Source: Gammaproteobacteria bacterium
GTDB taxonomy: Bacteria > Pseudomonadota > Gammaproteobacteria > Tenderiales > Tenderiaceae
DNA: 64,000 bases
Direction of reading: 5' to 3'
Assembly: GCA_021731365.1 (NCBI GenBank)
Contig: JAKFXL010000003.1
Span: 69,234 to 133,233, forward strand
In this document: piece after piece, positions 1-64,000 of the stretch
Numbering within the stretch: the stretch's first letter is position 1
Layout: each line of letters opens with the position of its first letter
Notes under the pieces: model-generated
Told to the model about the DNA's origin: nothing
Database searches by the model: none
Seen by the model: only the letters and a program-made list of their open reading frames with translations
Made by a program: the position numbers and the translations under genes

Positions 1-29
1 TGGAGTTGTCGGTAAAGGGGTAAGGATTG

Positions 30-512
30 ATGCGCTGCCTGTTCTTATGTGTGCTCTTTTTTTACCAATGTAGTGCACTGGCGGCACCGATGGTTGAACA
101 GGTGCGCGTATTCAAATCAGCACACCAGTTACAACTCATCACCGCGGGCAAGGTCTCTCATACATTCAAAATAGCGCTGGGCAGCCAGCCCATCGGCCAT
201 AAACAGCAAGAGGGTGATGGCAGAACACCGGAAGGACATTACATTCTCGATTACAAAAAAGTGGACAGCGCTTACTACCGCGCCATCCACATCTCCTATC
301 CCAATGACAACGACCGCGCCGCTGCCAACGCCCGTGGCATATCTCCAGGGGGGCTGATCATGATTCACGGGCAGAAAAACGGTCTCGGCTGGCTCTCACC
401 ACTCAGCCAACGTATTGACTGGACGGAGGGTTGTATCGCACTCAGTAACAGCGACATGGAAACTCTGTGGAATCTGGTTGAGGCGGGCACAAAGATCGAA
501 ATACTCCCCTAA
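30..512 (+). CDS. L,D-transpeptidase (YkuD/ErfK family), secreted
   Basis: N-terminal signal-like segment (LFLCVLFFYQCSALA). YkuD catalytic motif: HG...WTEGCIALSN (His/Cys). The ORF track starts at TTG 27; ATG at 30 is more likely. Confidence 0.8.
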   Translation: MRCLFLCVLFFYQCSALAAPMVEQVRVFKSAHQLQLITAGKVSHTFKIALGSQPIGHKQQEGDGRTPEGHYILDYKKVDSAYYRAIHISYPNDNDRAAANARGISPGGLIMIHGQKNGLGWLSPLSQRIDWTEGCIALSNSDMETLWNLVEAGTKIEILP

Positions 513-543
513 CTCACCAGATCGGCCCATTGAAGTCTTGTGC

Positions 544-1692
544 TTAACCCTGCGTCAAACAGAAACTTCCGGCATGGGTCACCCGATTCCGCCCGCCGGC
601 CTTGGCATCGTAGAGCACCTTATCGGCCTGACCGATGAGGTTGTGGCCAGCCCGTGGCTCCAGTTTGCTGTTGGCAGCGCACTTCATGGTGGCAACACCA
701 ATAGAGATGGTGACATTGAAGGGCGGGAACTCATCGGTTTTAAAGATGTGGTCGGCGATACTGCGACGGATACGCTCCGCCACCTCCACCGCCTCCTCAC
801 CGCCGGTATTGGCCAGCAGGGTACTGAACTCCTCACCGCCGTAACGTGACAATACGTCACTGCCACGCAACTGGGTACGGATCAGCGCCGCCACTTCGCG
901 CAGCACCAGATCTCCCACCTGATGGCCATAGGTATCGTTGACCTTTTTGAAGTGGTCGACATCCAGCAACATGCAGGAGAGTGGTTTGCCGGAGCGGCCA
1001 GCTGATTCCACCTCCTCCTTCATGCGTTGATCAAAGAAGCGGCGATTGTTAATAGAGGTCAGGGTATCGGTCAGCCCCTGACGTTTCAGCCGCTCCAGAT
1101 TGATGCCATTTTCGATACAGATGGCAACAACCGCAACAAAGTGTTCAAGAAAATCGGTCCGCACACCCCGCACAAAACGGTCGGCGTCGTAGCTACCGAT
1201 ATTCAGGCTGCCAATCAGGCGGCCATAACGGACCAACGGCAGTAGGGCGATGCTGGCCGGTTTTTTACGGGCGTGGGAGAAGAGTTTGGCGTGTTTGGTG
1301 GCGCGATAGTCGCCTAACAGGGGAAATAACGAGGCGTTGTAGAGCTCGTGCATCTCTTTCAGGCTGGTGGCAAAAATCAGCTCCGGGACATTATCAAACG
1401 CCACCCCCTCATCGTCCAGGATCCGTTTTACCTCATACTCAGGGTCAAACAGCAGCAGGCTGACCTCGTCCCAGCTCACGGTGGAGGCATCAGGGAGAAT
1501 AATCGCCTCCACCAGCTCACGCAGTGAGTTCAGACTCACCAGCTTCAGCTCCAGCGCCTGAAAGCGGCGTAGTTTGTATTCGTTATTACGCGCCTCTGCC
1601 ATAAAATCGGAGAGACGCTGCTTGAGCAGGCGATTGTACGCCTGAAGCTCTTTGCTCATACCTTCGTGCGAATGATCAATTGCTGCCAACAT
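544..1692 (-). CDS. Diguanylate cyclase (GGDEF) with N-terminal GAF/DUF484-like sensor region
   Basis: Intact active site RYGGEEF, preceded by an RxxD I-site (RGSD) five residues upstream. HFKKVNDTYGH motif typical of GGDEF domains. Confidence 0.85.
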   Translation of the reverse strand: MLAAIDHSHEGMSKELQAYNRLLKQRLSDFMAEARNNEYKLRRFQALELKLVSLNSLRELVEAIILPDASTVSWDEVSLLLFDPEYEVKRILDDEGVAFDNVPELIFATSLKEMHELYNASLFPLLGDYRATKHAKLFSHARKKPASIALLPLVRYGRLIGSLNIGSYDADRFVRGVRTDFLEHFVAVVAICIENGINLERLKRQGLTDTLTSINNRRFFDQRMKEEVESAGRSGKPLSCMLLDVDHFKKVNDTYGHQVGDLVLREVAALIRTQLRGSDVLSRYGGEEFSTLLANTGGEEAVEVAERIRRSIADHIFKTDEFPPFNVTISIGVATMKCAANSKLEPRAGHNLIGQADKVLYDAKAGGRNRVTHAGSFCLTQG

Positions 1693-1933
1693 TGACTGCC
1701 CCCACCCCTGACGAGAATCAGAACGTCACAGGACCGATGTTGCAAAACAGTTACCTCTTGCCACGATCCCGTCTGTACTACCAACATGACGCTTCCCACG
1801 GGATTATTAACGGGCAAGGCGGTGACTCCTTTAGCGGCAAAGCAATAATTGTAGTTAAATATGTTGTGCCAAACTGTGACCCGGTTCACCAAATCACACA
1901 TCAATGGAGAGTCCATGGGTATAATCGCCGGCC

Positions 1934-3958
1934 ATGGAACTGACCTATCTACAGCCGCTGTTTGACTGGATTGCCCAACACCCGCACTGGGCCGGATTCA
2001 TTGTCTTTTTAATCGCGTTTACGGAGTCACTGGCCATCGTCGGCCTGTTTATCCCCGGCGCGGTGCTGATGCTGGCGGTGGGGGCCTTGATCGGTACGGG
2101 CACTCTCACCTTCTGGCCGACCTTCTGCTGGGCCGTGGCGGGGGCGGTGGCCGCGGATGGCATCAGCTTCTGGCTGGGCCACCACTACAAACAGCGGCTA
2201 CGTACGCTCTGGCCCTTTAGCCGTTATCCGGCACTGCTCGACCATGGCGAGCGGTTTCTCGCCCAACATGGTGGTAAAAGTGTGCTGTTTGGTCGCTTTT
2301 TTGGTCCGGCACGCGCCATTGTGCCGGTCAGTGCCGGCATCATGGGCATGCCGGCGGGCCGCTTTCTCTTTGCCAATATCGCCTCCGCCCTGGTCTGGGC
2401 ACCGGCCTTTTTACTGCCGGGCATGGCCTTTGGTGCCTCACTCAATCTGGCGGCAGAGATAGCCTCACGGCTGGCACTGCTGCTAGTCAGTATTATTGTG
2501 CTAATCTGGCTCAGCCTCTGGTGTGGCAGACGTCTCTACATGTTGCTCGCCCCTCACGCCACCGAGATGGGTGAACGGTTGACACAGTGGGGACGCCAAC
2601 ACCCCAGATGGGGACGGATCAGCACCATCCTGCTGGATCCACAACAGCCCGAAACCAAGGCGCTCACCCTTGTGGCGCTGATACTGGTGGCACTTGCGTG
2701 GCTGATGCTGACGCTGTTTGAACAGTTCAGTATCACCGCCCGCCTCGCCCGCCTCGACCACAGCACCTACCAGCTACTGCAAGGGCTGCGCTCACCGTGG
2801 GGCGATCAGCTTATGACCGTTGTTTCGCAACTGGGTGATGGCACTGTGCAGGCGGCGCTGGTGATAATGCTCGCCCTCTGGCTGCTATGGCAGCAGCGCT
2901 GGCTGGCCGCCGGCCACTGGCTGGCGGCGGCACTGTTTGCCACCCTGGCCAGCTGGATGCTCAAACAGAGTTTGCAGCTACCACGGCCACAACCGCTCTA
3001 CGACGGTGCCATGAGCTTCAGTTTTCCCAGCGCCCACACCCTGTTGGCCGCTGCACTCTACGGTTTTCTCTCAATACTGGTTGCCCGTGAGCTGCCACCA
3101 CGCTGGCGCTGGTTGAGTTATACCAGCGCCTGGACCCTCATCCTCAGCATCGCCTTTTCACGGCTCTATCTGGGGGCGCACTGGCTCTCCGATGTAGTGG
3201 GTGGCATTGTCCTGGGGTTGATCTGGGCCGCCGCACTGGGTGTCGCCTATCGCCACCACCTGGCCCCCCGGATACCGCTCGCCGGGCTGCTGGGCGTGCC
3301 ACTGCTCACACTGACCATTGTCGGTAGCTGGCATGTCGTACAGAGCCATGAGATGAATCTGGCCCGATACGCACCCCACTACATCACCCAATCCACCACC
3401 CATGGGCAGTGGCTGGCCAGCGACTGGCAGCGCTTGCCCAGCCACCGCATCGATATCCGTGGTGTCGAAAAACAGCCCCTCAATCTGCAGTGGTCCGGCA
3501 CATTGGCAGAGTTGCAACAACATCTAGGTGAACTTGGCTGGCAGCAGGAGCTGCCACTCACCTTTAAAAGTGCCATGCAGTGGCTCAATCCCAACGCGAC
3601 CCTGGCAGAACTCCCGCAACCACCGTTGGCACACGACGGGCGCACACCGGCTTTGGTCATGGTATTGCCAGAACAGAAGCTGCTATTACGCCTCTGGCCA
3701 TCCATACTCACACTTGAGGGGCAGCCACACACTATATGGATTGGTCACGTTGGGCGCGAAAGCCTGACAGAGTTGCCGCTGATTCGGTTTCCCAGCCTGG
3801 GCAGCGACTTTGATACACCGCTGCAGCAGTTCAAACCGTTCGTGGCAACCGCCCACTGGCAGCTCAAACAGCGCCCCATGAACGGCAACAGCAGATCACT
3901 CTGGCACGGCGAGGTGCTGCTGCTCTGGTCTAACAACTATATAGAAGGTGTGCCGTGA
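1934..3958 (+). CDS. Fusion protein: DedA/SNARE-associated membrane domain + PAP2 lipid phosphatase + C-terminal soluble domain
   Basis: N-terminal DedA-like pattern (FTESLAIVGLFIPG...LFGRFFGPARAIVP). Central PAP2 motifs (SFPSAHT ... SRLYLGAHWLSDVVGG). Multiple transmembrane segments. Confidence 0.8.
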   Translation: MELTYLQPLFDWIAQHPHWAGFIVFLIAFTESLAIVGLFIPGAVLMLAVGALIGTGTLTFWPTFCWAVAGAVAADGISFWLGHHYKQRLRTLWPFSRYPALLDHGERFLAQHGGKSVLFGRFFGPARAIVPVSAGIMGMPAGRFLFANIASALVWAPAFLLPGMAFGASLNLAAEIASRLALLLVSIIVLIWLSLWCGRRLYMLLAPHATEMGERLTQWGRQHPRWGRISTILLDPQQPETKALTLVALILVALAWLMLTLFEQFSITARLARLDHSTYQLLQGLRSPWGDQLMTVVSQLGDGTVQAALVIMLALWLLWQQRWLAAGHWLAAALFATLASWMLKQSLQLPRPQPLYDGAMSFSFPSAHTLLAAALYGFLSILVARELPPRWRWLSYTSAWTLILSIAFSRLYLGAHWLSDVVGGIVLGLIWAAALGVAYRHHLAPRIPLAGLLGVPLLTLTIVGSWHVVQSHEMNLARYAPHYITQSTTHGQWLASDWQRLPSHRIDIRGVEKQPLNLQWSGTLAELQQHLGELGWQQELPLTFKSAMQWLNPNATLAELPQPPLAHDGRTPALVMVLPEQKLLLRLWPSILTLEGQPHTIWIGHVGRESLTELPLIRFPSLGSDFDTPLQQFKPFVATAHWQLKQRPMNGNSRSLWHGEVLLLWSNNYIEGVP

Positions 3959-4311
3959 AAAACCGCGGTTTTATCGCCCGCCTCGGCTACGCACTGGCCG
4001 GTTTACAGGCGGCATGGCAGCAAGAGAGGAGTTTTCGTACCCAGAGTGGCTGTGCAGTTGCAGCCTTGGTCCTGCTGCTGCTATTGCGCCCCGCGCCACT
4101 CTGGTGGGCGCTGACAGGCATTATGGTAACGCTGGTGCTTGCTGCCGAGCTGATCAACACCGCCCTCGAGCAACTCGCCGACCATCTGCACCCCGAGCAG
4201 CACCCCAACATCAAACTGGTCAAAGATTGTGCCGCCGCTGCCGTGCTGCTGCTCAGCCTGGGGGCACTATGGCTGGCGGTTATCATGGTGATTGATTATG
4301 TTCAGCCGTAA
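3955..4311 (+). CDS. dgkA: Diacylglycerol kinase
   Basis: 118 aa, three transmembrane segments. DgkA-like motifs (FRTQ..., AELINTALEQLADHLHPEQHPNIKLVKDCAAAAVLL). GTG start overlaps the upstream stop (GTGA). Confidence 0.85.
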   Translation: MKNRGFIARLGYALAGLQAAWQQERSFRTQSGCAVAALVLLLLLRPAPLWWALTGIMVTLVLAAELINTALEQLADHLHPEQHPNIKLVKDCAAAAVLLLSLGALWLAVIMVIDYVQP

Positions 4312-4316
4312 CAGAC

Positions 4317-5366
4317 TCACGACTCCACCTCAAAACCACCCAGCACCCACTGCGGCATACCCGAATGGCCCACACAGACCAGATTGTTCAGCCCCATAAT
4401 GGAGAGGTTGGCAAAGGCCGTTTGGGCACGACGCCCGGAACGGCAGTAGAGATAGACCCGCTTATATTGTTTCAACTCATCCGCAGACTGCCCCTCCGTG
4501 CCAAACGGAATATTACGACTGCCCGGCACATGGCCAATCTCATACTCCTCCGGGGTGCGGTTATCCACAATCAACTCATCCTCACCCAGGTTGTGCCAAG
4601 CCTTGTAAAGATCTGACATCGAAAACTCTTCATGCAGATAACGCTTGGGGTCAAAGCTGATGCCCGATGCCAGATTGGCGGGCACGGCCTCGTTGATCTT
4701 TTTTGGTAGATCGAGATCAAGGTTGTTCATCAGCTCAACAAACGCCTCACGACTCTGGCCATTGCCCAACCGTGGGTTCCAGCGCTTCTCCTCACCAATC
4801 GTTGAACAGCCACGGCCGTTGTAATCGTGTGCCGGGTAGAGCCGGGTTGCATCGGGCAGCGTAAACAGCTTTTGGGTCACGCTGCTATAGAGCGTATCGG
4901 CGCTACCCTGCTGAAAATCGGTACGGCCACAGCCGTGAATCAACAAGGCATCACCACTGAAGAGCATGCCATCAACGTAATAGCTCACACAGCCATCAGT
5001 ATGGCCGGGGGTCGCAATCACCTTGATTTTGTACTGGCCAAACTTTAGCTCGCTGCCATCCTCGGCTGCCACATCAATCGCCTGCACACCCGCCGCCGCG
5101 CCATAGACGATCTTTGCCCCAGTCTGCTGTCGGATCATGCCCGCCGCCGTCACATGGTCCGCATGGACGTGGGTCTCCAGCACATAGAGCAGCTCAACAC
5201 CCAGCTCACGAATCAGCCCCAGGTCACGCTCCAGCTGTTCACGTACCGGATCAATCAGCACCCCCTGCCGAGTGGCCGGATCAATCAGCAGATAGGTATA
5301 CGTCCAGGTATCACGATCAGAAAGCTGGCGCACCACCAACGTTGGACGGGTAATCTCTAATGACAT
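4317..5366 (-). CDS. Persulfide dioxygenase (MBL fold, ETHE1-like) fused to a rhodanese domain
   Basis: Metallo-beta-lactamase motif THVHADH plus GHTDG. C-terminal rhodanese active-site loop CRSGRR (YLYCRSGRRAQ). Confidence 0.8.
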   Translation of the reverse strand: MSLEITRPTLVVRQLSDRDTWTYTYLLIDPATRQGVLIDPVREQLERDLGLIRELGVELLYVLETHVHADHVTAAGMIRQQTGAKIVYGAAAGVQAIDVAAEDGSELKFGQYKIKVIATPGHTDGCVSYYVDGMLFSGDALLIHGCGRTDFQQGSADTLYSSVTQKLFTLPDATRLYPAHDYNGRGCSTIGEEKRWNPRLGNGQSREAFVELMNNLDLDLPKKINEAVPANLASGISFDPKRYLHEEFSMSDLYKAWHNLGEDELIVDNRTPEEYEIGHVPGSRNIPFGTEGQSADELKQYKRVYLYCRSGRRAQTAFANLSIMGLNNLVCVGHSGMPQWVLGGFEVES

Positions 5367-5634
5367 AAAAAGCTCCTGGCCAGCAAAATTTCAGATAAAA
5401 AACTAATGTTCCGGTGATTATCGCACGATACAGAAAAGCGGTTTAGTGCATCAACGTGTTGCAAAGTGGCTCAGCAGCGCCTCATGAAAGTGCAGCTCCC
5501 CCCACAACAACCGCCCCTTCACCGCCATGGAAACACAATAGAGCCAAATATCATCACCTTAACGCAGGCGCAACAGGCTGGCATGTTAATTGATGTACAA
5601 CAACAGCAACCCACATCAAACGGGAGATAGGAAG

Positions 5635-5802
5635 ATGAACAACAACGTCAACTTTAACGGCTTTATTGACCCCTACCAGGAAGGGGAGTCACCCGAGGCA
5701 ACCAATGGTGCGGCCACCAATACCGCCCACATCGCCCCCCCTTATCGCCCCGGCGTGCTGTTTGATATCGCAGATGAACGCGATATTGAGGTCAGTGAAT
5801 AG
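5635..5802 (+). CDS. Small hypothetical protein (55 aa)
   Basis: ATG at 5635 is preceded by the purine-rich GGGAGATAGGAAG. No recognisable domain; coding status uncertain. Confidence 0.25.
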   Translation: MNNNVNFNGFIDPYQEGESPEATNGAATNTAHIAPPYRPGVLFDIADERDIEVSE

Positions 5803-5818
5803 CTATAACAGAAAATAC

Positions 5819-6544
5819 TCAAGGGTTGTTGTCGTTATAAAGATCAACACACCGCTGGCAGACACAGGCACGCATCCGTAACGCCGCCGGGATCCGCTCC
5901 AGCAACCCTTGAGGAATATTGACCACCTGACACCAACAGCTGTTACAGCCCACATCATCCACACGCGGGCAACGGTTGGCCTCACCACACAACGGGCAGC
6001 AACCTGCATCCAGCGCCACATTCAAAAACTGCACACAGATAAACTCCGCCACCGCCGCCACATCATTAATATCCAACAGTGGCAACGTTGTCACCAATGC
6101 ACCCTCTGTTGCCACCGCAATCACATATTTATCATCGGGGAAAATCAGCGGTTTGCCTAATGCCGCACGGTGCAACTCAATCTTCGGAATCGGCTCATGA
6201 CGAAACCCCTCCACCAATATCAGATCCAGCACACTCATATCCAACTGCTGCAACAACAGCCGTAAAGAGGGGTCAGCCGCACCCTCATCAAACTCTGTCA
6301 CCAAGGCCGAACGTTTTTGGGACGCCACCAACGTCTGCTGCGCCCCCGCCTGACGCAGGCGAAAGCTATCTTTACCCGGCAAATCAATATCAAAATCGTG
6401 ATGGGCATGTTTCACCACCGCCAACCGCACACCACGACGTCTCAATATCGGAATCAACTGCTCCAGCAGCGTGGTTTTTCCCGTGCCACTATAAGCAGCA
6501 AAACCAAGCAACGGCACTATCGACTTCATCTCATCACCACTCAT
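5819..6544 (-). CDS. mobB: Molybdopterin-guanine dinucleotide biosynthesis adaptor MobB fused to a C-terminal cysteine-rich (CWC-type) domain
   Basis: P-loop GFAAYSGTGKTTL followed by VVKHAHHDFDIDLPGKDS (MobB signature). C-terminal ~60 aa CPLCGEANRC...CNSCWCQ...CVCQRC. ATGA overlap with the upstream gene. Confidence 0.8.
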   Translation of the reverse strand: MSGDEMKSIVPLLGFAAYSGTGKTTLLEQLIPILRRRGVRLAVVKHAHHDFDIDLPGKDSFRLRQAGAQQTLVASQKRSALVTEFDEGAADPSLRLLLQQLDMSVLDLILVEGFRHEPIPKIELHRAALGKPLIFPDDKYVIAVATEGALVTTLPLLDINDVAAVAEFICVQFLNVALDAGCCPLCGEANRCPRVDDVGCNSCWCQVVNIPQGLLERIPAALRMRACVCQRCVDLYNDNNP

Positions 6545-6894
6545 GCCATCAACTTCGCTCTAAAAATAAAAAAGACCGCCCCCATCAAACACAGCCCAGC
6601 CCAAAAATAGTCCATCGTCAACTTCTCCTTCATATAAAAAAGTGCAAAAGGCACAAAGACCAGCAGCGTAATCACCTCCTGCATAATCTTCAGCTGACCA
6701 ATCGTCATCACCTCATAACCAATACGATTGGCAGGCACCTGCAACATATACTCAAACAGGGCAATGCCCCAGCTCACCATCGCCGCAATGATCCAAGGCT
6801 TGTCCGACAGATTTTTAAGATGGGCATACCAGGCAAAGGTCATAAAGATATTGCTGCAAATCAACAGCCCTGCGGTCACCAGATAGGGATTCAT
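6541..6894 (-). CDS. DMT-superfamily small membrane protein (DUF486-like)
   Basis: 117 aa, four hydrophobic helices. The N-terminus MNPYLVTAGLLICSNIFMTFAWYAHLK resembles the DUF486/DMT half-transporter family. Confidence 0.65.
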   Translation of the reverse strand: MNPYLVTAGLLICSNIFMTFAWYAHLKNLSDKPWIIAAMVSWGIALFEYMLQVPANRIGYEVMTIGQLKIMQEVITLLVFVPFALFYMKEKLTMDYFWAGLCLMGAVFFIFRAKLMA

Positions 6895-7010
6895 TCAACA
6901 GGCCTCGTTCAACGCCTTACCAGCATGGCAAGAGATTATGCGAGTGGCAACACCATTAAACAACATCGGGAGCCAGCAGGAACGGTCGGCGATAGCACAA
7001 ACCATAAAAT

Positions 7011-7044
7011 GTAGGGTGGGCACGCTTTTCGTGCCCACCAAGCC
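7011..7044. repeat. REP-like palindromic element, family A (GTAGGGTGGGC...GCCCACCAAGC)
   Basis: Perfect 10-bp inverted repeat: ggtgggcacg (7015-7024) / cgtgcccacc (7030-7039), 5-nt loop. The same flanking words recur at 20971-20997. Confidence 0.75.
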
Positions 7045-7117
7045 TTGCGCAGCAACACAAAACCGGTTTTAAATCCAACGACTCAGCAGCCTCAATCAAC
7101 CATGTGGTGAACGCCAA

Positions 7118-7150
7118 AATGTCGGGTTACGCTACGCTAACCCGACCTAC
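7118..7150. repeat. REP-like palindromic element, family B (GTCGGGTTA-N8-TAACCCGAC)
   Basis: Perfect 9-bp inverted repeat: gtcgggtta (7121-7129) / taacccgac (7138-7146), followed by ctac. Intergenic. Confidence 0.7.
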
Positions 7151-7183
7151 GCGATTTTTTTGTTATATCTCGGCTTTAGAACG

Positions 7184-8905
7184 CTATCCTTTTCGCTTCT
7201 TTTTAAGTGATCTATTGATCGAATCTACCAGCTTGTAAAACTCCACATAACCGTCTGTCCCTGGTTTATACGTTTTAAAAAAAGCATCTTGTTTAAAGCG
7301 CTTTAGTTTCTGTTTAGCATCCTTGTTTCCTTCATCTGAGCTAGAGGCTAAGTCAAAAACATCTGGATGAACAGAAGCAACATCTGAGGTTATTTGTGAT
7401 GGCAAAAGTCCTTCAATATTTTTCTTACCACCAATTGCCAGGCCGATAGAAAAGAAATCCTCATTCCTTTTCAGGCCAAGATTTTCAAGTTTCTTCGAGA
7501 CCTTTCCATCTACATCAAGGTCAAACGTGATAATCACCCGACTGAATCGCTCCAATATAAATTTCATCATAACGTCGTTCGAGAAAAAACCGTCGCCGCC
7601 ATAAGAGAAAACAGCCCCTTTCAGGTCAAGTTGTTTTTCTCCATGCTCTGGCTTCTGTAAGTGTTCAAAGTAATCTTTATCTATTTCACCCTCGACAAGT
7701 ATCAGCTCATCAGCGTCGGCAAATAGAATTGCGCGCCATGGCCCAAACGAATCTGCCGTTACGCCCAAAGCCATGGCAAATGGGCGCATCCAATCGCCGC
7801 CAGCGGTATCTTCTAGCTGAGTCTCCAATGCGCGGCCGCGTTCTGTTCGCCGAGTGAGAAGAATATTCGCATCAGGGCGCTCAACGCTCAGCATGTGTGG
7901 ACTGTGTGTTGTGGCAATAACCTGAACTTCGAATTCTTTTGAAAGATCGCGAAGGAGTATACCGAACTCAGCTTGTGCAGACGGATGTAAGAAGCTTTCT
8001 GGCTCTTCGATAACGATGATAGGAGTAATCCGATTAGACTCAGTTCCGGCTTCTCGTATCTTTTTTGCCCTGAGCAATGCCAAGAGAATGTGGGTTCTAT
8101 TCTGTGTACCACTTCCCCAATCATCTAGTGGCACATCCTCCTTCTTATCACCAAGAGATAATTGAAATGGAAAATTTTCAACGTCAAAACTTGGTATAGA
8201 TATTCCCACCTCATACTTTTCATCAAGCCTTCCAAGCATTTCACCTATTTCAAGTTTATGTTTAGCAGCAACTGCGTTGAGTCGTTTAAATAACTGATCT
8301 TTAGCGGTCTTTATTTTTTCACGATCTTCATCTGTTAGTGATCCAAAAAATGACACAGCCCTCGGGTTTAGTGCGTATGGATGCTTTGGCTGGGTAGAGT
8401 TGTGGAATACGAAAGCATTCGAGGTTTTTAATTTTTTGTGAATCTCTTGAACCTTGTATTCATCATTAATAATCTCTCCATGGCATGTCAATCTGTAGAT
8501 TGGCTCAATAGATTTATTGTTGAATGTAAGAGAGAATTCCAAAACAATGTCATCTTCCTCGCATGTGAATGACAGAAATGTTTGCACGAATCTGAAAAGC
8601 CCCTCATCACGGAGCTTATGTACACGTACTCGCATTGAGAATTCAATTGGTAGTCGCACTTCATCCTGTCTTTTCCATAATGGATAGTCAGATTTGTGTG
8701 ATACGGATGTGGCCTCTGTATCAAATGGATCGTAGCCATCATCCTCAACAAAAAATGCACGCATTACTTTCAATAAGTTCGATTTTCCTGCGTTGTTTTT
8801 CCCTGATATTGCAGAATAGTAATCTGGAAAGATAATTGAGCAATCAGCAAGAGTTCGATAGTTTTTTACGGAAATGTGTTCAATGCGCATAGCGTTATTT
8901 GACAA
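7184..8905 (-). CDS. OLD-family ATP-dependent endonuclease (ABC-type ATPase + Toprim), stand-alone
   Basis: Walker A GKNNAGKS, Walker B IIVIEEPESFLHP, GSGTQ signature-like motif, ATTHSPHML H-loop. C-terminal Toprim-like LILVEGEIDKDYF and FDLDVDG (DxD). AT-rich relative to the flanks. Confidence 0.75.
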   Translation of the reverse strand: MSNNAMRIEHISVKNYRTLADCSIIFPDYYSAISGKNNAGKSNLLKVMRAFFVEDDGYDPFDTEATSVSHKSDYPLWKRQDEVRLPIEFSMRVRVHKLRDEGLFRFVQTFLSFTCEEDDIVLEFSLTFNNKSIEPIYRLTCHGEIINDEYKVQEIHKKLKTSNAFVFHNSTQPKHPYALNPRAVSFFGSLTDEDREKIKTAKDQLFKRLNAVAAKHKLEIGEMLGRLDEKYEVGISIPSFDVENFPFQLSLGDKKEDVPLDDWGSGTQNRTHILLALLRAKKIREAGTESNRITPIIVIEEPESFLHPSAQAEFGILLRDLSKEFEVQVIATTHSPHMLSVERPDANILLTRRTERGRALETQLEDTAGGDWMRPFAMALGVTADSFGPWRAILFADADELILVEGEIDKDYFEHLQKPEHGEKQLDLKGAVFSYGGDGFFSNDVMMKFILERFSRVIITFDLDVDGKVSKKLENLGLKRNEDFFSIGLAIGGKKNIEGLLPSQITSDVASVHPDVFDLASSSDEGNKDAKQKLKRFKQDAFFKTYKPGTDGYVEFYKLVDSINRSLKKKRKG

Positions 8906-8940
8906 CCTTATTGGGCAGAATTAGCAAGTAGCCTGGAAGC

Positions 8941-8999
8941 AGCGTAGCGAATTCCGGGGAGCGTCTCCCGGATTGCACTTCGTTTCATCCGGGCTACCC
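8941..8999. repeat. REP-like palindromic element, family C (CCCGGAT-N13-ATCCGGG, with an adjacent imperfect hairpin)
   Basis: Perfect 7-bp inverted repeat: cccggat (8967-8973) / atccggg (8987-8993). Preceded by an imperfect ccgggga/tctcccgg hairpin. Intergenic. Confidence 0.65.
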
Positions 9000-9142
9000 G
9001 TCTGAGTTATTGATTTGATTTTCATGACATGACCCCTCATGCAGATTGTGTTTGTCACTATGGCAAATTGTGGGATGGGGGGCAATGCTTTTTTGGGTTA
9101 GCATGGGGGTGGATGCGTCAGGGGCAACAATCATTTTATTTA

Positions 9143-9751
9143 TCACCTACCCCCCCAGCGCGGCACCAGCGTATGTTCAACATCAAGATGGTCAAGTATG
9201 CGGGCGACAACAAAATCAACAATGTCATCTAACGTTTTTGGATTTTGATAAAAGCCGGGGTTGGCTGGCAGGATGGTTACACCAAGACGGGCAAGTTTGA
9301 GTGCGTTTTCCAGATGGATGGCGGAGAGCGGTGTTTCGCGGTGTACTAATATCAGTTTGCGTTGTTCTTTAATGGCGACATCAGCGGCGCGTTCCATTAG
9401 ATCATTACTGCTACCGTTGGCGGTGGCGGCAAGAAAGGCGCTGGTGCAGGGGCAGACCACCATGGCACGTGGTGCGCCGGAGCCACTGGCAACCGGTGAG
9501 TGCCACTGCTCTTTGCCCCAGACGTGCAGCTGGTTTTCTTTGGCGTGGTAGCGGCTGCTGAGTTGTTTTTGCATCTCTTGCGGTGTGCCGCTGATTTTCA
9601 GCTCGGTCTCCATGTCGATCACCATCTGCCCGGCTTTGGAGATCATCAGGTGGACCTCTTCTCCGGCGTTGATCAGACACTCAAGCAGGCGCAATCCGTA
9701 GGCAACACCGGAGGCGCCGGTGATGGCGAGGGCGATGCTGTTGCGACTCAT
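9143..9751 (-). CDS. ubiX: Flavin prenyltransferase UbiX
   Basis: N-terminal IALAITGASGVAYGLRLLE and PCT/S motifs typical of UbiX/Pad1. About 200 aa. Confidence 0.9.
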   Translation of the reverse strand: MSRNSIALAITGASGVAYGLRLLECLINAGEEVHLMISKAGQMVIDMETELKISGTPQEMQKQLSSRYHAKENQLHVWGKEQWHSPVASGSGAPRAMVVCPCTSAFLAATANGSSNDLMERAADVAIKEQRKLILVHRETPLSAIHLENALKLARLGVTILPANPGFYQNPKTLDDIVDFVVARILDHLDVEHTLVPRWGGR

Positions 9752-11133
9752 GCTGATGCCTGCTCTAACTCATGCAACAGTTTTTTATGTATGCCACCAA
9801 AACCACCGTTACTCATTATTAATATATGATCCCCCGGCTTTGCGTAACCAGCCACAAAGGCGGTGATGTTTTTTATCTCATCAAACAGCTGGGCATGGTT
9901 ACCTAATGTTGCTACAACACCATTTAAATCCCACCCCAGATCTGGTGGATTAAAAAACAATATCTGATCGGCTGCGGCCAGTGAGGGTCCAAGTGTATCT
10001 GCGTGTACCCCCATACGCATGGTGTTAGAACGCGGCTCAAGGATGGCGATGATTGTGGCTTTCTCGCCCACTTTTTTACGCAGGCCATCCAGTGTTAAGG
10101 CAATGGCGGTGGGGTGATGTGCAAAGTCATCGTAAACCGTAATGCCGTTGACAATGCCACTCACCTCCATGCGCCGTTTTACATTTTTAAATTCACTCAG
10201 CGCCGCCACTGCTTCGTGGGCGATAACACCCGCATGACGAGCGGCGGCAACGGCAGCCAGGGCGTTATGCACGTTGTGCATGCCGAGCAGATCCCACTGC
10301 ACATCGCCCACATGTTGGTCACCCCAATAGATGGCAAAACGGCTGCCGTCAGGCGCTACATCACGTGCGCTCCAGTGTTTGATTTCGGTCTGCCCGATAC
10401 TGGCGCTGTCAAAATACTCTATCGGTGTCCAGCTGCCCATGGTGATGAGATCGCTGATGTTGGCGTCCTCGCTTGGCGCAACCATCAGGCCGTTGCCGGG
10501 CACGGTACGTACCAGGTGGTGAAACTGGCGTTTGATGGCGTCCAGATCTTCAAAGATGTCGGCGTGATCAAATTCAAGATTATTCAGGATCACGGTGCGT
10601 GGGCGGTAGTGTACAAACTTAGAGCGTTTGTCAAAAAAGGCAGTGTCGTATTCGTCCGCCTCCACTACAAAAAAGGGGATGTCTCCCAGACGTGCAGAGA
10701 TTCCAAAATTGCCGGGCACACCGCCAATCAGAAAACCGGGAGTCAGCTTGGCATACTCAAGTATCCACGCCACCATGCTGGAGGTGGTGGTTTTTCCATG
10801 GGTACCGGCAACGGCAATGACCCAGCGATCTTTCAAAATATAGTCAGCGAGAAATTGTGGACCAGAGATATAGGCCAGACCACGATTGAGCACATATTCA
10901 ACCGCGGCGTTACCACGCGACAAGGCGTTACCAATGACCACCAGATCCGGGGCTGGATCAAGCGGCGCGGGATCATACCCTTGATGCAGTGTGATGCCCT
11001 GCTCTTCCAGCTGCGTGCTCATGGGCGGATAGACGTTGGCATCCGAACCGGTAACGGTATACCCCATCTGCCGGGCAAGAATGGCAACGCCACCCATAAA
11101 GGTTCCACAAATGCCAAGAATATGTATATGCAT
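9748..11133 (-). CDS. mpl: UDP-N-acetylmuramate:L-alanyl-gamma-D-glutamyl-meso-diaminopimelate ligase
   Basis: N-terminus MHIHILGICGTFMGGVAILARQMGY..GSDANVYPPMS and the Mur-ligase P-loop AVAGTHGKTTT. ATGA overlap with ubiX. Confidence 0.9.
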   Translation of the reverse strand: MHIHILGICGTFMGGVAILARQMGYTVTGSDANVYPPMSTQLEEQGITLHQGYDPAPLDPAPDLVVIGNALSRGNAAVEYVLNRGLAYISGPQFLADYILKDRWVIAVAGTHGKTTTSSMVAWILEYAKLTPGFLIGGVPGNFGISARLGDIPFFVVEADEYDTAFFDKRSKFVHYRPRTVILNNLEFDHADIFEDLDAIKRQFHHLVRTVPGNGLMVAPSEDANISDLITMGSWTPIEYFDSASIGQTEIKHWSARDVAPDGSRFAIYWGDQHVGDVQWDLLGMHNVHNALAAVAAARHAGVIAHEAVAALSEFKNVKRRMEVSGIVNGITVYDDFAHHPTAIALTLDGLRKKVGEKATIIAILEPRSNTMRMGVHADTLGPSLAAADQILFFNPPDLGWDLNGVVATLGNHAQLFDEIKNITAFVAGYAKPGDHILIMSNGGFGGIHKKLLHELEQASA

Positions 11134-11135
11134 GG

Positions 11136-11648
11136 TTAACTGCCTGTTGCAAAAACTGCGCGAAGGATAGTGGCGGAGGCGTAGACGTACAGCAACGAGA
11201 GTCCCACGCCAACATAAAACGGGACATCAAGGGCGTGACGCAGAATATGTCCAACCACGGCAACATTCCACACCATCAGCACGATAATAAGCAATACTGG
11301 TAAAAACGCCTCCGCCGGATCGCCATACTGCAACCGCCACCATAGCAGTGGCACTGCCATAAAACCAAACACCACCCCGCTACCCAGCAGCGCGATGGTG
11401 GTCTGCTGGTAACGGGGCCAGAGATCACGCACCCATAACATCATCCGGATCATGCCCAGCAGCAACGCCGCATCCAGCGCCGCGTAAAAAGTGGCCATTG
11501 CTGGTGACAGTTCAAAACCTGCAATAATGGTACTCATCAACAGGTAGAGCAGCAGGGTGACCACCAGCAGGCCCTGGGAGCTTGGCAGATCCTGTGGACC
11601 AAGCTGAAAGCGGCAGATTTTCCAGTAGTTATTGATCATTGAATTCAT
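11136..11648 (-). CDS. Integral membrane protein (Yip1-like), function unknown
   Basis: 170 aa with about five hydrophobic helices. Lies directly upstream of mpl on the same strand. Confidence 0.55.
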   Translation of the reverse strand: MNSMINNYWKICRFQLGPQDLPSSQGLLVVTLLLYLLMSTIIAGFELSPAMATFYAALDAALLLGMIRMMLWVRDLWPRYQQTTIALLGSGVVFGFMAVPLLWWRLQYGDPAEAFLPVLLIIVLMVWNVAVVGHILRHALDVPFYVGVGLSLLYVYASATILRAVFATGS

Positions 11649-11724
11649 CGCGCTACGGTATCACAAAATCTATTCGTCGCCCCAGACTGGTCGCGCCACA
11701 CACACCTGTTTACAATGGCCGCTC

Positions 11725-12867
11725 ATGACCCACAACAATGCCAATCGCTACCGTTTCCCCCAGCGCCACCACAACCGGTTTCAGCTGCTTGTGGATGGTG
11801 ATCACTTTTTCCCGGTGATGCTGAATGCCATTGCCACGGCACAACACAGCGTTATTTTGGAGATGTACCTACTGGAGTCAGGCAGACTCCTCACCCGGTT
11901 TATCGACACCCTCATCACCTCCGCCAGCCGTGGCATCGCTATCTTTCTGCTCTTTGATGACTTTGGCGCGCTGGGCATCAACAAAGCCGACCGTCAGCGG
12001 CTGGCTGGCCACACCAACATACACCTCAAATTTTACGGCCCAATACACTACCGCAGATGGCAGCACCTGCTCTCCCGCAACCACCGCAAGCTACTGCTGG
12101 TGGACAACCGCATCGCCTTTATCGGTGGCGCTGGTATCAGTGATGCGTTTACGGGGGAACAGGGTTGGCATGAACTGATGGTGCAAGTAGAGGGGGAGTG
12201 TGTGCAGGACTGGCGCGCCCTGTTTATCGACAACTGGCCCGGCACAGCCGATGAGATCAAGCCGCTCACCGCCACCCCCTGCCAATACCCCACAACGGCA
12301 GGGCAATCGGGACGCACCACCCTGTCACAACTGCTGAGCCATCAGGAGATTCAAAGCGCACTGCTGCGTCGACTTGCCGCTGCCAAACACGAAGTTTGGA
12401 TCACCACCGCCTACTTTGTTCCCTCGTGGCGATTACGGCGCGCCCTGAAAGCCGCCGCACAACGTGGGGTAGATGTACGGCTGATGCTACCGGGGCACCA
12501 TACCGACCACCCGGCCATACGCCACGCCGGACACCGCTTTTACCACCACCTGCTCTGCCACGGAGTACGCATCTTTGAATACCAACCACGTTTTACCCAC
12601 GCCAAGGCGTACCTCTGTGATCAGTGGTGCTCCATCGGTTCGAGTAATCTTGATCGTTGGAACCTACGCTGGAACCTGGAAGGCAATCAGGAGATTGATG
12701 ATCCCGAGTTTGCCCTCGCACTCAAAACCGCGCTGGAACACGACCTGCTGGAGTGTAAAGAGATAAATCTCACCTCCTGGCAGGCACGCCCCTGGCCACG
12801 CCGACTGCTGGAGTGGTTTTGGGGGCGTATCGACGCCGGACTCACCTATCTGTCAAACCGACGCTAA
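11725..12867 (+). CDS. Phospholipase D / cardiolipin-synthase family protein (two HKD motifs)
   Basis: HKD motifs HRKLLLVD..GGAGISD and HAKAYLCD..GSSNLD. I chose the start at ATG 11725, because the longer ORF overlaps the upstream gene. Confidence 0.8.
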   Translation: MTHNNANRYRFPQRHHNRFQLLVDGDHFFPVMLNAIATAQHSVILEMYLLESGRLLTRFIDTLITSASRGIAIFLLFDDFGALGINKADRQRLAGHTNIHLKFYGPIHYRRWQHLLSRNHRKLLLVDNRIAFIGGAGISDAFTGEQGWHELMVQVEGECVQDWRALFIDNWPGTADEIKPLTATPCQYPTTAGQSGRTTLSQLLSHQEIQSALLRRLAAAKHEVWITTAYFVPSWRLRRALKAAAQRGVDVRLMLPGHHTDHPAIRHAGHRFYHHLLCHGVRIFEYQPRFTHAKAYLCDQWCSIGSSNLDRWNLRWNLEGNQEIDDPEFALALKTALEHDLLECKEINLTSWQARPWPRRLLEWFWGRIDAGLTYLSNRR

Positions 12868-13085
12868 CTCTTATATTCTGGATTCTGCCAACAGTCCGGC
12901 AGCACTTCTCCCGACGGGAATATCAGCGTGCTTTTGGCAAAGCTCTGTTGCTCCGGCAGCTCCTCACCCACATGGAACCGTCCTAAAACCGCATTATTGC
13001 TCGGGTTTATTAGTGCCGTCACATCCAGCACCTCAACCAAATTGCCGCTCTTTACATCCTTCATATACATAATCAGTTCCTCCAT
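12864..13085 (-). CDS. Small hypothetical protein (about 70 aa)
   Basis: Intact ORF convergent with the PLD gene. No recognisable motif. Confidence 0.35.
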   Translation of the reverse strand: MEELIMYMKDVKSGNLVEVLDVTALINPSNNAVLGRFHVGEELPEQQSFAKSTLIFPSGEVLPDCWQNPEYKS

Positions 13086-13239
13086 TTAGCTTGGTAGTCT
13101 ACCCTAACCATCCAAGCGTCACCCTTACCAATGAACAATGACGGCCAAATGCAATCATACTACTGTAATCAAGTTGCCCGACACTTAACCGATAACCACA
13201 GCTGAGAGTAGTACTACAGCAATCACAAGGACATAGGCG

Positions 13240-14370
13240 ATGATGAAGACCAACCCCCTGCAACAGCTACAGACACTCGGCCAGAGCATCTGGTACGACA
13301 ACATCCAGCGCAGCATGCTTGGCAGCGATGGCGAACTGGCGCGAATGATCCGCGATGAAGGGTTAGCAGGCGTCACATCCAACCCCACCATCTTTGAAAA
13401 AGCGATCGGCGGCAGTAACGACTACGACGCCAGCCTGCGCCAGCTGCTCCAGCAAAACAGCCAGCTTAGCAATCGCGAGCTCTTTTTCAGCCTCGCCATT
13501 GAAGATATTCAACAGGCTGCTGATCTGCTCCTACCGGTCTACAAAAAGTCTGATGGTCGTGACGGCTACGTCAGCCTGGAGGTCTCACCTGATCTTGCCT
13601 ACAACACCGAAGGCACCATTGCCGAAGCCAAAGATCTCGCCCACCGGGTGAATCGTCCCAATCTGATGATCAAAGTCCCGGCCACCCGCGAAGGGGTACC
13701 GGCAATCGAAGCACTCACCGCCGCCGGTATCAGCACCAACGCCACCCTGCTCTTCTCCATGGAGCGCTATGCCGAAGTGGCACAAGCCTACATCCGTGGC
13801 CTGCGCCAACGTCAGCAACAGCGGCTGCCCGTAGACCGGATCGCCTCCGTCGCCAGCTTCTTCATCAGCCGTGTGGATGCCCTCATCGACAAACTGCTGG
13901 ACGAAAAACTGGCCGCCGGCGGCAAACCAGAGCTCAAGACACTCAAAGGGCAGATCGCCATCGCCAACGCCAAGGCCTCATACCTGGTCTACCAGCGCCT
14001 GTTTGGCGAACCGTTTGCCGACCTTGCCAACATCGGCGCACGCAGCCAGCGGCTACTGTGGGCCAGCACTGGCGTAAAAAATCCCGACTACAGCGACATA
14101 CTCTATATAGAAGAGCTGATCGGCCTCGATACCGTCAATACCGTGCCACCTGCCACCTATGCCGCCTACCTCGACCACGGCAAACCCAGCGCCACCCTGG
14201 AAACGGGCATCAAAGAGGCCCCGGCCCTGCTGGCGCAACTGGCACTGGCAGGCATTGATCTCAGCGCCGCCACCCAGCAGCTTGAAGAGGAAGGGGTAAA
14301 ATCCTTCGACAAATCATTCCAGACCCTACTGGCCGCCATTGAAGGCAAGGCACGCAGCCTGGCCGCCTAG
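13240..14370 (+). CDS. tal: Transaldolase
   Basis: LGQSIWYDNI...GVTSNPTIFEKAI and MIKVPAT motifs characteristic of transaldolases. Confidence 0.9.
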   Translation: MMKTNPLQQLQTLGQSIWYDNIQRSMLGSDGELARMIRDEGLAGVTSNPTIFEKAIGGSNDYDASLRQLLQQNSQLSNRELFFSLAIEDIQQAADLLLPVYKKSDGRDGYVSLEVSPDLAYNTEGTIAEAKDLAHRVNRPNLMIKVPATREGVPAIEALTAAGISTNATLLFSMERYAEVAQAYIRGLRQRQQQRLPVDRIASVASFFISRVDALIDKLLDEKLAAGGKPELKTLKGQIAIANAKASYLVYQRLFGEPFADLANIGARSQRLLWASTGVKNPDYSDILYIEELIGLDTVNTVPPATYAAYLDHGKPSATLETGIKEAPALLAQLALAGIDLSAATQQLEEEGVKSFDKSFQTLLAAIEGKARSLAA

Positions 14371-14389
14371 ACAACAACGCCCCAACCAA

Positions 14390-14418
14390 AACCCCCGCCT
14401 CACGCGGGGGTTTTTATT
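14390..14418 (+). terminator. Rho-independent terminator of tal
   Basis: GC stem ccccgc(14393-14398)/gcgggg(14403-14408, extendable by one C-G pair) with a 4-nt loop, followed by TTTTT. Confidence 0.8.
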
Positions 14419-14483
14419 TGCCAACCCCACCCCGGCAAAAAACCAGCTCCCCAATTCAGCTAAAATGGCGCATCAACCAAACA

Positions 14484-15374
14484 ATGGGCCACACCATGCC
14501 GCACTGGAACAGCATCGCCAACCACATCAGCAGCACTACCGGCACCCCCTTCCAGTGCCAACAGATACAGCAGAGCGGTGGCGGCTGCATCAACCACACC
14601 TACCGGATCAGTGATCAGCAGCAGCGCTACTTCGTCAAACTCAACCAGCCACAGCGCGCACCGATGTTCGCCGCAGAGGCCACCGGTTTACAAGTAATTG
14701 CCACCACCCAGACTATCCGAGTTCCCGCAGTCATCTGTCACGGTACCAACACAACGGAAAGCTACTTGGTGCTGGAGAATCTCGACCTTGGTACCGGCGG
14801 CCCACAGAGTCAGCGACAGCTCGGACAACAGCTAGCACAGATGCATCGCCACAGTGCCAGCCAGTTTGGCTGGCACCTAAACAACACCCTCGGTACCACC
14901 CCACAACCCAATACACAAAACGACAACTGGATTGAGTTCTGGCGCAGCCAACGGCTTGGCCAGCAGCTGCAACTGGCGGCGGCAAATGGTTATGGCGGCA
15001 CACTGCAAGCACTGGGGCAACAGCTGCTTGATCGACTGGACGATTTTTTTATCGACCACCAGCCAGAACCCTCACTGCTGCATGGCGACCTCTGGTCCGG
15101 CAACTACGCCATCGCCACGGACGGCACACCGCTGATCTTTGATCCGGCGGTCTACTACGGCGATCGCGAAACCGACATCGCCATGACCGAACTGTTTGGT
15201 GGTTTTGCGGCGGAGTTCTATCAGGGCTATGAATCAGAGTACCCACTTGCACCCGGCTACCAACAGCGCAAACCGCTCTACAACCTCTACCACATACTCA
15301 ACCACCTCAACCTGTTTGGTGGCGGTTATCAACGTCAGGCAGTGTCGATGATGGAGCGGCTGTTGCGTGGGTGA
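14484..15374 (+). CDS. Fructosamine/ketosamine-3-kinase family protein
   Basis: Aminoglycoside-kinase-like motifs: LLHGDLWSGN, IFDPAVYYGDRETDIAM, and C-terminal YNLYHILNHLNLFG. Start uncertain (14484 or 14496). Confidence 0.8.
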   Translation: MGHTMPHWNSIANHISSTTGTPFQCQQIQQSGGGCINHTYRISDQQQRYFVKLNQPQRAPMFAAEATGLQVIATTQTIRVPAVICHGTNTTESYLVLENLDLGTGGPQSQRQLGQQLAQMHRHSASQFGWHLNNTLGTTPQPNTQNDNWIEFWRSQRLGQQLQLAAANGYGGTLQALGQQLLDRLDDFFIDHQPEPSLLHGDLWSGNYAIATDGTPLIFDPAVYYGDRETDIAMTELFGGFAAEFYQGYESEYPLAPGYQQRKPLYNLYHILNHLNLFGGGYQRQAVSMMERLLRG

Positions 15375-15406
15375 TGTTGATTTATATGGCAGATGCCTAT
15401 GGTCAA

Positions 15407-15853
15407 TTAATGTGAGAAATACCAAAAGTTCTTTTCATCTGAACCTTTATCCCTGCACAATACTCCACCCTCTAATACTTTATCAGGAACGTGTATTTCA
15501 CCATTTTTTATTAAAACACCCTGCGAATCGACGCCACACACAAGGTCATCAGATAAACCCCACTCTTTCCGGGTTTCATTTGATACTGGTGAACCTGAAA
15601 CAATCAAAACCGCGTCAACACCAATATTGGCATACGAATAATATTGGGGGGTCTGTTTCGGGCTTCGAAGAAAATGACATGGCGGCTTGGGGGAGATCAA
15701 CTTTTTTTCATTCCCATACACCAAATAACACTTCTCACTCTCTTCGATCACTTTAATTTCATGTGAGAAAAGCGATATTTCATCAATTGTATTTTCTGAG
15801 GCCGAGGAACATGACATTAAAAAAAACAGTGTTAAATAACAAAATTTTTTCAT
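15407..15853 (-). CDS. Cys-rich periplasmic lipoprotein; candidate immunity partner of the upstream amidase
   Basis: MKKFCYLTLFFLMSC lipobox-like signal. No known domain. Its ATG overlaps the amidase stop (ATGA at 15850-15853). Very AT-rich. Confidence 0.6.
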   Translation of the reverse strand: MKKFCYLTLFFLMSCSSASENTIDEISLFSHEIKVIEESEKCYLVYGNEKKLISPKPPCHFLRSPKQTPQYYSYANIGVDAVLIVSGSPVSNETRKEWGLSDDLVCGVDSQGVLIKNGEIHVPDKVLEGGVLCRDKGSDEKNFWYFSH

Positions 15854-16290
15854 AACGTTAACCCCCAGAACCAAACCTCCTCACCAAGAGCAAAATAATT
15901 CGAAAACCCACCCTTCATCGCAACCCCATTCCAAACGTCTATATGGTCAGTAGCCCCCCACCCATTTTTTATAAAGACAATACCTTTCCTTCCTTTAAAG
16001 TCCTGACTGGTAACATTTTTATGAACTTCCGCATTACCAAATAAGGCGCTTTTGGTTTTCATCCAGTTTGCCAGTTCTTGTGCTGCCAATATGTGGCTCG
16101 GCGCATGTTTAAATCCTGGGTAACATCGCCTGTTTGGGTACATAAGATCAAACGAACTTGTATCAATACCCGTTTTTTCTAAAGCAACCCCCATTCTAAT
16201 TGCACATTGATTTGTGAACGTCTCCTCATCACACGGGCTATCGGGATAGGGATGGTTCGCCCACAACATATGAAACTGCACTAATGCCAT
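15850..16290 (-). CDS. Tae4-like (papain/NlpC-P60 superfamily) peptidoglycan amidase, no signal peptide
   Basis: NQCAIRMG (catalytic Cys context) and KGRKGIVFIKNGWGATDHIDVWNG (His context) parallel the Tae4 motifs NACPIRMS and KKGIIVV..GHVTLWNG recalled from memory. SD AGGAGG lies 7 nt upstream of the ATG. Confidence 0.6.
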   Translation of the reverse strand: MALVQFHMLWANHPYPDSPCDEETFTNQCAIRMGVALEKTGIDTSSFDLMYPNRRCYPGFKHAPSHILAAQELANWMKTKSALFGNAEVHKNVTSQDFKGRKGIVFIKNGWGATDHIDVWNGVAMKGGFSNYFALGEEVWFWGLTL

Positions 16291-16302
16291 ATTGCATTCC
16301 TC

Positions 16303-17085
16303 CTACTGAAAAATCAGCTGCAACAATTTGCCATGGGTCTTTTCAGCAAGGGTGTTGTACTCGTGCCAGGTATTGGGATCGGCGCGGCCGATGGGGATGG
16401 TGAAGACGGGGGCGGGGATATCCAGGTAATAGATGCGATCATCCGAGGGTTCATCACCCAGCAGTATGTAGGCACCGGGCACCGGGGCGTTCTCTTTGGC
16501 ACGGAAAAACGCTTCGCCGATGGTTTCGTTGCCGCCGATAAACGGTGCCCCTTTCATAAAGCTATCGAGCATCTCGCCCATGGTGCCCTGATAGGTATTG
16601 GTTTTGCCATCGGCAAACCAGGTGACGGCGGATACCTCTTTTTGTGAGCGGGCGACGATAACCCGTAACAGCGGCACCAGAAATCCGGAGACACCGTGCA
16701 TGGAGCCGGTGGCGTCGATGATGAGATGCAGATCTTTGCCGGGGATCGCCTCCAGCCCTTTTACAAACAGGTCAAAATCTTTGCGCCCTTTTGCATCATT
16801 CAGCCCAACCGCTTGCAGCACCTGCTCCAGCTGCGCCTCGCCGCTCATATCACTCACATCACCCAGCTCGTTGTATAGGCGCTGATTATCCTCTTCCATC
16901 GCTGCCAGCCGCTCTTTCATGGCGGCGGCCTCTTTTTTGAGGCGGGGGAATTCACTGCCCTCCTGGCTCTTGGCGGTGATGAGGATGATGACCAGAAGAA
17001 AGATAAAGGTCATTAACATCATGAGCGCCAGATCAGAGAAGCTCTCATGGATGTTTGATTCGGAGTTGCGGCGTTTTTTTCGCAT
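16303..17085 (-). CDS. MotB/ExbD-like single-pass membrane anchor fused to a coiled coil and a vWA domain
   Basis: Basic N-terminus MRKKRRN, then a transmembrane segment with conserved Asp (SFSDLALMMLMTFIFLL) as in MotB. vWA MIDAS LIIDATGSM, GGNETIG, ILLGDEPSDD. An alternative GTG start lies at 17133. Confidence 0.65.
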   Translation of the reverse strand: MRKKRRNSESNIHESFSDLALMMLMTFIFLLVIILITAKSQEGSEFPRLKKEAAAMKERLAAMEEDNQRLYNELGDVSDMSGEAQLEQVLQAVGLNDAKGRKDFDLFVKGLEAIPGKDLHLIIDATGSMHGVSGFLVPLLRVIVARSQKEVSAVTWFADGKTNTYQGTMGEMLDSFMKGAPFIGGNETIGEAFFRAKENAPVPGAYILLGDEPSDDRIYYLDIPAPVFTIPIGRADPNTWHEYNTLAEKTHGKLLQLIFQ

Positions 17086-17090
17086 GGCGG

Positions 17091-18086
17091 TTACTGCCGG
17101 GGGCGGAGCAGTTCGTAGATCCTGATCCACCACGGTTTGTTGGTCACGGCTAACATGTGCATCTGCTGCCGTAGCGCTTCGCAGTACTCCTGGTGGCGAC
17201 TGATGATGACCCGCAATGGCTCCTGGCCCTGTTCACCTGACTCGCTCTCGCCCAACCGTTTTATCTCTTCGCGAAACTCCGTGACCATCTGGCGCGACTC
17301 GGCAAAGCTCTGTTTCATCATCTGCACGTTTTGGTCGAGCTGGCGCAGCTCTTCGTTGAGCAGTCGCACATCACGTTCTAACGTCTGTGCATAATCGGGC
17401 GAGCAGTAGACCAGGCAGATGCGCAGCAAGTTGTCATGCAGCCCTTCAATGCCGTGCAAGGTGAGCTGTGCAAACATGCGTAACAAGATACCCCCCAACA
17501 CCGCACCCAGCAGGGTGGTATAAAAAGCTGTGCCCATGCCGGACATGGCGTGGCGCAGCCCCAGGAGCATCATCTCCTGGTCATGGCCCAGTGAATCGAG
17601 GGAGCTGCTGAGTCCGGAGAGGGTCATGGTCAACCCCATGACGGTTCCAATCAGACCCAGGGTAATCAGCAGATTGCCAATCACTTCAATGGTGTGGTTG
17701 ATGCGCTCGTATACGGCCAGCTCAACATGCAGCAGGGTTTCAACCTCGGGTTCACCCTTGCGCTCCATGGTCGATTTCAGTGAGTGAAAAAAGCGGTCTG
17801 CGGCCCGTTTTTCCGATTCGATGGTGATGGCATCCAGCCCCCCCTGACTCGCCGCTGCATTGAGGTGCATACAGCGCACTGACTCCTTGGTGACCATCAA
17901 TGTCACCACAAAGCTACCCAACACACCTAGCAGAAAGAGCCCAATAATGAGCCAGGTGATCCGGCTCGGGTCGACCTGCACAAAGGTCCAGACATCGGTA
18001 TCACGGTACAACGTAAGATAGATGACCAAGGCGGCACTGGCCCAGATGGTCCACAAAATTAAGGTACGGTATGGCTGTTGATTCAC
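17091..18086 (-). CDS. MotA/TolQ/ExbB-family proton-channel protein with C-terminal coiled-coil tail
   Basis: MotA_ExbB core (IGNLLITLGLIGTVMGL ... GMGTAFYTTLLGAVLGGILL). The last ~90 aa are heptad-like and charged (LNEELRQLDQNVQMMKQSFAESRQMVTEFREEIKRL). GTG start with GGGGAG upstream. Confidence 0.7.
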   Translation of the reverse strand: MNQQPYRTLILWTIWASAALVIYLTLYRDTDVWTFVQVDPSRITWLIIGLFLLGVLGSFVVTLMVTKESVRCMHLNAAASQGGLDAITIESEKRAADRFFHSLKSTMERKGEPEVETLLHVELAVYERINHTIEVIGNLLITLGLIGTVMGLTMTLSGLSSSLDSLGHDQEMMLLGLRHAMSGMGTAFYTTLLGAVLGGILLRMFAQLTLHGIEGLHDNLLRICLVYCSPDYAQTLERDVRLLNEELRQLDQNVQMMKQSFAESRQMVTEFREEIKRLGESESGEQGQEPLRVIISRHQEYCEALRQQMHMLAVTNKPWWIRIYELLRPRQ

Positions 18087-18333
18087 GCCCTGGACTCCCC
18101 TGAACTGTCCAAATCTCCCCTTGGCAAGAGACCCCCATCTCCCACTCTTTTTATCTAGTGGTTCAATATACCGTCGATGCTGGCGAGATAGCTAGGCACA
18201 ACCGGGATTTAGATTGCCAAACAGCCATAACAGCTGACACAACCCAGCTCGGCAAGAAAATACCAAGTGCTGGCATAATTGCCGGGGCAGATGCCACTAA
18301 ACGTAGCGGCTTATAATGAGGATGGGATACGTC

Positions 18334-18969
18334 ATGTTTTATAAGGAGGCTCTCAGCACCATTGCAATAGTGCTCACTGTTGCAGCCTTCTATCCGTATG
18401 CACGTGGCATCATCCAGGGTGCAATAAAACCCCATGTCTTTTCTTGGGTGATATGGGGAACAACCACCTTTGTGGTCTTTCTGGCTCAACTCGAAGCAGA
18501 CGCTGGCGTGGGCGCATGGCCCATCGGGGTTTCAGGCAGCATCACAATTTTTATCGCCCTGTTGGCTTACCTAAAACGGGCCGACGTCGCCATCACAAAA
18601 ACAGACTGGCTGTTTTTTACGCTGGCCATCTCGTCCCTGCCGCTCTGGTACTTAACATCTGATCCCGTGTCGGCTGTAATCGTGCTGACAGTTGTCGATC
18701 TGCTCGGCTTTGGGCCGACGGTTAGAAAGGCAAATGCTAATCCGTACTCAGAGTCTCTGCTGTTTTTTGCACTGTTTGGCGCACGCAATGGCATCGTTGT
18801 GATGGCATTGGAGAGCTATTCGGTTGCCACCGTACTGTTTCCGGCCACTATAGGGGCGGCAACTCTGTTGCTTATTGCACTTATTGTGTATCGGAGACGT
18901 CAGATGAGATCTGGCATTGTATTTGAGCAGGAGGGGCCAAAAATGGCGCCCCCTTCAAATAAAGATTAA
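18334..18969 (+). CDS. Polytopic membrane protein, function unknown
   Basis: About 211 aa with 6-7 hydrophobic helices. Divergent from the MotA-like operon. Start chosen at ATG 18334. Confidence 0.5.
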   Translation: MFYKEALSTIAIVLTVAAFYPYARGIIQGAIKPHVFSWVIWGTTTFVVFLAQLEADAGVGAWPIGVSGSITIFIALLAYLKRADVAITKTDWLFFTLAISSLPLWYLTSDPVSAVIVLTVVDLLGFGPTVRKANANPYSESLLFFALFGARNGIVVMALESYSVATVLFPATIGAATLLLIALIVYRRRQMRSGIVFEQEGPKMAPPSNKD

Positions 18970-19007
18970 ATAGATGCAGTAAAAACCTGAGGCGGGTGTA
19001 GTACTGT

Positions 19008-19874
19008 TTACACTTCAATGCCGCGAGAACGTAACTCCTGCTTGGCCTCCATCGCCAATAGCGCCATCTCCAACTCGGCCTCCCAATCGTAGGGCTGCAC
19101 CGGTTTGTCGATCTCGTAGCGGGGCACTTCAGTAATCGACTCATCGGCATAGATGCGTACCACCCGATCCTCTTCAAGGTTGGCCGACAGGTCTGGCCAG
19201 GCACCTTGCATCAGGTTTTCCGGCCGGGCGATGGACCACTCATCAACAATGCGGTAGTTGGCGGGCAGATTATCAAACGCATCGGCGGTACCGGTTTGAC
19301 GCTCGCCGCTGTACTCGTTGGTATGTTCGGTGTAGATGTAGATGATCATCTTGGGTTTGAGCTTGAGGATATCCGGGGTGAAATTTTTAGCCATCGGCAT
19401 CCAGGCGGAGAGCACCACATCCACCGGAAAATCGACATCTGCCAGCGTACCTTCGCGCAGCTGATAGACAGCCGGATCATAAAAGTTGGCGATCTGATTG
19501 GGCTTTTCTGCCGGGTCACGCAGGCCGATCACATTCGCCCCTTCATGGGCCAGCAGTGTACCGATGAAACCGTTGCGGGCATGAAGATCGAGGACCACGG
19601 CATCTTCCGCGACGTGGCGGATGTAGTGCACCAGGGCACGGTTCTCTTCGCGCAGCGGATAGTAGTGGGCGATGGTCGGACCAAACTGCTTGGGATCACG
19701 GTCCGGATTGCTGAAAATCAGGTTGTGCAGCGACAGATTGGCCATACGTCGGGTAAAGGGCTGGTTCTCATCCCAGGCGGGGTGGCTCTTCTCCTGGAAC
19801 GAGAAGATGCGCTGCATCAACCCGTCAGTAAAGGTCTCCATATCACGCAGTTTTTGAAAACGTTCCGGCATCAT
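19008..19874 (-). CDS. Hypothetical protein with a Rossmann-like SAM-methyltransferase motif
   Basis: VVLDLHARNGFIGTLLA resembles methyltransferase motif I. Lies 12 nt downstream of hemE on the same strand. Confidence 0.45.
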   Translation of the reverse strand: MMPERFQKLRDMETFTDGLMQRIFSFQEKSHPAWDENQPFTRRMANLSLHNLIFSNPDRDPKQFGPTIAHYYPLREENRALVHYIRHVAEDAVVLDLHARNGFIGTLLAHEGANVIGLRDPAEKPNQIANFYDPAVYQLREGTLADVDFPVDVVLSAWMPMAKNFTPDILKLKPKMIIYIYTEHTNEYSGERQTGTADAFDNLPANYRIVDEWSIARPENLMQGAWPDLSANLEEDRVVRIYADESITEVPRYEIDKPVQPYDWEAELEMALLAMEAKQELRSRGIEV

Positions 19875-19886
19875 CAGCGTTTCACC

Positions 19887-20951
<1,065 letters not shown>

Positions 20952-20970
20952 TACTTCCCCATCCAATTCA

Positions 20971-20997
20971 ATGTAGGGTGGGCTCAGCCCACCAAGC
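20971..20997. repeat. REP-like element, family A (short variant)
   Basis: atgtagggtgggctcagcccaccaagc shares both flanking words with the 7011-7044 element. 7-bp stem ggtgggc/gcccacc. Lies in the gltD-hemE spacer. Confidence 0.7.
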
Positions 20998-21092
20998 GCC
21001 GCGGCGCGACACAATATATTTTTGATGTGTGCCTATCGGCACGATCTGGCGGATTGCGGTTTTTCAAACCGAACCCACTCTACATTTATTTA

Positions 21093-22511
<1,419 letters not shown>

Positions 22512-22620
22512 TTATCCGCTATTTGTTTAGTCCACACAGAGCCAAAGCCTGTGCGTTGAGAAGGGCATCACCAGCACAGGGGCAACCCCCACACTGTCGA
22601 CCCCTCTGGATCCAGTCCGG

Positions 22621-25600
22621 TTAAGCCGCCCGCTGCAGGTCACTCAACAGTGAGGCGATGCTAGCGGCCTTGGGTTTAACAAGCCAAAACTTGCCCACCA
22701 CATCCTTAAAGTTATCAAGCAGCTGCTGACCACGGGCGCTGCCAGTCTCCGCCACAAACTCTTCAATCACGCTCCGCAGATGGTTACGGTGGGCTGTCAT
22801 CGACTCAGTGCCAACACGATGGATATCGATCAGCTCATGGTTATAACGGTCAACAAAACTGTTCTGCTCATCAAAGACATAGGCAAAACCACCGGTCATA
22901 CCGGCACCAAAGTTAACACCCGTCTGGCCCAGCACCGTGATCAGACCGCCGGTCATATACTCACAGCCGTGGTCACCAATCCCCTCAACCACTGAGCTGG
23001 CACCGGAGTTACGCACCCCAAAACGCTCACCCGCCAGACCAGACGCAAAGAGCTTGCCGCCGGTGGCACCATAAAGGCAGGTATTGCCAATGATGGTCGC
23101 TTCGTGGCTCTTAAAGCCGCTGTTTTTGTGCGGATAGATCACCAGTTTGCCGCCAGCCATGCCCTTACCGACGTAGTCGTTGGCATCGCCTTCCAGGTAC
23201 ATGTTCAAACCACCGGCGTTCCAGACCCCAAACGACTGCCCGGCGGTACCGTTCAGACGTAGGATGATGGGGGCATCGGACATGCCCAGATTGCCATGAC
23301 GCACCGCAATCTCACCCGAGAGGCGTGCACCAATAGAACGATCGGTGTTTCTGACTGAATAGCTGTACTCGCCACCCAGTTTGCCTTCGATAGCCGCCAA
23401 CGTATCCCTGACCATCTGTTCAGCCGTGTGGCCTTTATCAAACGGCTCGTTGCGCGGTGCCACACAAAACTGTGGTTTGCTGCTGTCACCGGCGTAGAGG
23501 ATCGGTGACAGATCAAGACCGCGCTGTTTATCCGTCTGCCCTTCAATCACCTGCAACAGATCAACACGACCGATCAGCTGCTCCAGGGAGCGCACACCCA
23601 GGCCGGCCATCAGCAGGCGGCACTCTTCGGCAACAAAGCGGAAGTAGTTCATCACCAGCTGCACATCGCCCTTAAAGTGGTCCATACGCAACACCTTATC
23701 CTGGGTCGCCACGCCAGTGGCGCAGTTGTTCAGGTGGCAGATACGCAGATATTTGCAGCCCATGGCCACCATCGGGCCGGTCCCAAAACCGAAGCTCTCG
23801 GCACCGAGGATGGCTGCCTTGACCACATCAAGCCCGGTCTTCAGACCACCGTCGGTCTGGAGCCGCACCTTGTCGCGCAGGTTGTTGGCGCGCAGGGTCT
23901 GATGGGTCTCGGTCAGCCCCAGCTCCCACGGACCCCCGGCATATTTCACCGAGGTCAACGGTGATGCCCCGGTGCCACCATCAAAACCGGCAATGGTGAT
24001 CAGGTCGGCATAGGCCTTGGCCACACCGGCGGCGATAGTACCGACACCCGCTTCGGCCACCAGTTTGACAGAGACCAACGCCGCTGGATTGACCTGTTTA
24101 AGGTCATAGATCAGCTGGGCCAGATCTTCAATTGAATAGATATCGTGATGCGGCGGTGGTGAAATCAGACCAACACCAGGTTTGCAGTAACGCAACTCGG
24201 CAATCAGTTCGTTGACCTTATTACCGGGCAGCTGGCCACCCTCACCGGGCTTGGCCCCCTGAGCCACCTTGATCTGCAACACCTCAGCGCTACGCAGATA
24301 GGCCGGGGTGACGCCGAAGCGTCCTGAAGCGACCTGTTTGATCTTGGAACGTTTGATGGTGCCGTAACGTTTTGGATCTTCGCCACCCTCACCGGAGTTG
24401 GAGCGGGCACCGAGGCGATTCATCGCCTCCGCCAGGGTCTCGTGGGCCTCGGGGGAGAGCGCGCCAAGGGACATGGCGGCAGAGTCGAAACGGGTATAGA
24501 TCGCCTCGACTGGCTCCACCTCGTCCAGCGACAGCGGCGTTATATCACTACGCAATTTGAACATGTCACGCAGTGCCAATGGCGCACGGCCATTGACCAG
24601 TCCGGCATAGATCGCCCAGTCGCTGGACTCACCACTACGCACCGCCTGTTGCAGGGTTACAACAACATCAGGGTTATAGGCGTGATCTTCACCGCCATGG
24701 ACATATTTAAACAGGCCGCCCTGGCTCACCTGTTTACGGGCGTTCCAGGCCAGCTTGTGCAGCGCTATCTGGTCCGCCTCCAGCGCCTCAAACCCCGCCC
24801 CCTGAATACGGGAGGTGGTGCCCTTGAAGCAGAGATCAATCACATCGCGACTCAGGCCAATGGCCTCAAACAGCTGCGAACCGCGGTAGCTGCCGATGGT
24901 GGAGATGCCCATCTTGGAGATGATTTTGTAGAGCCCCTTGCCAATCCCTTTGCGATAATTCTCTTCGATACTGGCCAGCGCTATACCGGTGATAGCCCCC
25001 TGTTTAACCATATCGCAGATGCATTCATAGGCGAGGTAGGGGTAAACACAGGTGGCACCATAACCGATCAGTACAGCTACCTGATGGGGATCACGGGCAC
25101 TGGCGGTCTCCACCACAATATTGGCATCACAGCGCAGACCTTCCTCGATCAAACGATGATGTACGGCACCAGTAGCCAGCGCCGCATGGACCGGCACAAA
25201 CTCCGAACTGATGTTGCGGTCCGAAAGCACCACCACCACCGCGCCACCCTGAACAGCGGCCACCACCTCATCACAGATCCCCTGCACCGCTGCCTTCAGA
25301 CCGGCAGGACGGTTAAGATCGATACGGACATGGGCATAATTAGGGTCGTTCAGTGCCAGCAGCTGGGTAAACTTACTGTGTGAGAGCACAGGGGAGTCCA
25401 CCAGCAGGCGCGACGCGTGCTCTGCGGTCTCTTCAAACATGTTCATCTCACGGCCAAGACAGGTCTCCAGCGACATCACTATCGCTTCGCGGATCGGGTC
25501 GATGGGTGGGTTAGTTACCTGGGCAAACTGCTGGCGGAAGTAGTCATAGGGCGAACGCAGCTGGCGTGACAGTACCGCGTGCGGGGTGTCGTCACCCATG

Positions 25601-27060
25601 GAGCCAATCGCCTCCTGGCTGGTTTCCGCCAGAACACGCAGCACCTGATCGCGCTCTTCATAGGTCACCTGGAAGAGCTTTTCGTAGACCTTCAGCTGTG
25701 TGGCGTCCAGCGCCTCACCGCAGCTGCCCTGCTCACCGCTGAGTTTGGACTCAAGATGGGAGACGTTTTCAGCCAGCCACTGTTTGTAAGGGTGACGCCC
25801 CTTGAGCAGGTTATCCACATCCTCTGGCAGCAATAACTTGCCGGTCGCGGTATCCACGGCCATCATCTGGCCGGGCTTAAGACGCCCTTTGGTCACCACA
25901 TCTTCGGGCTTGTAGCCATAAACACCTATCTCAGATGCCAAGGTAATATGACGATCTTTGGTAATCACATAACGGGCTGGGCGCAGACCGTTTCGATCCA
26001 GCGTGCAGGCGGCGTAACGACCATCGGTCAACACAATCCCGGCAGGGCCGTCCCACGGCTCCATGTGCATGGAGCTGTATTCGTAGAAGGCGCGCAGGTC
26101 AGGATCCATGGAGTCAATGTTCTGCCAGGCCGGCGGTACCAACAGGCGCATGGCGCGGAAGATATCCATGCCGCCAGCCAGCAGTGCTTCGAGCATGTTG
26201 TCCATGCTGTTGGAGTCAGAACCGGTCATGCTCACCAGCGGCCGGATCTCGGCCATCGGCAGCAGCGGCGTTTCAAACTTGTGGCCACGGGCCACGGACC
26301 AGAAGCGGTTACCCTGAACGGTGTTAATCTCGCCATTGTGGGCCAGATAACGGAACGGCTGGGCCAGACGCCACTGCGGCCAGGTATTGGTAGAGAAGCG
26401 CTGATGGAAGACGGCGGTGGAGGATTCCAGCGACTCTTCGTTCAACTCTTTATAGAAGACCGGCAGATTGGCCGGCATCACCAGCCCTTTATAGGAGATG
26501 ACCCGTGACGAGAGGCTCGATACATAGAAAACATTATCAGCCGGTTCAATCGCCTTTTCGGTACGGCGACGGGCGATATAAAGATGGCGCTCAAACTCAG
26601 CCTCACCCATGGTCACAGGGGCATTGACAAAAATCTGCTCAATCTGTGGCAGGCTCTTGAAGGACTCTTCACCGCAAGCGCTCGGATCGGTGGGGACCAC
26701 ACGCCAACCGGCGACAACCAACCCTTCCTGGGTCAATTCACGCTCCAGCTGCCGACGCGCCTGTGCCGCCACAGCTGGCTCCTGGCTCAGGAAGACCATG
26801 CCCACCGCGTACAGCTCGGCCAGTGTCAGCCCTTGATCGGCGGTGACACGACGGAAAAAGCTGTCGGGTTTACGCAACAGCAGACCACAGCCATCGCCCG
26901 ACTTGCCATCCGCCGCCACAGCGCCACGATGAGTCAAACATGCCAGCGCATCAATGGCGGTCCGCACCAGCCAATGACTGGGGACTCCGTCCATCTGTGC
27001 GATCAGTCCAAACCCGCAGTTATCTTTTTCAAACTCGGGGCGGTATAAACCTTTATCCAT
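22621..27060 (-). CDS. gltB: Glutamate synthase (NADPH) large subunit
   Basis: Ntn amidotransferase start ([11 protein letters not shown]), FMN/3Fe-4S central domain and C-terminal GXGXG beta-helix repeats. Start set at MDKGLY (ATG 27060). Confidence 0.95.
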
Positions 27061-27246
27061 AAGTGAACGATCTAACCAGTTGATTGTTATAGATGCAGTG
27101 ACGCTTGCCACCCTGACGTGCAACGAGATGTGAATTCGGCGCAAAGGGGGAAGGAGTATACATCCCTTGAGGCCAGAGGCGCAAATCAGCCCCACGCTTA
27201 GATATAGATGACGGTGCTACAACACCTCACTCAAAATCACTCCGGA

Positions 27247-28815
27247 TTAATTGGGCCTGGCCTCACCAGAGATGCTGGCAAATGTCCGTACCCAGGGATT
27301 TTTCACCCCCCAGCCAGCGGGCAGTGCGCGCCCCGCCTCATCCGCCGCCGCACGGGTTGGATAACTGCCATAAACAATGGCGGTCAACCGCTGCCCTTTA
27401 CGATTGATGTAAAAGACCCCACTCTGCCCCTGGAGTTTGTGTTTGGCTATAAACTGCCTGACCTGTGGCTCATCGATAAGGGCCATTAACTGGAGCGTAA
27501 AGTGCTGTGGCTGTTGTGATACCAGCCAATCCTCCTCACCCTCCCCCTGTACAGGTTTGGGTGAACGTTTCTCCGGCACCTTGGCAGCGGGCTTTTTAGC
27601 AACCTCAACAGGTGTGGCCTCGACTACTGGCTTGGCAGGCGGCGCGGCTGTTGCTGCTACCGTCGGCGGTGATATTGAAACCGGCGGGATAGGGATGGGC
27701 ACAGCGATAACCTCTGATTCTGACGGAACCTCAACCACTAATCCCGGCGTGGCAAAACTCTCCGGCTGATCTGCCAACGCCCCCATATTCAAGGTCTCGG
27801 CCTCTGACTCGCCATTACCCGCAACGACCACCGGCTCCACAGCCTGACTCTCCAGCTCGTCAACCGATTCCACAACAGTGGGGATAGCCAGCCCAGCCAG
27901 CGGTGTCACCGCTGCTGTGGGCGCAGTGATCCAGCGATTAATCTGCTCCTGAAACAGCAGTACCGCCCCCACCAGGGCAATAGCAATGAGTATCAACCCA
28001 CCCCGTACCAAGGCGCGCCCCTGTACTGCGGTAACGGCCGTGCGACCGACCATTTTGTTGAGGTGCGCCCGAGCCAGCTCGTTTATTTTGCCAGGCAGAC
28101 CAGCACTTTTTTTGTGCAGCTGAATGATCAACTCCGCACCAAAGTGTATCTGCAGCGCCTCGTTTCCAGAGTAGTTCAAGCGATGATGGATATACCCCAC
28201 CATATCGGACTGCGCCAACGGTTCAAGCCGCAGGGTGTAGGCAAGTTTTTGCGATAGTATCGAAAAACTATCCAGACGCTTCAGCACCGCGCCATCACCC
28301 ACACCCAATACCACACTGATAGCGTTGTTACTCTGCTCATCGCTCAGGATGCGCTCAACCACGGCGACCACCTCATCGGCCAGCAGGTGGAAATCGTCGA
28401 TGACTACCATCACCCGACGTCCACTGCGCGCCACTGCCTGCAGATAACGGCCGAGCTCTTTTAACATCGCCTCCAGCAGGTGGTCCACAGCCAGAACCAG
28501 ACCAAAACCATGGATCACTTCACGCAGTAGCTCTTCACGGGTCATCAGGGAACTGGTGCGGATATAGACAACCTTCCAACTCTTTTTTGCACTGATCACA
28601 AACTGCAGCAGCAAGGTGGTTTTACCCACCCCCACCGGCCCACTCAGCTGCAGGAGTTCGCTATAGGGGGCCAGATGCAGCAGTTTGTTGAAGTTAAGTT
28701 TATAGGCCTCGTTGACGTAGACCGGCCCCAGCCATTGGCTGGCAAAGGGGTCCCGTGGCACTACGCGGGTGCTCAGATCAACCGCATCAGGATTAATGTT
28801 GAAATTTTCGTCCAT
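27247..28815 (-). CDS. ExeA-like AAA ATPase fused to a C-terminal SPOR peptidoglycan-binding domain (DamX-like position)
   Basis: Walker A GPVGVGKTTLL, Walker B VMVVIDDFH, one transmembrane segment, a Pro/Ala/Val-rich linker, and a SPOR-like C-terminus (FTLQLMAL...YGSYPTRAAADEA). Same position as the AAA+SPOR gene between aroB and gltB in Pseudomonas. Confidence 0.75.
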   Translation of the reverse strand: MDENFNINPDAVDLSTRVVPRDPFASQWLGPVYVNEAYKLNFNKLLHLAPYSELLQLSGPVGVGKTTLLLQFVISAKKSWKVVYIRTSSLMTREELLREVIHGFGLVLAVDHLLEAMLKELGRYLQAVARSGRRVMVVIDDFHLLADEVVAVVERILSDEQSNNAISVVLGVGDGAVLKRLDSFSILSQKLAYTLRLEPLAQSDMVGYIHHRLNYSGNEALQIHFGAELIIQLHKKSAGLPGKINELARAHLNKMVGRTAVTAVQGRALVRGGLILIAIALVGAVLLFQEQINRWITAPTAAVTPLAGLAIPTVVESVDELESQAVEPVVVAGNGESEAETLNMGALADQPESFATPGLVVEVPSESEVIAVPIPIPPVSISPPTVAATAAPPAKPVVEATPVEVAKKPAAKVPEKRSPKPVQGEGEEDWLVSQQPQHFTLQLMALIDEPQVRQFIAKHKLQGQSGVFYINRKGQRLTAIVYGSYPTRAAADEAGRALPAGWGVKNPWVRTFASISGEARPN

Positions 28816-28885
28816 AGGTAGCCCCAATATTATGCTGACGCCACGCTGGCCAGAGCCATGCCAAAACCAAAGAGAGACAGTACAA

Positions 28886-29146
28886 TCACTCTGACTCTTG
28901 CGCCTGCTGCCCTTGCACAAAGACCACACGAAAACCGCGCTGCACCTGGGTATCACGACCGGCAATCAACGCCGCCTCTGCGGCATCACGACTGCTGTAG
29001 TGCTCCCGCTTGATACGGCCACCGCTGCCTTGAAAGCCCCACTCTCGCACCAGCGACCACCCCTCCAGCAGATCTTTTTGCAGGATCAGATGATAAAAGC
29101 GCGGCGGTTTATCCTCAAACGCTGGAATCTGCATATAGACACGCAT
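28886..29146 (-). CDS. Stand-alone WGR-domain protein (86 aa)
   Basis: PRFYHLILQKDLLEGWSLVREWGFQGSGGRIK....AAEAAL....RGFRVV follows the WGR pattern (FY.L.L..dL.ggW.L.r.WGriG..G). Confidence 0.6.
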   Translation of the reverse strand: MRVYMQIPAFEDKPPRFYHLILQKDLLEGWSLVREWGFQGSGGRIKREHYSSRDAAEAALIAGRDTQVQRGFRVVFVQGQQAQESE

Positions 29147-29156
29147 CAGTTATTGT

Positions 29157-30320
29157 TCACCAGGTGAGTGCTGCGGGATCAAACATGCGCCCATATTCAA
29201 GAATGGCGTAACGGTCCGTCATGCCGGCAACGTAATCAGCCACGGCGCGGGCGCGCCCCTCTTCTCCCGTCGCTGCTTCAAAGGCCGCCGCCTCCCGCGA
29301 CGCCTCTGGTGGCAGCAGTTTTGGCTCGGTCATAAAAACGCCAAACAGCTCGCGGATAACACGCCCGGCTTTGTTGGTCATGCGCTGTACACGGTAGTGC
29401 TGATAGAGCTGGCGGCGCAAAAAGCGCTTCATCTCAAGATTGAATTCATTCATCTCATCACTGAAACAGATCAACGGACCGTCCATCGACCTGACGGCAT
29501 CTATTGACTCCGGCTGAACCCGTGCAAGGTTGGCTTTGGCGTTGTTAATCAGGTCGGTGACCTGGCTATTGATCATGCGGCGAATAATTTCATGGACCCG
29601 CCGCCGGCCAGACAAATCCGGATAACGCGCCATCACCACCTCATACTGCTGGCGGAACAGCGATACGTCACAGAGCTGCTCTACTGTGATCAAACCTGCC
29701 CGCAGGCCGTCATCAACGTCATGATTATTATAGGCAATCTCATCCGCCAGATTGGCGAGCTGCGCCTCCAGCCCTGGCTGACGGCGCAGCAGAAAGCGCT
29801 GGCCAATCTCAGCCAACCCCTTGGCCTTGTCAGGACTACAGTGTTTGAGTATCCCTTCGCGGGTTTCGAAGCTGAGATTGAGGCCACGAAAATCGGCGTA
29901 CTTCTCCTCCAGCTCATCCACCACCCGCAGTGACTGAAGATTGTGTTCAAAACCACCATAAGCGCGCATACACTCATTGAGCACATCCTGACCAGCATGG
30001 CCAAACGGGGTGTGGCCCAGGTCATGGGCCAGGGCAATCGCCTCGGTCAGGTCTTCGTTGAGTTGCAGGCAGCGGGCGATGGAACGGCCAATCTGTGCCA
30101 CTTCGATGGTGTGGGTGAGGCGGGTGCGGAACATATCCCCCTCATGGTTCACAAACACCTGGGTTTTATACTCCAGACGGCGGAAGGCCGCCGAGTGCAC
30201 AATCCGGTCGCGATCACGCTGATATTCGCTACGATAGCTGGGCGGCGGCTCACTGAAACTCCGTCCACGCGACTGCTCAGGATGGGCCGCGTAGGGGGCA
30301 AGGGGAATATCGGTAGCCAT
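29157..30320 (-). CDS. dgt: dGTP triphosphohydrolase-like HD-domain protein
   Basis: HD motif ([13 protein letters not shown] ... [15 protein letters not shown]) and C-terminal [11 protein letters not shown]. Start at ATG 30320 ([11 protein letters not shown]). Confidence 0.85.
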
Positions 30321-30333
30321 TAACAACTCTCCA

Positions 30334-31434
30334 TTAGGTTCGGCACTGCTCCAGCGTGGCCCGCAACAGGGCAGGATCAAACTGATCGGTGACTGTCGCT
30401 GCGCCAATACCCTGCAGCAACACCAGTCGAATAGAACCATCCTGCACTTTTTTGTCCACCGCCATCAGCTCCAGCATCCGTTCAACCGCGAGCGCCTTTG
30501 GCCCCCGCACCGGTAAACGCGCCTGTTTCAGGAGTGACTCTATGCGCTCCACATCACCCTGGACAAGCCACCCCAGCCGGGCAGAGAGGTCGGCGGCCAT
30601 GTAGGTACCCGCCGCAATCGCCTCGCCATGCAACCACTCGCCGTAACCCATGCCGGTTTCGATGGCATGACCAAAGGTGTGCCCCAGATTGAGCCAGGCA
30701 CGCACACCCTGCTCATGTTCATCTTCAGCCACCACCTCCGCCTTGTTCTGGCAGGAGCGCTCCACAGCATAGATCAACGCGGCGGGGTCACGCGCCAACA
30801 GCGCCGCCATATTTAACTCCAGCCAGTCAAAAAACTCACGATCGCGGATCAGCCCATACTTGATCACCTCCGCAATACCAGCACTAAACTGCCTGTCGTC
30901 AAGGGTGTCCAGTGTTGCGGTATCGGCAATCACACAACGCGGCTGGTAAAAGGCACCGATCATATTTTTACCCAACGGATGGTTGACCGCTGTTTTACCG
31001 CCCACAGAGGAGTCCACCTGCGCCAGCAGGGTTGTAGGTATCTGCACAAAAGGGACGCCACGCTGATAACAGGCCGCCGCAAAACCGGACATATCCCCCA
31101 CCACACCACCACCCAACGCAATAATCGTCACCTGGCGGCTGAAACGCTGCTCCAGCAATGCCGAAAATAGATCGTCCAGTACCGCCAGGGTTTTATACTG
31201 CTCGCCGTCCGGCAGCACGACCGTACCAACCCGGTAGTCCGCCAGCATCGCCACCACCCGCTCCAGATAGAGGGGGGCCACGGTGGTATTGCTCACGATC
31301 ATCACTTCGCGACCACTGATGTACGGCGTCAGCAGCTCTGGCCGCCCTAACAGGCCATGGCCGATATAGAGCGGATAGCTGCGCTCTGCCAGCGCCACGT
31401 TGAGCTTTTTTAGCTGTAAATTATCCGTTGTCAT
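30334..31434 (-). CDS. aroB: 3-dehydroquinate synthase
   Basis: [28 protein letters not shown] and HTFGHA motifs. Start overlaps the aroK stop. Confidence 0.92.
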
Positions 31435-32000
31435 CACTTCACATCTTCTTTAAACAGGCCACGGCGACGCAGCTGGCTCAGCAATTGACGGATCACACCA
31501 CGCACGCTGCCTTCACCAGTATCTACAATAATATCAGCCACTTCACGATAGAGCGGGTCACGCGCCTCAATTAGCGCTGCAATTCTGGCCCGTGGGTCTG
31601 CGGTTTGCAGCAGTGGCCGATTGCGGTCACGGGCAGTACGTTGGTAGAGCTGCTCCGTCTTGGCGCGCAGATAGACCACCGTGCCACGCAGGCGCAGATG
31701 GATCCGGCTATCAGCATCGAGCACTGCACCACCACCCGTGGCCAGCACCAGTCCACGACGTTGACTCAACTCATCAATCACATCACGCTCCCACTCCCGA
31801 AAGCCAGTCTCACCCTCCACCTCAAAGATTACGGGGATGGTGGTTCCGGTACGGCGTTCGATCTCATGATCACTATCAACAAACTCAAGGTTTAAGGTTT
31901 TGGCCAACTGCCTGCCAACCGTGGTCTTACCTGACCCCATGGGACCCACCAAAAAAATATTCTCCGGTTTTTCCGAAGTATGCGACATAACAACAGACAT
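31434..32000 (-). CDS. aroK: Shikimate kinase
   Basis: [20 protein letters not shown] Walker A and GGGAV motif. Sits between pilQ and aroB as in many gammaproteobacteria. Confidence 0.92.
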
Positions 32001-32060
32001 CCAAAATGCTGATCGAACGCAGAATTTACCAAATAAGTGGCTATGTCCGCCAATGCAAAT

Positions 32061-32099
32061 AAAAAAACCGGGGCCACGATCTTCCGTAGCCCCGGTTTT
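32061..32099 (-). terminator. Rho-independent terminator downstream of pilQ
   Basis: 8-bp GC stem accggggc (32067-32074) / gccccggt (32089-32096). On the minus-strand transcript it is followed by a U-run of about 6-7 (A-run 32061-32067 on the plus strand). Confidence 0.75.
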
Positions 32100-32118
32100 C
32101 GAAGGGTCTAAACAGCGT

Positions 32119-34344
32119 TTAGTTGAGCGACAACCCTTCCTTTACAATCTTCGGTGTAATAAAGACTAACAGCTCTTCCTTGCCATCTTTTTCAGACTTA
32201 CTGCGGAAAAGCGCACCAATCAGTGGCAAATCACCTAAGAATGGAACCTTGGTGGTATCTTTACGGGTCTCCTGTTCAAACACACCGCCCAGGACAATCG
32301 TCTCACCATTTTCAACCAGAACCTGGGTTTTGATCTCACGGGTATTGATACTTGGCACATCAAAGAAGATCTCCCCTACGCTGTCCTTATTGACCTGCAG
32401 GTCCATAATCACACGATCATCAGGGGTGATCTGCGGTGTCACCCGCAGACTCAGCACCGCCTTTTTGAATGAGACGGTGGTGGCACCGGCAGATGAGGAC
32501 TCCTGATAAGCAATCTCAACCCCCTGTTCAATGGTGGCCTCTTTCTGGTTTGCGGTGATGACACGCGGCGAGGAGACAACCTCACCCTTGCCTTCAATCT
32601 GCATGGCCGACAGCTCCAGATCAACATTGGTACCAAACGGCAACTTAACCATGCTCAACGCAAACGAACCGGCAGCAGCAGGCACGGGCAGATTGACATT
32701 CAAGCGCTCAGGCGCAGCTAACGTCTGATTATTGACCAGCTGATCAGTCGCCTTCAAGTTACCCGAAATGGCCGTACCACGACCACTGGAACCAGCCCCC
32801 ATGGTATCCCGCGACACCCCAAAACGGCTGCCAAGGCTGCGATCAAAGCCACTGTTTGCAATCACAATACGTGACTCAATCAGTACCTGACGCACCGGAA
32901 TATCGAGCACTGTAATCAGCTTACGGATCTCATCCAACTTGCTTGCAGTCTCCTGAACCAGCAGGGTATTGGTTCGGGCATCAAAGGTGACCGTACCACG
33001 GGTAGACAACAGTGAGGAGGCCCTGCCACTCGATCCGGCCGCACTTGCCGCCCCTGACGATGAGGCTGTCGCAACTCCACCGCCACGCAACAACAACTGT
33101 ATATCTGAGGCCTTGGCGTAGTTGATCTGGATCAGGTCCGAAAATAGCGGCTCCAGCTCAGTAATCTGCTTTTTGGCCTCCAGCTCCTGCTTCTCACGTG
33201 CAGCAATCTCCTCAGATGGACCAATGTACATAACACTGCCCATCTCACGCATCGCCAACCCTTTGGTTCTCAGGATGATATCCAGCGCCTGATCCCACGG
33301 CACGTTCTGCAAACGCAGGGTAAGACTGCCGGTCACCGTATCACTGGTCACCAGGTTCATACTGGTAAAGTCAGCAATCAGCTGCAATACTGCCCGCACC
33401 TCAATATTCTGGAAGTTGAGCGATAACCGTTCACCACCAAAGGCACGTTGATCACCCTTGCGTTTTAGCTCTTCCATATCTTTTTCTACGCTCTTTCTGA
33501 CCTCAATGGTCATCAGATTGCCTGACTGGTAGGCCATATGTTCATACTGCCCCTGCCCCGTTATCACCATGCGGACGTTATTCCCCTGACGGAACGTATC
33601 GATCAACGTCACTGGCGTGGCAAAGTCGGTCACATCCAGACGCTGCTCCAGCGCAGCGGGCACATTGGTATCCGTAAAGTCTAACGCCAGCTTACCGCCC
33701 TGCTGCTGAATATTCACATTAGTACCTGGGTCGGAGAGCGTCACCAGAATGCGCCCTTCGCCCTTATCACCACGGCGGAAATCGATGCTTTTGATGGCGA
33801 AGCTCGTCGGCGTTTCACGACTGCTAAAGGCGGCTGGTTTTTTATCAACCGGTGGCGAGCTCACCCCAGCACTGGCACCCTCCAGCGTGATGTAGACATT
33901 TTTACCATCAACCCTGGTTTCATACGGAACCAGTTGCACAAGATTCAATACCACGCGGGTCCGCCCACGCGCCTCAACGACATTGACACTACGTGCCACG
34001 CCCAGACCCACCTGAGTGGTACGTTTGGCCATCTTATTTTCAGTATCGGGAAAATCCAGGGCAATACGTGCCGGATTATTAATCGTAAAACTGATGGGGT
34101 CGGGTGCCGCTGCGGAGAGGGTGAACTTAATCTGGACACGGTTACCCGGCAAATTAGAAGCATCTACCGACTCCAGGGCGTTCCCCCCTTTTGTCCCGGT
34201 AGCCTGCGCCTGTGCCAACACTGGAACTGTCAAACCAAACAGCATCAAGGCCGCCAAAACTCCGTGTCTAAACATCTCCAGCCTCCATGCTCGATCCACC
34301 ATTTTTTTTATACCGCTCATCGTCAAAACCCGCTCCATTACCAT
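32119..34344 (-). CDS. pilQ: Type IV pilus secretin PilQ
   Basis: AMIN-like N-terminal repeats. C-terminal secretin core (VLVENGETIVLGG...VPFLGDLPLIGALFR). Follows pilMNOP. Confidence 0.92.
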   Translation of the reverse strand: MVMERVLTMSGIKKMVDRAWRLEMFRHGVLAALMLFGLTVPVLAQAQATGTKGGNALESVDASNLPGNRVQIKFTLSAAAPDPISFTINNPARIALDFPDTENKMAKRTTQVGLGVARSVNVVEARGRTRVVLNLVQLVPYETRVDGKNVYITLEGASAGVSSPPVDKKPAAFSSRETPTSFAIKSIDFRRGDKGEGRILVTLSDPGTNVNIQQQGGKLALDFTDTNVPAALEQRLDVTDFATPVTLIDTFRQGNNVRMVITGQGQYEHMAYQSGNLMTIEVRKSVEKDMEELKRKGDQRAFGGERLSLNFQNIEVRAVLQLIADFTSMNLVTSDTVTGSLTLRLQNVPWDQALDIILRTKGLAMREMGSVMYIGPSEEIAAREKQELEAKKQITELEPLFSDLIQINYAKASDIQLLLRGGGVATASSSGAASAAGSSGRASSLLSTRGTVTFDARTNTLLVQETASKLDEIRKLITVLDIPVRQVLIESRIVIANSGFDRSLGSRFGVSRDTMGAGSSGRGTAISGNLKATDQLVNNQTLAAPERLNVNLPVPAAAGSFALSMVKLPFGTNVDLELSAMQIEGKGEVVSSPRVITANQKEATIEQGVEIAYQESSSAGATTVSFKKAVLSLRVTPQITPDDRVIMDLQVNKDSVGEIFFDVPSINTREIKTQVLVENGETIVLGGVFEQETRKDTTKVPFLGDLPLIGALFRSKSEKDGKEELLVFITPKIVKEGLSLN

Positions 34345-34357
34345 GCCCCCTTTGGGA

Positions 34358-34918
34358 TCACTCTGCTATCGCCAATGATGCCTGGCGGGGCAGCCAACCG
34401 CCCAGACCATCCGGTACTATTTCAGTAATCTCGACCCGGTCAGGAAGTATTGCCGTCACCCGGCCATGGTTCTGCCCCAGATAATTGCCCTTCACTACCC
34501 GTGAAACCAACCCCTCTGGCGACCTGATCAACGCGGCGCTCTCTTTGTCACGCTGCAAGGTCCCCACCATGCTTAGCGCATCCAGCGGATACTCTTCCAG
34601 TGGCTCCTTTCTACGCTCAAAGCTAGGCTGTAAACCACCACCGGTTGTTGACTGCCGTTGTGCTTCCCGGGCCTTGGCGGCCTTTGCATCCCAGCCTACA
34701 AACGGATCGCCCAACTCATCCGCTGAGTAGGCAAAATTCTCCACTGACGTAAATTCCGGCAGCGGCGGCACCTTACCCTTACTATTAGCCTTGATGTCTG
34801 CAATATCTTTTTGCAGGTCATCCATATTGCCACCACTGCAACCTGATAGCACCAATACCAGCACCATACAGCAGCCGGGCAACAGAAGAGCGCCATTTTT
34901 CTTCAATGTCGATCTCAT
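34358..34918 (-). CDS. pilP: Type IV pilus assembly lipoprotein PilP
   Basis: Lipobox LSGC, size and position between pilO and pilQ, and a C-terminal PilP-like beta domain (LVGTLQRD...ALIRSPEG). Confidence 0.85.
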   Translation of the reverse strand: MRSTLKKNGALLLPGCCMVLVLVLSGCSGGNMDDLQKDIADIKANSKGKVPPLPEFTSVENFAYSADELGDPFVGWDAKAAKAREAQRQSTTGGGLQPSFERRKEPLEEYPLDALSMVGTLQRDKESAALIRSPEGLVSRVVKGNYLGQNHGRVTAILPDRVEITEIVPDGLGGWLPRQASLAIAE

Positions 34919-35523
34919 TGCCCCTCCTCCAGATACCGGTAAGTCTTGGCCTTAACCGACATGGAGAGCCTCTTGGCGTTATTTGCCTCCTTGCCAGCAG
35001 TGACACCAATATCGTGCAGCGTCACGATACGTGGCAATGCCGCCACATCACTTACAAACCGGCCAAAATCGTGATAATTACCGGTCACCTTGATATCAAT
35101 CGGTAATTCTGAATAAAACTCGGCGGGTACCTCAGCCAACGGTTTGAACAGCTCAAACTCCAAACCGTTGGCCAAACCCGCCTGGGAGATATCCACCAAC
35201 AATTCAGCCACCTCGGTTTTGCTCGGCAACTGCCGCAACATCGCACCAAAAGAGCGCTCCATATCGGCCATCTGCTGCTTGTAATCCTCCAGATTGATCG
35301 CCTTAATCTGCTTCGCTCTAAAAGCGTCTTTCAACTCCACCTCTTTTTGTTCAGCCTGCTTCAGCACCTCTAACTGCTGCTGGGTATCAAACCAGTAACC
35401 AAAAAAGAGAACTGCCACTGAAATCAATACGATAGCAATTGCCTTGGCAATTAAAGGCCATGAACCAACATCATTAAAATCCAGGGTTTTAAGCTGTTCA
35501 AAATCAATTTTTTTGATGCTCAT
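34915..35523 (-). CDS. pilO: Type IV pilus assembly protein PilO
   Basis: Single transmembrane segment plus coiled coil. Motif DFGRFVSDVAALPRIVTLHD typical of PilO. 4-nt overlaps with both neighbours. Confidence 0.85.
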   Translation of the reverse strand: MSIKKIDFEQLKTLDFNDVGSWPLIAKAIAIVLISVAVLFFGYWFDTQQQLEVLKQAEQKEVELKDAFRAKQIKAINLEDYKQQMADMERSFGAMLRQLPSKTEVAELLVDISQAGLANGLEFELFKPLAEVPAEFYSELPIDIKVTGNYHDFGRFVSDVAALPRIVTLHDIGVTAGKEANNAKRLSMSVKAKTYRYLEEGQ

Positions 35524-36100
35524 TGTGCTTCACCGGTCTTTTTCTTTTCAACCGCATCGGGAGCCAACTGTTTTACCTTCAGCACAAATTTGCTGACACG
35601 ATCCCCAGCCTTATCCTGCGCCTGAATAACATCAAGCTTAGGGTTGCTAAACCAGGCGGAGTCTTCCAGGTTTCGCATAAAAGCGGATATTCTGGCATTC
35701 GATTGTGCCATCCCTTCTAACTCCAACTCTGTCTCTTTTTGCGTCACCTTAGTCAATACGGTCCCTTCAGGCAATGTACGCACCAGCTCATCAACAAGAT
35801 GCACACTCAATGGGCGGCGTGTCTGCAAGTCCTGAATGACCGTCATCCGGTTAAGCAACTGGGTTTTTTTAGTCTCAAGCTCACGAATCTCTTTAATGCT
35901 TTCGTCAACCTTGGCAATCTCCGCCTCGAGCAAGGCGTTACGGGCATTTTGATGCTCAACCATGCTGTCAATATGCAGATGTGCGTAAAAAACAACGACC
36001 GCCATTAAAAAAACGACGCCCCCGGCAATCGAAGCAAACTGGCGCTTACGCTCTTTACGTAGCGTTTCACGCCAGGGTAATAGGTTAATACGCGTTGTCA

Positions 36101-36101
<1 letters not shown>
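35520..36101 (-). CDS. pilN: Type IV pilus assembly protein PilN
   Basis: N-terminal INLLPWRE motif, single transmembrane segment, and position in the operon. Confidence 0.88.
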
Positions 36102-37222
<1,121 letters not shown>

Positions 37223-37380
37223 TTAATATCATACTTTATATTAATTCAACAGATAATGGACACACCGGTGTCACATTCATGCTATTCCAGCTTATCGGGG
37301 TTAGACTATCAAAGCTTGATCTATCTACTGTAAAATTATACCGCTAAAGACATTTCACCCACGTTTTGGAAACAACTTTA

Positions 37381-39762
37381 ATGCCCAAACTTCTCCGCCG
37401 CCTCATTATCAGCCTTGCGGCTCTCTCCGTTTTTGGCCTCGCCGCGCTGGTGGCTGCCTATTTTTACGTGGCCCCGCAGCTGCCCTCTGTCGAGGTACTG
37501 CGTGATGTCCGTTTCCAGGTTCCGTTACAGGTTTATACGAGTAGCGGCCAGCTCCTGGCTGAGTACGGTACCAAAAAACGGGACCCGTTGAAATACGAAC
37601 AGATCCCTAAAAGTGTAATCAATGCCTTTTTAGCGGCCGAAGATGACCGTTTTTTTGAACATCCGGGGGTTGATTACCATGGTTTGCTGCGCGCTGCCGG
37701 GTTACTGGTGGTCACCGGGGAGAAGAGTCAGGGAGGCAGTACCATCACGATGCAGGTCGCACGTAACTTTTTTCTCAGCAGTGAAAAGACCTTCCTGCGT
37801 AAATTTAATGAGATTCTGCTCTCCCTCAAGATTGAGTCTGAGCTCTCCAAGGAGCAGATCCTCGCCCTCTATCTCAACCAGATCTACCTGGGCAACCGTG
37901 CTTACGGTGTGGGCAGTGCGGCACAGGTCTACTATGGCAGGCCACTCGATCAGCTTAATCTGGCGGAGATAGCCATGATTGCCGGCCTGCCCAAGGCCCC
38001 ATCACGTTATAACCCGGTGGCCGACCCTAAACGGGCACAGCTGCGTCGCGATTACGTGCTCAATCGTATGCTCAAACTTGGCTTCATTACCCAGGCCGAA
38101 CACGACAAGGCGATTGTTGAACCGGTGAGCGCCAAGCTTTACCAAGCCACTATCGATCTGCAGGCCCCCTATGTTGGGGAGATGGTTCGTAGCTATATCT
38201 ATGAAAAATATGGCGAAAATGCCTACACCGATGGTTACAAGGTATATGTCACTATCGATGCCCATCTGCAGCAGGCGGCACAGGAGTCACTGCGCCAGGC
38301 GCTACTCGATTACGATCGCCGCCACGGCTACCGTGGACCCATCAGCCATATCAAGTTCACTGCAGCAACTGCGGTTGCTGACATTCTTGAGCAGATAGAT
38401 CCTGTTCCTGAGGTTGGCAACCTTAAAGTTGCCATGGTTTACAAGGTTAAAGAACAAGAGATTGTTGCGCTACGCGCCAATGGTGAACAGGTCCAGGTCC
38501 CTTGGCAGGGGCTCTCCTGGGCCGCTCGCTATATTAATAGTCGCAGCATCGGTGCCGCCCCCAAAAGCGCCAGCGATATTATTAAGAGTGGTGATGTGAT
38601 CTACATACAGGAGCGATCACCCCAGCAGTGGGCGCTGGCACAAATTCCCGAACCCGGTGCCGCCATTGTCTCTCTCAATCCGCATGACGGCAGCGTTTTA
38701 GCGCTGAGTGGTGGTTTTGACTTTTTCCACACCAAGTTCAATCGCGCCACCCAGGCCAAACGTCAACCTGGCTCCAGCTTTAAACCGTTTGTCTATGCCG
38801 CCGCGCTGGAGCAGGGGTTTACCGCCGCCTCCATCATCAATGATGCGCCGGTGGTATTTGAAAACTCAGGGCTGGAGTCTTCATGGCGTCCGGAAAACTA
38901 CAGCGGTGAGATCTACGGCCCGACCCGCCTGCGTGAAGCGCTGACCCACTCCCGCAATCTGGTCTCGATCCGCCTGCTCCAGGCTGTGGGTGTTGGTTAT
39001 ACCATCGACTTTGCCACCAAGTTTGGCTTTGAGCCCACAAGATTGCCTCGTGATCTCTCACTCTCCCTGGGCACCGCCTCAGTGACCCCAATGGAGCTGG
39101 CGGCGGGTTATACCGTTTTTGCCAATGGTGGTTTTCGTGTCACCCCCCACTTCATTAACAAGATTGTGGATGGCAACGGCAAGACCGTATTTAAAGCCCA
39201 CCCCGCCATTGCCTGTCTGGAGTGCGACATGGCTGATGAGACAGGCGGTTCTCGGGCACCCCGTGTGGTCTCCGAGCAGGTGACATATATCGCCACCAGC
39301 ATGATGCAGGATGTCATCCGTTACGGCACAGGCCGCCGCGCCCTGCAGCTGGGGCGCAGTGATCTGGCGGGCAAAACCGGCACCACCAACGATCAGCGTG
39401 ATGCCTGGTTTGCTGGCTACAACGGTGACATTGTCACCGTTAGCTGGGTAGGGCTGGACGACGCCAAATCCCTGGGCAGTGATGAAACCGGCGGCAAGGC
39501 TGCCCTGCCCATCTGGATAGATTACATGCGTGTTGCGCTCAAGGGCCGCCCGGAAGCCACCCAACCTCAGCCCAGCGGCATTGTGACCGTCAAGATCGAT
39601 CCACGTACCGGACTGCTTGCCAACGCCGATCAGGGCGATGCTATTTTTGAGATCTTCCGTAGCGATACCGCACCTGAAGAGCGTGCCCCGGACATCGACG
39701 AGTCCATTACCGCACCACACAGCAGTGATGGTGACAAACCGGCACCACAGCTATTGTTCTAA
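37381..39762 (+). CDS. mrcA: Penicillin-binding protein 1A (bifunctional glycosyltransferase/transpeptidase)
   Basis: GT51 motifs (EDDRFFEHPGVD, GGSTITMQVARN, RKFNE). Transpeptidase SxxK (SSFKP), SRN and KTGTT. Divergent from pilM as in Pseudomonas. Confidence 0.92.
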   Translation: MPKLLRRLIISLAALSVFGLAALVAAYFYVAPQLPSVEVLRDVRFQVPLQVYTSSGQLLAEYGTKKRDPLKYEQIPKSVINAFLAAEDDRFFEHPGVDYHGLLRAAGLLVVTGEKSQGGSTITMQVARNFFLSSEKTFLRKFNEILLSLKIESELSKEQILALYLNQIYLGNRAYGVGSAAQVYYGRPLDQLNLAEIAMIAGLPKAPSRYNPVADPKRAQLRRDYVLNRMLKLGFITQAEHDKAIVEPVSAKLYQATIDLQAPYVGEMVRSYIYEKYGENAYTDGYKVYVTIDAHLQQAAQESLRQALLDYDRRHGYRGPISHIKFTAATAVADILEQIDPVPEVGNLKVAMVYKVKEQEIVALRANGEQVQVPWQGLSWAARYINSRSIGAAPKSASDIIKSGDVIYIQERSPQQWALAQIPEPGAAIVSLNPHDGSVLALSGGFDFFHTKFNRATQAKRQPGSSFKPFVYAAALEQGFTAASIINDAPVVFENSGLESSWRPENYSGEIYGPTRLREALTHSRNLVSIRLLQAVGVGYTIDFATKFGFEPTRLPRDLSLSLGTASVTPMELAAGYTVFANGGFRVTPHFINKIVDGNGKTVFKAHPAIACLECDMADETGGSRAPRVVSEQVTYIATSMMQDVIRYGTGRRALQLGRSDLAGKTGTTNDQRDAWFAGYNGDIVTVSWVGLDDAKSLGSDETGGKAALPIWIDYMRVALKGRPEATQPQPSGIVTVKIDPRTGLLANADQGDAIFEIFRSDTAPEERAPDIDESITAPHSSDGDKPAPQLLF

Positions 39763-39778
39763 ACAGCCACTGACCGCC

Positions 39779-40426
39779 ATGGATAAAAAGTCACCACGCC
39801 ACCATCAACCCCATGAACAGCGCCTGCGCCTGCAACTGGCGCAGGAGGCGGCACGACTAATGGTTGAAGAGGGGGTGCAAGACATTACTGTTGCCAAACA
39901 GAAGGCAGCAGCCCGCCTGCATCTGCCTCGTGGCCAGAACCTGCCTCGCAATGAAGAGATCCAGCTGGCCGTGCGGGAATATCAGCGCCTGTTCAAACAC
40001 GAGTCACACCCGCAAACTGTGGCGCGACTACGCCAAACAGCGCTCAAGGCGATGTCTTTTTTTAAACATTTTGAACCCCGTCTGGTCGGGGCGGTGGCCG
40101 ATGGCAGTGCCAGTGAGTTTTCAACCATCACACTGCATCTGTTTACGGAGGGCAGTGAAGAGTTGCACCTCTTCATGATCAACCAGCGACTCCCCTACGA
40201 ACTAGGCAGCCAGCGCGCTGCCCATGGCAACGGGCAAGCTGTTGACCTACCGGTTTATCAGATGGCGCTGGAGGGGGAGAATATCGATCTGATTGTCTTT
40301 GAGAAGATTGCGCTGCGGCAGCCGCCACGTGACCCGGTGACCCATAAACCGATGCAACGGCTTGATATTAAACGGGTGGAGGAGCTGATCCGGCTCACTG
40401 AAACCGCCCAACCCACCCCTTTTTAA
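39779..40426 (+). CDS. Conserved hypothetical protein
   Basis: 215-aa ORF from ATG 39779, just after the ponA stop. Coding-like composition, no motif I can name. Confidence 0.45.
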   Translation: MDKKSPRHHQPHEQRLRLQLAQEAARLMVEEGVQDITVAKQKAAARLHLPRGQNLPRNEEIQLAVREYQRLFKHESHPQTVARLRQTALKAMSFFKHFEPRLVGAVADGSASEFSTITLHLFTEGSEELHLFMINQRLPYELGSQRAAHGNGQAVDLPVYQMALEGENIDLIVFEKIALRQPPRDPVTHKPMQRLDIKRVEELIRLTETAQPTPF

Positions 40427-40429
40427 CCG

Positions 40430-41728
40430 TTAACGACCTGACATCTCCCGATAGTCACGACGTGCCGCCCCTTGGTAGAGCTGGCGTGGACGGGCGATGC
40501 GCTGCTGTGGATCACCAATCATCTCCATCCACTGTGAGACCCAGCCGACAGTCCGGGCAATGGCAAACATCACCGTAAACATGTTGGTAGGAATGCCCAA
40601 CACCTTATAGATGATGCCCGAGTAGAAATCGACATTGGGATAGAGATTACGCTCTTTGAAATAATCATCCTGCAAGGCCACCTCTTCCAGGCGCAGTGCC
40701 AACTCAAACAATGGGTCTTTATCATTCCCCAACTTGGCCAATACCTCATGACACATTGTACGAATGAGCGTGGCACGTGGATCAAAATTACGGTAAATGC
40801 GGTGGCCAAACCCCATCAGCCGGAACGGATCGTTTTTATCCTTGGCCTTGGCGATATATTTGGGGATATTGCTGACGTCACCGATCTCACCCAACATATG
40901 CAACACCGCCTCGTTAGCACCACCGTGGGCCGGACCCCACAACGCCGCAATGCCCGAGGCAACGCAGGCAAAGGGGTTGGCGGCCGAGCTGCCAGCCAGA
41001 CGGATGGTCGAGGTACTGGCGTTCTGCTCATGATCAGCATGGAGGATGAAGATCAGATCCAGTGCCTTTTTGGCAATCGGATCAACGTCATACTCTTCAC
41101 ACGGGACCGAAAACATCATATTCAGCAGATTGCCGCAGTAACCCAGCGAATTTTTAGGGTAGACAAACGGCTCACCGACAGAGTGTTTGTAACAGGCCGC
41201 CGCAATGGTGGGCATCTTGGCAATCAAGCGGTGGGCTGCAATCTCGCGGTGTACCGGGTTACGAATATCCGTTGAGCCGTGATAGAAGGCCGAAAGCGAT
41301 CCCACCACCCCCACCATAATCGCCATCGGATGGGCGTCATGGTTAAAACCACGATAAAAGCTCTTCAGGCTCTCATTGATCATGGTGTGACGGGTAATGC
41401 TATTCACAAAGGTATCCATCTCGCCCTGATGTGGCAGCTCGCCATAGAGCATCAGATAAGCCACTTCGAGAAAAGAGCTTTTAGCCGCCAGTTGTTCAAT
41501 GGGATAACCACGATAAAGCAGCTGCCCCTGCTCACCATCAATATAGGTAATCGAGCTGCGACAGCTGGCCGTTGCCACAAAACCGGGGTCAAAACTGACA
41601 TAACCGAGTTCACGATAGAGGCCGGTAATATCCACCGCGCCAGGGCCATGGGTACCGCGCTGAATCGGCAACTCGATGCTCTTGCCGGTCACATTATCGG
41701 TAACGGTCACTGTCTCTCTTTTTGTCAT
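40430..41728 (-). CDS. gltA: Citrate synthase (type II)
   Basis: Motifs [21 protein letters not shown] and MGFGHRIY. Confidence 0.93.
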
Positions 41729-41786
41729 ACCTGATTCCCTTGTTCAGTCTGGGGTAGTTGCTTAACGGCAGCACAGTGCCAGGAGG

Positions 41787-43037
41787 TTAGTCACACGCGG
41801 GGTAGTGCCCTGGATAGGGGCGACGTGCCACACCACTCTTAACCGCTGCTTTTGCCACCGCCGGTGGCACCCACTCAATCAAACGTGGATCAATGGGCTT
41901 AGGGATGATGTAGTCAGGGCCAAAACTCAGTGACGCCAGACCATAACACTCCAATACCTCCTCTGGCACCGGCTCGTGGGCGAGACGCCGCAAGGCATCC
42001 ACCGCCGCAATCTGCATCTCCATATTAATAGCGCTTGCCAGCACGTCGAGCGCACCACGGAAGATAAATGGAAAGCCCAAGACATTATTCACCTGGTTGG
42101 GATAGTCACTACGACCTGTGGCCATCAGCAGATCATCCCGTGTCTTCAACGCCACTTCCGGACGAATCTCAGGGTCTGGATTGGAGAGGGCAAAGACCAC
42201 CGGCTTAGCCGCCATCGACTTAAGCATCTCTGCCGTCAGAATGTCGGGGCCAGAGACGCCAATCACAACATCCGCGCCATTCACCGCATCGGCGAGGCTA
42301 CGTTTCTCCGTCTCAACCACAAATTCACGTTTATATTCATTCAGATCGCTGCGACCGCTGTGAACCACACCGGTACGATCCACCAGCATAATATTGCCAT
42401 GTGTCGCGCCCAGCTCACGCAACAGGGTCATGGAAGCGATGCCCGCCGCACCCGCGCCAACACAGACAATCTGCGCCGTGCCAATCGACTTGCCCTGCAG
42501 CTCCAGGGCGTTGAGCAGCGCGGCAGCGATGATAATGGCAGTACCGTGCTGGTCATCATGAAACACCGGGATATCGAGCCGCTCCTTCAGTGCTTTCTCA
42601 ATAACAAAACAGTGGGGGGCGGCAATATCTTCCAGGTTGATGCCACCAAACGTCGGGGCGATGCGTGCCACCGTATCAATAAAGGCCTGCGGCGACTCGG
42701 CATCGACCTCGATATCAAATACATCAATGTTGGCGAACTTCTTGAACAGCACCGCCTTGCCCTCCATCACCGGCTTGCCCGCCAGGGCACCCACATTGCC
42801 CAACCCCAGCACGGCGGTACCGTCAGTGATCACCGCCACCAGATTGCCCTTGCCGGTGTAGAGATAAGCATTCTCTTTATCCCTGGCAATCTCACGCACT
42901 GGCTCTGCCACCCCCGGTGTATAGGCCAGCGACAGATCCCGCTGATCCCGGCACGGCTTGGTAATGGCCGTGGCAATCTTCCCCGGTACCGGTTCGGCGT
43001 GATACTTCAGGGCCCGCTCTTTCAAGTCGCTGCTCAT
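41787..43037 (-). CDS. NAD(P)-dependent malic enzyme (short form, no PTA domain)
   Basis: [28 protein letters not shown] and VCVGAGAAG motifs. About 416 aa from ATG 43037. Confidence 0.9.
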
Positions 43038-43134
43038 ACGTTGATTCCAGATCCTTAGAAACATCTACGGCGGCCAACCACGTTAACCGCCTGTCAGGCC
43101 GCCATTGTAACCCTCTTGTTTACAGAGGTGCGAA

Positions 43135-43941
43135 TTACTCATCAAGACGCTGCAGCGCCGCAAGATGATCAACCCGCATCTGTAAACCACCACGCCACTC
43201 TGACAACCAGCCTCGCACCCGGATGTTTTTACCCTGTAGCTGGCCAGGGTCAAACACCGGCGTAAACCGAGGCAACGCCCGGTTATCAATCCGTACCGCA
43301 ACACTATTAGGCAGATTTAGCCATAACGCCTGGCGACTCTCGCCAATACGCTCCACCACCCCCTCCACTATATAAAAGCCACGGGCCTCACGTGGCAAGT
43401 GCCCAGACTCATAGGCACTAAAACGGCGCTGCTGCCAAATGCCCGCGCCATTGGCACGTGCCTCCGCCGCAAAATAACACTCCAGGTTGGCAAAATTGGG
43501 CGCAACTGCAACCGCTGCCGCCAACCCCTGCTCCAGCAGCAGCTCCTGAACGTTGCGCTGATCCGCCAGATAGAGATGGGCCAACAGACGCCCATACCGG
43601 TCGTGGCGATCCTCCTCGTAACGCAATGCAACCTGTGACTGCCCGGCCAGCAACCCCTGCAACGCCTGACGTGCCGCCTCGCCCAGCGGCTCGGAAACGT
43701 GGCCATCGTGACCAACTTCGGGGGTATTAATACCGATGAGACGAACCTTGCGACCATCGCTGAGCCTGACGGTATCGCCATCGTAGACATAACGCACCTT
43801 GACCCACTCGTCCGCCTGAAACGGGAGGCACAACTGTGCCCCGACCCGCGGCGACCAGGCGCCAGAGAAAAACAGCACAACCCATAACGCAAAAAGGGTG
43901 CCCTTGTGAGGCACCCTTTTTAAACCGGCAAGCCCAGACAC
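43135..43941 (-). CDS. Secreted thermonuclease (SNase) family protein
   Basis: Signal-like N-terminus. SNase motif VRYVYDGDTVRL..GRKVRLIGINTPE and RYGRLLA. Confidence 0.75.
   Translation of the reverse strand: MSGLAGLKRVPHKGTLFALWVVLFFSGAWSPRVGAQLCLPFQADEWVKVRYVYDGDTVRLSDGRKVRLIGINTPEVGHDGHVSEPLGEAARQALQGLLAGQSQVALRYEEDRHDRYGRLLAHLYLADQRNVQELLLEQGLAAAVAVAPNFANLECYFAAEARANGAGIWQQRRFSAYESGHLPREARGFYIVEGVVERIGESRQALWLNLPNSVAVRIDNRALPRFTPVFDPGQLQGKNIRVRGWLSEWRGGLQMRVDHLAALQRLDE
43891..43921 (-). terminator. Rho-independent terminator of rpmE (lies inside the 5' end of the SNase ORF)
   Basis: 10-bp stem aaagggtgcc (43893-43902) / ggcacccttt (43910-43919), 7-nt loop. The minus-strand transcript ends in UUUUU. 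Confidence 0.65.
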
Positions 43942-43949
43942 GTTGCTGG

Positions 43950-44156
43950 TTACTTAACCCCGTACTTCTGACGAAACTTATCTACACGACCGGCGGTATC
44001 AACAATCTTCTGCTTACCAGTGTAGAAAGGGTGGCAGCTGGCACATACGTCCAGATGCAGCGCACTTTTGGTCAGTGTCGACCGGGTCTTGAAAACATTA
44101 CCGCAACTGCAGGTAACTTCTATTTCTTGGTAGGCGGGATGGATGTCCGCTTTCAT
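43950..44156 (-). CDS. rpmE: 50S ribosomal protein L31
   Basis: [20 protein letters not shown]...CHPFYTG, the canonical zinc-binding L31 sequence. Confidence 0.95.
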
Positions 44157-44398
44157 GGCTTTGAACCTCTCAACTCAAATCAAATTTCACAATCAGAACA
44201 AAATTGCTGTGCGAAAGAGCCGGGCATTCTACCTAAAAGCCCTGCCACCAGCAAGCCCCCATCACCCATATCCACCTCAATCGCCCTTGACTAAAGCCTG
44301 TGGCAATTTGGCCGCTGTCTATGGGCAGCCCAATAGGGCTCCCAATTGACCTGCCTAAATAGACACAAAACAGATAGTTACTTATTCAGGAGAAGACC

Positions 44399-46906
44399 AT
44401 GGAAGACAAACGTAAACTACCCACACTGAAATATGACTATCTGGGGATGGACTGCAAATCACTTAAACAGTCCCTAGCCAACCGCATGGAGTTCTCGGCG
44501 GGCAAGGATCTCTACACCGCCACCCCCCGCGACTGGTACCACATCTCCTCCTGGGTCATTCGTGACCGACTGATTGAGCGCTGGATGGAGACCATGCGGA
44601 CCTATTATCAACAGGATTCCAAGCGGGTCTACTACCTCTCACTGGAGTTCATGATTGGGCGCACCCTGACCAACAGCGCCCTGAATCTCGGTATTCAAGG
44701 TGAATTTGCCAAGGCGCTGAACGAGATCGGCGTCGACCTGGAAGAGACCCAGGAGATGGAGAGTGATGCCGCCCTTGGCAATGGTGGTCTTGGCCGTCTG
44801 GCCGCCTGTTTCCTCGACTCCATGGCCTCACTCGGACTGCCGGGTTATGGCTACGGCATCCGGTACGAATATGGGATGTTCAACCAGCGCATCGAAAACG
44901 GCTACCAGATTGAACACCCGGAAAACTGGCTGCGCTACGGCAACCCATGGGAGTTCCCACGTGCCGAGGTGATCTACTCGGTCAAATTTAATGGCCGCGT
45001 CCTCTCGTTCCCCGATGAGTCAGGCGAGATGCACCACCGCTGGGTCGATAGTGACGACGTCATGGCCATGGCCTACGACACCCCAATCCCCGGTTACGGT
45101 GCCACCACCGTCAACAACATGCGCCTCTGGTCAGCCAAATCATCCCGTGACTTTGACCTTAAATATTTCAATGAAGGCAACTACATCAAGGCGGTTGAGG
45201 ATAAAAATGAGTCGGAGAATCTCTCCAAGGTGCTCTATCCCGACGACACCACCGAGATGGGCCGTGAACTACGCCTGAAACAGCAGTACTTTTTTGTCAG
45301 CGCCTCACTCCAGGACGTACTGTTCCGCCACCAGAAACACCACGACTCCTTTGACCAGCTGCCAGACAAAGTTGCTATCCAGCTCAACGATACCCACCCG
45401 GTCCTGGCCATTCCAGAGCTGATGCGGATACTCATGGATTGCCACAACTTAACATGGGAAAGGGCCTGGACCATCACCACCGGTACCTTCGCCTATACCA
45501 ACCACACCCTGCTGCCAGAGGCGCTGGAGAGCTGGCCGGTCGCCGTTATCGAGAAAATACTGCCTCGCCACATGCAGATCATCTATGAAATTAACCACCG
45601 CTTCCTCGACGAGGTGATGCATCGCCATCCCGGTGATTTTGAGTTACTGCGACGCATGTCTCTGATCGATGAGAGCAGTGGCAAACGGGTACGTATGGCC
45701 TACCTGGCCGTCGTGGGCAGCCATAAAGTCAACGGCGTTGCCGCCCTCCACACCCAACTGATGAAAAGCTCGATCTTTGCCGACTTTGACCGTTTTTACC
45801 CAGGCAAAATCATCAACATGACCAACGGCATCACACCACGCCGCTGGCTCAATCAGGCCAACCCCGATCTCTCACAGCTGATATCAAGCAAGATTGGCGA
45901 GGGGTGGATCACCGATCTGTTTGAGCTCAAAAAACTCACTCCCCTGGCAGAGGAGCGGGAATTCCGCCAGAGCTTCCGCCAAATCAAACACGGCAATAAG
46001 GTAAAACTGGCAGCACTGATCAAAAAAACCCTCGACATCGATGTCAACCCAAACTCCATGTTTGATATCCACGTCAAACGTATGCATGAGTACAAACGCC
46101 AGCTGCTGAACGTGCTGCATGTAGTCACACTCTACAACCGCATCCGCAGCAACCCCGAGAGCAACATCACCCCACGCACCATCATCTTTGCCGGCAAGGC
46201 CGCACCCGGCTACTACCTGGCCAAGCTGATCATCAAATTGATCAACGACGTCGCCAGCATCGTCAACAAAGATCCCGCTATTGGTGGCAAGCTTAAAGTG
46301 GTCTTCCTGCCCAACTACAACGTCTCCCTGGCAGAGAAAATTGTTCCGGCCTGCGACCTCTCAGAACAGATCTCCACCGCTGGCACGGAGGCCTCCGGCA
46401 CCGGCAACATGAAATTTGCCCTCAATGGTGCACTGACCATCGGCACCCTCGATGGTGCCAACGTCGAAATACAAGAGGAGGTGGGGGAGGAGAATATCTT
46501 CATCTTTGGCATGACCACCCCCGAAGTAGAAGAGCGCAAGCGCAACGGCTACAACCCGTGGGAGTGCTATCACGGCAACGCAGATCTCAAAACCGTGCTC
46601 GACATGATCGGCTCTGGCTACTTCTCTCCCGCCGAGCTCAACCGCTATCGTCCCATCATCGACACCCTCACCCACCACGGTGACCGCTACATGGTGCTGG
46701 CAGACTATCCCGCCTATGTTGCCCGCCAGGAGGATGTGGCAGCGCTCTACCAGGATCAGGAGAGCTGGTCACGCAAGGCAATACTCAACACCGCCAACAT
46801 GGGCAAATTTTCCAGCGACCGCACTATTAGCGAATATGCCAAGCAGATATGGGAGACCAAACCGGTCAAAACCCTAATCAAAAACGAAAAAAAGCGCAGC
46901 CGCTAA
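44399..46906 (+). CDS. glgP: Glycogen/maltodextrin phosphorylase
   Basis: GNGGLGRLAACFLDS and the PLP site EASGTGNMKFALNGALTIGTLDGANVE. Confidence 0.93.
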   Translation: MEDKRKLPTLKYDYLGMDCKSLKQSLANRMEFSAGKDLYTATPRDWYHISSWVIRDRLIERWMETMRTYYQQDSKRVYYLSLEFMIGRTLTNSALNLGIQGEFAKALNEIGVDLEETQEMESDAALGNGGLGRLAACFLDSMASLGLPGYGYGIRYEYGMFNQRIENGYQIEHPENWLRYGNPWEFPRAEVIYSVKFNGRVLSFPDESGEMHHRWVDSDDVMAMAYDTPIPGYGATTVNNMRLWSAKSSRDFDLKYFNEGNYIKAVEDKNESENLSKVLYPDDTTEMGRELRLKQQYFFVSASLQDVLFRHQKHHDSFDQLPDKVAIQLNDTHPVLAIPELMRILMDCHNLTWERAWTITTGTFAYTNHTLLPEALESWPVAVIEKILPRHMQIIYEINHRFLDEVMHRHPGDFELLRRMSLIDESSGKRVRMAYLAVVGSHKVNGVAALHTQLMKSSIFADFDRFYPGKIINMTNGITPRRWLNQANPDLSQLISSKIGEGWITDLFELKKLTPLAEEREFRQSFRQIKHGNKVKLAALIKKTLDIDVNPNSMFDIHVKRMHEYKRQLLNVLHVVTLYNRIRSNPESNITPRTIIFAGKAAPGYYLAKLIIKLINDVASIVNKDPAIGGKLKVVFLPNYNVSLAEKIVPACDLSEQISTAGTEASGTGNMKFALNGALTIGTLDGANVEIQEEVGEENIFIFGMTTPEVEERKRNGYNPWECYHGNADLKTVLDMIGSGYFSPAELNRYRPIIDTLTHHGDRYMVLADYPAYVARQEDVAALYQDQESWSRKAILNTANMGKFSSDRTISEYAKQIWETKPVKTLIKNEKKRSR

Positions 46907-46908
46907 CA

Positions 46909-46935
46909 ACAAAAAGGGGGAGCAACCGCTCCCCC
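46909..46935 (-). terminator. Rho-independent terminator of rho (possibly bidirectional with glgP)
   Basis: Stem gggggagc (46916-46923) / gctccccc (46928-46935), loop aacc. On the minus-strand RNA it is followed by UUUUU. Confidence 0.75.
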
Positions 46936-46967
46936 TCACACAATTTACCATCCACTTAGATGGCTGA

Positions 46968-48224
46968 CTAACGTCTCATCGAGTCAAAAAACTCATCGTT
47001 AGTCTTGGTATCCTTAAGCTTATCGAGCAGAAACTCCATCGCCGCCAACTCATCCATGGGATGCAGCAGCTTGCGCAGAATCCACATCTTCTGCAACTCA
47101 TCCTGCTTAGTAAGCAACTCTTCACGACGGGTACCCGAACGGTTGATATTGATAGCAGGATAGACGCGTCTTTCAGCAATCTTACGATCAAGGTGTAACT
47201 CCATGTTACCGGTACCCTTGAACTCTTCGTAAATCACATCATCCATACGTGAGCCAGTTTCAACCAGCGCCGTAGCAATAATCGTCAAACTGCCACCCTC
47301 TTCGATATTACGGGCAGCGCCAAAGAAGCGCTTTGGACGGTGCAGGGCGTTGGCATCAACCCCCCCTGTCAACACCTTGCCTGACGAAGGAATAACCGTA
47401 TTGTAAGCACGTGCCAGACGGGTAATCGAATCAAGCAAAATCACCACATCACGTTTATGCTCAACCAGACGTTTGGCCTTCTCAATGACCATCTCCGCCA
47501 CTTGTACATGACGGCTGGCAGGCTCATCAAAGGTACTGGCAACCACTTCGCCACGCACAGAACGCAACATCTCTGTCACCTCTTCAGGACGCTCATCAAT
47601 CAGCAGTACAATCAGGTAACACTCTGGGTGGTTGGCAGCGATGGATTGGGCAATGTTCTGCAACATCATAGTCTTACCCGCTTTAGGCGGAGAGACAATC
47701 ATGGCCCGCTGGCCTTTACCGGTAGGTGCCACCAGCTCAATCACACGGGCAGTCAAATCTTCAGTACTGCCATTGCCCTGCTCCACCTTGAGGCGCTGAT
47801 TGGCAAACAGCGGGGTAAGATTCTCAAACAATACTTTGTTTTTAGAGTTCTCAGGCGGCTCGAAATTGATCAAATCAACTTTCAACAACGCAAAATAACG
47901 TTCACCCTCCTTAGGTGGGCGAATCTTGCCGGTGACACTGTCACCCGTGCGAAGATTAAAACGACGAATCTGACTGGGCGATACATAGATATCATCAGGC
48001 CCGGCAAGATATGAGCAGTCTGCAGAGCGCAAAAAGCCAAAACCATCCTGCAATATCTCCAGCACACCATCCCCAGAGATTGGCTCACCCTTTTTGGCGT
48101 GCCCTTTCAAGACAGCAAAGATTATGTCCTGCTTACGACTACGGGCCATATTCTCGAGGCCCATCTCCATCGACAGCTCGATAAGCTCGGCTGCGGTCAT
48201 TTTTTTTAGTTCGGTTAGATTCAT
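46968..48224 (-). CDS. rho: Transcription termination factor Rho
   Basis: MNLTELKK N-terminus, GFGFLR RNA-binding motif and Walker A PPKAGKT. 418 aa from ATG 48224. Confidence 0.95.
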
Positions 48225-48399
48225 AAGTGATTTATTGTCGGCCACTGAAAGATATAGGGAAAACGAAAGGTTCTGAGGGAGTTCGGAATACGCCGGAAAA
48301 GACCGACTCGGAAATCATCGGTGAGGGATGATCTATTAATTATTTGTAAAGTTCGGATGAATTATAATCGTTATTCTACAACCGTACCACCTTTAAATT

Positions 48400-48430
48400 G
48401 CCGTGTCTAGCCCTAATTGCTAGACACGGC
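48400..48430 (-). promoter_or_regulatory. Stem-loop between trxA and rho (terminator/attenuator-like, no clear U-tract)
   Basis: Perfect 11-bp inverted repeat gccgtgtctag (48400-48410) / ctagacacggc (48420-48430), 9-nt loop. Confidence 0.5.
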
Positions 48431-48451
48431 CTCTCGACAACCCAGCAAGAC

Positions 48452-48778
48452 CTAAATATTAGTGTCCAAAAAGGCTATCAACTGTGACTTGGATACGGCC
48501 CCTACCTTGGTAGCCTCAACATTTCCACCCTTAAACAACATCAAGGTAGGGATGCCACGAATACCATATTTTGGCGGTGTGCCTGAATTTTCATCAATAT
48601 TCAACTTGGCAACACGTACCCGACCCGCATACTCAGTTGCAATCTCATCCAGAATTGGCGCAATCATTTTGCAGGGGCCACACCATTCAGCCCAAAAATC
48701 GACCAACACTGGCCCTTCCGCACTCAAAACTTCTTGATCAAAACTTGCGTCTGTTACGTAGACGATATTATCACTCAC
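48452..48778 (-). CDS. trxA: Thioredoxin
   Basis: WAEWCGPCK active site. GTG start at 48778 with GGAGG 7 nt upstream gives 108 aa ([14 protein letters not shown], compare MSDKIIHLTDDSF). Confidence 0.93.
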
Positions 48779-48940
48779 TGTAATGCCTCCATTCAGGCCA
48801 TTATTGGCAATCCCCACAGAATCATACAAAAACATCTTCGAATCAAGTGTCTTAATGAGATTATTCTCTGTAAGATTCAAGCTTATGCTGAACAATAATG
48901 CAAGTCCGGCACCATCCGGACCCCTTAAAAAACTAAGCTA

Positions 48941-50263
48941 ATGGGCCTTATGGAAGTTACACACCTCTCTGATATCCGTTTTTCCAGCCTTAAGTTGTCC
49001 GCCCCGTTGATGCAGGGAATTACCGATTCTGGCTATGAATTTTGCACTCCGATTCAGGGCGACACGTTACCTCTGCTGCTCGGCGGCAACGATGTTGCTG
49101 GCCAAGCCAAAACAGGGACAGGGAAAACCATTGCCTTTCTGGTGGCTGTGATGAACAGGTTATTAACCGTGCCTGCTTCAGAGCACCGCCGCCCCAACCA
49201 GCCCCGGGTGCTCATCATGGCCCCCACCCGAGAGCTGGCGATACAGATCCATAAAGACGCAACGGCCCTTAATAGCCACACAGGCCTGATGCTGGGACTG
49301 GCCTACGGTGGTGCCAACTACGAATCACAGCGTAACGCATTGACCGAAGGTATTGACATATTAATAGGTACCCCTGGACGCATCATCGATTTTTTTAAAC
49401 AGAAAGTTTTTGATCTCAAGGCCATTCAGGCGATGGTGCTGGATGAGGCTGATCGTATGTTCGATCTTGGTTTTATCAGTGATGTCCGTTTTCTGTTACG
49501 GCGCATGCCCCACCCTGAGCAACGCCTGAATATGCTCTTCTCCGCCACCATGTCACACCGCGTGACTGAACTGGCCTACGAACATATGAACAACCCACAA
49601 GTGGTTAAAATTGAGAGCGACTCGATTACTGCTGACAATGTGGAGCAGAGTGTCTACTACACAGCCAACGATGAAAAAATCCCATTATTACTAGGGTTAC
49701 TAAAAAAACTGCTACCCGAACGCTCTATTATCTTTGTGAATACCAAACGTGCGGCTGAACAGGTATGGGGCTATCTTGAGGGCAATGGTTACAAATCGGG
49801 GCTGCTCTCTGGCGACATCCCGCAAAACAAACGTCAACGTCTGCTAGGGGAGTTTCAACAGGGGGAGCTGCCTATTCTGGTGGCTACCGATGTCGCTGCC
49901 CGGGGACTGCACATTCCCGCCATTAGCCATGTCTTTAATTTTGATCTACCACAAAGCGCTGAAGATTATGTGCACCGCATCGGCCGCACCGCCCGTGCCG
50001 GTGCCAGCGGCGTTGCCATCAGTTTCGCCTGCGAAGATTATTCGTTCCACCTGCCGGAGGTTGAGGAGTACATCGGGGCGAAACTCAACGCTCAGGCTGT
50101 CAGCACTGACTTATTACTCACGCCCCTGCCACCCGTCAGAGTAGAGCGCCAAGCCCCAAAGCCACACCACAAGGGCTCACACAAAGATGGGCCACAAAAC
50201 CGCTCCAACAACCGTGCCTCGCCACGCCAAAAGCCACGCCCAGCGGGCCCCAAACAGTCATAG
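48941..50263 (+). CDS. rhlB: DEAD-box ATP-dependent RNA helicase (RhlB-like)
   Basis: Q-motif F..L..PL, AKTGTGKT, PTRELA, DEAD (VLDEADRMFD), SAT, HRIGRTARAG, and a basic C-terminal tail. Confidence 0.85.
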   Translation: MGLMEVTHLSDIRFSSLKLSAPLMQGITDSGYEFCTPIQGDTLPLLLGGNDVAGQAKTGTGKTIAFLVAVMNRLLTVPASEHRRPNQPRVLIMAPTRELAIQIHKDATALNSHTGLMLGLAYGGANYESQRNALTEGIDILIGTPGRIIDFFKQKVFDLKAIQAMVLDEADRMFDLGFISDVRFLLRRMPHPEQRLNMLFSATMSHRVTELAYEHMNNPQVVKIESDSITADNVEQSVYYTANDEKIPLLLGLLKKLLPERSIIFVNTKRAAEQVWGYLEGNGYKSGLLSGDIPQNKRQRLLGEFQQGELPILVATDVAARGLHIPAISHVFNFDLPQSAEDYVHRIGRTARAGASGVAISFACEDYSFHLPEVEEYIGAKLNAQAVSTDLLLTPLPPVRVERQAPKPHHKGSHKDGPQNRSNNRASPRQKPRPAGPKQS

Positions 50264-50269
50264 ATAACC

Positions 50270-50899
50270 ATGGCCAGTGATTTTAACCAGATGCCGGTCC
50301 ACGCGGCTATAACCGCCATCGCTCACGATTTTCATCGCCGTGGCTGGATGGCGGGTACTGCGGGCAATCTCAGTACCCGATCTAAGGATGGAAAGGGATT
50401 ATGGATCACCAGCAGTGGCCTACCCAAAGGCAAACTTGATACCCGCGATCTGATTTTGATGGGGCTTGAGGGTAACGAAATCCAGCAACGTTTACGTGAT
50501 GATGCTCGGCCATCAGCAGAGACCAGTATCCACCAAACCATCTATACCCTCTTCCCAAACGCACAGGCCTGTTTTCATATTCACACTGTTGATGCCTGTC
50601 TTGCCACCGCAAAAATTGAACCGCAGACCCAGTCAATGCCGCTACCTCCTCTTGAAATGATTAAGGGGCTGGATATTTGGGAGGAGTCACCGCAAGTGGC
50701 GCTGGCCCTTTTTGATAACAGACTTGATGTGCCGAGCATCGCCCATGAGATTCACAAACGCTTTACCGCCGAACCACCCCAAATCCCCGCGCTGATGATC
50801 CGCAACCATGGCATCACCGTGTGGGGAGGCTCACTGCAGCAGACCTACAACCGAATCGAGATTATCGAGTTCATCATGAGCTACATCGCACGCCAATAA
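50270..50899 (+). CDS. mtnB: Methylthioribulose-1-phosphate dehydratase (class II aldolase/adducin family)
   Basis: GWMAGTAGNLS, PSAETSIHQ and RNHGITVWG motifs. Confidence 0.8.
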   Translation: MASDFNQMPVHAAITAIAHDFHRRGWMAGTAGNLSTRSKDGKGLWITSSGLPKGKLDTRDLILMGLEGNEIQQRLRDDARPSAETSIHQTIYTLFPNAQACFHIHTVDACLATAKIEPQTQSMPLPPLEMIKGLDIWEESPQVALALFDNRLDVPSIAHEIHKRFTAEPPQIPALMIRNHGITVWGGSLQQTYNRIEIIEFIMSYIARQ

Positions 50900-50926
50900 A
50901 TTTTCAATATTCTGATTTTGAAAACT

Positions 50927-51166
50927 TTATTTACATGTTTTAGCAGAGCAACCCACACCTGCTGCCGATACCCCGCCCAGTCTGGCAAGTATCTTATCCA
51001 TCAAACACCAGCCAGTAATGCCACTCTGAAAGAGGTTAATACCCACAAACAGGGTGAGCCACAACCACTGGCTGCTATGGAACAACGGGCTGGCTTCAAC
51101 GCCTAACGCCAATGAAAGTAAAATAAAGGTCCCTGCCATCGTTCGTGTAATGCGTGTAATGTTCAT
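50927..51166 (-). CDS. DUF2892/YgaP-like small membrane protein
   Basis: About 79 aa, two transmembrane helices, with the LFQSGITGWC motif typical of DUF2892. Start chosen at ATG 51166. Confidence 0.6.
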   Translation of the reverse strand: MNITRITRTMAGTFILLSLALGVEASPLFHSSQWLWLTLFVGINLFQSGITGWCLMDKILARLGGVSAAGVGCSAKTCK

Positions 51167-51272
51167 AGTTGCGCCTCTCAATGGTGACATAGATAGTATT
51201 AGAATTCTCTAATATTATAGGTGCATCCGGCAACATTGCAAATCCACACGACTTAGGAGCACTAACAACCTC

Positions 51273-52121
51273 ATGGAACATGAACCACTTATCCGCCTGG
51301 CGGTGTTTTTCGGCGTGTTTGCCACCGTAGCCTTCTTTGAAACCCGCTATCCACGTCGTGCGCCCTTACACAAGGCGGCTCGCTGGCTTAATAACCTTAC
51401 CCTGATTTTTATCAACGCACTGATTTTACGACTCATTTTTCCAGCCGCTGCTATCGGTATGGCCATCTTTGTAGAACAGGAGCAGTGGGGATTATTCAAC
51501 TATTACGCCCTCAGCCCCGGTTTAGCCCTGCTATTGAGTATCATCGCATTAGACCTCATCATCTACTTTCAGCACATACTTTTCCACGCTGTTCCACTGT
51601 TGTGGCGACTACACATGGTGCACCATGCCGATCTGGAGTACGACCTGACCACCGGCCTGCGCTTCCATCCTATCGAAATAGCGCTATCAATGATTATCAA
51701 GTTTGCCGCCATCGCCGTGCTGGGCACCCCCGTCGTCGCGGTCATCATCTTTGAGCTACTGCTCAACGCCAGCGCCATGTTCAACCACGGAAATTTACGG
51801 TTGCCTGAAAGGCTGGACAGAGTCCTCCGCTGGGTCATCGTCACGCCCGACATGCACCGCATTCACCACTCCAGCATCAAGCGCGAAACCAACAGCAACT
51901 ACGGTTTCAGCATCGCCTGCTGGGACCGCCTCTTTGGCACCTACCGTGCCCAGCCCAGCGCAAGCCATGAGACGATGGAGATCGGCCTGACACAGTTCCG
52001 CGATCGTTCACGCCTCACCTTACCGTGGCTGCTGATACTTCCCGTCGTTGGCAAGGTCGGCAGCTACCCAATCAACCGCGATGAAGCACCCTCAACCGCT
52101 AAAACCACACAAAATACCTGA
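51273..52121 (+). CDS. Fatty-acid hydroxylase / sterol desaturase family membrane protein
   Basis: Histidine boxes HILFH, HMVHH and HRIHHS within a polytopic membrane protein. Confidence 0.8.
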   Translation: MEHEPLIRLAVFFGVFATVAFFETRYPRRAPLHKAARWLNNLTLIFINALILRLIFPAAAIGMAIFVEQEQWGLFNYYALSPGLALLLSIIALDLIIYFQHILFHAVPLLWRLHMVHHADLEYDLTTGLRFHPIEIALSMIIKFAAIAVLGTPVVAVIIFELLLNASAMFNHGNLRLPERLDRVLRWVIVTPDMHRIHHSSIKRETNSNYGFSIACWDRLFGTYRAQPSASHETMEIGLTQFRDRSRLTLPWLLILPVVGKVGSYPINRDEAPSTAKTTQNT

Positions 52122-52285
52122 AAAATAATTGACTTAGCTGTAACCCGATAATACTTGACAGTAGTAAATTGTCCGTGGCATAACCACGGTACGGAACTGT
52201 TGTGGAAGTGGAACGTAGTGACACAACAAGCAATATGTTCCTGTAGTACGATCAAGGATGCTGTTTGAAACTAGGGGAGACTGAT

Positions 52286-52330
52286 AACAGCAATCGGATC
52301 ATGATGGAATGGCACTATTGCTGTTTTTTT
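52286..52330 (+). terminator. Orphan intrinsic-terminator-like hairpin upstream of the cytochrome c gene
   Basis: 9-bp stem aacagcaat (52286-52294) / attgctgtt (52317-52325), running into a T-tract of about 7 (52324-52330). Lies 165 nt after the previous stop and 31 nt before the cytochrome c ATG. Confidence 0.45.
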
Positions 52331-52360
52331 ATAAACTCATTATTGAGGGGAATTAATTAC

Positions 52361-52693
52361 ATGAAATCACGTCTGTTGAGCATTTCTGCTGCTGCTGTAT
52401 TAATGCTGGGTGTTGCCGGTCAGGCAAGTGCTGATCCGTTGGAACTGGCCAAAAAGAGCGGTTGCTTGGCTTGCCATAGCGTCGACAAAAAAGTGGTTGG
52501 CCCAGGCTGGAAAGATGTTAGCGCCAAGTACAAAGGCGACGCCGGTGCCAAAGCTGCATTGGTTGATAAGGTCAAAAAAGGCGGCAAAGGCAACTGGACT
52601 GCTGTGACTGGTGGCGTACCAATGCCTCCGTACTCACCACGTGTTGCTGATGCCGATATCGATACCTTGGTTGATTTTATCCTGACCCTGTAA
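52361..52693 (+). CDS. Periplasmic monohaem c-type cytochrome (c551/c552-like)
   Basis: Signal peptide MKSRLLSISAAAVLMLGVAGQASA, haem site CLACH, distal Met context (VPMPP). SD GAGGGG upstream of ATG 52361. Confidence 0.85.
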   Translation: MKSRLLSISAAAVLMLGVAGQASADPLELAKKSGCLACHSVDKKVVGPGWKDVSAKYKGDAGAKAALVDKVKKGGKGNWTAVTGGVPMPPYSPRVADADIDTLVDFILTL

Positions 52694-52717
52694 TTCGATT
52701 TAGCAAGCAATACAATT

Positions 52718-52748
52718 AAAGCCAGCCTTCGGGCTGGCTTTTTTTTCT
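52718..52748 (+). terminator. Rho-independent terminator of the cytochrome c gene
   Basis: Stem gccagcc / ggctggc with a ttcg loop (52721-52738), followed by a T-run of about 8. Confidence 0.85.
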
Positions 52749-52815
52749 CCGCCAATACCCGCTTTGCAATGATAAAATCCTCCGCATTACAACCATTGAG
52801 TTTTGAGGACACAAC

Positions 52816-53628
52816 GTGACACAACTGCACACCGTACCCGTGGTAATGACCCTCTCCGGCAACGACCCTACGGGTGGAGCGGGCATTCAGGCCGATATTG
52901 AGGCGCTGATCAGCATGGGTTGTCACGCAGCACCCATCATCACCGCACTCACCGTACAAGACACACAAAAAGTATTTCGCTTTGAGGCGACCGATGCCAC
53001 CCTGATTATTGAACAGGCACGGGCGGTACTTGAAGATATGCCTGTTGCCGCATTCAAAATCGGCATGGTTGGCAGCGTTGAGAATGTTGAGGCCATCCAC
53101 ACGCTGTTAATGGATTACCCGGCCATTCCGGTGGTCCTGGACCCCATTATCACCGCCGGAGGCGGTGGTGAACTGGCGGGTGACGAGATCATTGATGCCA
53201 TGATCTCGCTACTGTTGCCTCAAACCACCGTGCTCACCCCCAACAGTATCGAGGCACGCCGTTTTGCCTCCACCGCTGACAACCTGGATGCCTGTGCCCA
53301 GGCGCTGCTCGACATGGGGTGTGAGTTTGTGCTGATTACTGGTGCCCACGAAAACACCCCGATGGTGGAGAACCGCCTCTACGCCGAGCACCGCAATCTT
53401 GAAACCTTCAGTTGGGAGCGGCTCCCCGGCAGCTACCACGGCTCTGGCTGTACACTGGCCTCAGCCATTGCCGGCCTGCTGGCGCAGGGGCTCGATCCCT
53501 TTGCCGCGATCCACGAGGCGCAGCAATATGCGTGGGAGACCCTCAAACATGGTTACCGCATCGGCATGGGGCAGACCATCCCCAATCGGCTCTTCTGGGC
53601 ACGGGGTGATGAGGACGAACAGGGGTGA
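52816..53628 (+). CDS. thiD: Hydroxymethylpyrimidine/phosphomethylpyrimidine kinase
   Basis: SGNDPTGGAGIQAD, KIGM and HGSGCTLASAIA motifs. GTG start with GAGGA upstream. Confidence 0.9.
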   Translation: MTQLHTVPVVMTLSGNDPTGGAGIQADIEALISMGCHAAPIITALTVQDTQKVFRFEATDATLIIEQARAVLEDMPVAAFKIGMVGSVENVEAIHTLLMDYPAIPVVLDPIITAGGGGELAGDEIIDAMISLLLPQTTVLTPNSIEARRFASTADNLDACAQALLDMGCEFVLITGAHENTPMVENRLYAEHRNLETFSWERLPGSYHGSGCTLASAIAGLLAQGLDPFAAIHEAQQYAWETLKHGYRIGMGQTIPNRLFWARGDEDEQG

Positions 53629-54242
53629 ACAGCCGTTTACGCGGGCTCTATGCCATTACCGATAGTACGCTCAGCCCCCACGGCCAGCTACTGACCGCCG
53701 CAGAGCAGGCGATTCACGGTGGTGCCCGGATTCTTCAGTACCGCGACAAAAGTGGCCAGCCCTCACGTCGTCGACAGGAGGCCGAGGCATTACTGACACT
53801 CTGCCGCCAACACCGTGTAACCTTTATTATCAATGATGACGTGGCCCTGGCCGCTGCCATTGGTGCTGACGGTGTCCACCTTGGCCGAGGTGATGGCACT
53901 GTAAAAGAGGCACGTCAGCAACTGGGGGGCGGCATTATTGGTCTCTCTTGTTACAATGAGTGGGCGCTGGCGGAGACCGCGGCAAGAGCGGGGGCTGACT
54001 ACATCGCCTTTGGTGCATTTTTTCCATCGGCCACCAAACCTGCTGCCGTACACGCCGCACCTGAGTTACTGTTACGCAGCCGCCACGAACTCAACCTCCC
54101 GGTGGTCGCCATTGGCGGCATCACACCGGAGAATGGCGCTGATCTAATCGCCGCCGGTGCGGATATGCTGGCCGTGGTACACGGGGTGTTTGGCCAACCG
54201 GATATCCAGAGCGCGGCACGCCGTTACGCCGCGCTGTTTTAA
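53625..54242 (+). CDS. thiE: Thiamine-phosphate synthase
   Basis: LYAITD, LQYRDK, FIINDD and VAIGGI motifs. 4-nt overlap with thiD. Confidence 0.9.
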
Positions 54243-54277
54243 CACTGAACATTAAAATTAATACAGAAGGATTGACC

Positions 54278-55558
54278 ATGACCCGTTCACACGATCTTTT
54301 TCAGGCTGCCCAGAAACATATTCCCGGTGGCGTTAACTCTCCGGTTCGCGCCTTTCGTGGTGTCGGTGGTGATCCCATCTTCTTCAAGCGCGGCGAAGGC
54401 CCCTACCTGTTTGATGAAGATGACAAACAGTACATCGACTACGTCGGCTCGTGGGGACCAGCTATCCTCGGTCACGCCCACCCCAAGGTATTGGCGGCAG
54501 TAACAGCGGCGCTAAAAAATGGCCTCAGTTTTGGTGCCCCAACCGCCCTTGAAACCGAGCTGGCGGACCGGGTTTGCGAGATCATGCCTGCCATTGAGAT
54601 GATCCGCATGGTCAGCTCTGGCACCGAGGCGACCATGAGCGCCATCCGTCTGGCCCGTGGTTTTACTGGCCGTGACAAGATCGTCAAGTTCGAGGGGTGT
54701 TACCACGGCCACTCGGATTCACTACTGGTCAAGGCCGGCTCTGGTGCTTTGACCCTGGGTGTGCCTACCTCCCCCGGTGTACCAGTGGCGCTGGCGGAAC
54801 ATACCATCACCCTGGACTACAACAATCTTGATCAGGTACGCGATACCTTCGCCAAGGTGGGTGGCCAGATCGCCTGCATCATCGTTGAACCGGTGGCCGG
54901 TAACATGAACTGCATTCCGCCCAAGGCCGGTTTCCTTGAAGGGCTGCGTGAGATCTGCGACCAGTACGAAACTGTGCTGATCTTCGATGAGGTGATGACC
55001 GGCTTCCGTGTCGCCCTGGGCGGTGCTCAGGCCTATTACAACGTCAAACCCGATCTCACCACCCTCGGTAAGGTGATCGGTGGTGGTATGCCGGTGGGTG
55101 CCTTTGGCGGCCGTCGTGACATCATGTCGCAGATTGCACCACTCGGCCCGATCTATCAGGCTGGGACCTTGTCCGGCAACCCCATCGCCATGGCCGCCGG
55201 TCTGGCCAATCTGGAGGAGATCTCCAAACCCGGCTTCTACGAGAATCTGAACGCCATGACCGAGAAGCTGGTGCACGGCTTTGTCACCCGCGCCCACGCC
55301 TTCAACATCCCCATGACCAGCAATGTTGTCGGCGGCATGTTTGGCCTCTTTTTCAGCGCTGAGAAGAAGGTCGAAAACTACCAGCAGGCGACCCAGTGCG
55401 ATGTGGAGCGGTTCAAGAAGTTCTTCCACGCCATGTTGGATGAGGGGATCTATCTGGCACCGTCGGCCTACGAGGCGGGTTTTGTCTCATCCGCCCATAC
55501 CGACCGCGATATCAAAAATACCCTGATTGCGGCGGAGAAGGTTTTTTCCACCCTCTAA
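54278..55558 (+). CDS. hemL: Glutamate-1-semialdehyde 2,1-aminomutase
   Basis: [27 protein letters not shown] and [11 protein letters not shown], with the PLP lysine context [12 protein letters not shown] 54278 with GAAGGA upstream. Confidence 0.93.
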
Positions 55559-55614
55559 CGCTGACAACAGCGGGGGATTGCACCCCCGCGCCACCTGCTT
55601 GAAAGGAATGCATC

Positions 55615-58356
55615 TTGTCTTGTAAGCAACCCTTATTAGTCGCCCTCCTGCTTGCCTCCAGCCTGAGCCCATCAGCCATGGCCGCGATTGAGATCACACC
55701 AACCACCGTCACCGTTGGCAAGGAGGCCACGTTTCAGTTACACGGGGTGGATGCCAAAACAATCCAGCAGATCAGCCTGCTGCCCGGTGGCCCCCATCTG
55801 CTGCAACAGCTGCCACTCACCCCCGGCAACCATGGCGACTACACCCTGATCAGCAAGGCCGACGGCCTGCACCTACTGCAACAGATGGGGCCGGAGCGCA
55901 TGGAAGCGGCCCACTTCGGCAACCACGCCGCAGCGGCGCACAGTGGCAATCAACAGCTACGCATCGAGAACGGCAATCAGCTGGCGCTCTACCCGGCCCA
56001 ACCGAAGCAGGCCAAGCCAATCAGCCGTTACCACGCCTCAGCACCGCTGCATGATCTGGTGGTGATCGATTCCCTGGCCATCCTCGCCAACGACAGGAAT
56101 GGCGTCACGGTGCTCGACATCAGTGACACCAAAAATCCACGCTGGCGCGGCAGCCACCAGAAGCTGGGGCGCATCGTGCGTGTGGTCGCCGCCGATGGCA
56201 AGGTGCTGGCGCTGAGCGACGGCGGCATTGTCTACCTCATCGATATCAACAACCCGGCGGAGCCAACCGTGGTCAACGCTTGGCGCAGCGCTACGGCTGT
56301 GCGTGACCTGGCCTGGTTTGACCAGAACGTCTATCTGCGTACCGACAACACCATCGACGTGATCGACTTCAGCGCCCCGATGCCGCAGATCAGCAACGAG
56401 GGGCTGAACTTTGGCCAGGGGGTCAACTTTGGTGGTGAGCGCCGCGTCTTCATCGCCAACAACATCGCCTATGTCGCCGACTGGTTCTCCGGCATCCACC
56501 TCTATGACATCAGCAACCCCAATCTGCCGCTACTGCTCTCCAGCTTTCACACCCCCGGCTCGCCCAAGGGCATGGTGGTGCGCGACAACATCGCCTATGT
56601 GCCCGATGATGACCATGGGCTACAGATCATCGACGTCAGCAACCCACGTGCGCCCAAGCTGATATCAAACATCCAGACCAGCGGTCTTGGCTACACACCT
56701 AGACTGGCAGGCGATCTGCTCTACCTTGCCAGCCATCGTGGCGGTTTTCAGATCATCGACGTCAGCAATCCTGCCAAACCGCAACAGCTGAGTGAGGTCG
56801 ATACCCCCGGCAAGGCGTGGTCACTGGAGATCCAGGGCGAGCGGCTCTATGTCGCCGATGACGATACCGGCCTGCTGATCTTTGATGTGAAGGATGCCAA
56901 AGCACCCAAACTGCTCGGCCAGTTCACACCGGGCACGGCGGCGGAAGAGGTGATGATCCGTGGCAATATCGCCTTTGTGGCCTTTTTTGATGACGGTATT
57001 TACATACTCGATATTACTGATCCAACCACACCCAAGGTGATCAGCCACACCGCACTACCCGGCAACAGCCGTGGCCTCGACCTGATTGGTGACAAACTCT
57101 ACGTCGCCAGCTGGCTGGCGGGGATTCATATTCTTGATATCAGCAATCTCAAAACGCCGCAGGTCGTCGGCAGCTTTGATACCCGGGGTGCCACCTGGGG
57201 GCTGAAGGTGGAGGGTGACAACCTCTTTGCCATGGATTGGTGGGGCGGCATTGCGGTGCTCGATGTCAGCGATCCTGCCGCCGTGCATGTGGTGGGGGAC
57301 TATCACGAGCGTGGTCGCGTGAATGACATTGCCACACAGGGCAATTACGCCTTTGTGGCCCAGGGCAGCAACGGTTTGCAGCTCTTCGATATCAACAATC
57401 CGCTCAACCCCACCTGGATCACCGGTGTTAACTTCCCCGGTGATGCCCGACGTATCGCCCTGGCAAATGGCCGCGCCTATCTGGCGATGGGGGATGGCGG
57501 TCTGGCGATTGCCGACATCAGCAACCCGTTTGAGGCGCGCTGGCTCAGTACCACGCCGACCGATGGCCGTGTTGTTGATGTGATTGTCGATCAGAGCCAC
57601 CTCTGGCTGCTCGATGAACTGCAAGGGGTGCTGCTCTATGAGATCAGCAATCCCAACCAGCCGCGCCAGCTGGCGCGCATCAACCTCAAGGCCAGTGCCA
57701 TCGCCCTGACCAGCCATGGTCTGATTGTCGCCAGCCACGATGGCCTGCACCGTTATGGTGTGGATGCCACTGGCAAGGTGGCAGCGCTGGGGTACCAGCC
57801 ACTCCCTGGTGAGACCGGGCCGCTGCTGGCGGTGGGCAATACCCTCTACGTTGGCCAGGGTGCCCAGCTGCTCCAGTTTGAGGTGAGTAAAACCGAGATC
57901 ACACTACAATCAGAACGGACACTGAGCCACGCCATTCACGCCATTGCCCACGCAGGAAAGACGCTAATCGTCAGCGCTGAGTACGAGGTGATGCGACTTG
58001 AACCAACAACGCTCAAGATTATCGAACATTATCCGATGTTAAACAGGGTTAATCGGCTGCGGCTCCATGAAGGGGTGCTCTACCTGAGCGGTGCCACCAC
58101 CATCACCGCACTACGGCTGCTGCCGTCTATCCACCTTAAAGAGGCGGCTGACGGCCGTTTTACACTGCCGGCAACAGTGGTGCCTGGCAGTTACCATCTC
58201 TACATTCGCTATCAGGATGGTACGGAGCAGCAGCTTAACAATGTAGTCAACGTGGTAATGCCAACATTCTCCAAACCAAAAATGAGTACAGATGCGTTTA
58301 AAAAGCTGTTAGAACTAAAAAGAGACGACCCTACGCTCTTCAGCGTGCCTCAATAA
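55615..58356 (+). CDS. Secreted LVIVD-repeat (beta-propeller) protein
   Basis: Signal peptide LLVALLLASSLSPSAMA. At least 13 copies of G-h-x-h-h-D-[IV]-S-[ND]-P-x-x-P spaced about 45 aa apart (for example GLQIIDVSNPRAPKL, GFQIIDVSNPAKPQQL). TTG start with AAGGA upstream. Confidence 0.75.
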   Translation: MSCKQPLLVALLLASSLSPSAMAAIEITPTTVTVGKEATFQLHGVDAKTIQQISLLPGGPHLLQQLPLTPGNHGDYTLISKADGLHLLQQMGPERMEAAHFGNHAAAAHSGNQQLRIENGNQLALYPAQPKQAKPISRYHASAPLHDLVVIDSLAILANDRNGVTVLDISDTKNPRWRGSHQKLGRIVRVVAADGKVLALSDGGIVYLIDINNPAEPTVVNAWRSATAVRDLAWFDQNVYLRTDNTIDVIDFSAPMPQISNEGLNFGQGVNFGGERRVFIANNIAYVADWFSGIHLYDISNPNLPLLLSSFHTPGSPKGMVVRDNIAYVPDDDHGLQIIDVSNPRAPKLISNIQTSGLGYTPRLAGDLLYLASHRGGFQIIDVSNPAKPQQLSEVDTPGKAWSLEIQGERLYVADDDTGLLIFDVKDAKAPKLLGQFTPGTAAEEVMIRGNIAFVAFFDDGIYILDITDPTTPKVISHTALPGNSRGLDLIGDKLYVASWLAGIHILDISNLKTPQVVGSFDTRGATWGLKVEGDNLFAMDWWGGIAVLDVSDPAAVHVVGDYHERGRVNDIATQGNYAFVAQGSNGLQLFDINNPLNPTWITGVNFPGDARRIALANGRAYLAMGDGGLAIADISNPFEARWLSTTPTDGRVVDVIVDQSHLWLLDELQGVLLYEISNPNQPRQLARINLKASAIALTSHGLIVASHDGLHRYGVDATGKVAALGYQPLPGETGPLLAVGNTLYVGQGAQLLQFEVSKTEITLQSERTLSHAIHAIAHAGKTLIVSAEYEVMRLEPTTLKIIEHYPMLNRVNRLRLHEGVLYLSGATTITALRLLPSIHLKEAADGRFTLPATVVPGSYHLYIRYQDGTEQQLNNVVNVVMPTFSKPKMSTDAFKKLLELKRDDPTLFSVPQ

Positions 58357-58493
58357 AGGGGCATCCATAGAGTAAAGTAATAATAAATAAGCGGGATGAT
58401 GAACAGCCCGCTGGTAAACTGAAAAGACCACGGACGGGAGTTGGCAATGCGGACCTGCCTCTTAGTTAAAAACAGATACGGTGTATTCCCAGA

Positions 58494-59438
58494 TTGATCA
58501 CCGCTACTCTAGTACGGCGACTTGTGAAAGGACTGGCAGTGGCCCTGTTTGGCCTGCTGATCGCTTTTGCATCTCAAGCCGCCACCCCACCCAAGCTGCT
58601 GGTGGTCTACCCCAAGATCAATCCGGCCTATGATCAAATATTCGATGAGATCATCGCTGGTATCGCAGCCCACCCAAAAGCTGATTACGCCACCTTGGTA
58701 ATACAACCATCCACAACCGCACAGGAGATCAGCCGCTACATCCGCCGCAACGATATTAGCGCCGTCATTGCGCTGGGCAAGCAGAGCTACGATCTTGTAC
58801 ATGTATTACAGAGTGAGATTCCTATCGTCCACGGCGGACTGCTGATCACACCCGGCGACCATAACGGTATCAGTCTGTTAGGGGCTCCTGAGCAGTTTTT
58901 CAACAAGCTCACCGATATCGCCCCCACCGTCAAACGGGTCTTTACCGTTTACAACGAGGAGAATAGTGGCTGGATCATCCGTCTGGCACAGCAGTCGGCA
59001 AAAAGTCGTGGTATTGAGTTAAAGGCCTATGCCGCTAACGATCTTCGTGAAGCCGTGCATAAATTTAAAACCATTCTCGAACAGGCCAATGGCCCCAGCG
59101 ATAGCGTCTGGCTACTGCTGGATAATATTTTGCCCGACAAGACCATTTTGCCCATGGCACTTGAAAGTGCCTGGCAGCGTAAATTTATACTTTTCTCCAA
59201 TAACCCCTCCCATAGCCGCCGTGGCGCGCTTTTTGCCCTCTTCCCTGATCACCAGCAGATGGGCAACAGTCTGGCCACACTGGCACTGGAAAAGGCAGCA
59301 GAGACCACCCCTCAGCGGCGGGTTATCCCGCTTAACGATCTTAAGATCTCACTTAACCGTCGTACTGCCGCGCACCTTGGGATTACCTACTCAAAAACCG
59401 TTGAGGAAGAGCTTGATGTGGTCTATCCGATACGATAA
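58494..59438 (+). CDS. Periplasmic ABC-type substrate-binding-like protein (orphan; likely sensor partner)
   Basis: Signal peptide (GLAVALFGLLIAFASQA) and a periplasmic-binding-protein-like alpha/beta pattern. No permease or ATPase genes adjacent. Start uncertain (TTG 58494 or GTG 58524). Confidence 0.6.
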   Translation: MITATLVRRLVKGLAVALFGLLIAFASQAATPPKLLVVYPKINPAYDQIFDEIIAGIAAHPKADYATLVIQPSTTAQEISRYIRRNDISAVIALGKQSYDLVHVLQSEIPIVHGGLLITPGDHNGISLLGAPEQFFNKLTDIAPTVKRVFTVYNEENSGWIIRLAQQSAKSRGIELKAYAANDLREAVHKFKTILEQANGPSDSVWLLLDNILPDKTILPMALESAWQRKFILFSNNPSHSRRGALFALFPDHQQMGNSLATLALEKAAETTPQRRVIPLNDLKISLNRRTAAHLGITYSKTVEEELDVVYPIR

Positions 59439-59448
59439 TGGCTGATCA

Positions 59449-61026
59449 ATGCGCCCCATGAATATAAACAAGCGATCACACAGCAGCTTTCGCAGGCAGC
59501 TCACCACTACCTTCACCCTCGGTATTTTTGCGCTGGCGATTGGCACCTCATTGACCACCGCCTGGATCACCTCCTCCAACGTGTATGATCAGATGGTAGA
59601 AGATGGACTTCAGGTAACCAACAGTGTCGCCCAGCGGTCGGTATTATCACTGCTCTACGGCAGCGGCGACAATGCTGAAGAGGCATTAAGTGCTGCATTG
59701 GGGTTTCCCTCCATCAGCCAGGTCACGCTACTCACCCACAGCGGCAACGTGCTACTCAAAAAAGGGTTCAGCCTGACCAAATTGCCCAAGCTCTCCGGCG
59801 AACAAAAAACCGCAATACTGGCAGAGGAGAATGGTGCTGAGTGGATATTTATCGCGCCGGTCTACAGTGACAGTCAGATTGAGTCCAACGACAGCGCTAT
59901 TTCACTGGCACAACCCGATAACAGCCCTCCTGAGCTATTGGGCAGCGTTGTGGTTATTAAAAGCAAAACCAAACTCGGACAGACCGTTACCGCCACCTTT
60001 GCCAATAATCTTGGCATCACCATCCTGATCGCCATTATCCTGCTGCTCATAGTTCAGCGCAGCTTTTCACGCCTCACCCAACCGCTGTCAGCGTTGGCGA
60101 AGGTGATGGAGCGGGCCGAAAATGGTGATACACAAAGCTATGCCGCCTTGCAAGGACCCACCGAGGTACATAACATTGGCCGCGCCTTCAACAAGATGAT
60201 GGAGGCCCTGGCCGAACGCGACACCCGTTTACGGCAGCACAATGAAATGCTCGAACATGAGGTCAACCAACGGACTCAGGAGCTGGTCTACACCCGCGAT
60301 TTAGCGGTGCAAGCCAACCAGAATAAGTCTGACTTTCTCTCCCGCGTCAGCCACGAGCTCCGTACCCCGTTACAGTCGATCCTCGGTTACAGCGACCTGA
60401 TCCTTGAGGATCTGCCCACCGAGATGGGCGAAACCCGCCGCGATCTGGAGACCATTACTGCCAATGCTACCCACCTATTAGCCATGATCAACTCCATACT
60501 TGACATGTCCAAACTGGAGTCAGGGCAAATGACACTGCAACCGTCACCCACCAACATCCGCCTGCTGATCAGCGGAGTGATGGAGACGATTACGCCGCTG
60601 ATCAAAAACAACCACAACCAGCTTGAAACAACACTCCAGCTGCAACCGGAACTGCTGGTAATAGACGAAGCAAAACTACGACAGATCCTGCTCAACCTGC
60701 TGAGCAATGCCACCAAGTTCACCCAACATGGCCTCATACAGCTCACCGTGACGCAGAGTGCCAAAATGTTGCAACTGATCATCAGGGATAATGGCATTGG
60801 CATGCCAGAAAGCCAGATCGAACATATCTTTGACCCCTTTTATCAGGTTGAAAGCAGCATCACCCGCCGCTTTGAGGGGACTGGACTGGGATTAGCAATC
60901 ACCCATCAGTTTTGCACACTGATGGGGGGGACCATACGTGTCACCAGTGCACCCGAACAAGGATCAACGTTTACCGTATCAATCCCAATATTTCTTAATG
61001 AAAACCGGGGCAGTGCCGATAGGTAG
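59449..61026 (+). CDS. Membrane sensor histidine kinase (periplasmic domain-HAMP-HisKA-HATPase)
   Basis: Two transmembrane segments flank a ~150-aa loop. H-box SHELRTPLQSILGYS, N-box LLNLLSNATKF, G-boxes DNGIGM and GTGLGLAI. Confidence 0.88.
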   Translation: MRPMNINKRSHSSFRRQLTTTFTLGIFALAIGTSLTTAWITSSNVYDQMVEDGLQVTNSVAQRSVLSLLYGSGDNAEEALSAALGFPSISQVTLLTHSGNVLLKKGFSLTKLPKLSGEQKTAILAEENGAEWIFIAPVYSDSQIESNDSAISLAQPDNSPPELLGSVVVIKSKTKLGQTVTATFANNLGITILIAIILLLIVQRSFSRLTQPLSALAKVMERAENGDTQSYAALQGPTEVHNIGRAFNKMMEALAERDTRLRQHNEMLEHEVNQRTQELVYTRDLAVQANQNKSDFLSRVSHELRTPLQSILGYSDLILEDLPTEMGETRRDLETITANATHLLAMINSILDMSKLESGQMTLQPSPTNIRLLISGVMETITPLIKNNHNQLETTLQLQPELLVIDEAKLRQILLNLLSNATKFTQHGLIQLTVTQSAKMLQLIIRDNGIGMPESQIEHIFDPFYQVESSITRRFEGTGLGLAITHQFCTLMGGTIRVTSAPEQGSTFTVSIPIFLNENRGSADR

Positions 61027-61097
61027 GGCACCCTATATACCTAATGGACTGTCTATCCTGCCCCAATACAGTCTTATAACCACAAGGGAGTGTTGGT

Positions 61098-63587
61098 TTG
61101 TTCAGCAAACAGATATTAATATTTACCCCCAACGTTGATCAGAGCGCCACGCTGATGGCAACGTTGCACGCGGCGGGTTACACCGAGCTATCCGAAGCCG
61201 CCACCACCAAAGAGGCCTTCGATACCCTAAGTTACAAACAGATTGACATCATCATCTGCGATGTCGATCTGGGCAAGCTGGATGGCTGGCGCTTTGCACG
61301 GCTGGTTCGTTCCGGTGCATTAACCATATCGGCCAACACCCCCATCATCATCGTCTCCAGCATCCATAGCGAGCGTATCGCCGCCGCCACCTGTCACGCC
61401 TTTGAAGTTAACCGCTTTCTCCCATTCCAGGCGCAGGCAACTCTGCCTGCCGTGCTTGATGAGATATTCCGCTCCAGCAACAGCAGCGGTACCCCCAGGG
61501 CCTCCCTGCTGGTGGTTGAGGATTATTTAGATACAGTGGAACTGGTCAAACGTGTACTCAGCCACCGCTTTGACATCGAAGTGACCATCACCGGTAAAGC
61601 GGGATTGGAGGCGTGGCTGGCGCGACGCCATGACCTTGTGCTACTCGATGTCATGCTGCCGGAGATGTCTGGCCGCGAAGTACTGCAGGAGATCATGAAA
61701 GTTAACCCGGCACAGTCGGTTGTCATGATGACCGCCCGCTCCTCACCCGAACGTGCTGGCGAACTGATCCTCGATGGTGCGGTTGACTTTATCTCCAAAC
61801 CTTTTCGTACCGAACAGTTGCGACGTGTCTGTGAAATCGCCGTACAGCGTGAAGATTTTCTGGTCAGCAACCGCGAATTTGCCCAAAATCAAGAAGCGCT
61901 GTTCCACGAAAAAGAGCTGGCGCAAGTCACACTGCACTCCATTGCCGAAGGTGTCATCACCACCGATCTTAGCGGCACCATTGAGTACATGAACCCGGTC
62001 GCAGAACGGATCTCCGGCTGGACGCTGAGCGATGCCACCGGTAAACACGTACACGAAATACTGCATGGCACCAGCGACTCAACCGCCACGGAAAGCAATG
62101 ACCCCGCCACCAGCTGTCTTGAATCAAGCCGTCCTGTCTACGGTGCAAAACAGCTCACCTTTATCAACCACGATAACCGGCAGCTCAAGCTGGATCACGT
62201 CACCTCTCCCATACGTAACCGCCAGAATGAGATCATCGGTGCCGTCATGGTCTTCCGCGACATCACCCATACCGATCAGCTGGAAAAACGGCTCGAGTAC
62301 CAGGCCAAACATGACCTGCTCACCGGTCTGACCAACCGCACCACCTTTGAAGAACGGCTACGTGTGGTACTGGAAGAGCAGCGGCACCAAGATGTCGAAT
62401 ATGCACTCTGTTATATCGATCTCGACCAGTTCAAAGTGATCAACGATACCTGCGGCCACATTGCCGGCGACCAGCTGCTGCGCCAGATCAAAAACATCAT
62501 CCTCGGCAAAATCCGTCGCCATCACGACACCCTCGCCCGATTTGGAGGCGACGAATTTGTGCTGCTGCTTGAAGAGTGCTCTGCTGAGTCCGCCGTTCGT
62601 ATCGCCCAGGTGATCTGCGATGCCATTCAGGCACACCGCTTTGTCTACGACAACAACACCTTCGCCGTCGGTGCCAGTGTTGGGGTCGTTCCCATCACCT
62701 GCGACACACTGAGTGTCAACGAAGCACTCAGCATGGCTGACAACGCCTGCTACATCGCCAAAGAGCGCGGGCGTGGCCGTATACACCTTTACCATGTAGA
62801 CGACCAGGAGCTGATAAAACGGCGCAGCGAAATGCACGTTGTCTCAAAGATCAACCACGCCTTTGAACATGATGGCTTTGCACTCTTCTACCAGACCATT
62901 CTGGAGCTTAAAGGGGAATACCCCTACCCAAGCCACATTGAAATATTGCTGCGAATGAAAGACTCCGATGGCAACTGGATCTCCCCCGCACTGTTTCTGC
63001 CCGCTGCGGAGCGTTACAACATCGCCACCAAAATAGACCGCTGGGTCCTGGATGCAACCCTAAGTTGGTTTGCTCAAAATCCCGCCGGTTTAGACCGGCT
63101 GCAGACCTGCTCTATCAACCTGTCCGGTCTCACCCTGGGTGATGAAAGTTTTGTCAATTTTATCAGCCAGACATTCGCAAAATATAAGTTGCCGCCGACA
63201 AAATTCTGTTTTGAAATCACCGAAACAGCCGCCATCCACAATCTTCAAGAGGCGATACAGTTCATTGTTAACATCAAAAAACTGGGCTGCTCATTTGCAC
63301 TCGATGACTTTGGCAGTGGCATGTCATCCTATGCCTACCTCAAAAACCTGCCCGTTGATTACCTCAAAATTGATGGCATGTTTATCAAAGGCATCATGGA
63401 GGATCAGATCGACCACGCCATGGTCAAATCAATCAACGACATCGGCCATGTCTTTGGCCTGAAAACCATCGCCGAATATGTTGAAAATGAGGCCATCATG
63501 AACGAGCTGAAAATTATTGGTGTCGATTTCCTGCAAGGTTATGCCATCAGCAAACCCGTGAGCATCGCAACACTCCTGACCACATAA
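61098..63587 (+). CDS. Response regulator: degenerate REC + canonical REC + PAS + GGDEF + EAL
   Basis: REC2 has ED...D...T...K (LLVVEDY, LLDVMLP, MMTARS, SKPF). REC1 lacks the acidic pair and the Lys. PAS follows (GVITTDLSGTIEYMNP), then RFGGDEF, FEITET and DDFGSGMSSY. TTG start with AGGGAG upstream. Confidence 0.88.
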   Translation: MFSKQILIFTPNVDQSATLMATLHAAGYTELSEAATTKEAFDTLSYKQIDIIICDVDLGKLDGWRFARLVRSGALTISANTPIIIVSSIHSERIAAATCHAFEVNRFLPFQAQATLPAVLDEIFRSSNSSGTPRASLLVVEDYLDTVELVKRVLSHRFDIEVTITGKAGLEAWLARRHDLVLLDVMLPEMSGREVLQEIMKVNPAQSVVMMTARSSPERAGELILDGAVDFISKPFRTEQLRRVCEIAVQREDFLVSNREFAQNQEALFHEKELAQVTLHSIAEGVITTDLSGTIEYMNPVAERISGWTLSDATGKHVHEILHGTSDSTATESNDPATSCLESSRPVYGAKQLTFINHDNRQLKLDHVTSPIRNRQNEIIGAVMVFRDITHTDQLEKRLEYQAKHDLLTGLTNRTTFEERLRVVLEEQRHQDVEYALCYIDLDQFKVINDTCGHIAGDQLLRQIKNIILGKIRRHHDTLARFGGDEFVLLLEECSAESAVRIAQVICDAIQAHRFVYDNNTFAVGASVGVVPITCDTLSVNEALSMADNACYIAKERGRGRIHLYHVDDQELIKRRSEMHVVSKINHAFEHDGFALFYQTILELKGEYPYPSHIEILLRMKDSDGNWISPALFLPAAERYNIATKIDRWVLDATLSWFAQNPAGLDRLQTCSINLSGLTLGDESFVNFISQTFAKYKLPPTKFCFEITETAAIHNLQEAIQFIVNIKKLGCSFALDDFGSGMSSYAYLKNLPVDYLKIDGMFIKGIMEDQIDHAMVKSINDIGHVFGLKTIAEYVENEAIMNELKIIGVDFLQGYAISKPVSIATLLTT

Positions 63588-63608
63588 CCGCAAAAGCAGC
63601 ACACCTGT

Positions 63609-64000
63609 TTAAGGCACAGCCCGCGCTGGCTTGCCCGTATATTCGATATCGTCACAACGTAACGGTAAAAACGCCTCGGGCGGGCGGTCCCGTGTATCGA
63701 TGTAACAGGCGGTGACGCCGCTGGTAACTAGCACAGCAAATATTCGATAAACCTCTTCAGCCGTATAACCCTGATCGGAGAGAAAGGCGGACATATAGCC
63801 GTTGATGTTCATGCTCTCATCAAAGTCCCGCAGCAACACCTTTTCGATTTGATAGGCGAGTTGCAGATGGTCGCCATCGGGCAATCCCCACTCTTTCTGA
63901 ACCCGCTTCATGGCAACCACCCGCTCATCCCCTTTGGCGACTGGACGGGCGTAACCCATGATGTGGGGTTTGCCACGATGTTTGGCACACTCCTTTTTTA
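63609..64000 (-). CDS. Citrate synthase-like / citryl-CoA lyase family protein (C-terminal part; 5' end lies outside the window)
   Basis: The frame stays open to the window edge (...KKECAKHRGKPHIMGYARPV...). The C-terminal pattern resembles short citrate-synthase-fold proteins. Confidence 0.5.
   Translation of the reverse strand, partial: KKECAKHRGKPHIMGYARPVAKGDERVVAMKRVQKEWGLPDGDHLQLAYQIEKVLLRDFDESMNINGYMSAFLSDQGYTAEEVYRIFAVLVTSGVTACYIDTRDRPPEAFLPLRCDDIEYTGKPARAVP

Follow-up and report, generated by a model that had tools for sequence, protein, structure and literature searches.

Zorya is an anti-phage system driven by a 5:2 motor, ZorAB, in which ZorB has a peptidoglycan-binding C-terminal domain and ZorA a long cytoplasmic tail, with ZorC/D, ZorE or ZorF/G as partners. 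A different architecture, in which TPH-vWA proteins are combined with TolQ-like motor subunits, was predicted computationally in a 2025 paper; its function is unknown and no phenotypes were reported (PMC12204202). The membrane-tethered TPH-vWA proteins were proposed to dimerise as the inner subunit of 5:2 motors, and their genes occur mostly in heterologous pairs, the published exemplar being from Idiomarina loihiensis (PMC12204202). Among wall-degrading toxins, Ssp1-Rap1a of Serratia (PDB 4bi3) is a Tae4-Tai4 pair of type VI amidase effector and immunity protein (PMC3852654).

The locus described here lies in a window of 64,000 nucleotides, the whole stretch of DNA that we analysed, where four minus-strand ORFs (g1-g2-g3-g4) are tightly packed between positions 15407 and 18086. 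Reading the junctions from the sequence confirmed the spacing given in the initial annotation: g1 and g2 are 5 nt apart (TAA-CCGCC-ATG), g2 and g3 are 12 nt apart (TAG-GAGGAATGCAAT-ATG), and g3 and g4 share an ATGA overlap. A Shine-Dalgarno sequence, GGAGGA, overlaps the g2 stop codon, and no terminator-like site was found between the four genes on the minus strand. Given the 12-nt spacing, the position of the Shine-Dalgarno sequence and the absence of a terminator, g3-g4 are probably transcribed with g1-g2, which makes regulatory coupling possible in the window strain. The initial annotation had interpreted the block as a single Zorya-like system with an amidase effector; our analysis supports its individual domain assignments but not this central claim. 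In our view the block is probably a chimera of two independent modules, a motor-like pair (g1-g2) and a cassette (g3-g4), which happen to be co-transcribed.

The first gene, g1 (331 aa; 17091..18086, minus strand), encodes a channel subunit of the MotA/ExbB/TolQ family. Residues 111-213 match Pfam MotA_ExbB (PF01618) with an E value of 1.2e-9 and 38.4 bits against a cut-off of 22.9, and the protein has four predicted transmembrane helices in a MotA-like topology followed by residues 207-331, a helical C-terminal tail of about 125 aa in the cytoplasm, in agreement with the channel core and tail originally proposed. Alignment conservation identified the family Thr motif in TM3, G144-L-I-G-T148-V-M-G151 (17634..17657, minus strand), and its partner in TM4, A187-F-Y-T190-T191-L-L-G194. 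Nearly all residues of the two motifs, including T148, T190 and T191, are invariant in alignments of 25 and 62 sequences, and g1 is 34-97% identical to its orthologues. By analogy with ExbB, TolQ and MotA, these three threonines may line the pore. Profile matches of g1 to solved MotA chains are weak (E 0.003-0.02), and for g1 and g2 taken together, profile matches to the solved chains of MotA, ZorA and ZorB span E values from 0.003 to 1.

The product of g2 (260 aa from the ATG of MRKKRR; 16303..17085, minus strand) resembles a B subunit, as judged from a conserved Asp, the AlphaFold model and Foldseek. Its basic N-terminus is followed by a single transmembrane helix containing Asp18, a periplasmic coiled coil (residues about 45-95) and a vWA/MIDAS domain (about 100-260). 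The helix, FSD18LALMMLMTFIFLLV, has a MotB-like FSDLxxxM context and places Asp18 (codon 17032..17034, minus strand) at its cytoplasmic end. This putative ion-carrying residue is invariant in 23/23 homologues, as is its equivalent in 21/21 proteins of a sister family discussed below. The N-terminus also gave weak matches to ZorB and MotB-N-terminal profiles.

In the Pfam search g2 matched no model, including those for VWA and OmpA-type peptidoglycan binders, and its family profile retrieved only 30 matches among 1.84 billion representatives, marking the family as isolated in sequence. Since no sequence profile matched, the vWA assignment rests on predicted fold and motif. AlphaFold modelled the C-terminal domain with pLDDT values of 70-93 (means of 10-residue blocks), and the top Foldseek matches in the PDB were all vWA domains, beginning with that of CLCA1 (6pyo, E 5e-5), then VWF A2 and CMG2. 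The MIDAS loop D124-A-T126-G-S128 (16702..16716, minus strand) is completed by T188 and D211, and D124, T126, S128, T188 and D211 are all invariant in the homologues. In the AF2 model these residues occupy canonical vWA positions, at the end of strand 1 (E118-124), before helix 189-199 and after strand 205-210. Moreover, hhalign linked g2 to the sister family, some members of which match Pfam VWA, with a probability of 97.5% (E 5e-12). According to these data, g2 is predicted to carry a vWA fold with a complete MIDAS. The basic N-terminus, the membrane-embedded Asp and the non-OmpA vWA anchor noted initially are therefore all retained, as is the description of the channel pair as an uncharacterised stator-like module; of the profile searches proposed at that stage, those for MotA_ExbB in g1 and Tae4 in g3 gave matches, but that for VWA in g2 did not.

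A genome scan counted 146 stretches encoding relatives, and we compared a set of 80 loci, 77 of them with upstream DNA. In all 77, g1 lies directly upstream of g2 on the same strand. The carriers are Ca. Tenderia, other uncultured Gammaproteobacteria and Zetaproteobacteria, and across these two proteobacterial classes g1-g2 show 50-98% identity and core-like synteny, with lineage-dependent housekeeping neighbours that include gltD, hemE, mpl, ubiX, phosphoribulokinase, a Zn-peptidase and iPGM. Sequence identity declines for g1 and g2 in parallel with gltD and hemE (loci L001, L002, L004 and L005), the GC3 values of g1 and g2 (0.72 and 0.68, respectively) reflect a native composition, and g2 is absent from plasmid and phage collections. 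Every locus has a single g2 copy, with no further MotB/ExbD-like ORF seen in the g1-g2 flanks, and one MAG, UBA5122, holds two g1-g2 copies (L012 and L019). Most of the 80 loci have a gene for a fructosamine kinase, DUF1820 or a small lipoprotein converging on g2, which is therefore the last gene of the operon there; no conserved third gene was found beside the pair in the set. Thus, g1-g2 is a vertically inherited two-gene operon, carried by a clade of uncultured Gammaproteobacteria of chemolithoautotroph type (Ca. Tenderia and its relatives) and also by Zetaproteobacteria. It is best read as a conserved, uncharacterised proton-motor-like pair, a stand-alone ion motor of the 5:2 type with a periplasmic vWA head.

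The third gene, g3 (146 aa; 15850..16290, minus strand), encodes a Tae4-family peptidoglycan amidase, as originally suggested, matching Pfam Tae4 (PF14113) with an E value of 4e-20 and 72.5 bits against a cut-off of 27. It also matches sequences of Tae4 crystal structures and Ssp1 (PDB 4bi3; E 3e-6), whose catalytic C50 aligns with g3 C29. The catalytic residues assigned by alignment, C29 (16204-16206) and H116 (15943-15945; both minus strand), are invariant together with D118 in 23 homologues. Vibrio and Pseudoalteromonas proteins named 'T6SS effector amidase Tae4 family' are 60-65% identical to g3, and a Kosakonia protein 58%. As also noted initially, it lacks a signal peptide, and the amidase would need a dedicated route to get from the cytoplasm of its own cell to the wall. 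The fourth gene, g4 (148 aa from the ATG of MKKF; 15407..15853, minus strand), encodes a periplasmic lipoprotein with the lipobox LMSC15 and conserved Cys residues, again as first described; profile searches with g4 matched no family, and neither g4 nor its homologues match a known immunity family. A g4-homologous ORF follows the Tae4 gene in L003 (82% identity), L085 (49%) and L081 (31%), and a small overlapping ORF occupies this position in L082-L084, L091 and L092 as well, making g4 the putative cognate immunity protein of g3.

Synteny breaks and GC3 delimit a 930-bp acquired segment (15373..16302) that contains g3 and g4 and lies between the stop codons of g2 and of the convergent fructosamine-kinase gene. 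In blastn comparisons, synteny with L001 breaks at window position 16303 and that with L002 resumes at 15372; in L001, the nearest relative (90-93% nucleotide identity to the window), homology ends exactly at the g2 stop and a different gene comes next. The GC3 of g3 (0.42) and g4 (0.35) is foreign relative to the 0.68-0.72 of their neighbours, and no repeats were found flanking the segment. Besides the window, g3-g4 follow g1-g2 in a single close relative, L003 (1 of 80 loci), and among three close relatives the slot after g2 holds a Tae4 gene with its partner, a DUF5677 protein or an unknown 182-aa ORF. The notion of one four-gene system fails on this distribution, set against the 77/77 loci with adjacent g1-g2: neighbourhood comparison upholds the conserved pair but not its union with the cassette, most loci having a convergent gene next. 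Likewise, accessory genes were thought to interrupt a gltBD-hemE neighbourhood, which is true of g3-g4 and of a 217-aa ORF, whereas g1-g2 belong to the conserved neighbourhood itself.

Pairs of a Tae4 gene and an overlapping partner recur in unrelated bacteria without MotA/vWA genes, in Vibrio, Pseudoalteromonas, Kosakonia and metagenomic islands. The Vibrio pair, with a 4-nt overlap, belongs to an array of small ORFs that resemble cassettes, all on one strand and next to a tyrosine integrase (Phage_integrase), another pair lies in an island that also holds toxin-antitoxin (TA), TIR and transposase genes, and the Kosakonia and Pseudoalteromonas pairs are surrounded by housekeeping genes. No T6SS genes were seen within 8 kb of six homologous Tae4 cassettes. 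The claim that the 64 kb contain no T6SS gene holds for the ORFs scanned, which included part of the small ORFs in the window and no member of a T6SS family. Hence g3-g4 is read as a recently acquired, putative toxin/immunity cassette with a cell-wall amidase that moves between bacteria by itself, with no demonstrated functional tie to the g1-g2 motor.

A distant sister family (P0269) forms six-gene operons in four loci (L086, L088, L089 and L090). Its MotA-like protein is 36-44% identical to the TM3-TM4 core of g1, and the layout of g2 recurs in its B protein, where FYESFSD leads into a helix, then a coiled coil and finally a vWA domain bearing a DGSGSM MIDAS loop. Four additional genes, kept in most of the four loci, encode a protein of about 300 aa (its L090 copy contains a zinc-ribbon-like CxxC...CxxC motif), a Gly-zipper protein, a coiled-coil protein and a TPR/Sel1 protein. 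The terminal genes vary and are toxins in 2/4 loci: one operon ends with Ntox46 (2e-15) and, after it, a functionally uncharacterised ORF of 224 aa, another with Colicin_D (3e-7) followed by a weak colicin-immunity-like ORF. Integrases and transposases lie next to two of the four loci, and a resolvase and a toxin-antitoxin pair accompany a third. These extra genes, terminal toxins and mobile-element neighbours distinguish the sister operons from g1-g2, around which none of them is found. Three features count against a two-module reading of the window block: the probable shared transcript, the variable slot after g2 and the existence of this toxin-linked, distantly related motor family. They leave a small probability that the cassette is cargo of the motor.

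The pairing of a homologous motor (36-44% in the g1 core, 97.5% hhalign probability for the B protein) with terminal toxins in 2/4 sister loci could indicate that g1-g2 is a novel export or delivery route, in which the motor powers envelope crossing by a variable downstream toxin, here Tae4. Yet the four sister accessory genes are all missing from the 8 kb on either side of g1-g2 in the 80 loci and from the whole 64-kb window, a toxin follows g2 in one lineage only, and the closest Tae4 relatives are named as T6SS cargo and occur as orphans without motor genes; of the alternatives we weighed, we find this the least probable. Also highly improbable is a Zorya-like anti-phage function, whereby g1-g2 would sense envelope perturbation, the g1 tail would signal, Tae4 would act as an abortive-infection lysis effector and the lipoprotein as its safety catch. 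Such a function is suggested by the tight gene spacing in the window, by the variable slot after g2 in close relatives and by profile scores: g1 matches ZorA models (PADLOC ZorA1, 1.4e-8; NCBIfam ZorA_4 and ZorA_2, about 2e-4) better than those of MotA, ExbB or TolQ, and g2 partially matches ZorB1 through its N-terminus only (3e-5). However, the PADLOC matches are partial, the NCBIfam scores are 20.4 bits for ZorA_4 against a cut-off of 500 and 20.0 for ZorA_2 against 100, and the g1 tail of about 125 aa compares with matched PADLOC ZorA models of 420-700 positions. Further arguments against it are the vWA domain of g2 in place of a peptidoglycan-binding one, the lack of a same-strand effector of the Tae4 kind in 75/77 loci, most of which end with a convergent housekeeping gene, the core-like conservation of g1-g2, the foreign composition and motor-free circulation of g3-g4, and the inaccessibility of the producer's own wall to a cytoplasmic Tae4 that has no dedicated route. 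With scores below the cut-offs, no ZorB-type domain, a short tail and no conserved effector, g1-g2 were rejected as members of Zorya.

The pair possesses the channel domain, the Thr motifs and the downstream Asp-helix B subunit that, at the level of sequence, would place it in the MotA/TolQ/ExbB-type motor superfamily. It could accordingly be argued to be the clade's own divergent TolQR, ExbBD or flagellar/gliding stator with a replaced periplasmic domain, given the MotA_ExbB domain and MotA-like four-helix topology of g1 and its weak matches to MotA chains. We regard this as unlikely: equivalog models give 13-14 bits against cut-offs of 237-380, TolA, TonB, Pal and flagellar genes are absent beside g1-g2 in every lineage, the g2 family is isolated, and UBA5122 has two copies.

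Under the preferred two-module reading, g1-g2 would most likely assemble as an ion-driven 5:2 complex of the MotAB/ExbBD type, with a ring of g1 around two g2 helices and Asp18 as the proton carrier. From this ring g2 would project a dimeric coiled coil of about 50 residues tipped by the vWA domain with its intact MIDAS metal site, and this head may clamp an acidic ligand in the periplasm or on the wall or outer membrane. Proton flow could then exert force or rotation on the clamped ligand; alternatively, ligand engagement may gate the channel, the cytoplasmic helical tail of g1 being the inner end of the device. The physiological role we infer for the pair, like its stoichiometry, ion flow and ligand, is provisional, and is probably envelope housekeeping. 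The Tae4 amidase and its lipoprotein immunity partner would be a horizontally acquired orphan cassette inserted in the gap after g2.

Comparison with the described systems places the two modules as follows. As in Tae4-Tai4, a Tae4 domain with conserved Cys and His and no signal peptide precedes a translationally coupled, periplasm-targeted small protein, but g4 falls outside the known immunity families and the cassette is an orphan pair with no T6SS gene in the scanned surroundings. As in Zorya, the first gene encodes a MotA-family subunit that ends in a helical tail and the next a MotB-like Asp-helix subunit, and the best, albeit weak, profile matches of both g1 and g2 are to this system; in contrast to Zorya, g1 has a tail several-fold shorter and g2 a vWA domain instead of the peptidoglycan binder, none of ZorC, ZorD, ZorE, ZorF or ZorG is present beside g1-g2, and, where Zorya is patchily distributed in defence islands, this pair is chromosomal, conserved and syntenic. 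With MotAB/PomAB, ExbBD and TolQR it shares the MotA_ExbB domain and the GxxGT and TT helix motifs of g1, the single-pass helix of g2 with an Asp by its cytoplasmic end and the A-then-B gene order with near-overlap, whereas g2 lacks an OmpA-like or TolR-type periplasmic domain. Compared by described architecture, the TPH-vWA systems (PMC12204202) differ in their heterologous vWA pairs where our loci have a single g2, in that g2 lies outside Pfam VWA models and is sequence-isolated, and in the MotA-like four-helix topology and coiled-coil tail of g1, which scores closest to ZorA models. In common with them, g2 is a membrane-anchored protein whose trans-pore helix bears an Asp and whose C-terminal part is a vWA domain, and its gene, in place of a separate tolR, exbD or motB, adjoins a gene of the MotA/TolQ/ExbB family.

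Four open reading frames called on the minus strand of the window at 15407-18086 are transcribed in the order g1 (17091-18086, 331 aa), g2 (16303-17085, 260 aa from its own ATG), g3 (15850-16290, 146 aa) and g4 (15407-15853, 148 aa). Read in the window sequence, the junctions are exactly as the initial annotation gave them: TAA-CCGCC-ATG between g1 and g2, TAG-GAGGAATGCAAT-ATG between g2 and g3, and an ATGA overlap between g3 and g4. A GGAGGA ribosome-binding site ahead of g3 overlaps the g2 stop codon. A promoter/terminator scan, whose counts lay at or under shuffle expectation, placed no terminator-like hairpin between the genes, and g1-g4 are probably one transcript in the window strain. 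The initial annotation had read the block as one stator-driven, Zorya-like four-gene system. Its four genes and its identification of the parts held up, but the single system did not: comparative context points to a native operon, g1-g2, with a foreign toxin/immunity cassette, g3-g4, at its end.

The channel subunit g1 scored above the Pfam threshold for MotA_ExbB over residues 111-213 (E = 1.2e-9); its matches to ZorA models were weak and partial (PADLOC, 1.4e-8; NCBIfam, ~2e-4, scoring 20 bits against cut-offs of 100-500). In an alignment of 62 sequences (g1 and 61 orthologues), the motifs GLIGTVxG (T148) and AFYTTL (T190, T191) were invariant in the last two transmembrane helices, while the C-terminal helical tail of ~125 residues was poorly conserved. 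A profile search of the PDB with g1 returned coiled-coil noise and weak MotA and ZorA-like matches, and the single-sequence structure model was poor (pLDDT 56, pTM 0.33).

Because no Pfam or NCBIfam family, vWA included, matched g2, we relied on AlphaFold and Foldseek for its fold. The protein has a basic N-terminus and a single helix, FSD18LALMMLMTFIFLLV, that resembles the N-terminus of MotB and ZorB (PADLOC ZorB1, 3e-5) and whose D18 is invariant (23/23 homologues). The AlphaFold2 model, built from a 23-homologue alignment, predicts a single long helix that runs through residue 79 and leads into an alpha/beta domain with pLDDT of 70-93 (10-residue block means). Essentially all significant Foldseek matches in the PDB were vWA domains, among them the CLCA1 VWA domain (5e-5), the Cav alpha2delta subunit, VWF A2 and CMG2. 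Consistent with this assignment, D124-x-T126-x-S128, T188 and D211 are invariant and placed like the MIDAS residues of vWA domains. Single-sequence and profile searches of the PDB with the g2 sequence gave noise and weak ZorB/MotB-N matches only.

g2 belongs to a tight, isolated family. Its 532 protein clusters are almost all of 260 aa, the 120 listed of them being at least 56% identical to g2, and a g2 profile run against 1.84 billion representative proteins gave just 30 matches, most of them fragments of the family itself. No g2 homologue was present in the plasmid and phage collections. Two exported proteins recovered with the g2 profile (P0267 and P0268) carry a g2-type vWA domain fused to near-threshold LysM-like segments, the Pfam LysM matches being weak (5e-4 and 9e-5). 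These fusions hint that the ligand of g2-type vWA domains may be wall-proximal and that this vWA subtype may work beside the cell wall.

Ion-driven 5:2 motors drive TonB-dependent uptake, Tol-Pal and gliding as well as flagella, type 9 secretion and the Zorya defence systems. Four hallmarks support a MotAB/ExbBD-type 5:2 ion motor for g1-g2: a channel subunit with a MotA_ExbB domain, its Thr motifs, the invariant Asp in the helix of its partner, and genes in A-then-B order that nearly overlap. The inner subunit of this putative motor would end in a coiled-coil stalk and a MIDAS-vWA head in place of a wall-binding domain. To our knowledge, every newly identified periplasmic head on such motors has to date been a pointer to a new envelope process.

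Searching the species-representative genome collection with a profile of g2 homologues gave 146 stretches that encode relatives, and 80 loci were fetched for comparison. The best, from a Ca. Tenderia sp., has 98% protein identity, and 90-93% nucleotide identity to the window; the other loci come from uncultured Gammaproteobacteria and from Zetaproteobacteria (Mariprofundaceae). In every one of the 77 loci with DNA upstream of g2, g1 is the immediately preceding gene, and the pair stays at 50-98% identity among Gamma- and Zetaproteobacteria that are iron, sulfur or electrode oxidisers. The flanking genes are housekeeping genes that differ by lineage, and the gene after g2 is convergent in most loci, encoding a fructosamine kinase, a DUF1820 protein or a small lipoprotein. 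The GC3 of g1 and g2 (0.72 and 0.68) is like that of their neighbours. Since the g2 family is isolated and absent from plasmids and phages, and synteny is conserved, the data point to g1-g2 as a vertically inherited module, probably with a housekeeping role; a gene of a defence island would look different. Two candidate core partners of g1-g2, a 148-aa DUF4019-like lipoprotein (14 loci) and a membrane protein of ~490 aa (17 loci), were rejected: both are confined to particular lineages, mostly form separate transcription units and do not occur in the window. One metagenome-assembled genome, UBA5122, carries two diverged g1-g2 copies on separate contigs (L012 and L019), with g2 61% and 59% identical to that of the window, which could be a genuine duplication or the product of a mixed bin.

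The remaining two genes probably have a different history. g3 is a clear Tae4-family amidase (PF14113, 4e-20) that aligns with the sequences of the Ssp1 and Tae4 crystal structures, catalytic Cys included; C29, H116 and D118 are invariant in the homologue alignment. g4 has a lipobox (LMSC15) and conserved cysteines, and searches of the family libraries matched it to no known family. The GC3 of g3 and g4 is 0.42 and 0.35. Among the 80 loci, only one (L003) has g3-g4 beside g1-g2, at ~170 nt from g2 as against 12 nt in the window. Ca. Tenderia-like genomes have a variable slot in the short gap that separates g2 from the convergent fructosamine-kinase gene. It holds the Tae4 cassette in the window (15373-16302) and in L003 (2490-3537), an unrelated 182-aa ORF in the close relative L001 (8857-9405), whose homology to the window stops exactly at the g2 stop codon, and a DUF5677 protein in L002 (8134-8907). 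A search for flanking repeats, att or attC-like, found nothing convincing around the g3-g4 insert, and no repeats mark the insertion site.

Outside this group, g3 shares 60-65% identity with proteins of Vibrio alginolyticus, Pseudoalteromonas and Bowmanella that are annotated as 'T6SS effector amidase Tae4 family', and 58% with a Kosakonia protein. A small ORF follows the Tae4 gene in each context examined, with a 4-nt overlap in nearly all; this ORF is homologous to g4 (49% and 31% identity) and shares its cysteines. Three of the contexts, from V. alginolyticus, consist of small cassette-like ORFs arrayed on one strand, and one of these arrays adjoins a tyrosine integrase (Phage_integrase). 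A metagenomic island with the Tae4 pair also contains genes of toxin-antitoxin, TIR/SLATT and transposase type, and the pairs of Kosakonia and Pseudoalteromonas are surrounded by housekeeping genes. No MotA-like, vWA or T6SS gene was found within 8 kb of these cassettes. Because Tae4 and a g4-type ORF recur elsewhere without such genes, g3-g4 is best described as an autonomous cassette of the putative effector/immunity type. The inserted segment, 930 bp long (15373-16302), separates g2 from the convergent kinase gene. We regard the Tae4-lipoprotein pair as an ordinary orphan effector/immunity cassette, although its putative immunity family is unannotated.

Those full-length relatives of g2 that are most distant from it make up a sister family, named here after its member P0269, with the same layout of a FYESFSD motif, helix, coiled coil and vWA domain (hhalign probability 97.5%, E = 5e-12); some members match Pfam VWA. 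The gene is preceded by a MotA-like gene, whose product shares 36-44% identity with g1 across the TM3-TM4 core. Four such operons, on metagenomic and genomic contigs (L086:228-5498; L088:5105-10979; L089:5165-11181; L090:5165-12156), encode in order a MotA-like protein, the vWA-stator, a ~300-aa protein, and Gly-zipper, coiled-coil and TPR/Sel1 proteins, the four extra genes being conserved in most of the loci. In the L090 copy, translation of the ~300-aa protein reveals a zinc-ribbon-like CxxC...CxxC motif. The terminal genes are variable. Two of the four loci have toxin domains there: one has Ntox46 (2e-15) with an unannotated ORF of 224 aa behind it, the other Colicin_D (3e-7), followed by a weak colicin-immunity-like ORF. 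Integrases or transposases lie near two of the operons, and a resolvase and a toxin-antitoxin pair near a third. No PADLOC system matched these operons, which may represent an undescribed motor-linked toxin system.

g1-g2 may represent a distinct lineage of ion-driven 5:2 motors that had gone unannotated, with a MIDAS-vWA head at the end of the rotor or anchor subunit, and this lineage may be a branch of a broader superfamily of vWA-stators. The mobile branch, with its six-gene sister operons, may use the motor to deploy polymorphic toxins, and the slot after g2 in Ca. Tenderia may be a remnant or early form of the same motor-plus-cargo logic, holding, depending on the relative, Tae4 with its putative immunity protein, a DUF5677 protein or an ORF without assignment. 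The sister system leaves a small probability for this logic. The accessory genes of the sister operons are absent near g1-g2 in the 80 loci and in the window, and the sister system does not rescue the four-gene reading of the window locus. We regard this reading as a whole, in which the motor would functionally serve the Tae4 amidase, as very improbable. A native motor-like pair followed by an acquired cassette remains our preferred interpretation. Tight spacing and a plausible story had pointed to one system where comparative context said otherwise, which makes this a useful negative result; the sister operons with their terminal toxin genes are the more promising lead to a truly new motor-linked toxin system.

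Elsewhere in the window, a 217-aa multi-pass membrane ORF (18316-18969, plus strand) lies between a conserved 288-aa gene and g1. It matched no family, has a lower GC3 (0.54), occurs only in the window, L001 and L003, and is a further accessory insertion in the g1-g2 neighbourhood. A low-GC patch at about 7000-9000 contains a 573-aa OLD/AriA/GajA-like AAA_15 ATPase gene (7184-8905, minus strand; PADLOC AriA 2.6e-35, Old 1e-32, GajA 1e-22), with a GC of 0.41 and GC3 of 0.37 against 0.54 for the window. It adjoins ubiX and mpl and is probably a defence gene that was acquired; no family matched the 311-aa ORF beside it (6079-7014, plus strand). By ORF size, order and N-terminal sequences, 31434-37222 (minus strand) looks like aroK and pilQPONM, beside what looks like a divergent PBP1A-like gene (37366-39762, plus strand), an ordinary conserved neighbourhood as read from the ORF list.

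We rate the two-gene vWA-stator family as the interesting object of this locus, a variant of a recently predicted kind. The sole paper found that pairs vWA proteins with 5:2 motors (Mol Biol Evol 2025, PMC12204202) reports a tight co-occurrence of tolQ-like genes with vWA proteins that are tethered to the membrane and carry an Asp in their trans-pore helix, unaccompanied by a tolR or exbD gene, and proposes these proteins as the dimeric motor partner; the vWA genes occur mostly as heterologous pairs, and the function of the class is unknown. A literature search on Tenderia or Zetaproteobacteria stator systems found nothing relevant. With g1-g2, an architecture predicted computationally in 2025 gains a clean, single-copy, testable family, defined by the invariant D18, the MIDAS residues, T148, T190 and T191. 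It is a compact two-gene version, in which the usual wall-binding domain is swapped for a metal-dependent adhesion (vWA/MIDAS) domain. Compared by description only, g1-g2 fits the principle of the published class but differs from it in three respects: its vWA gene is always single, the g2 family escapes the Pfam VWA models, and g1 is MotA/ZorA-like, with a tail.
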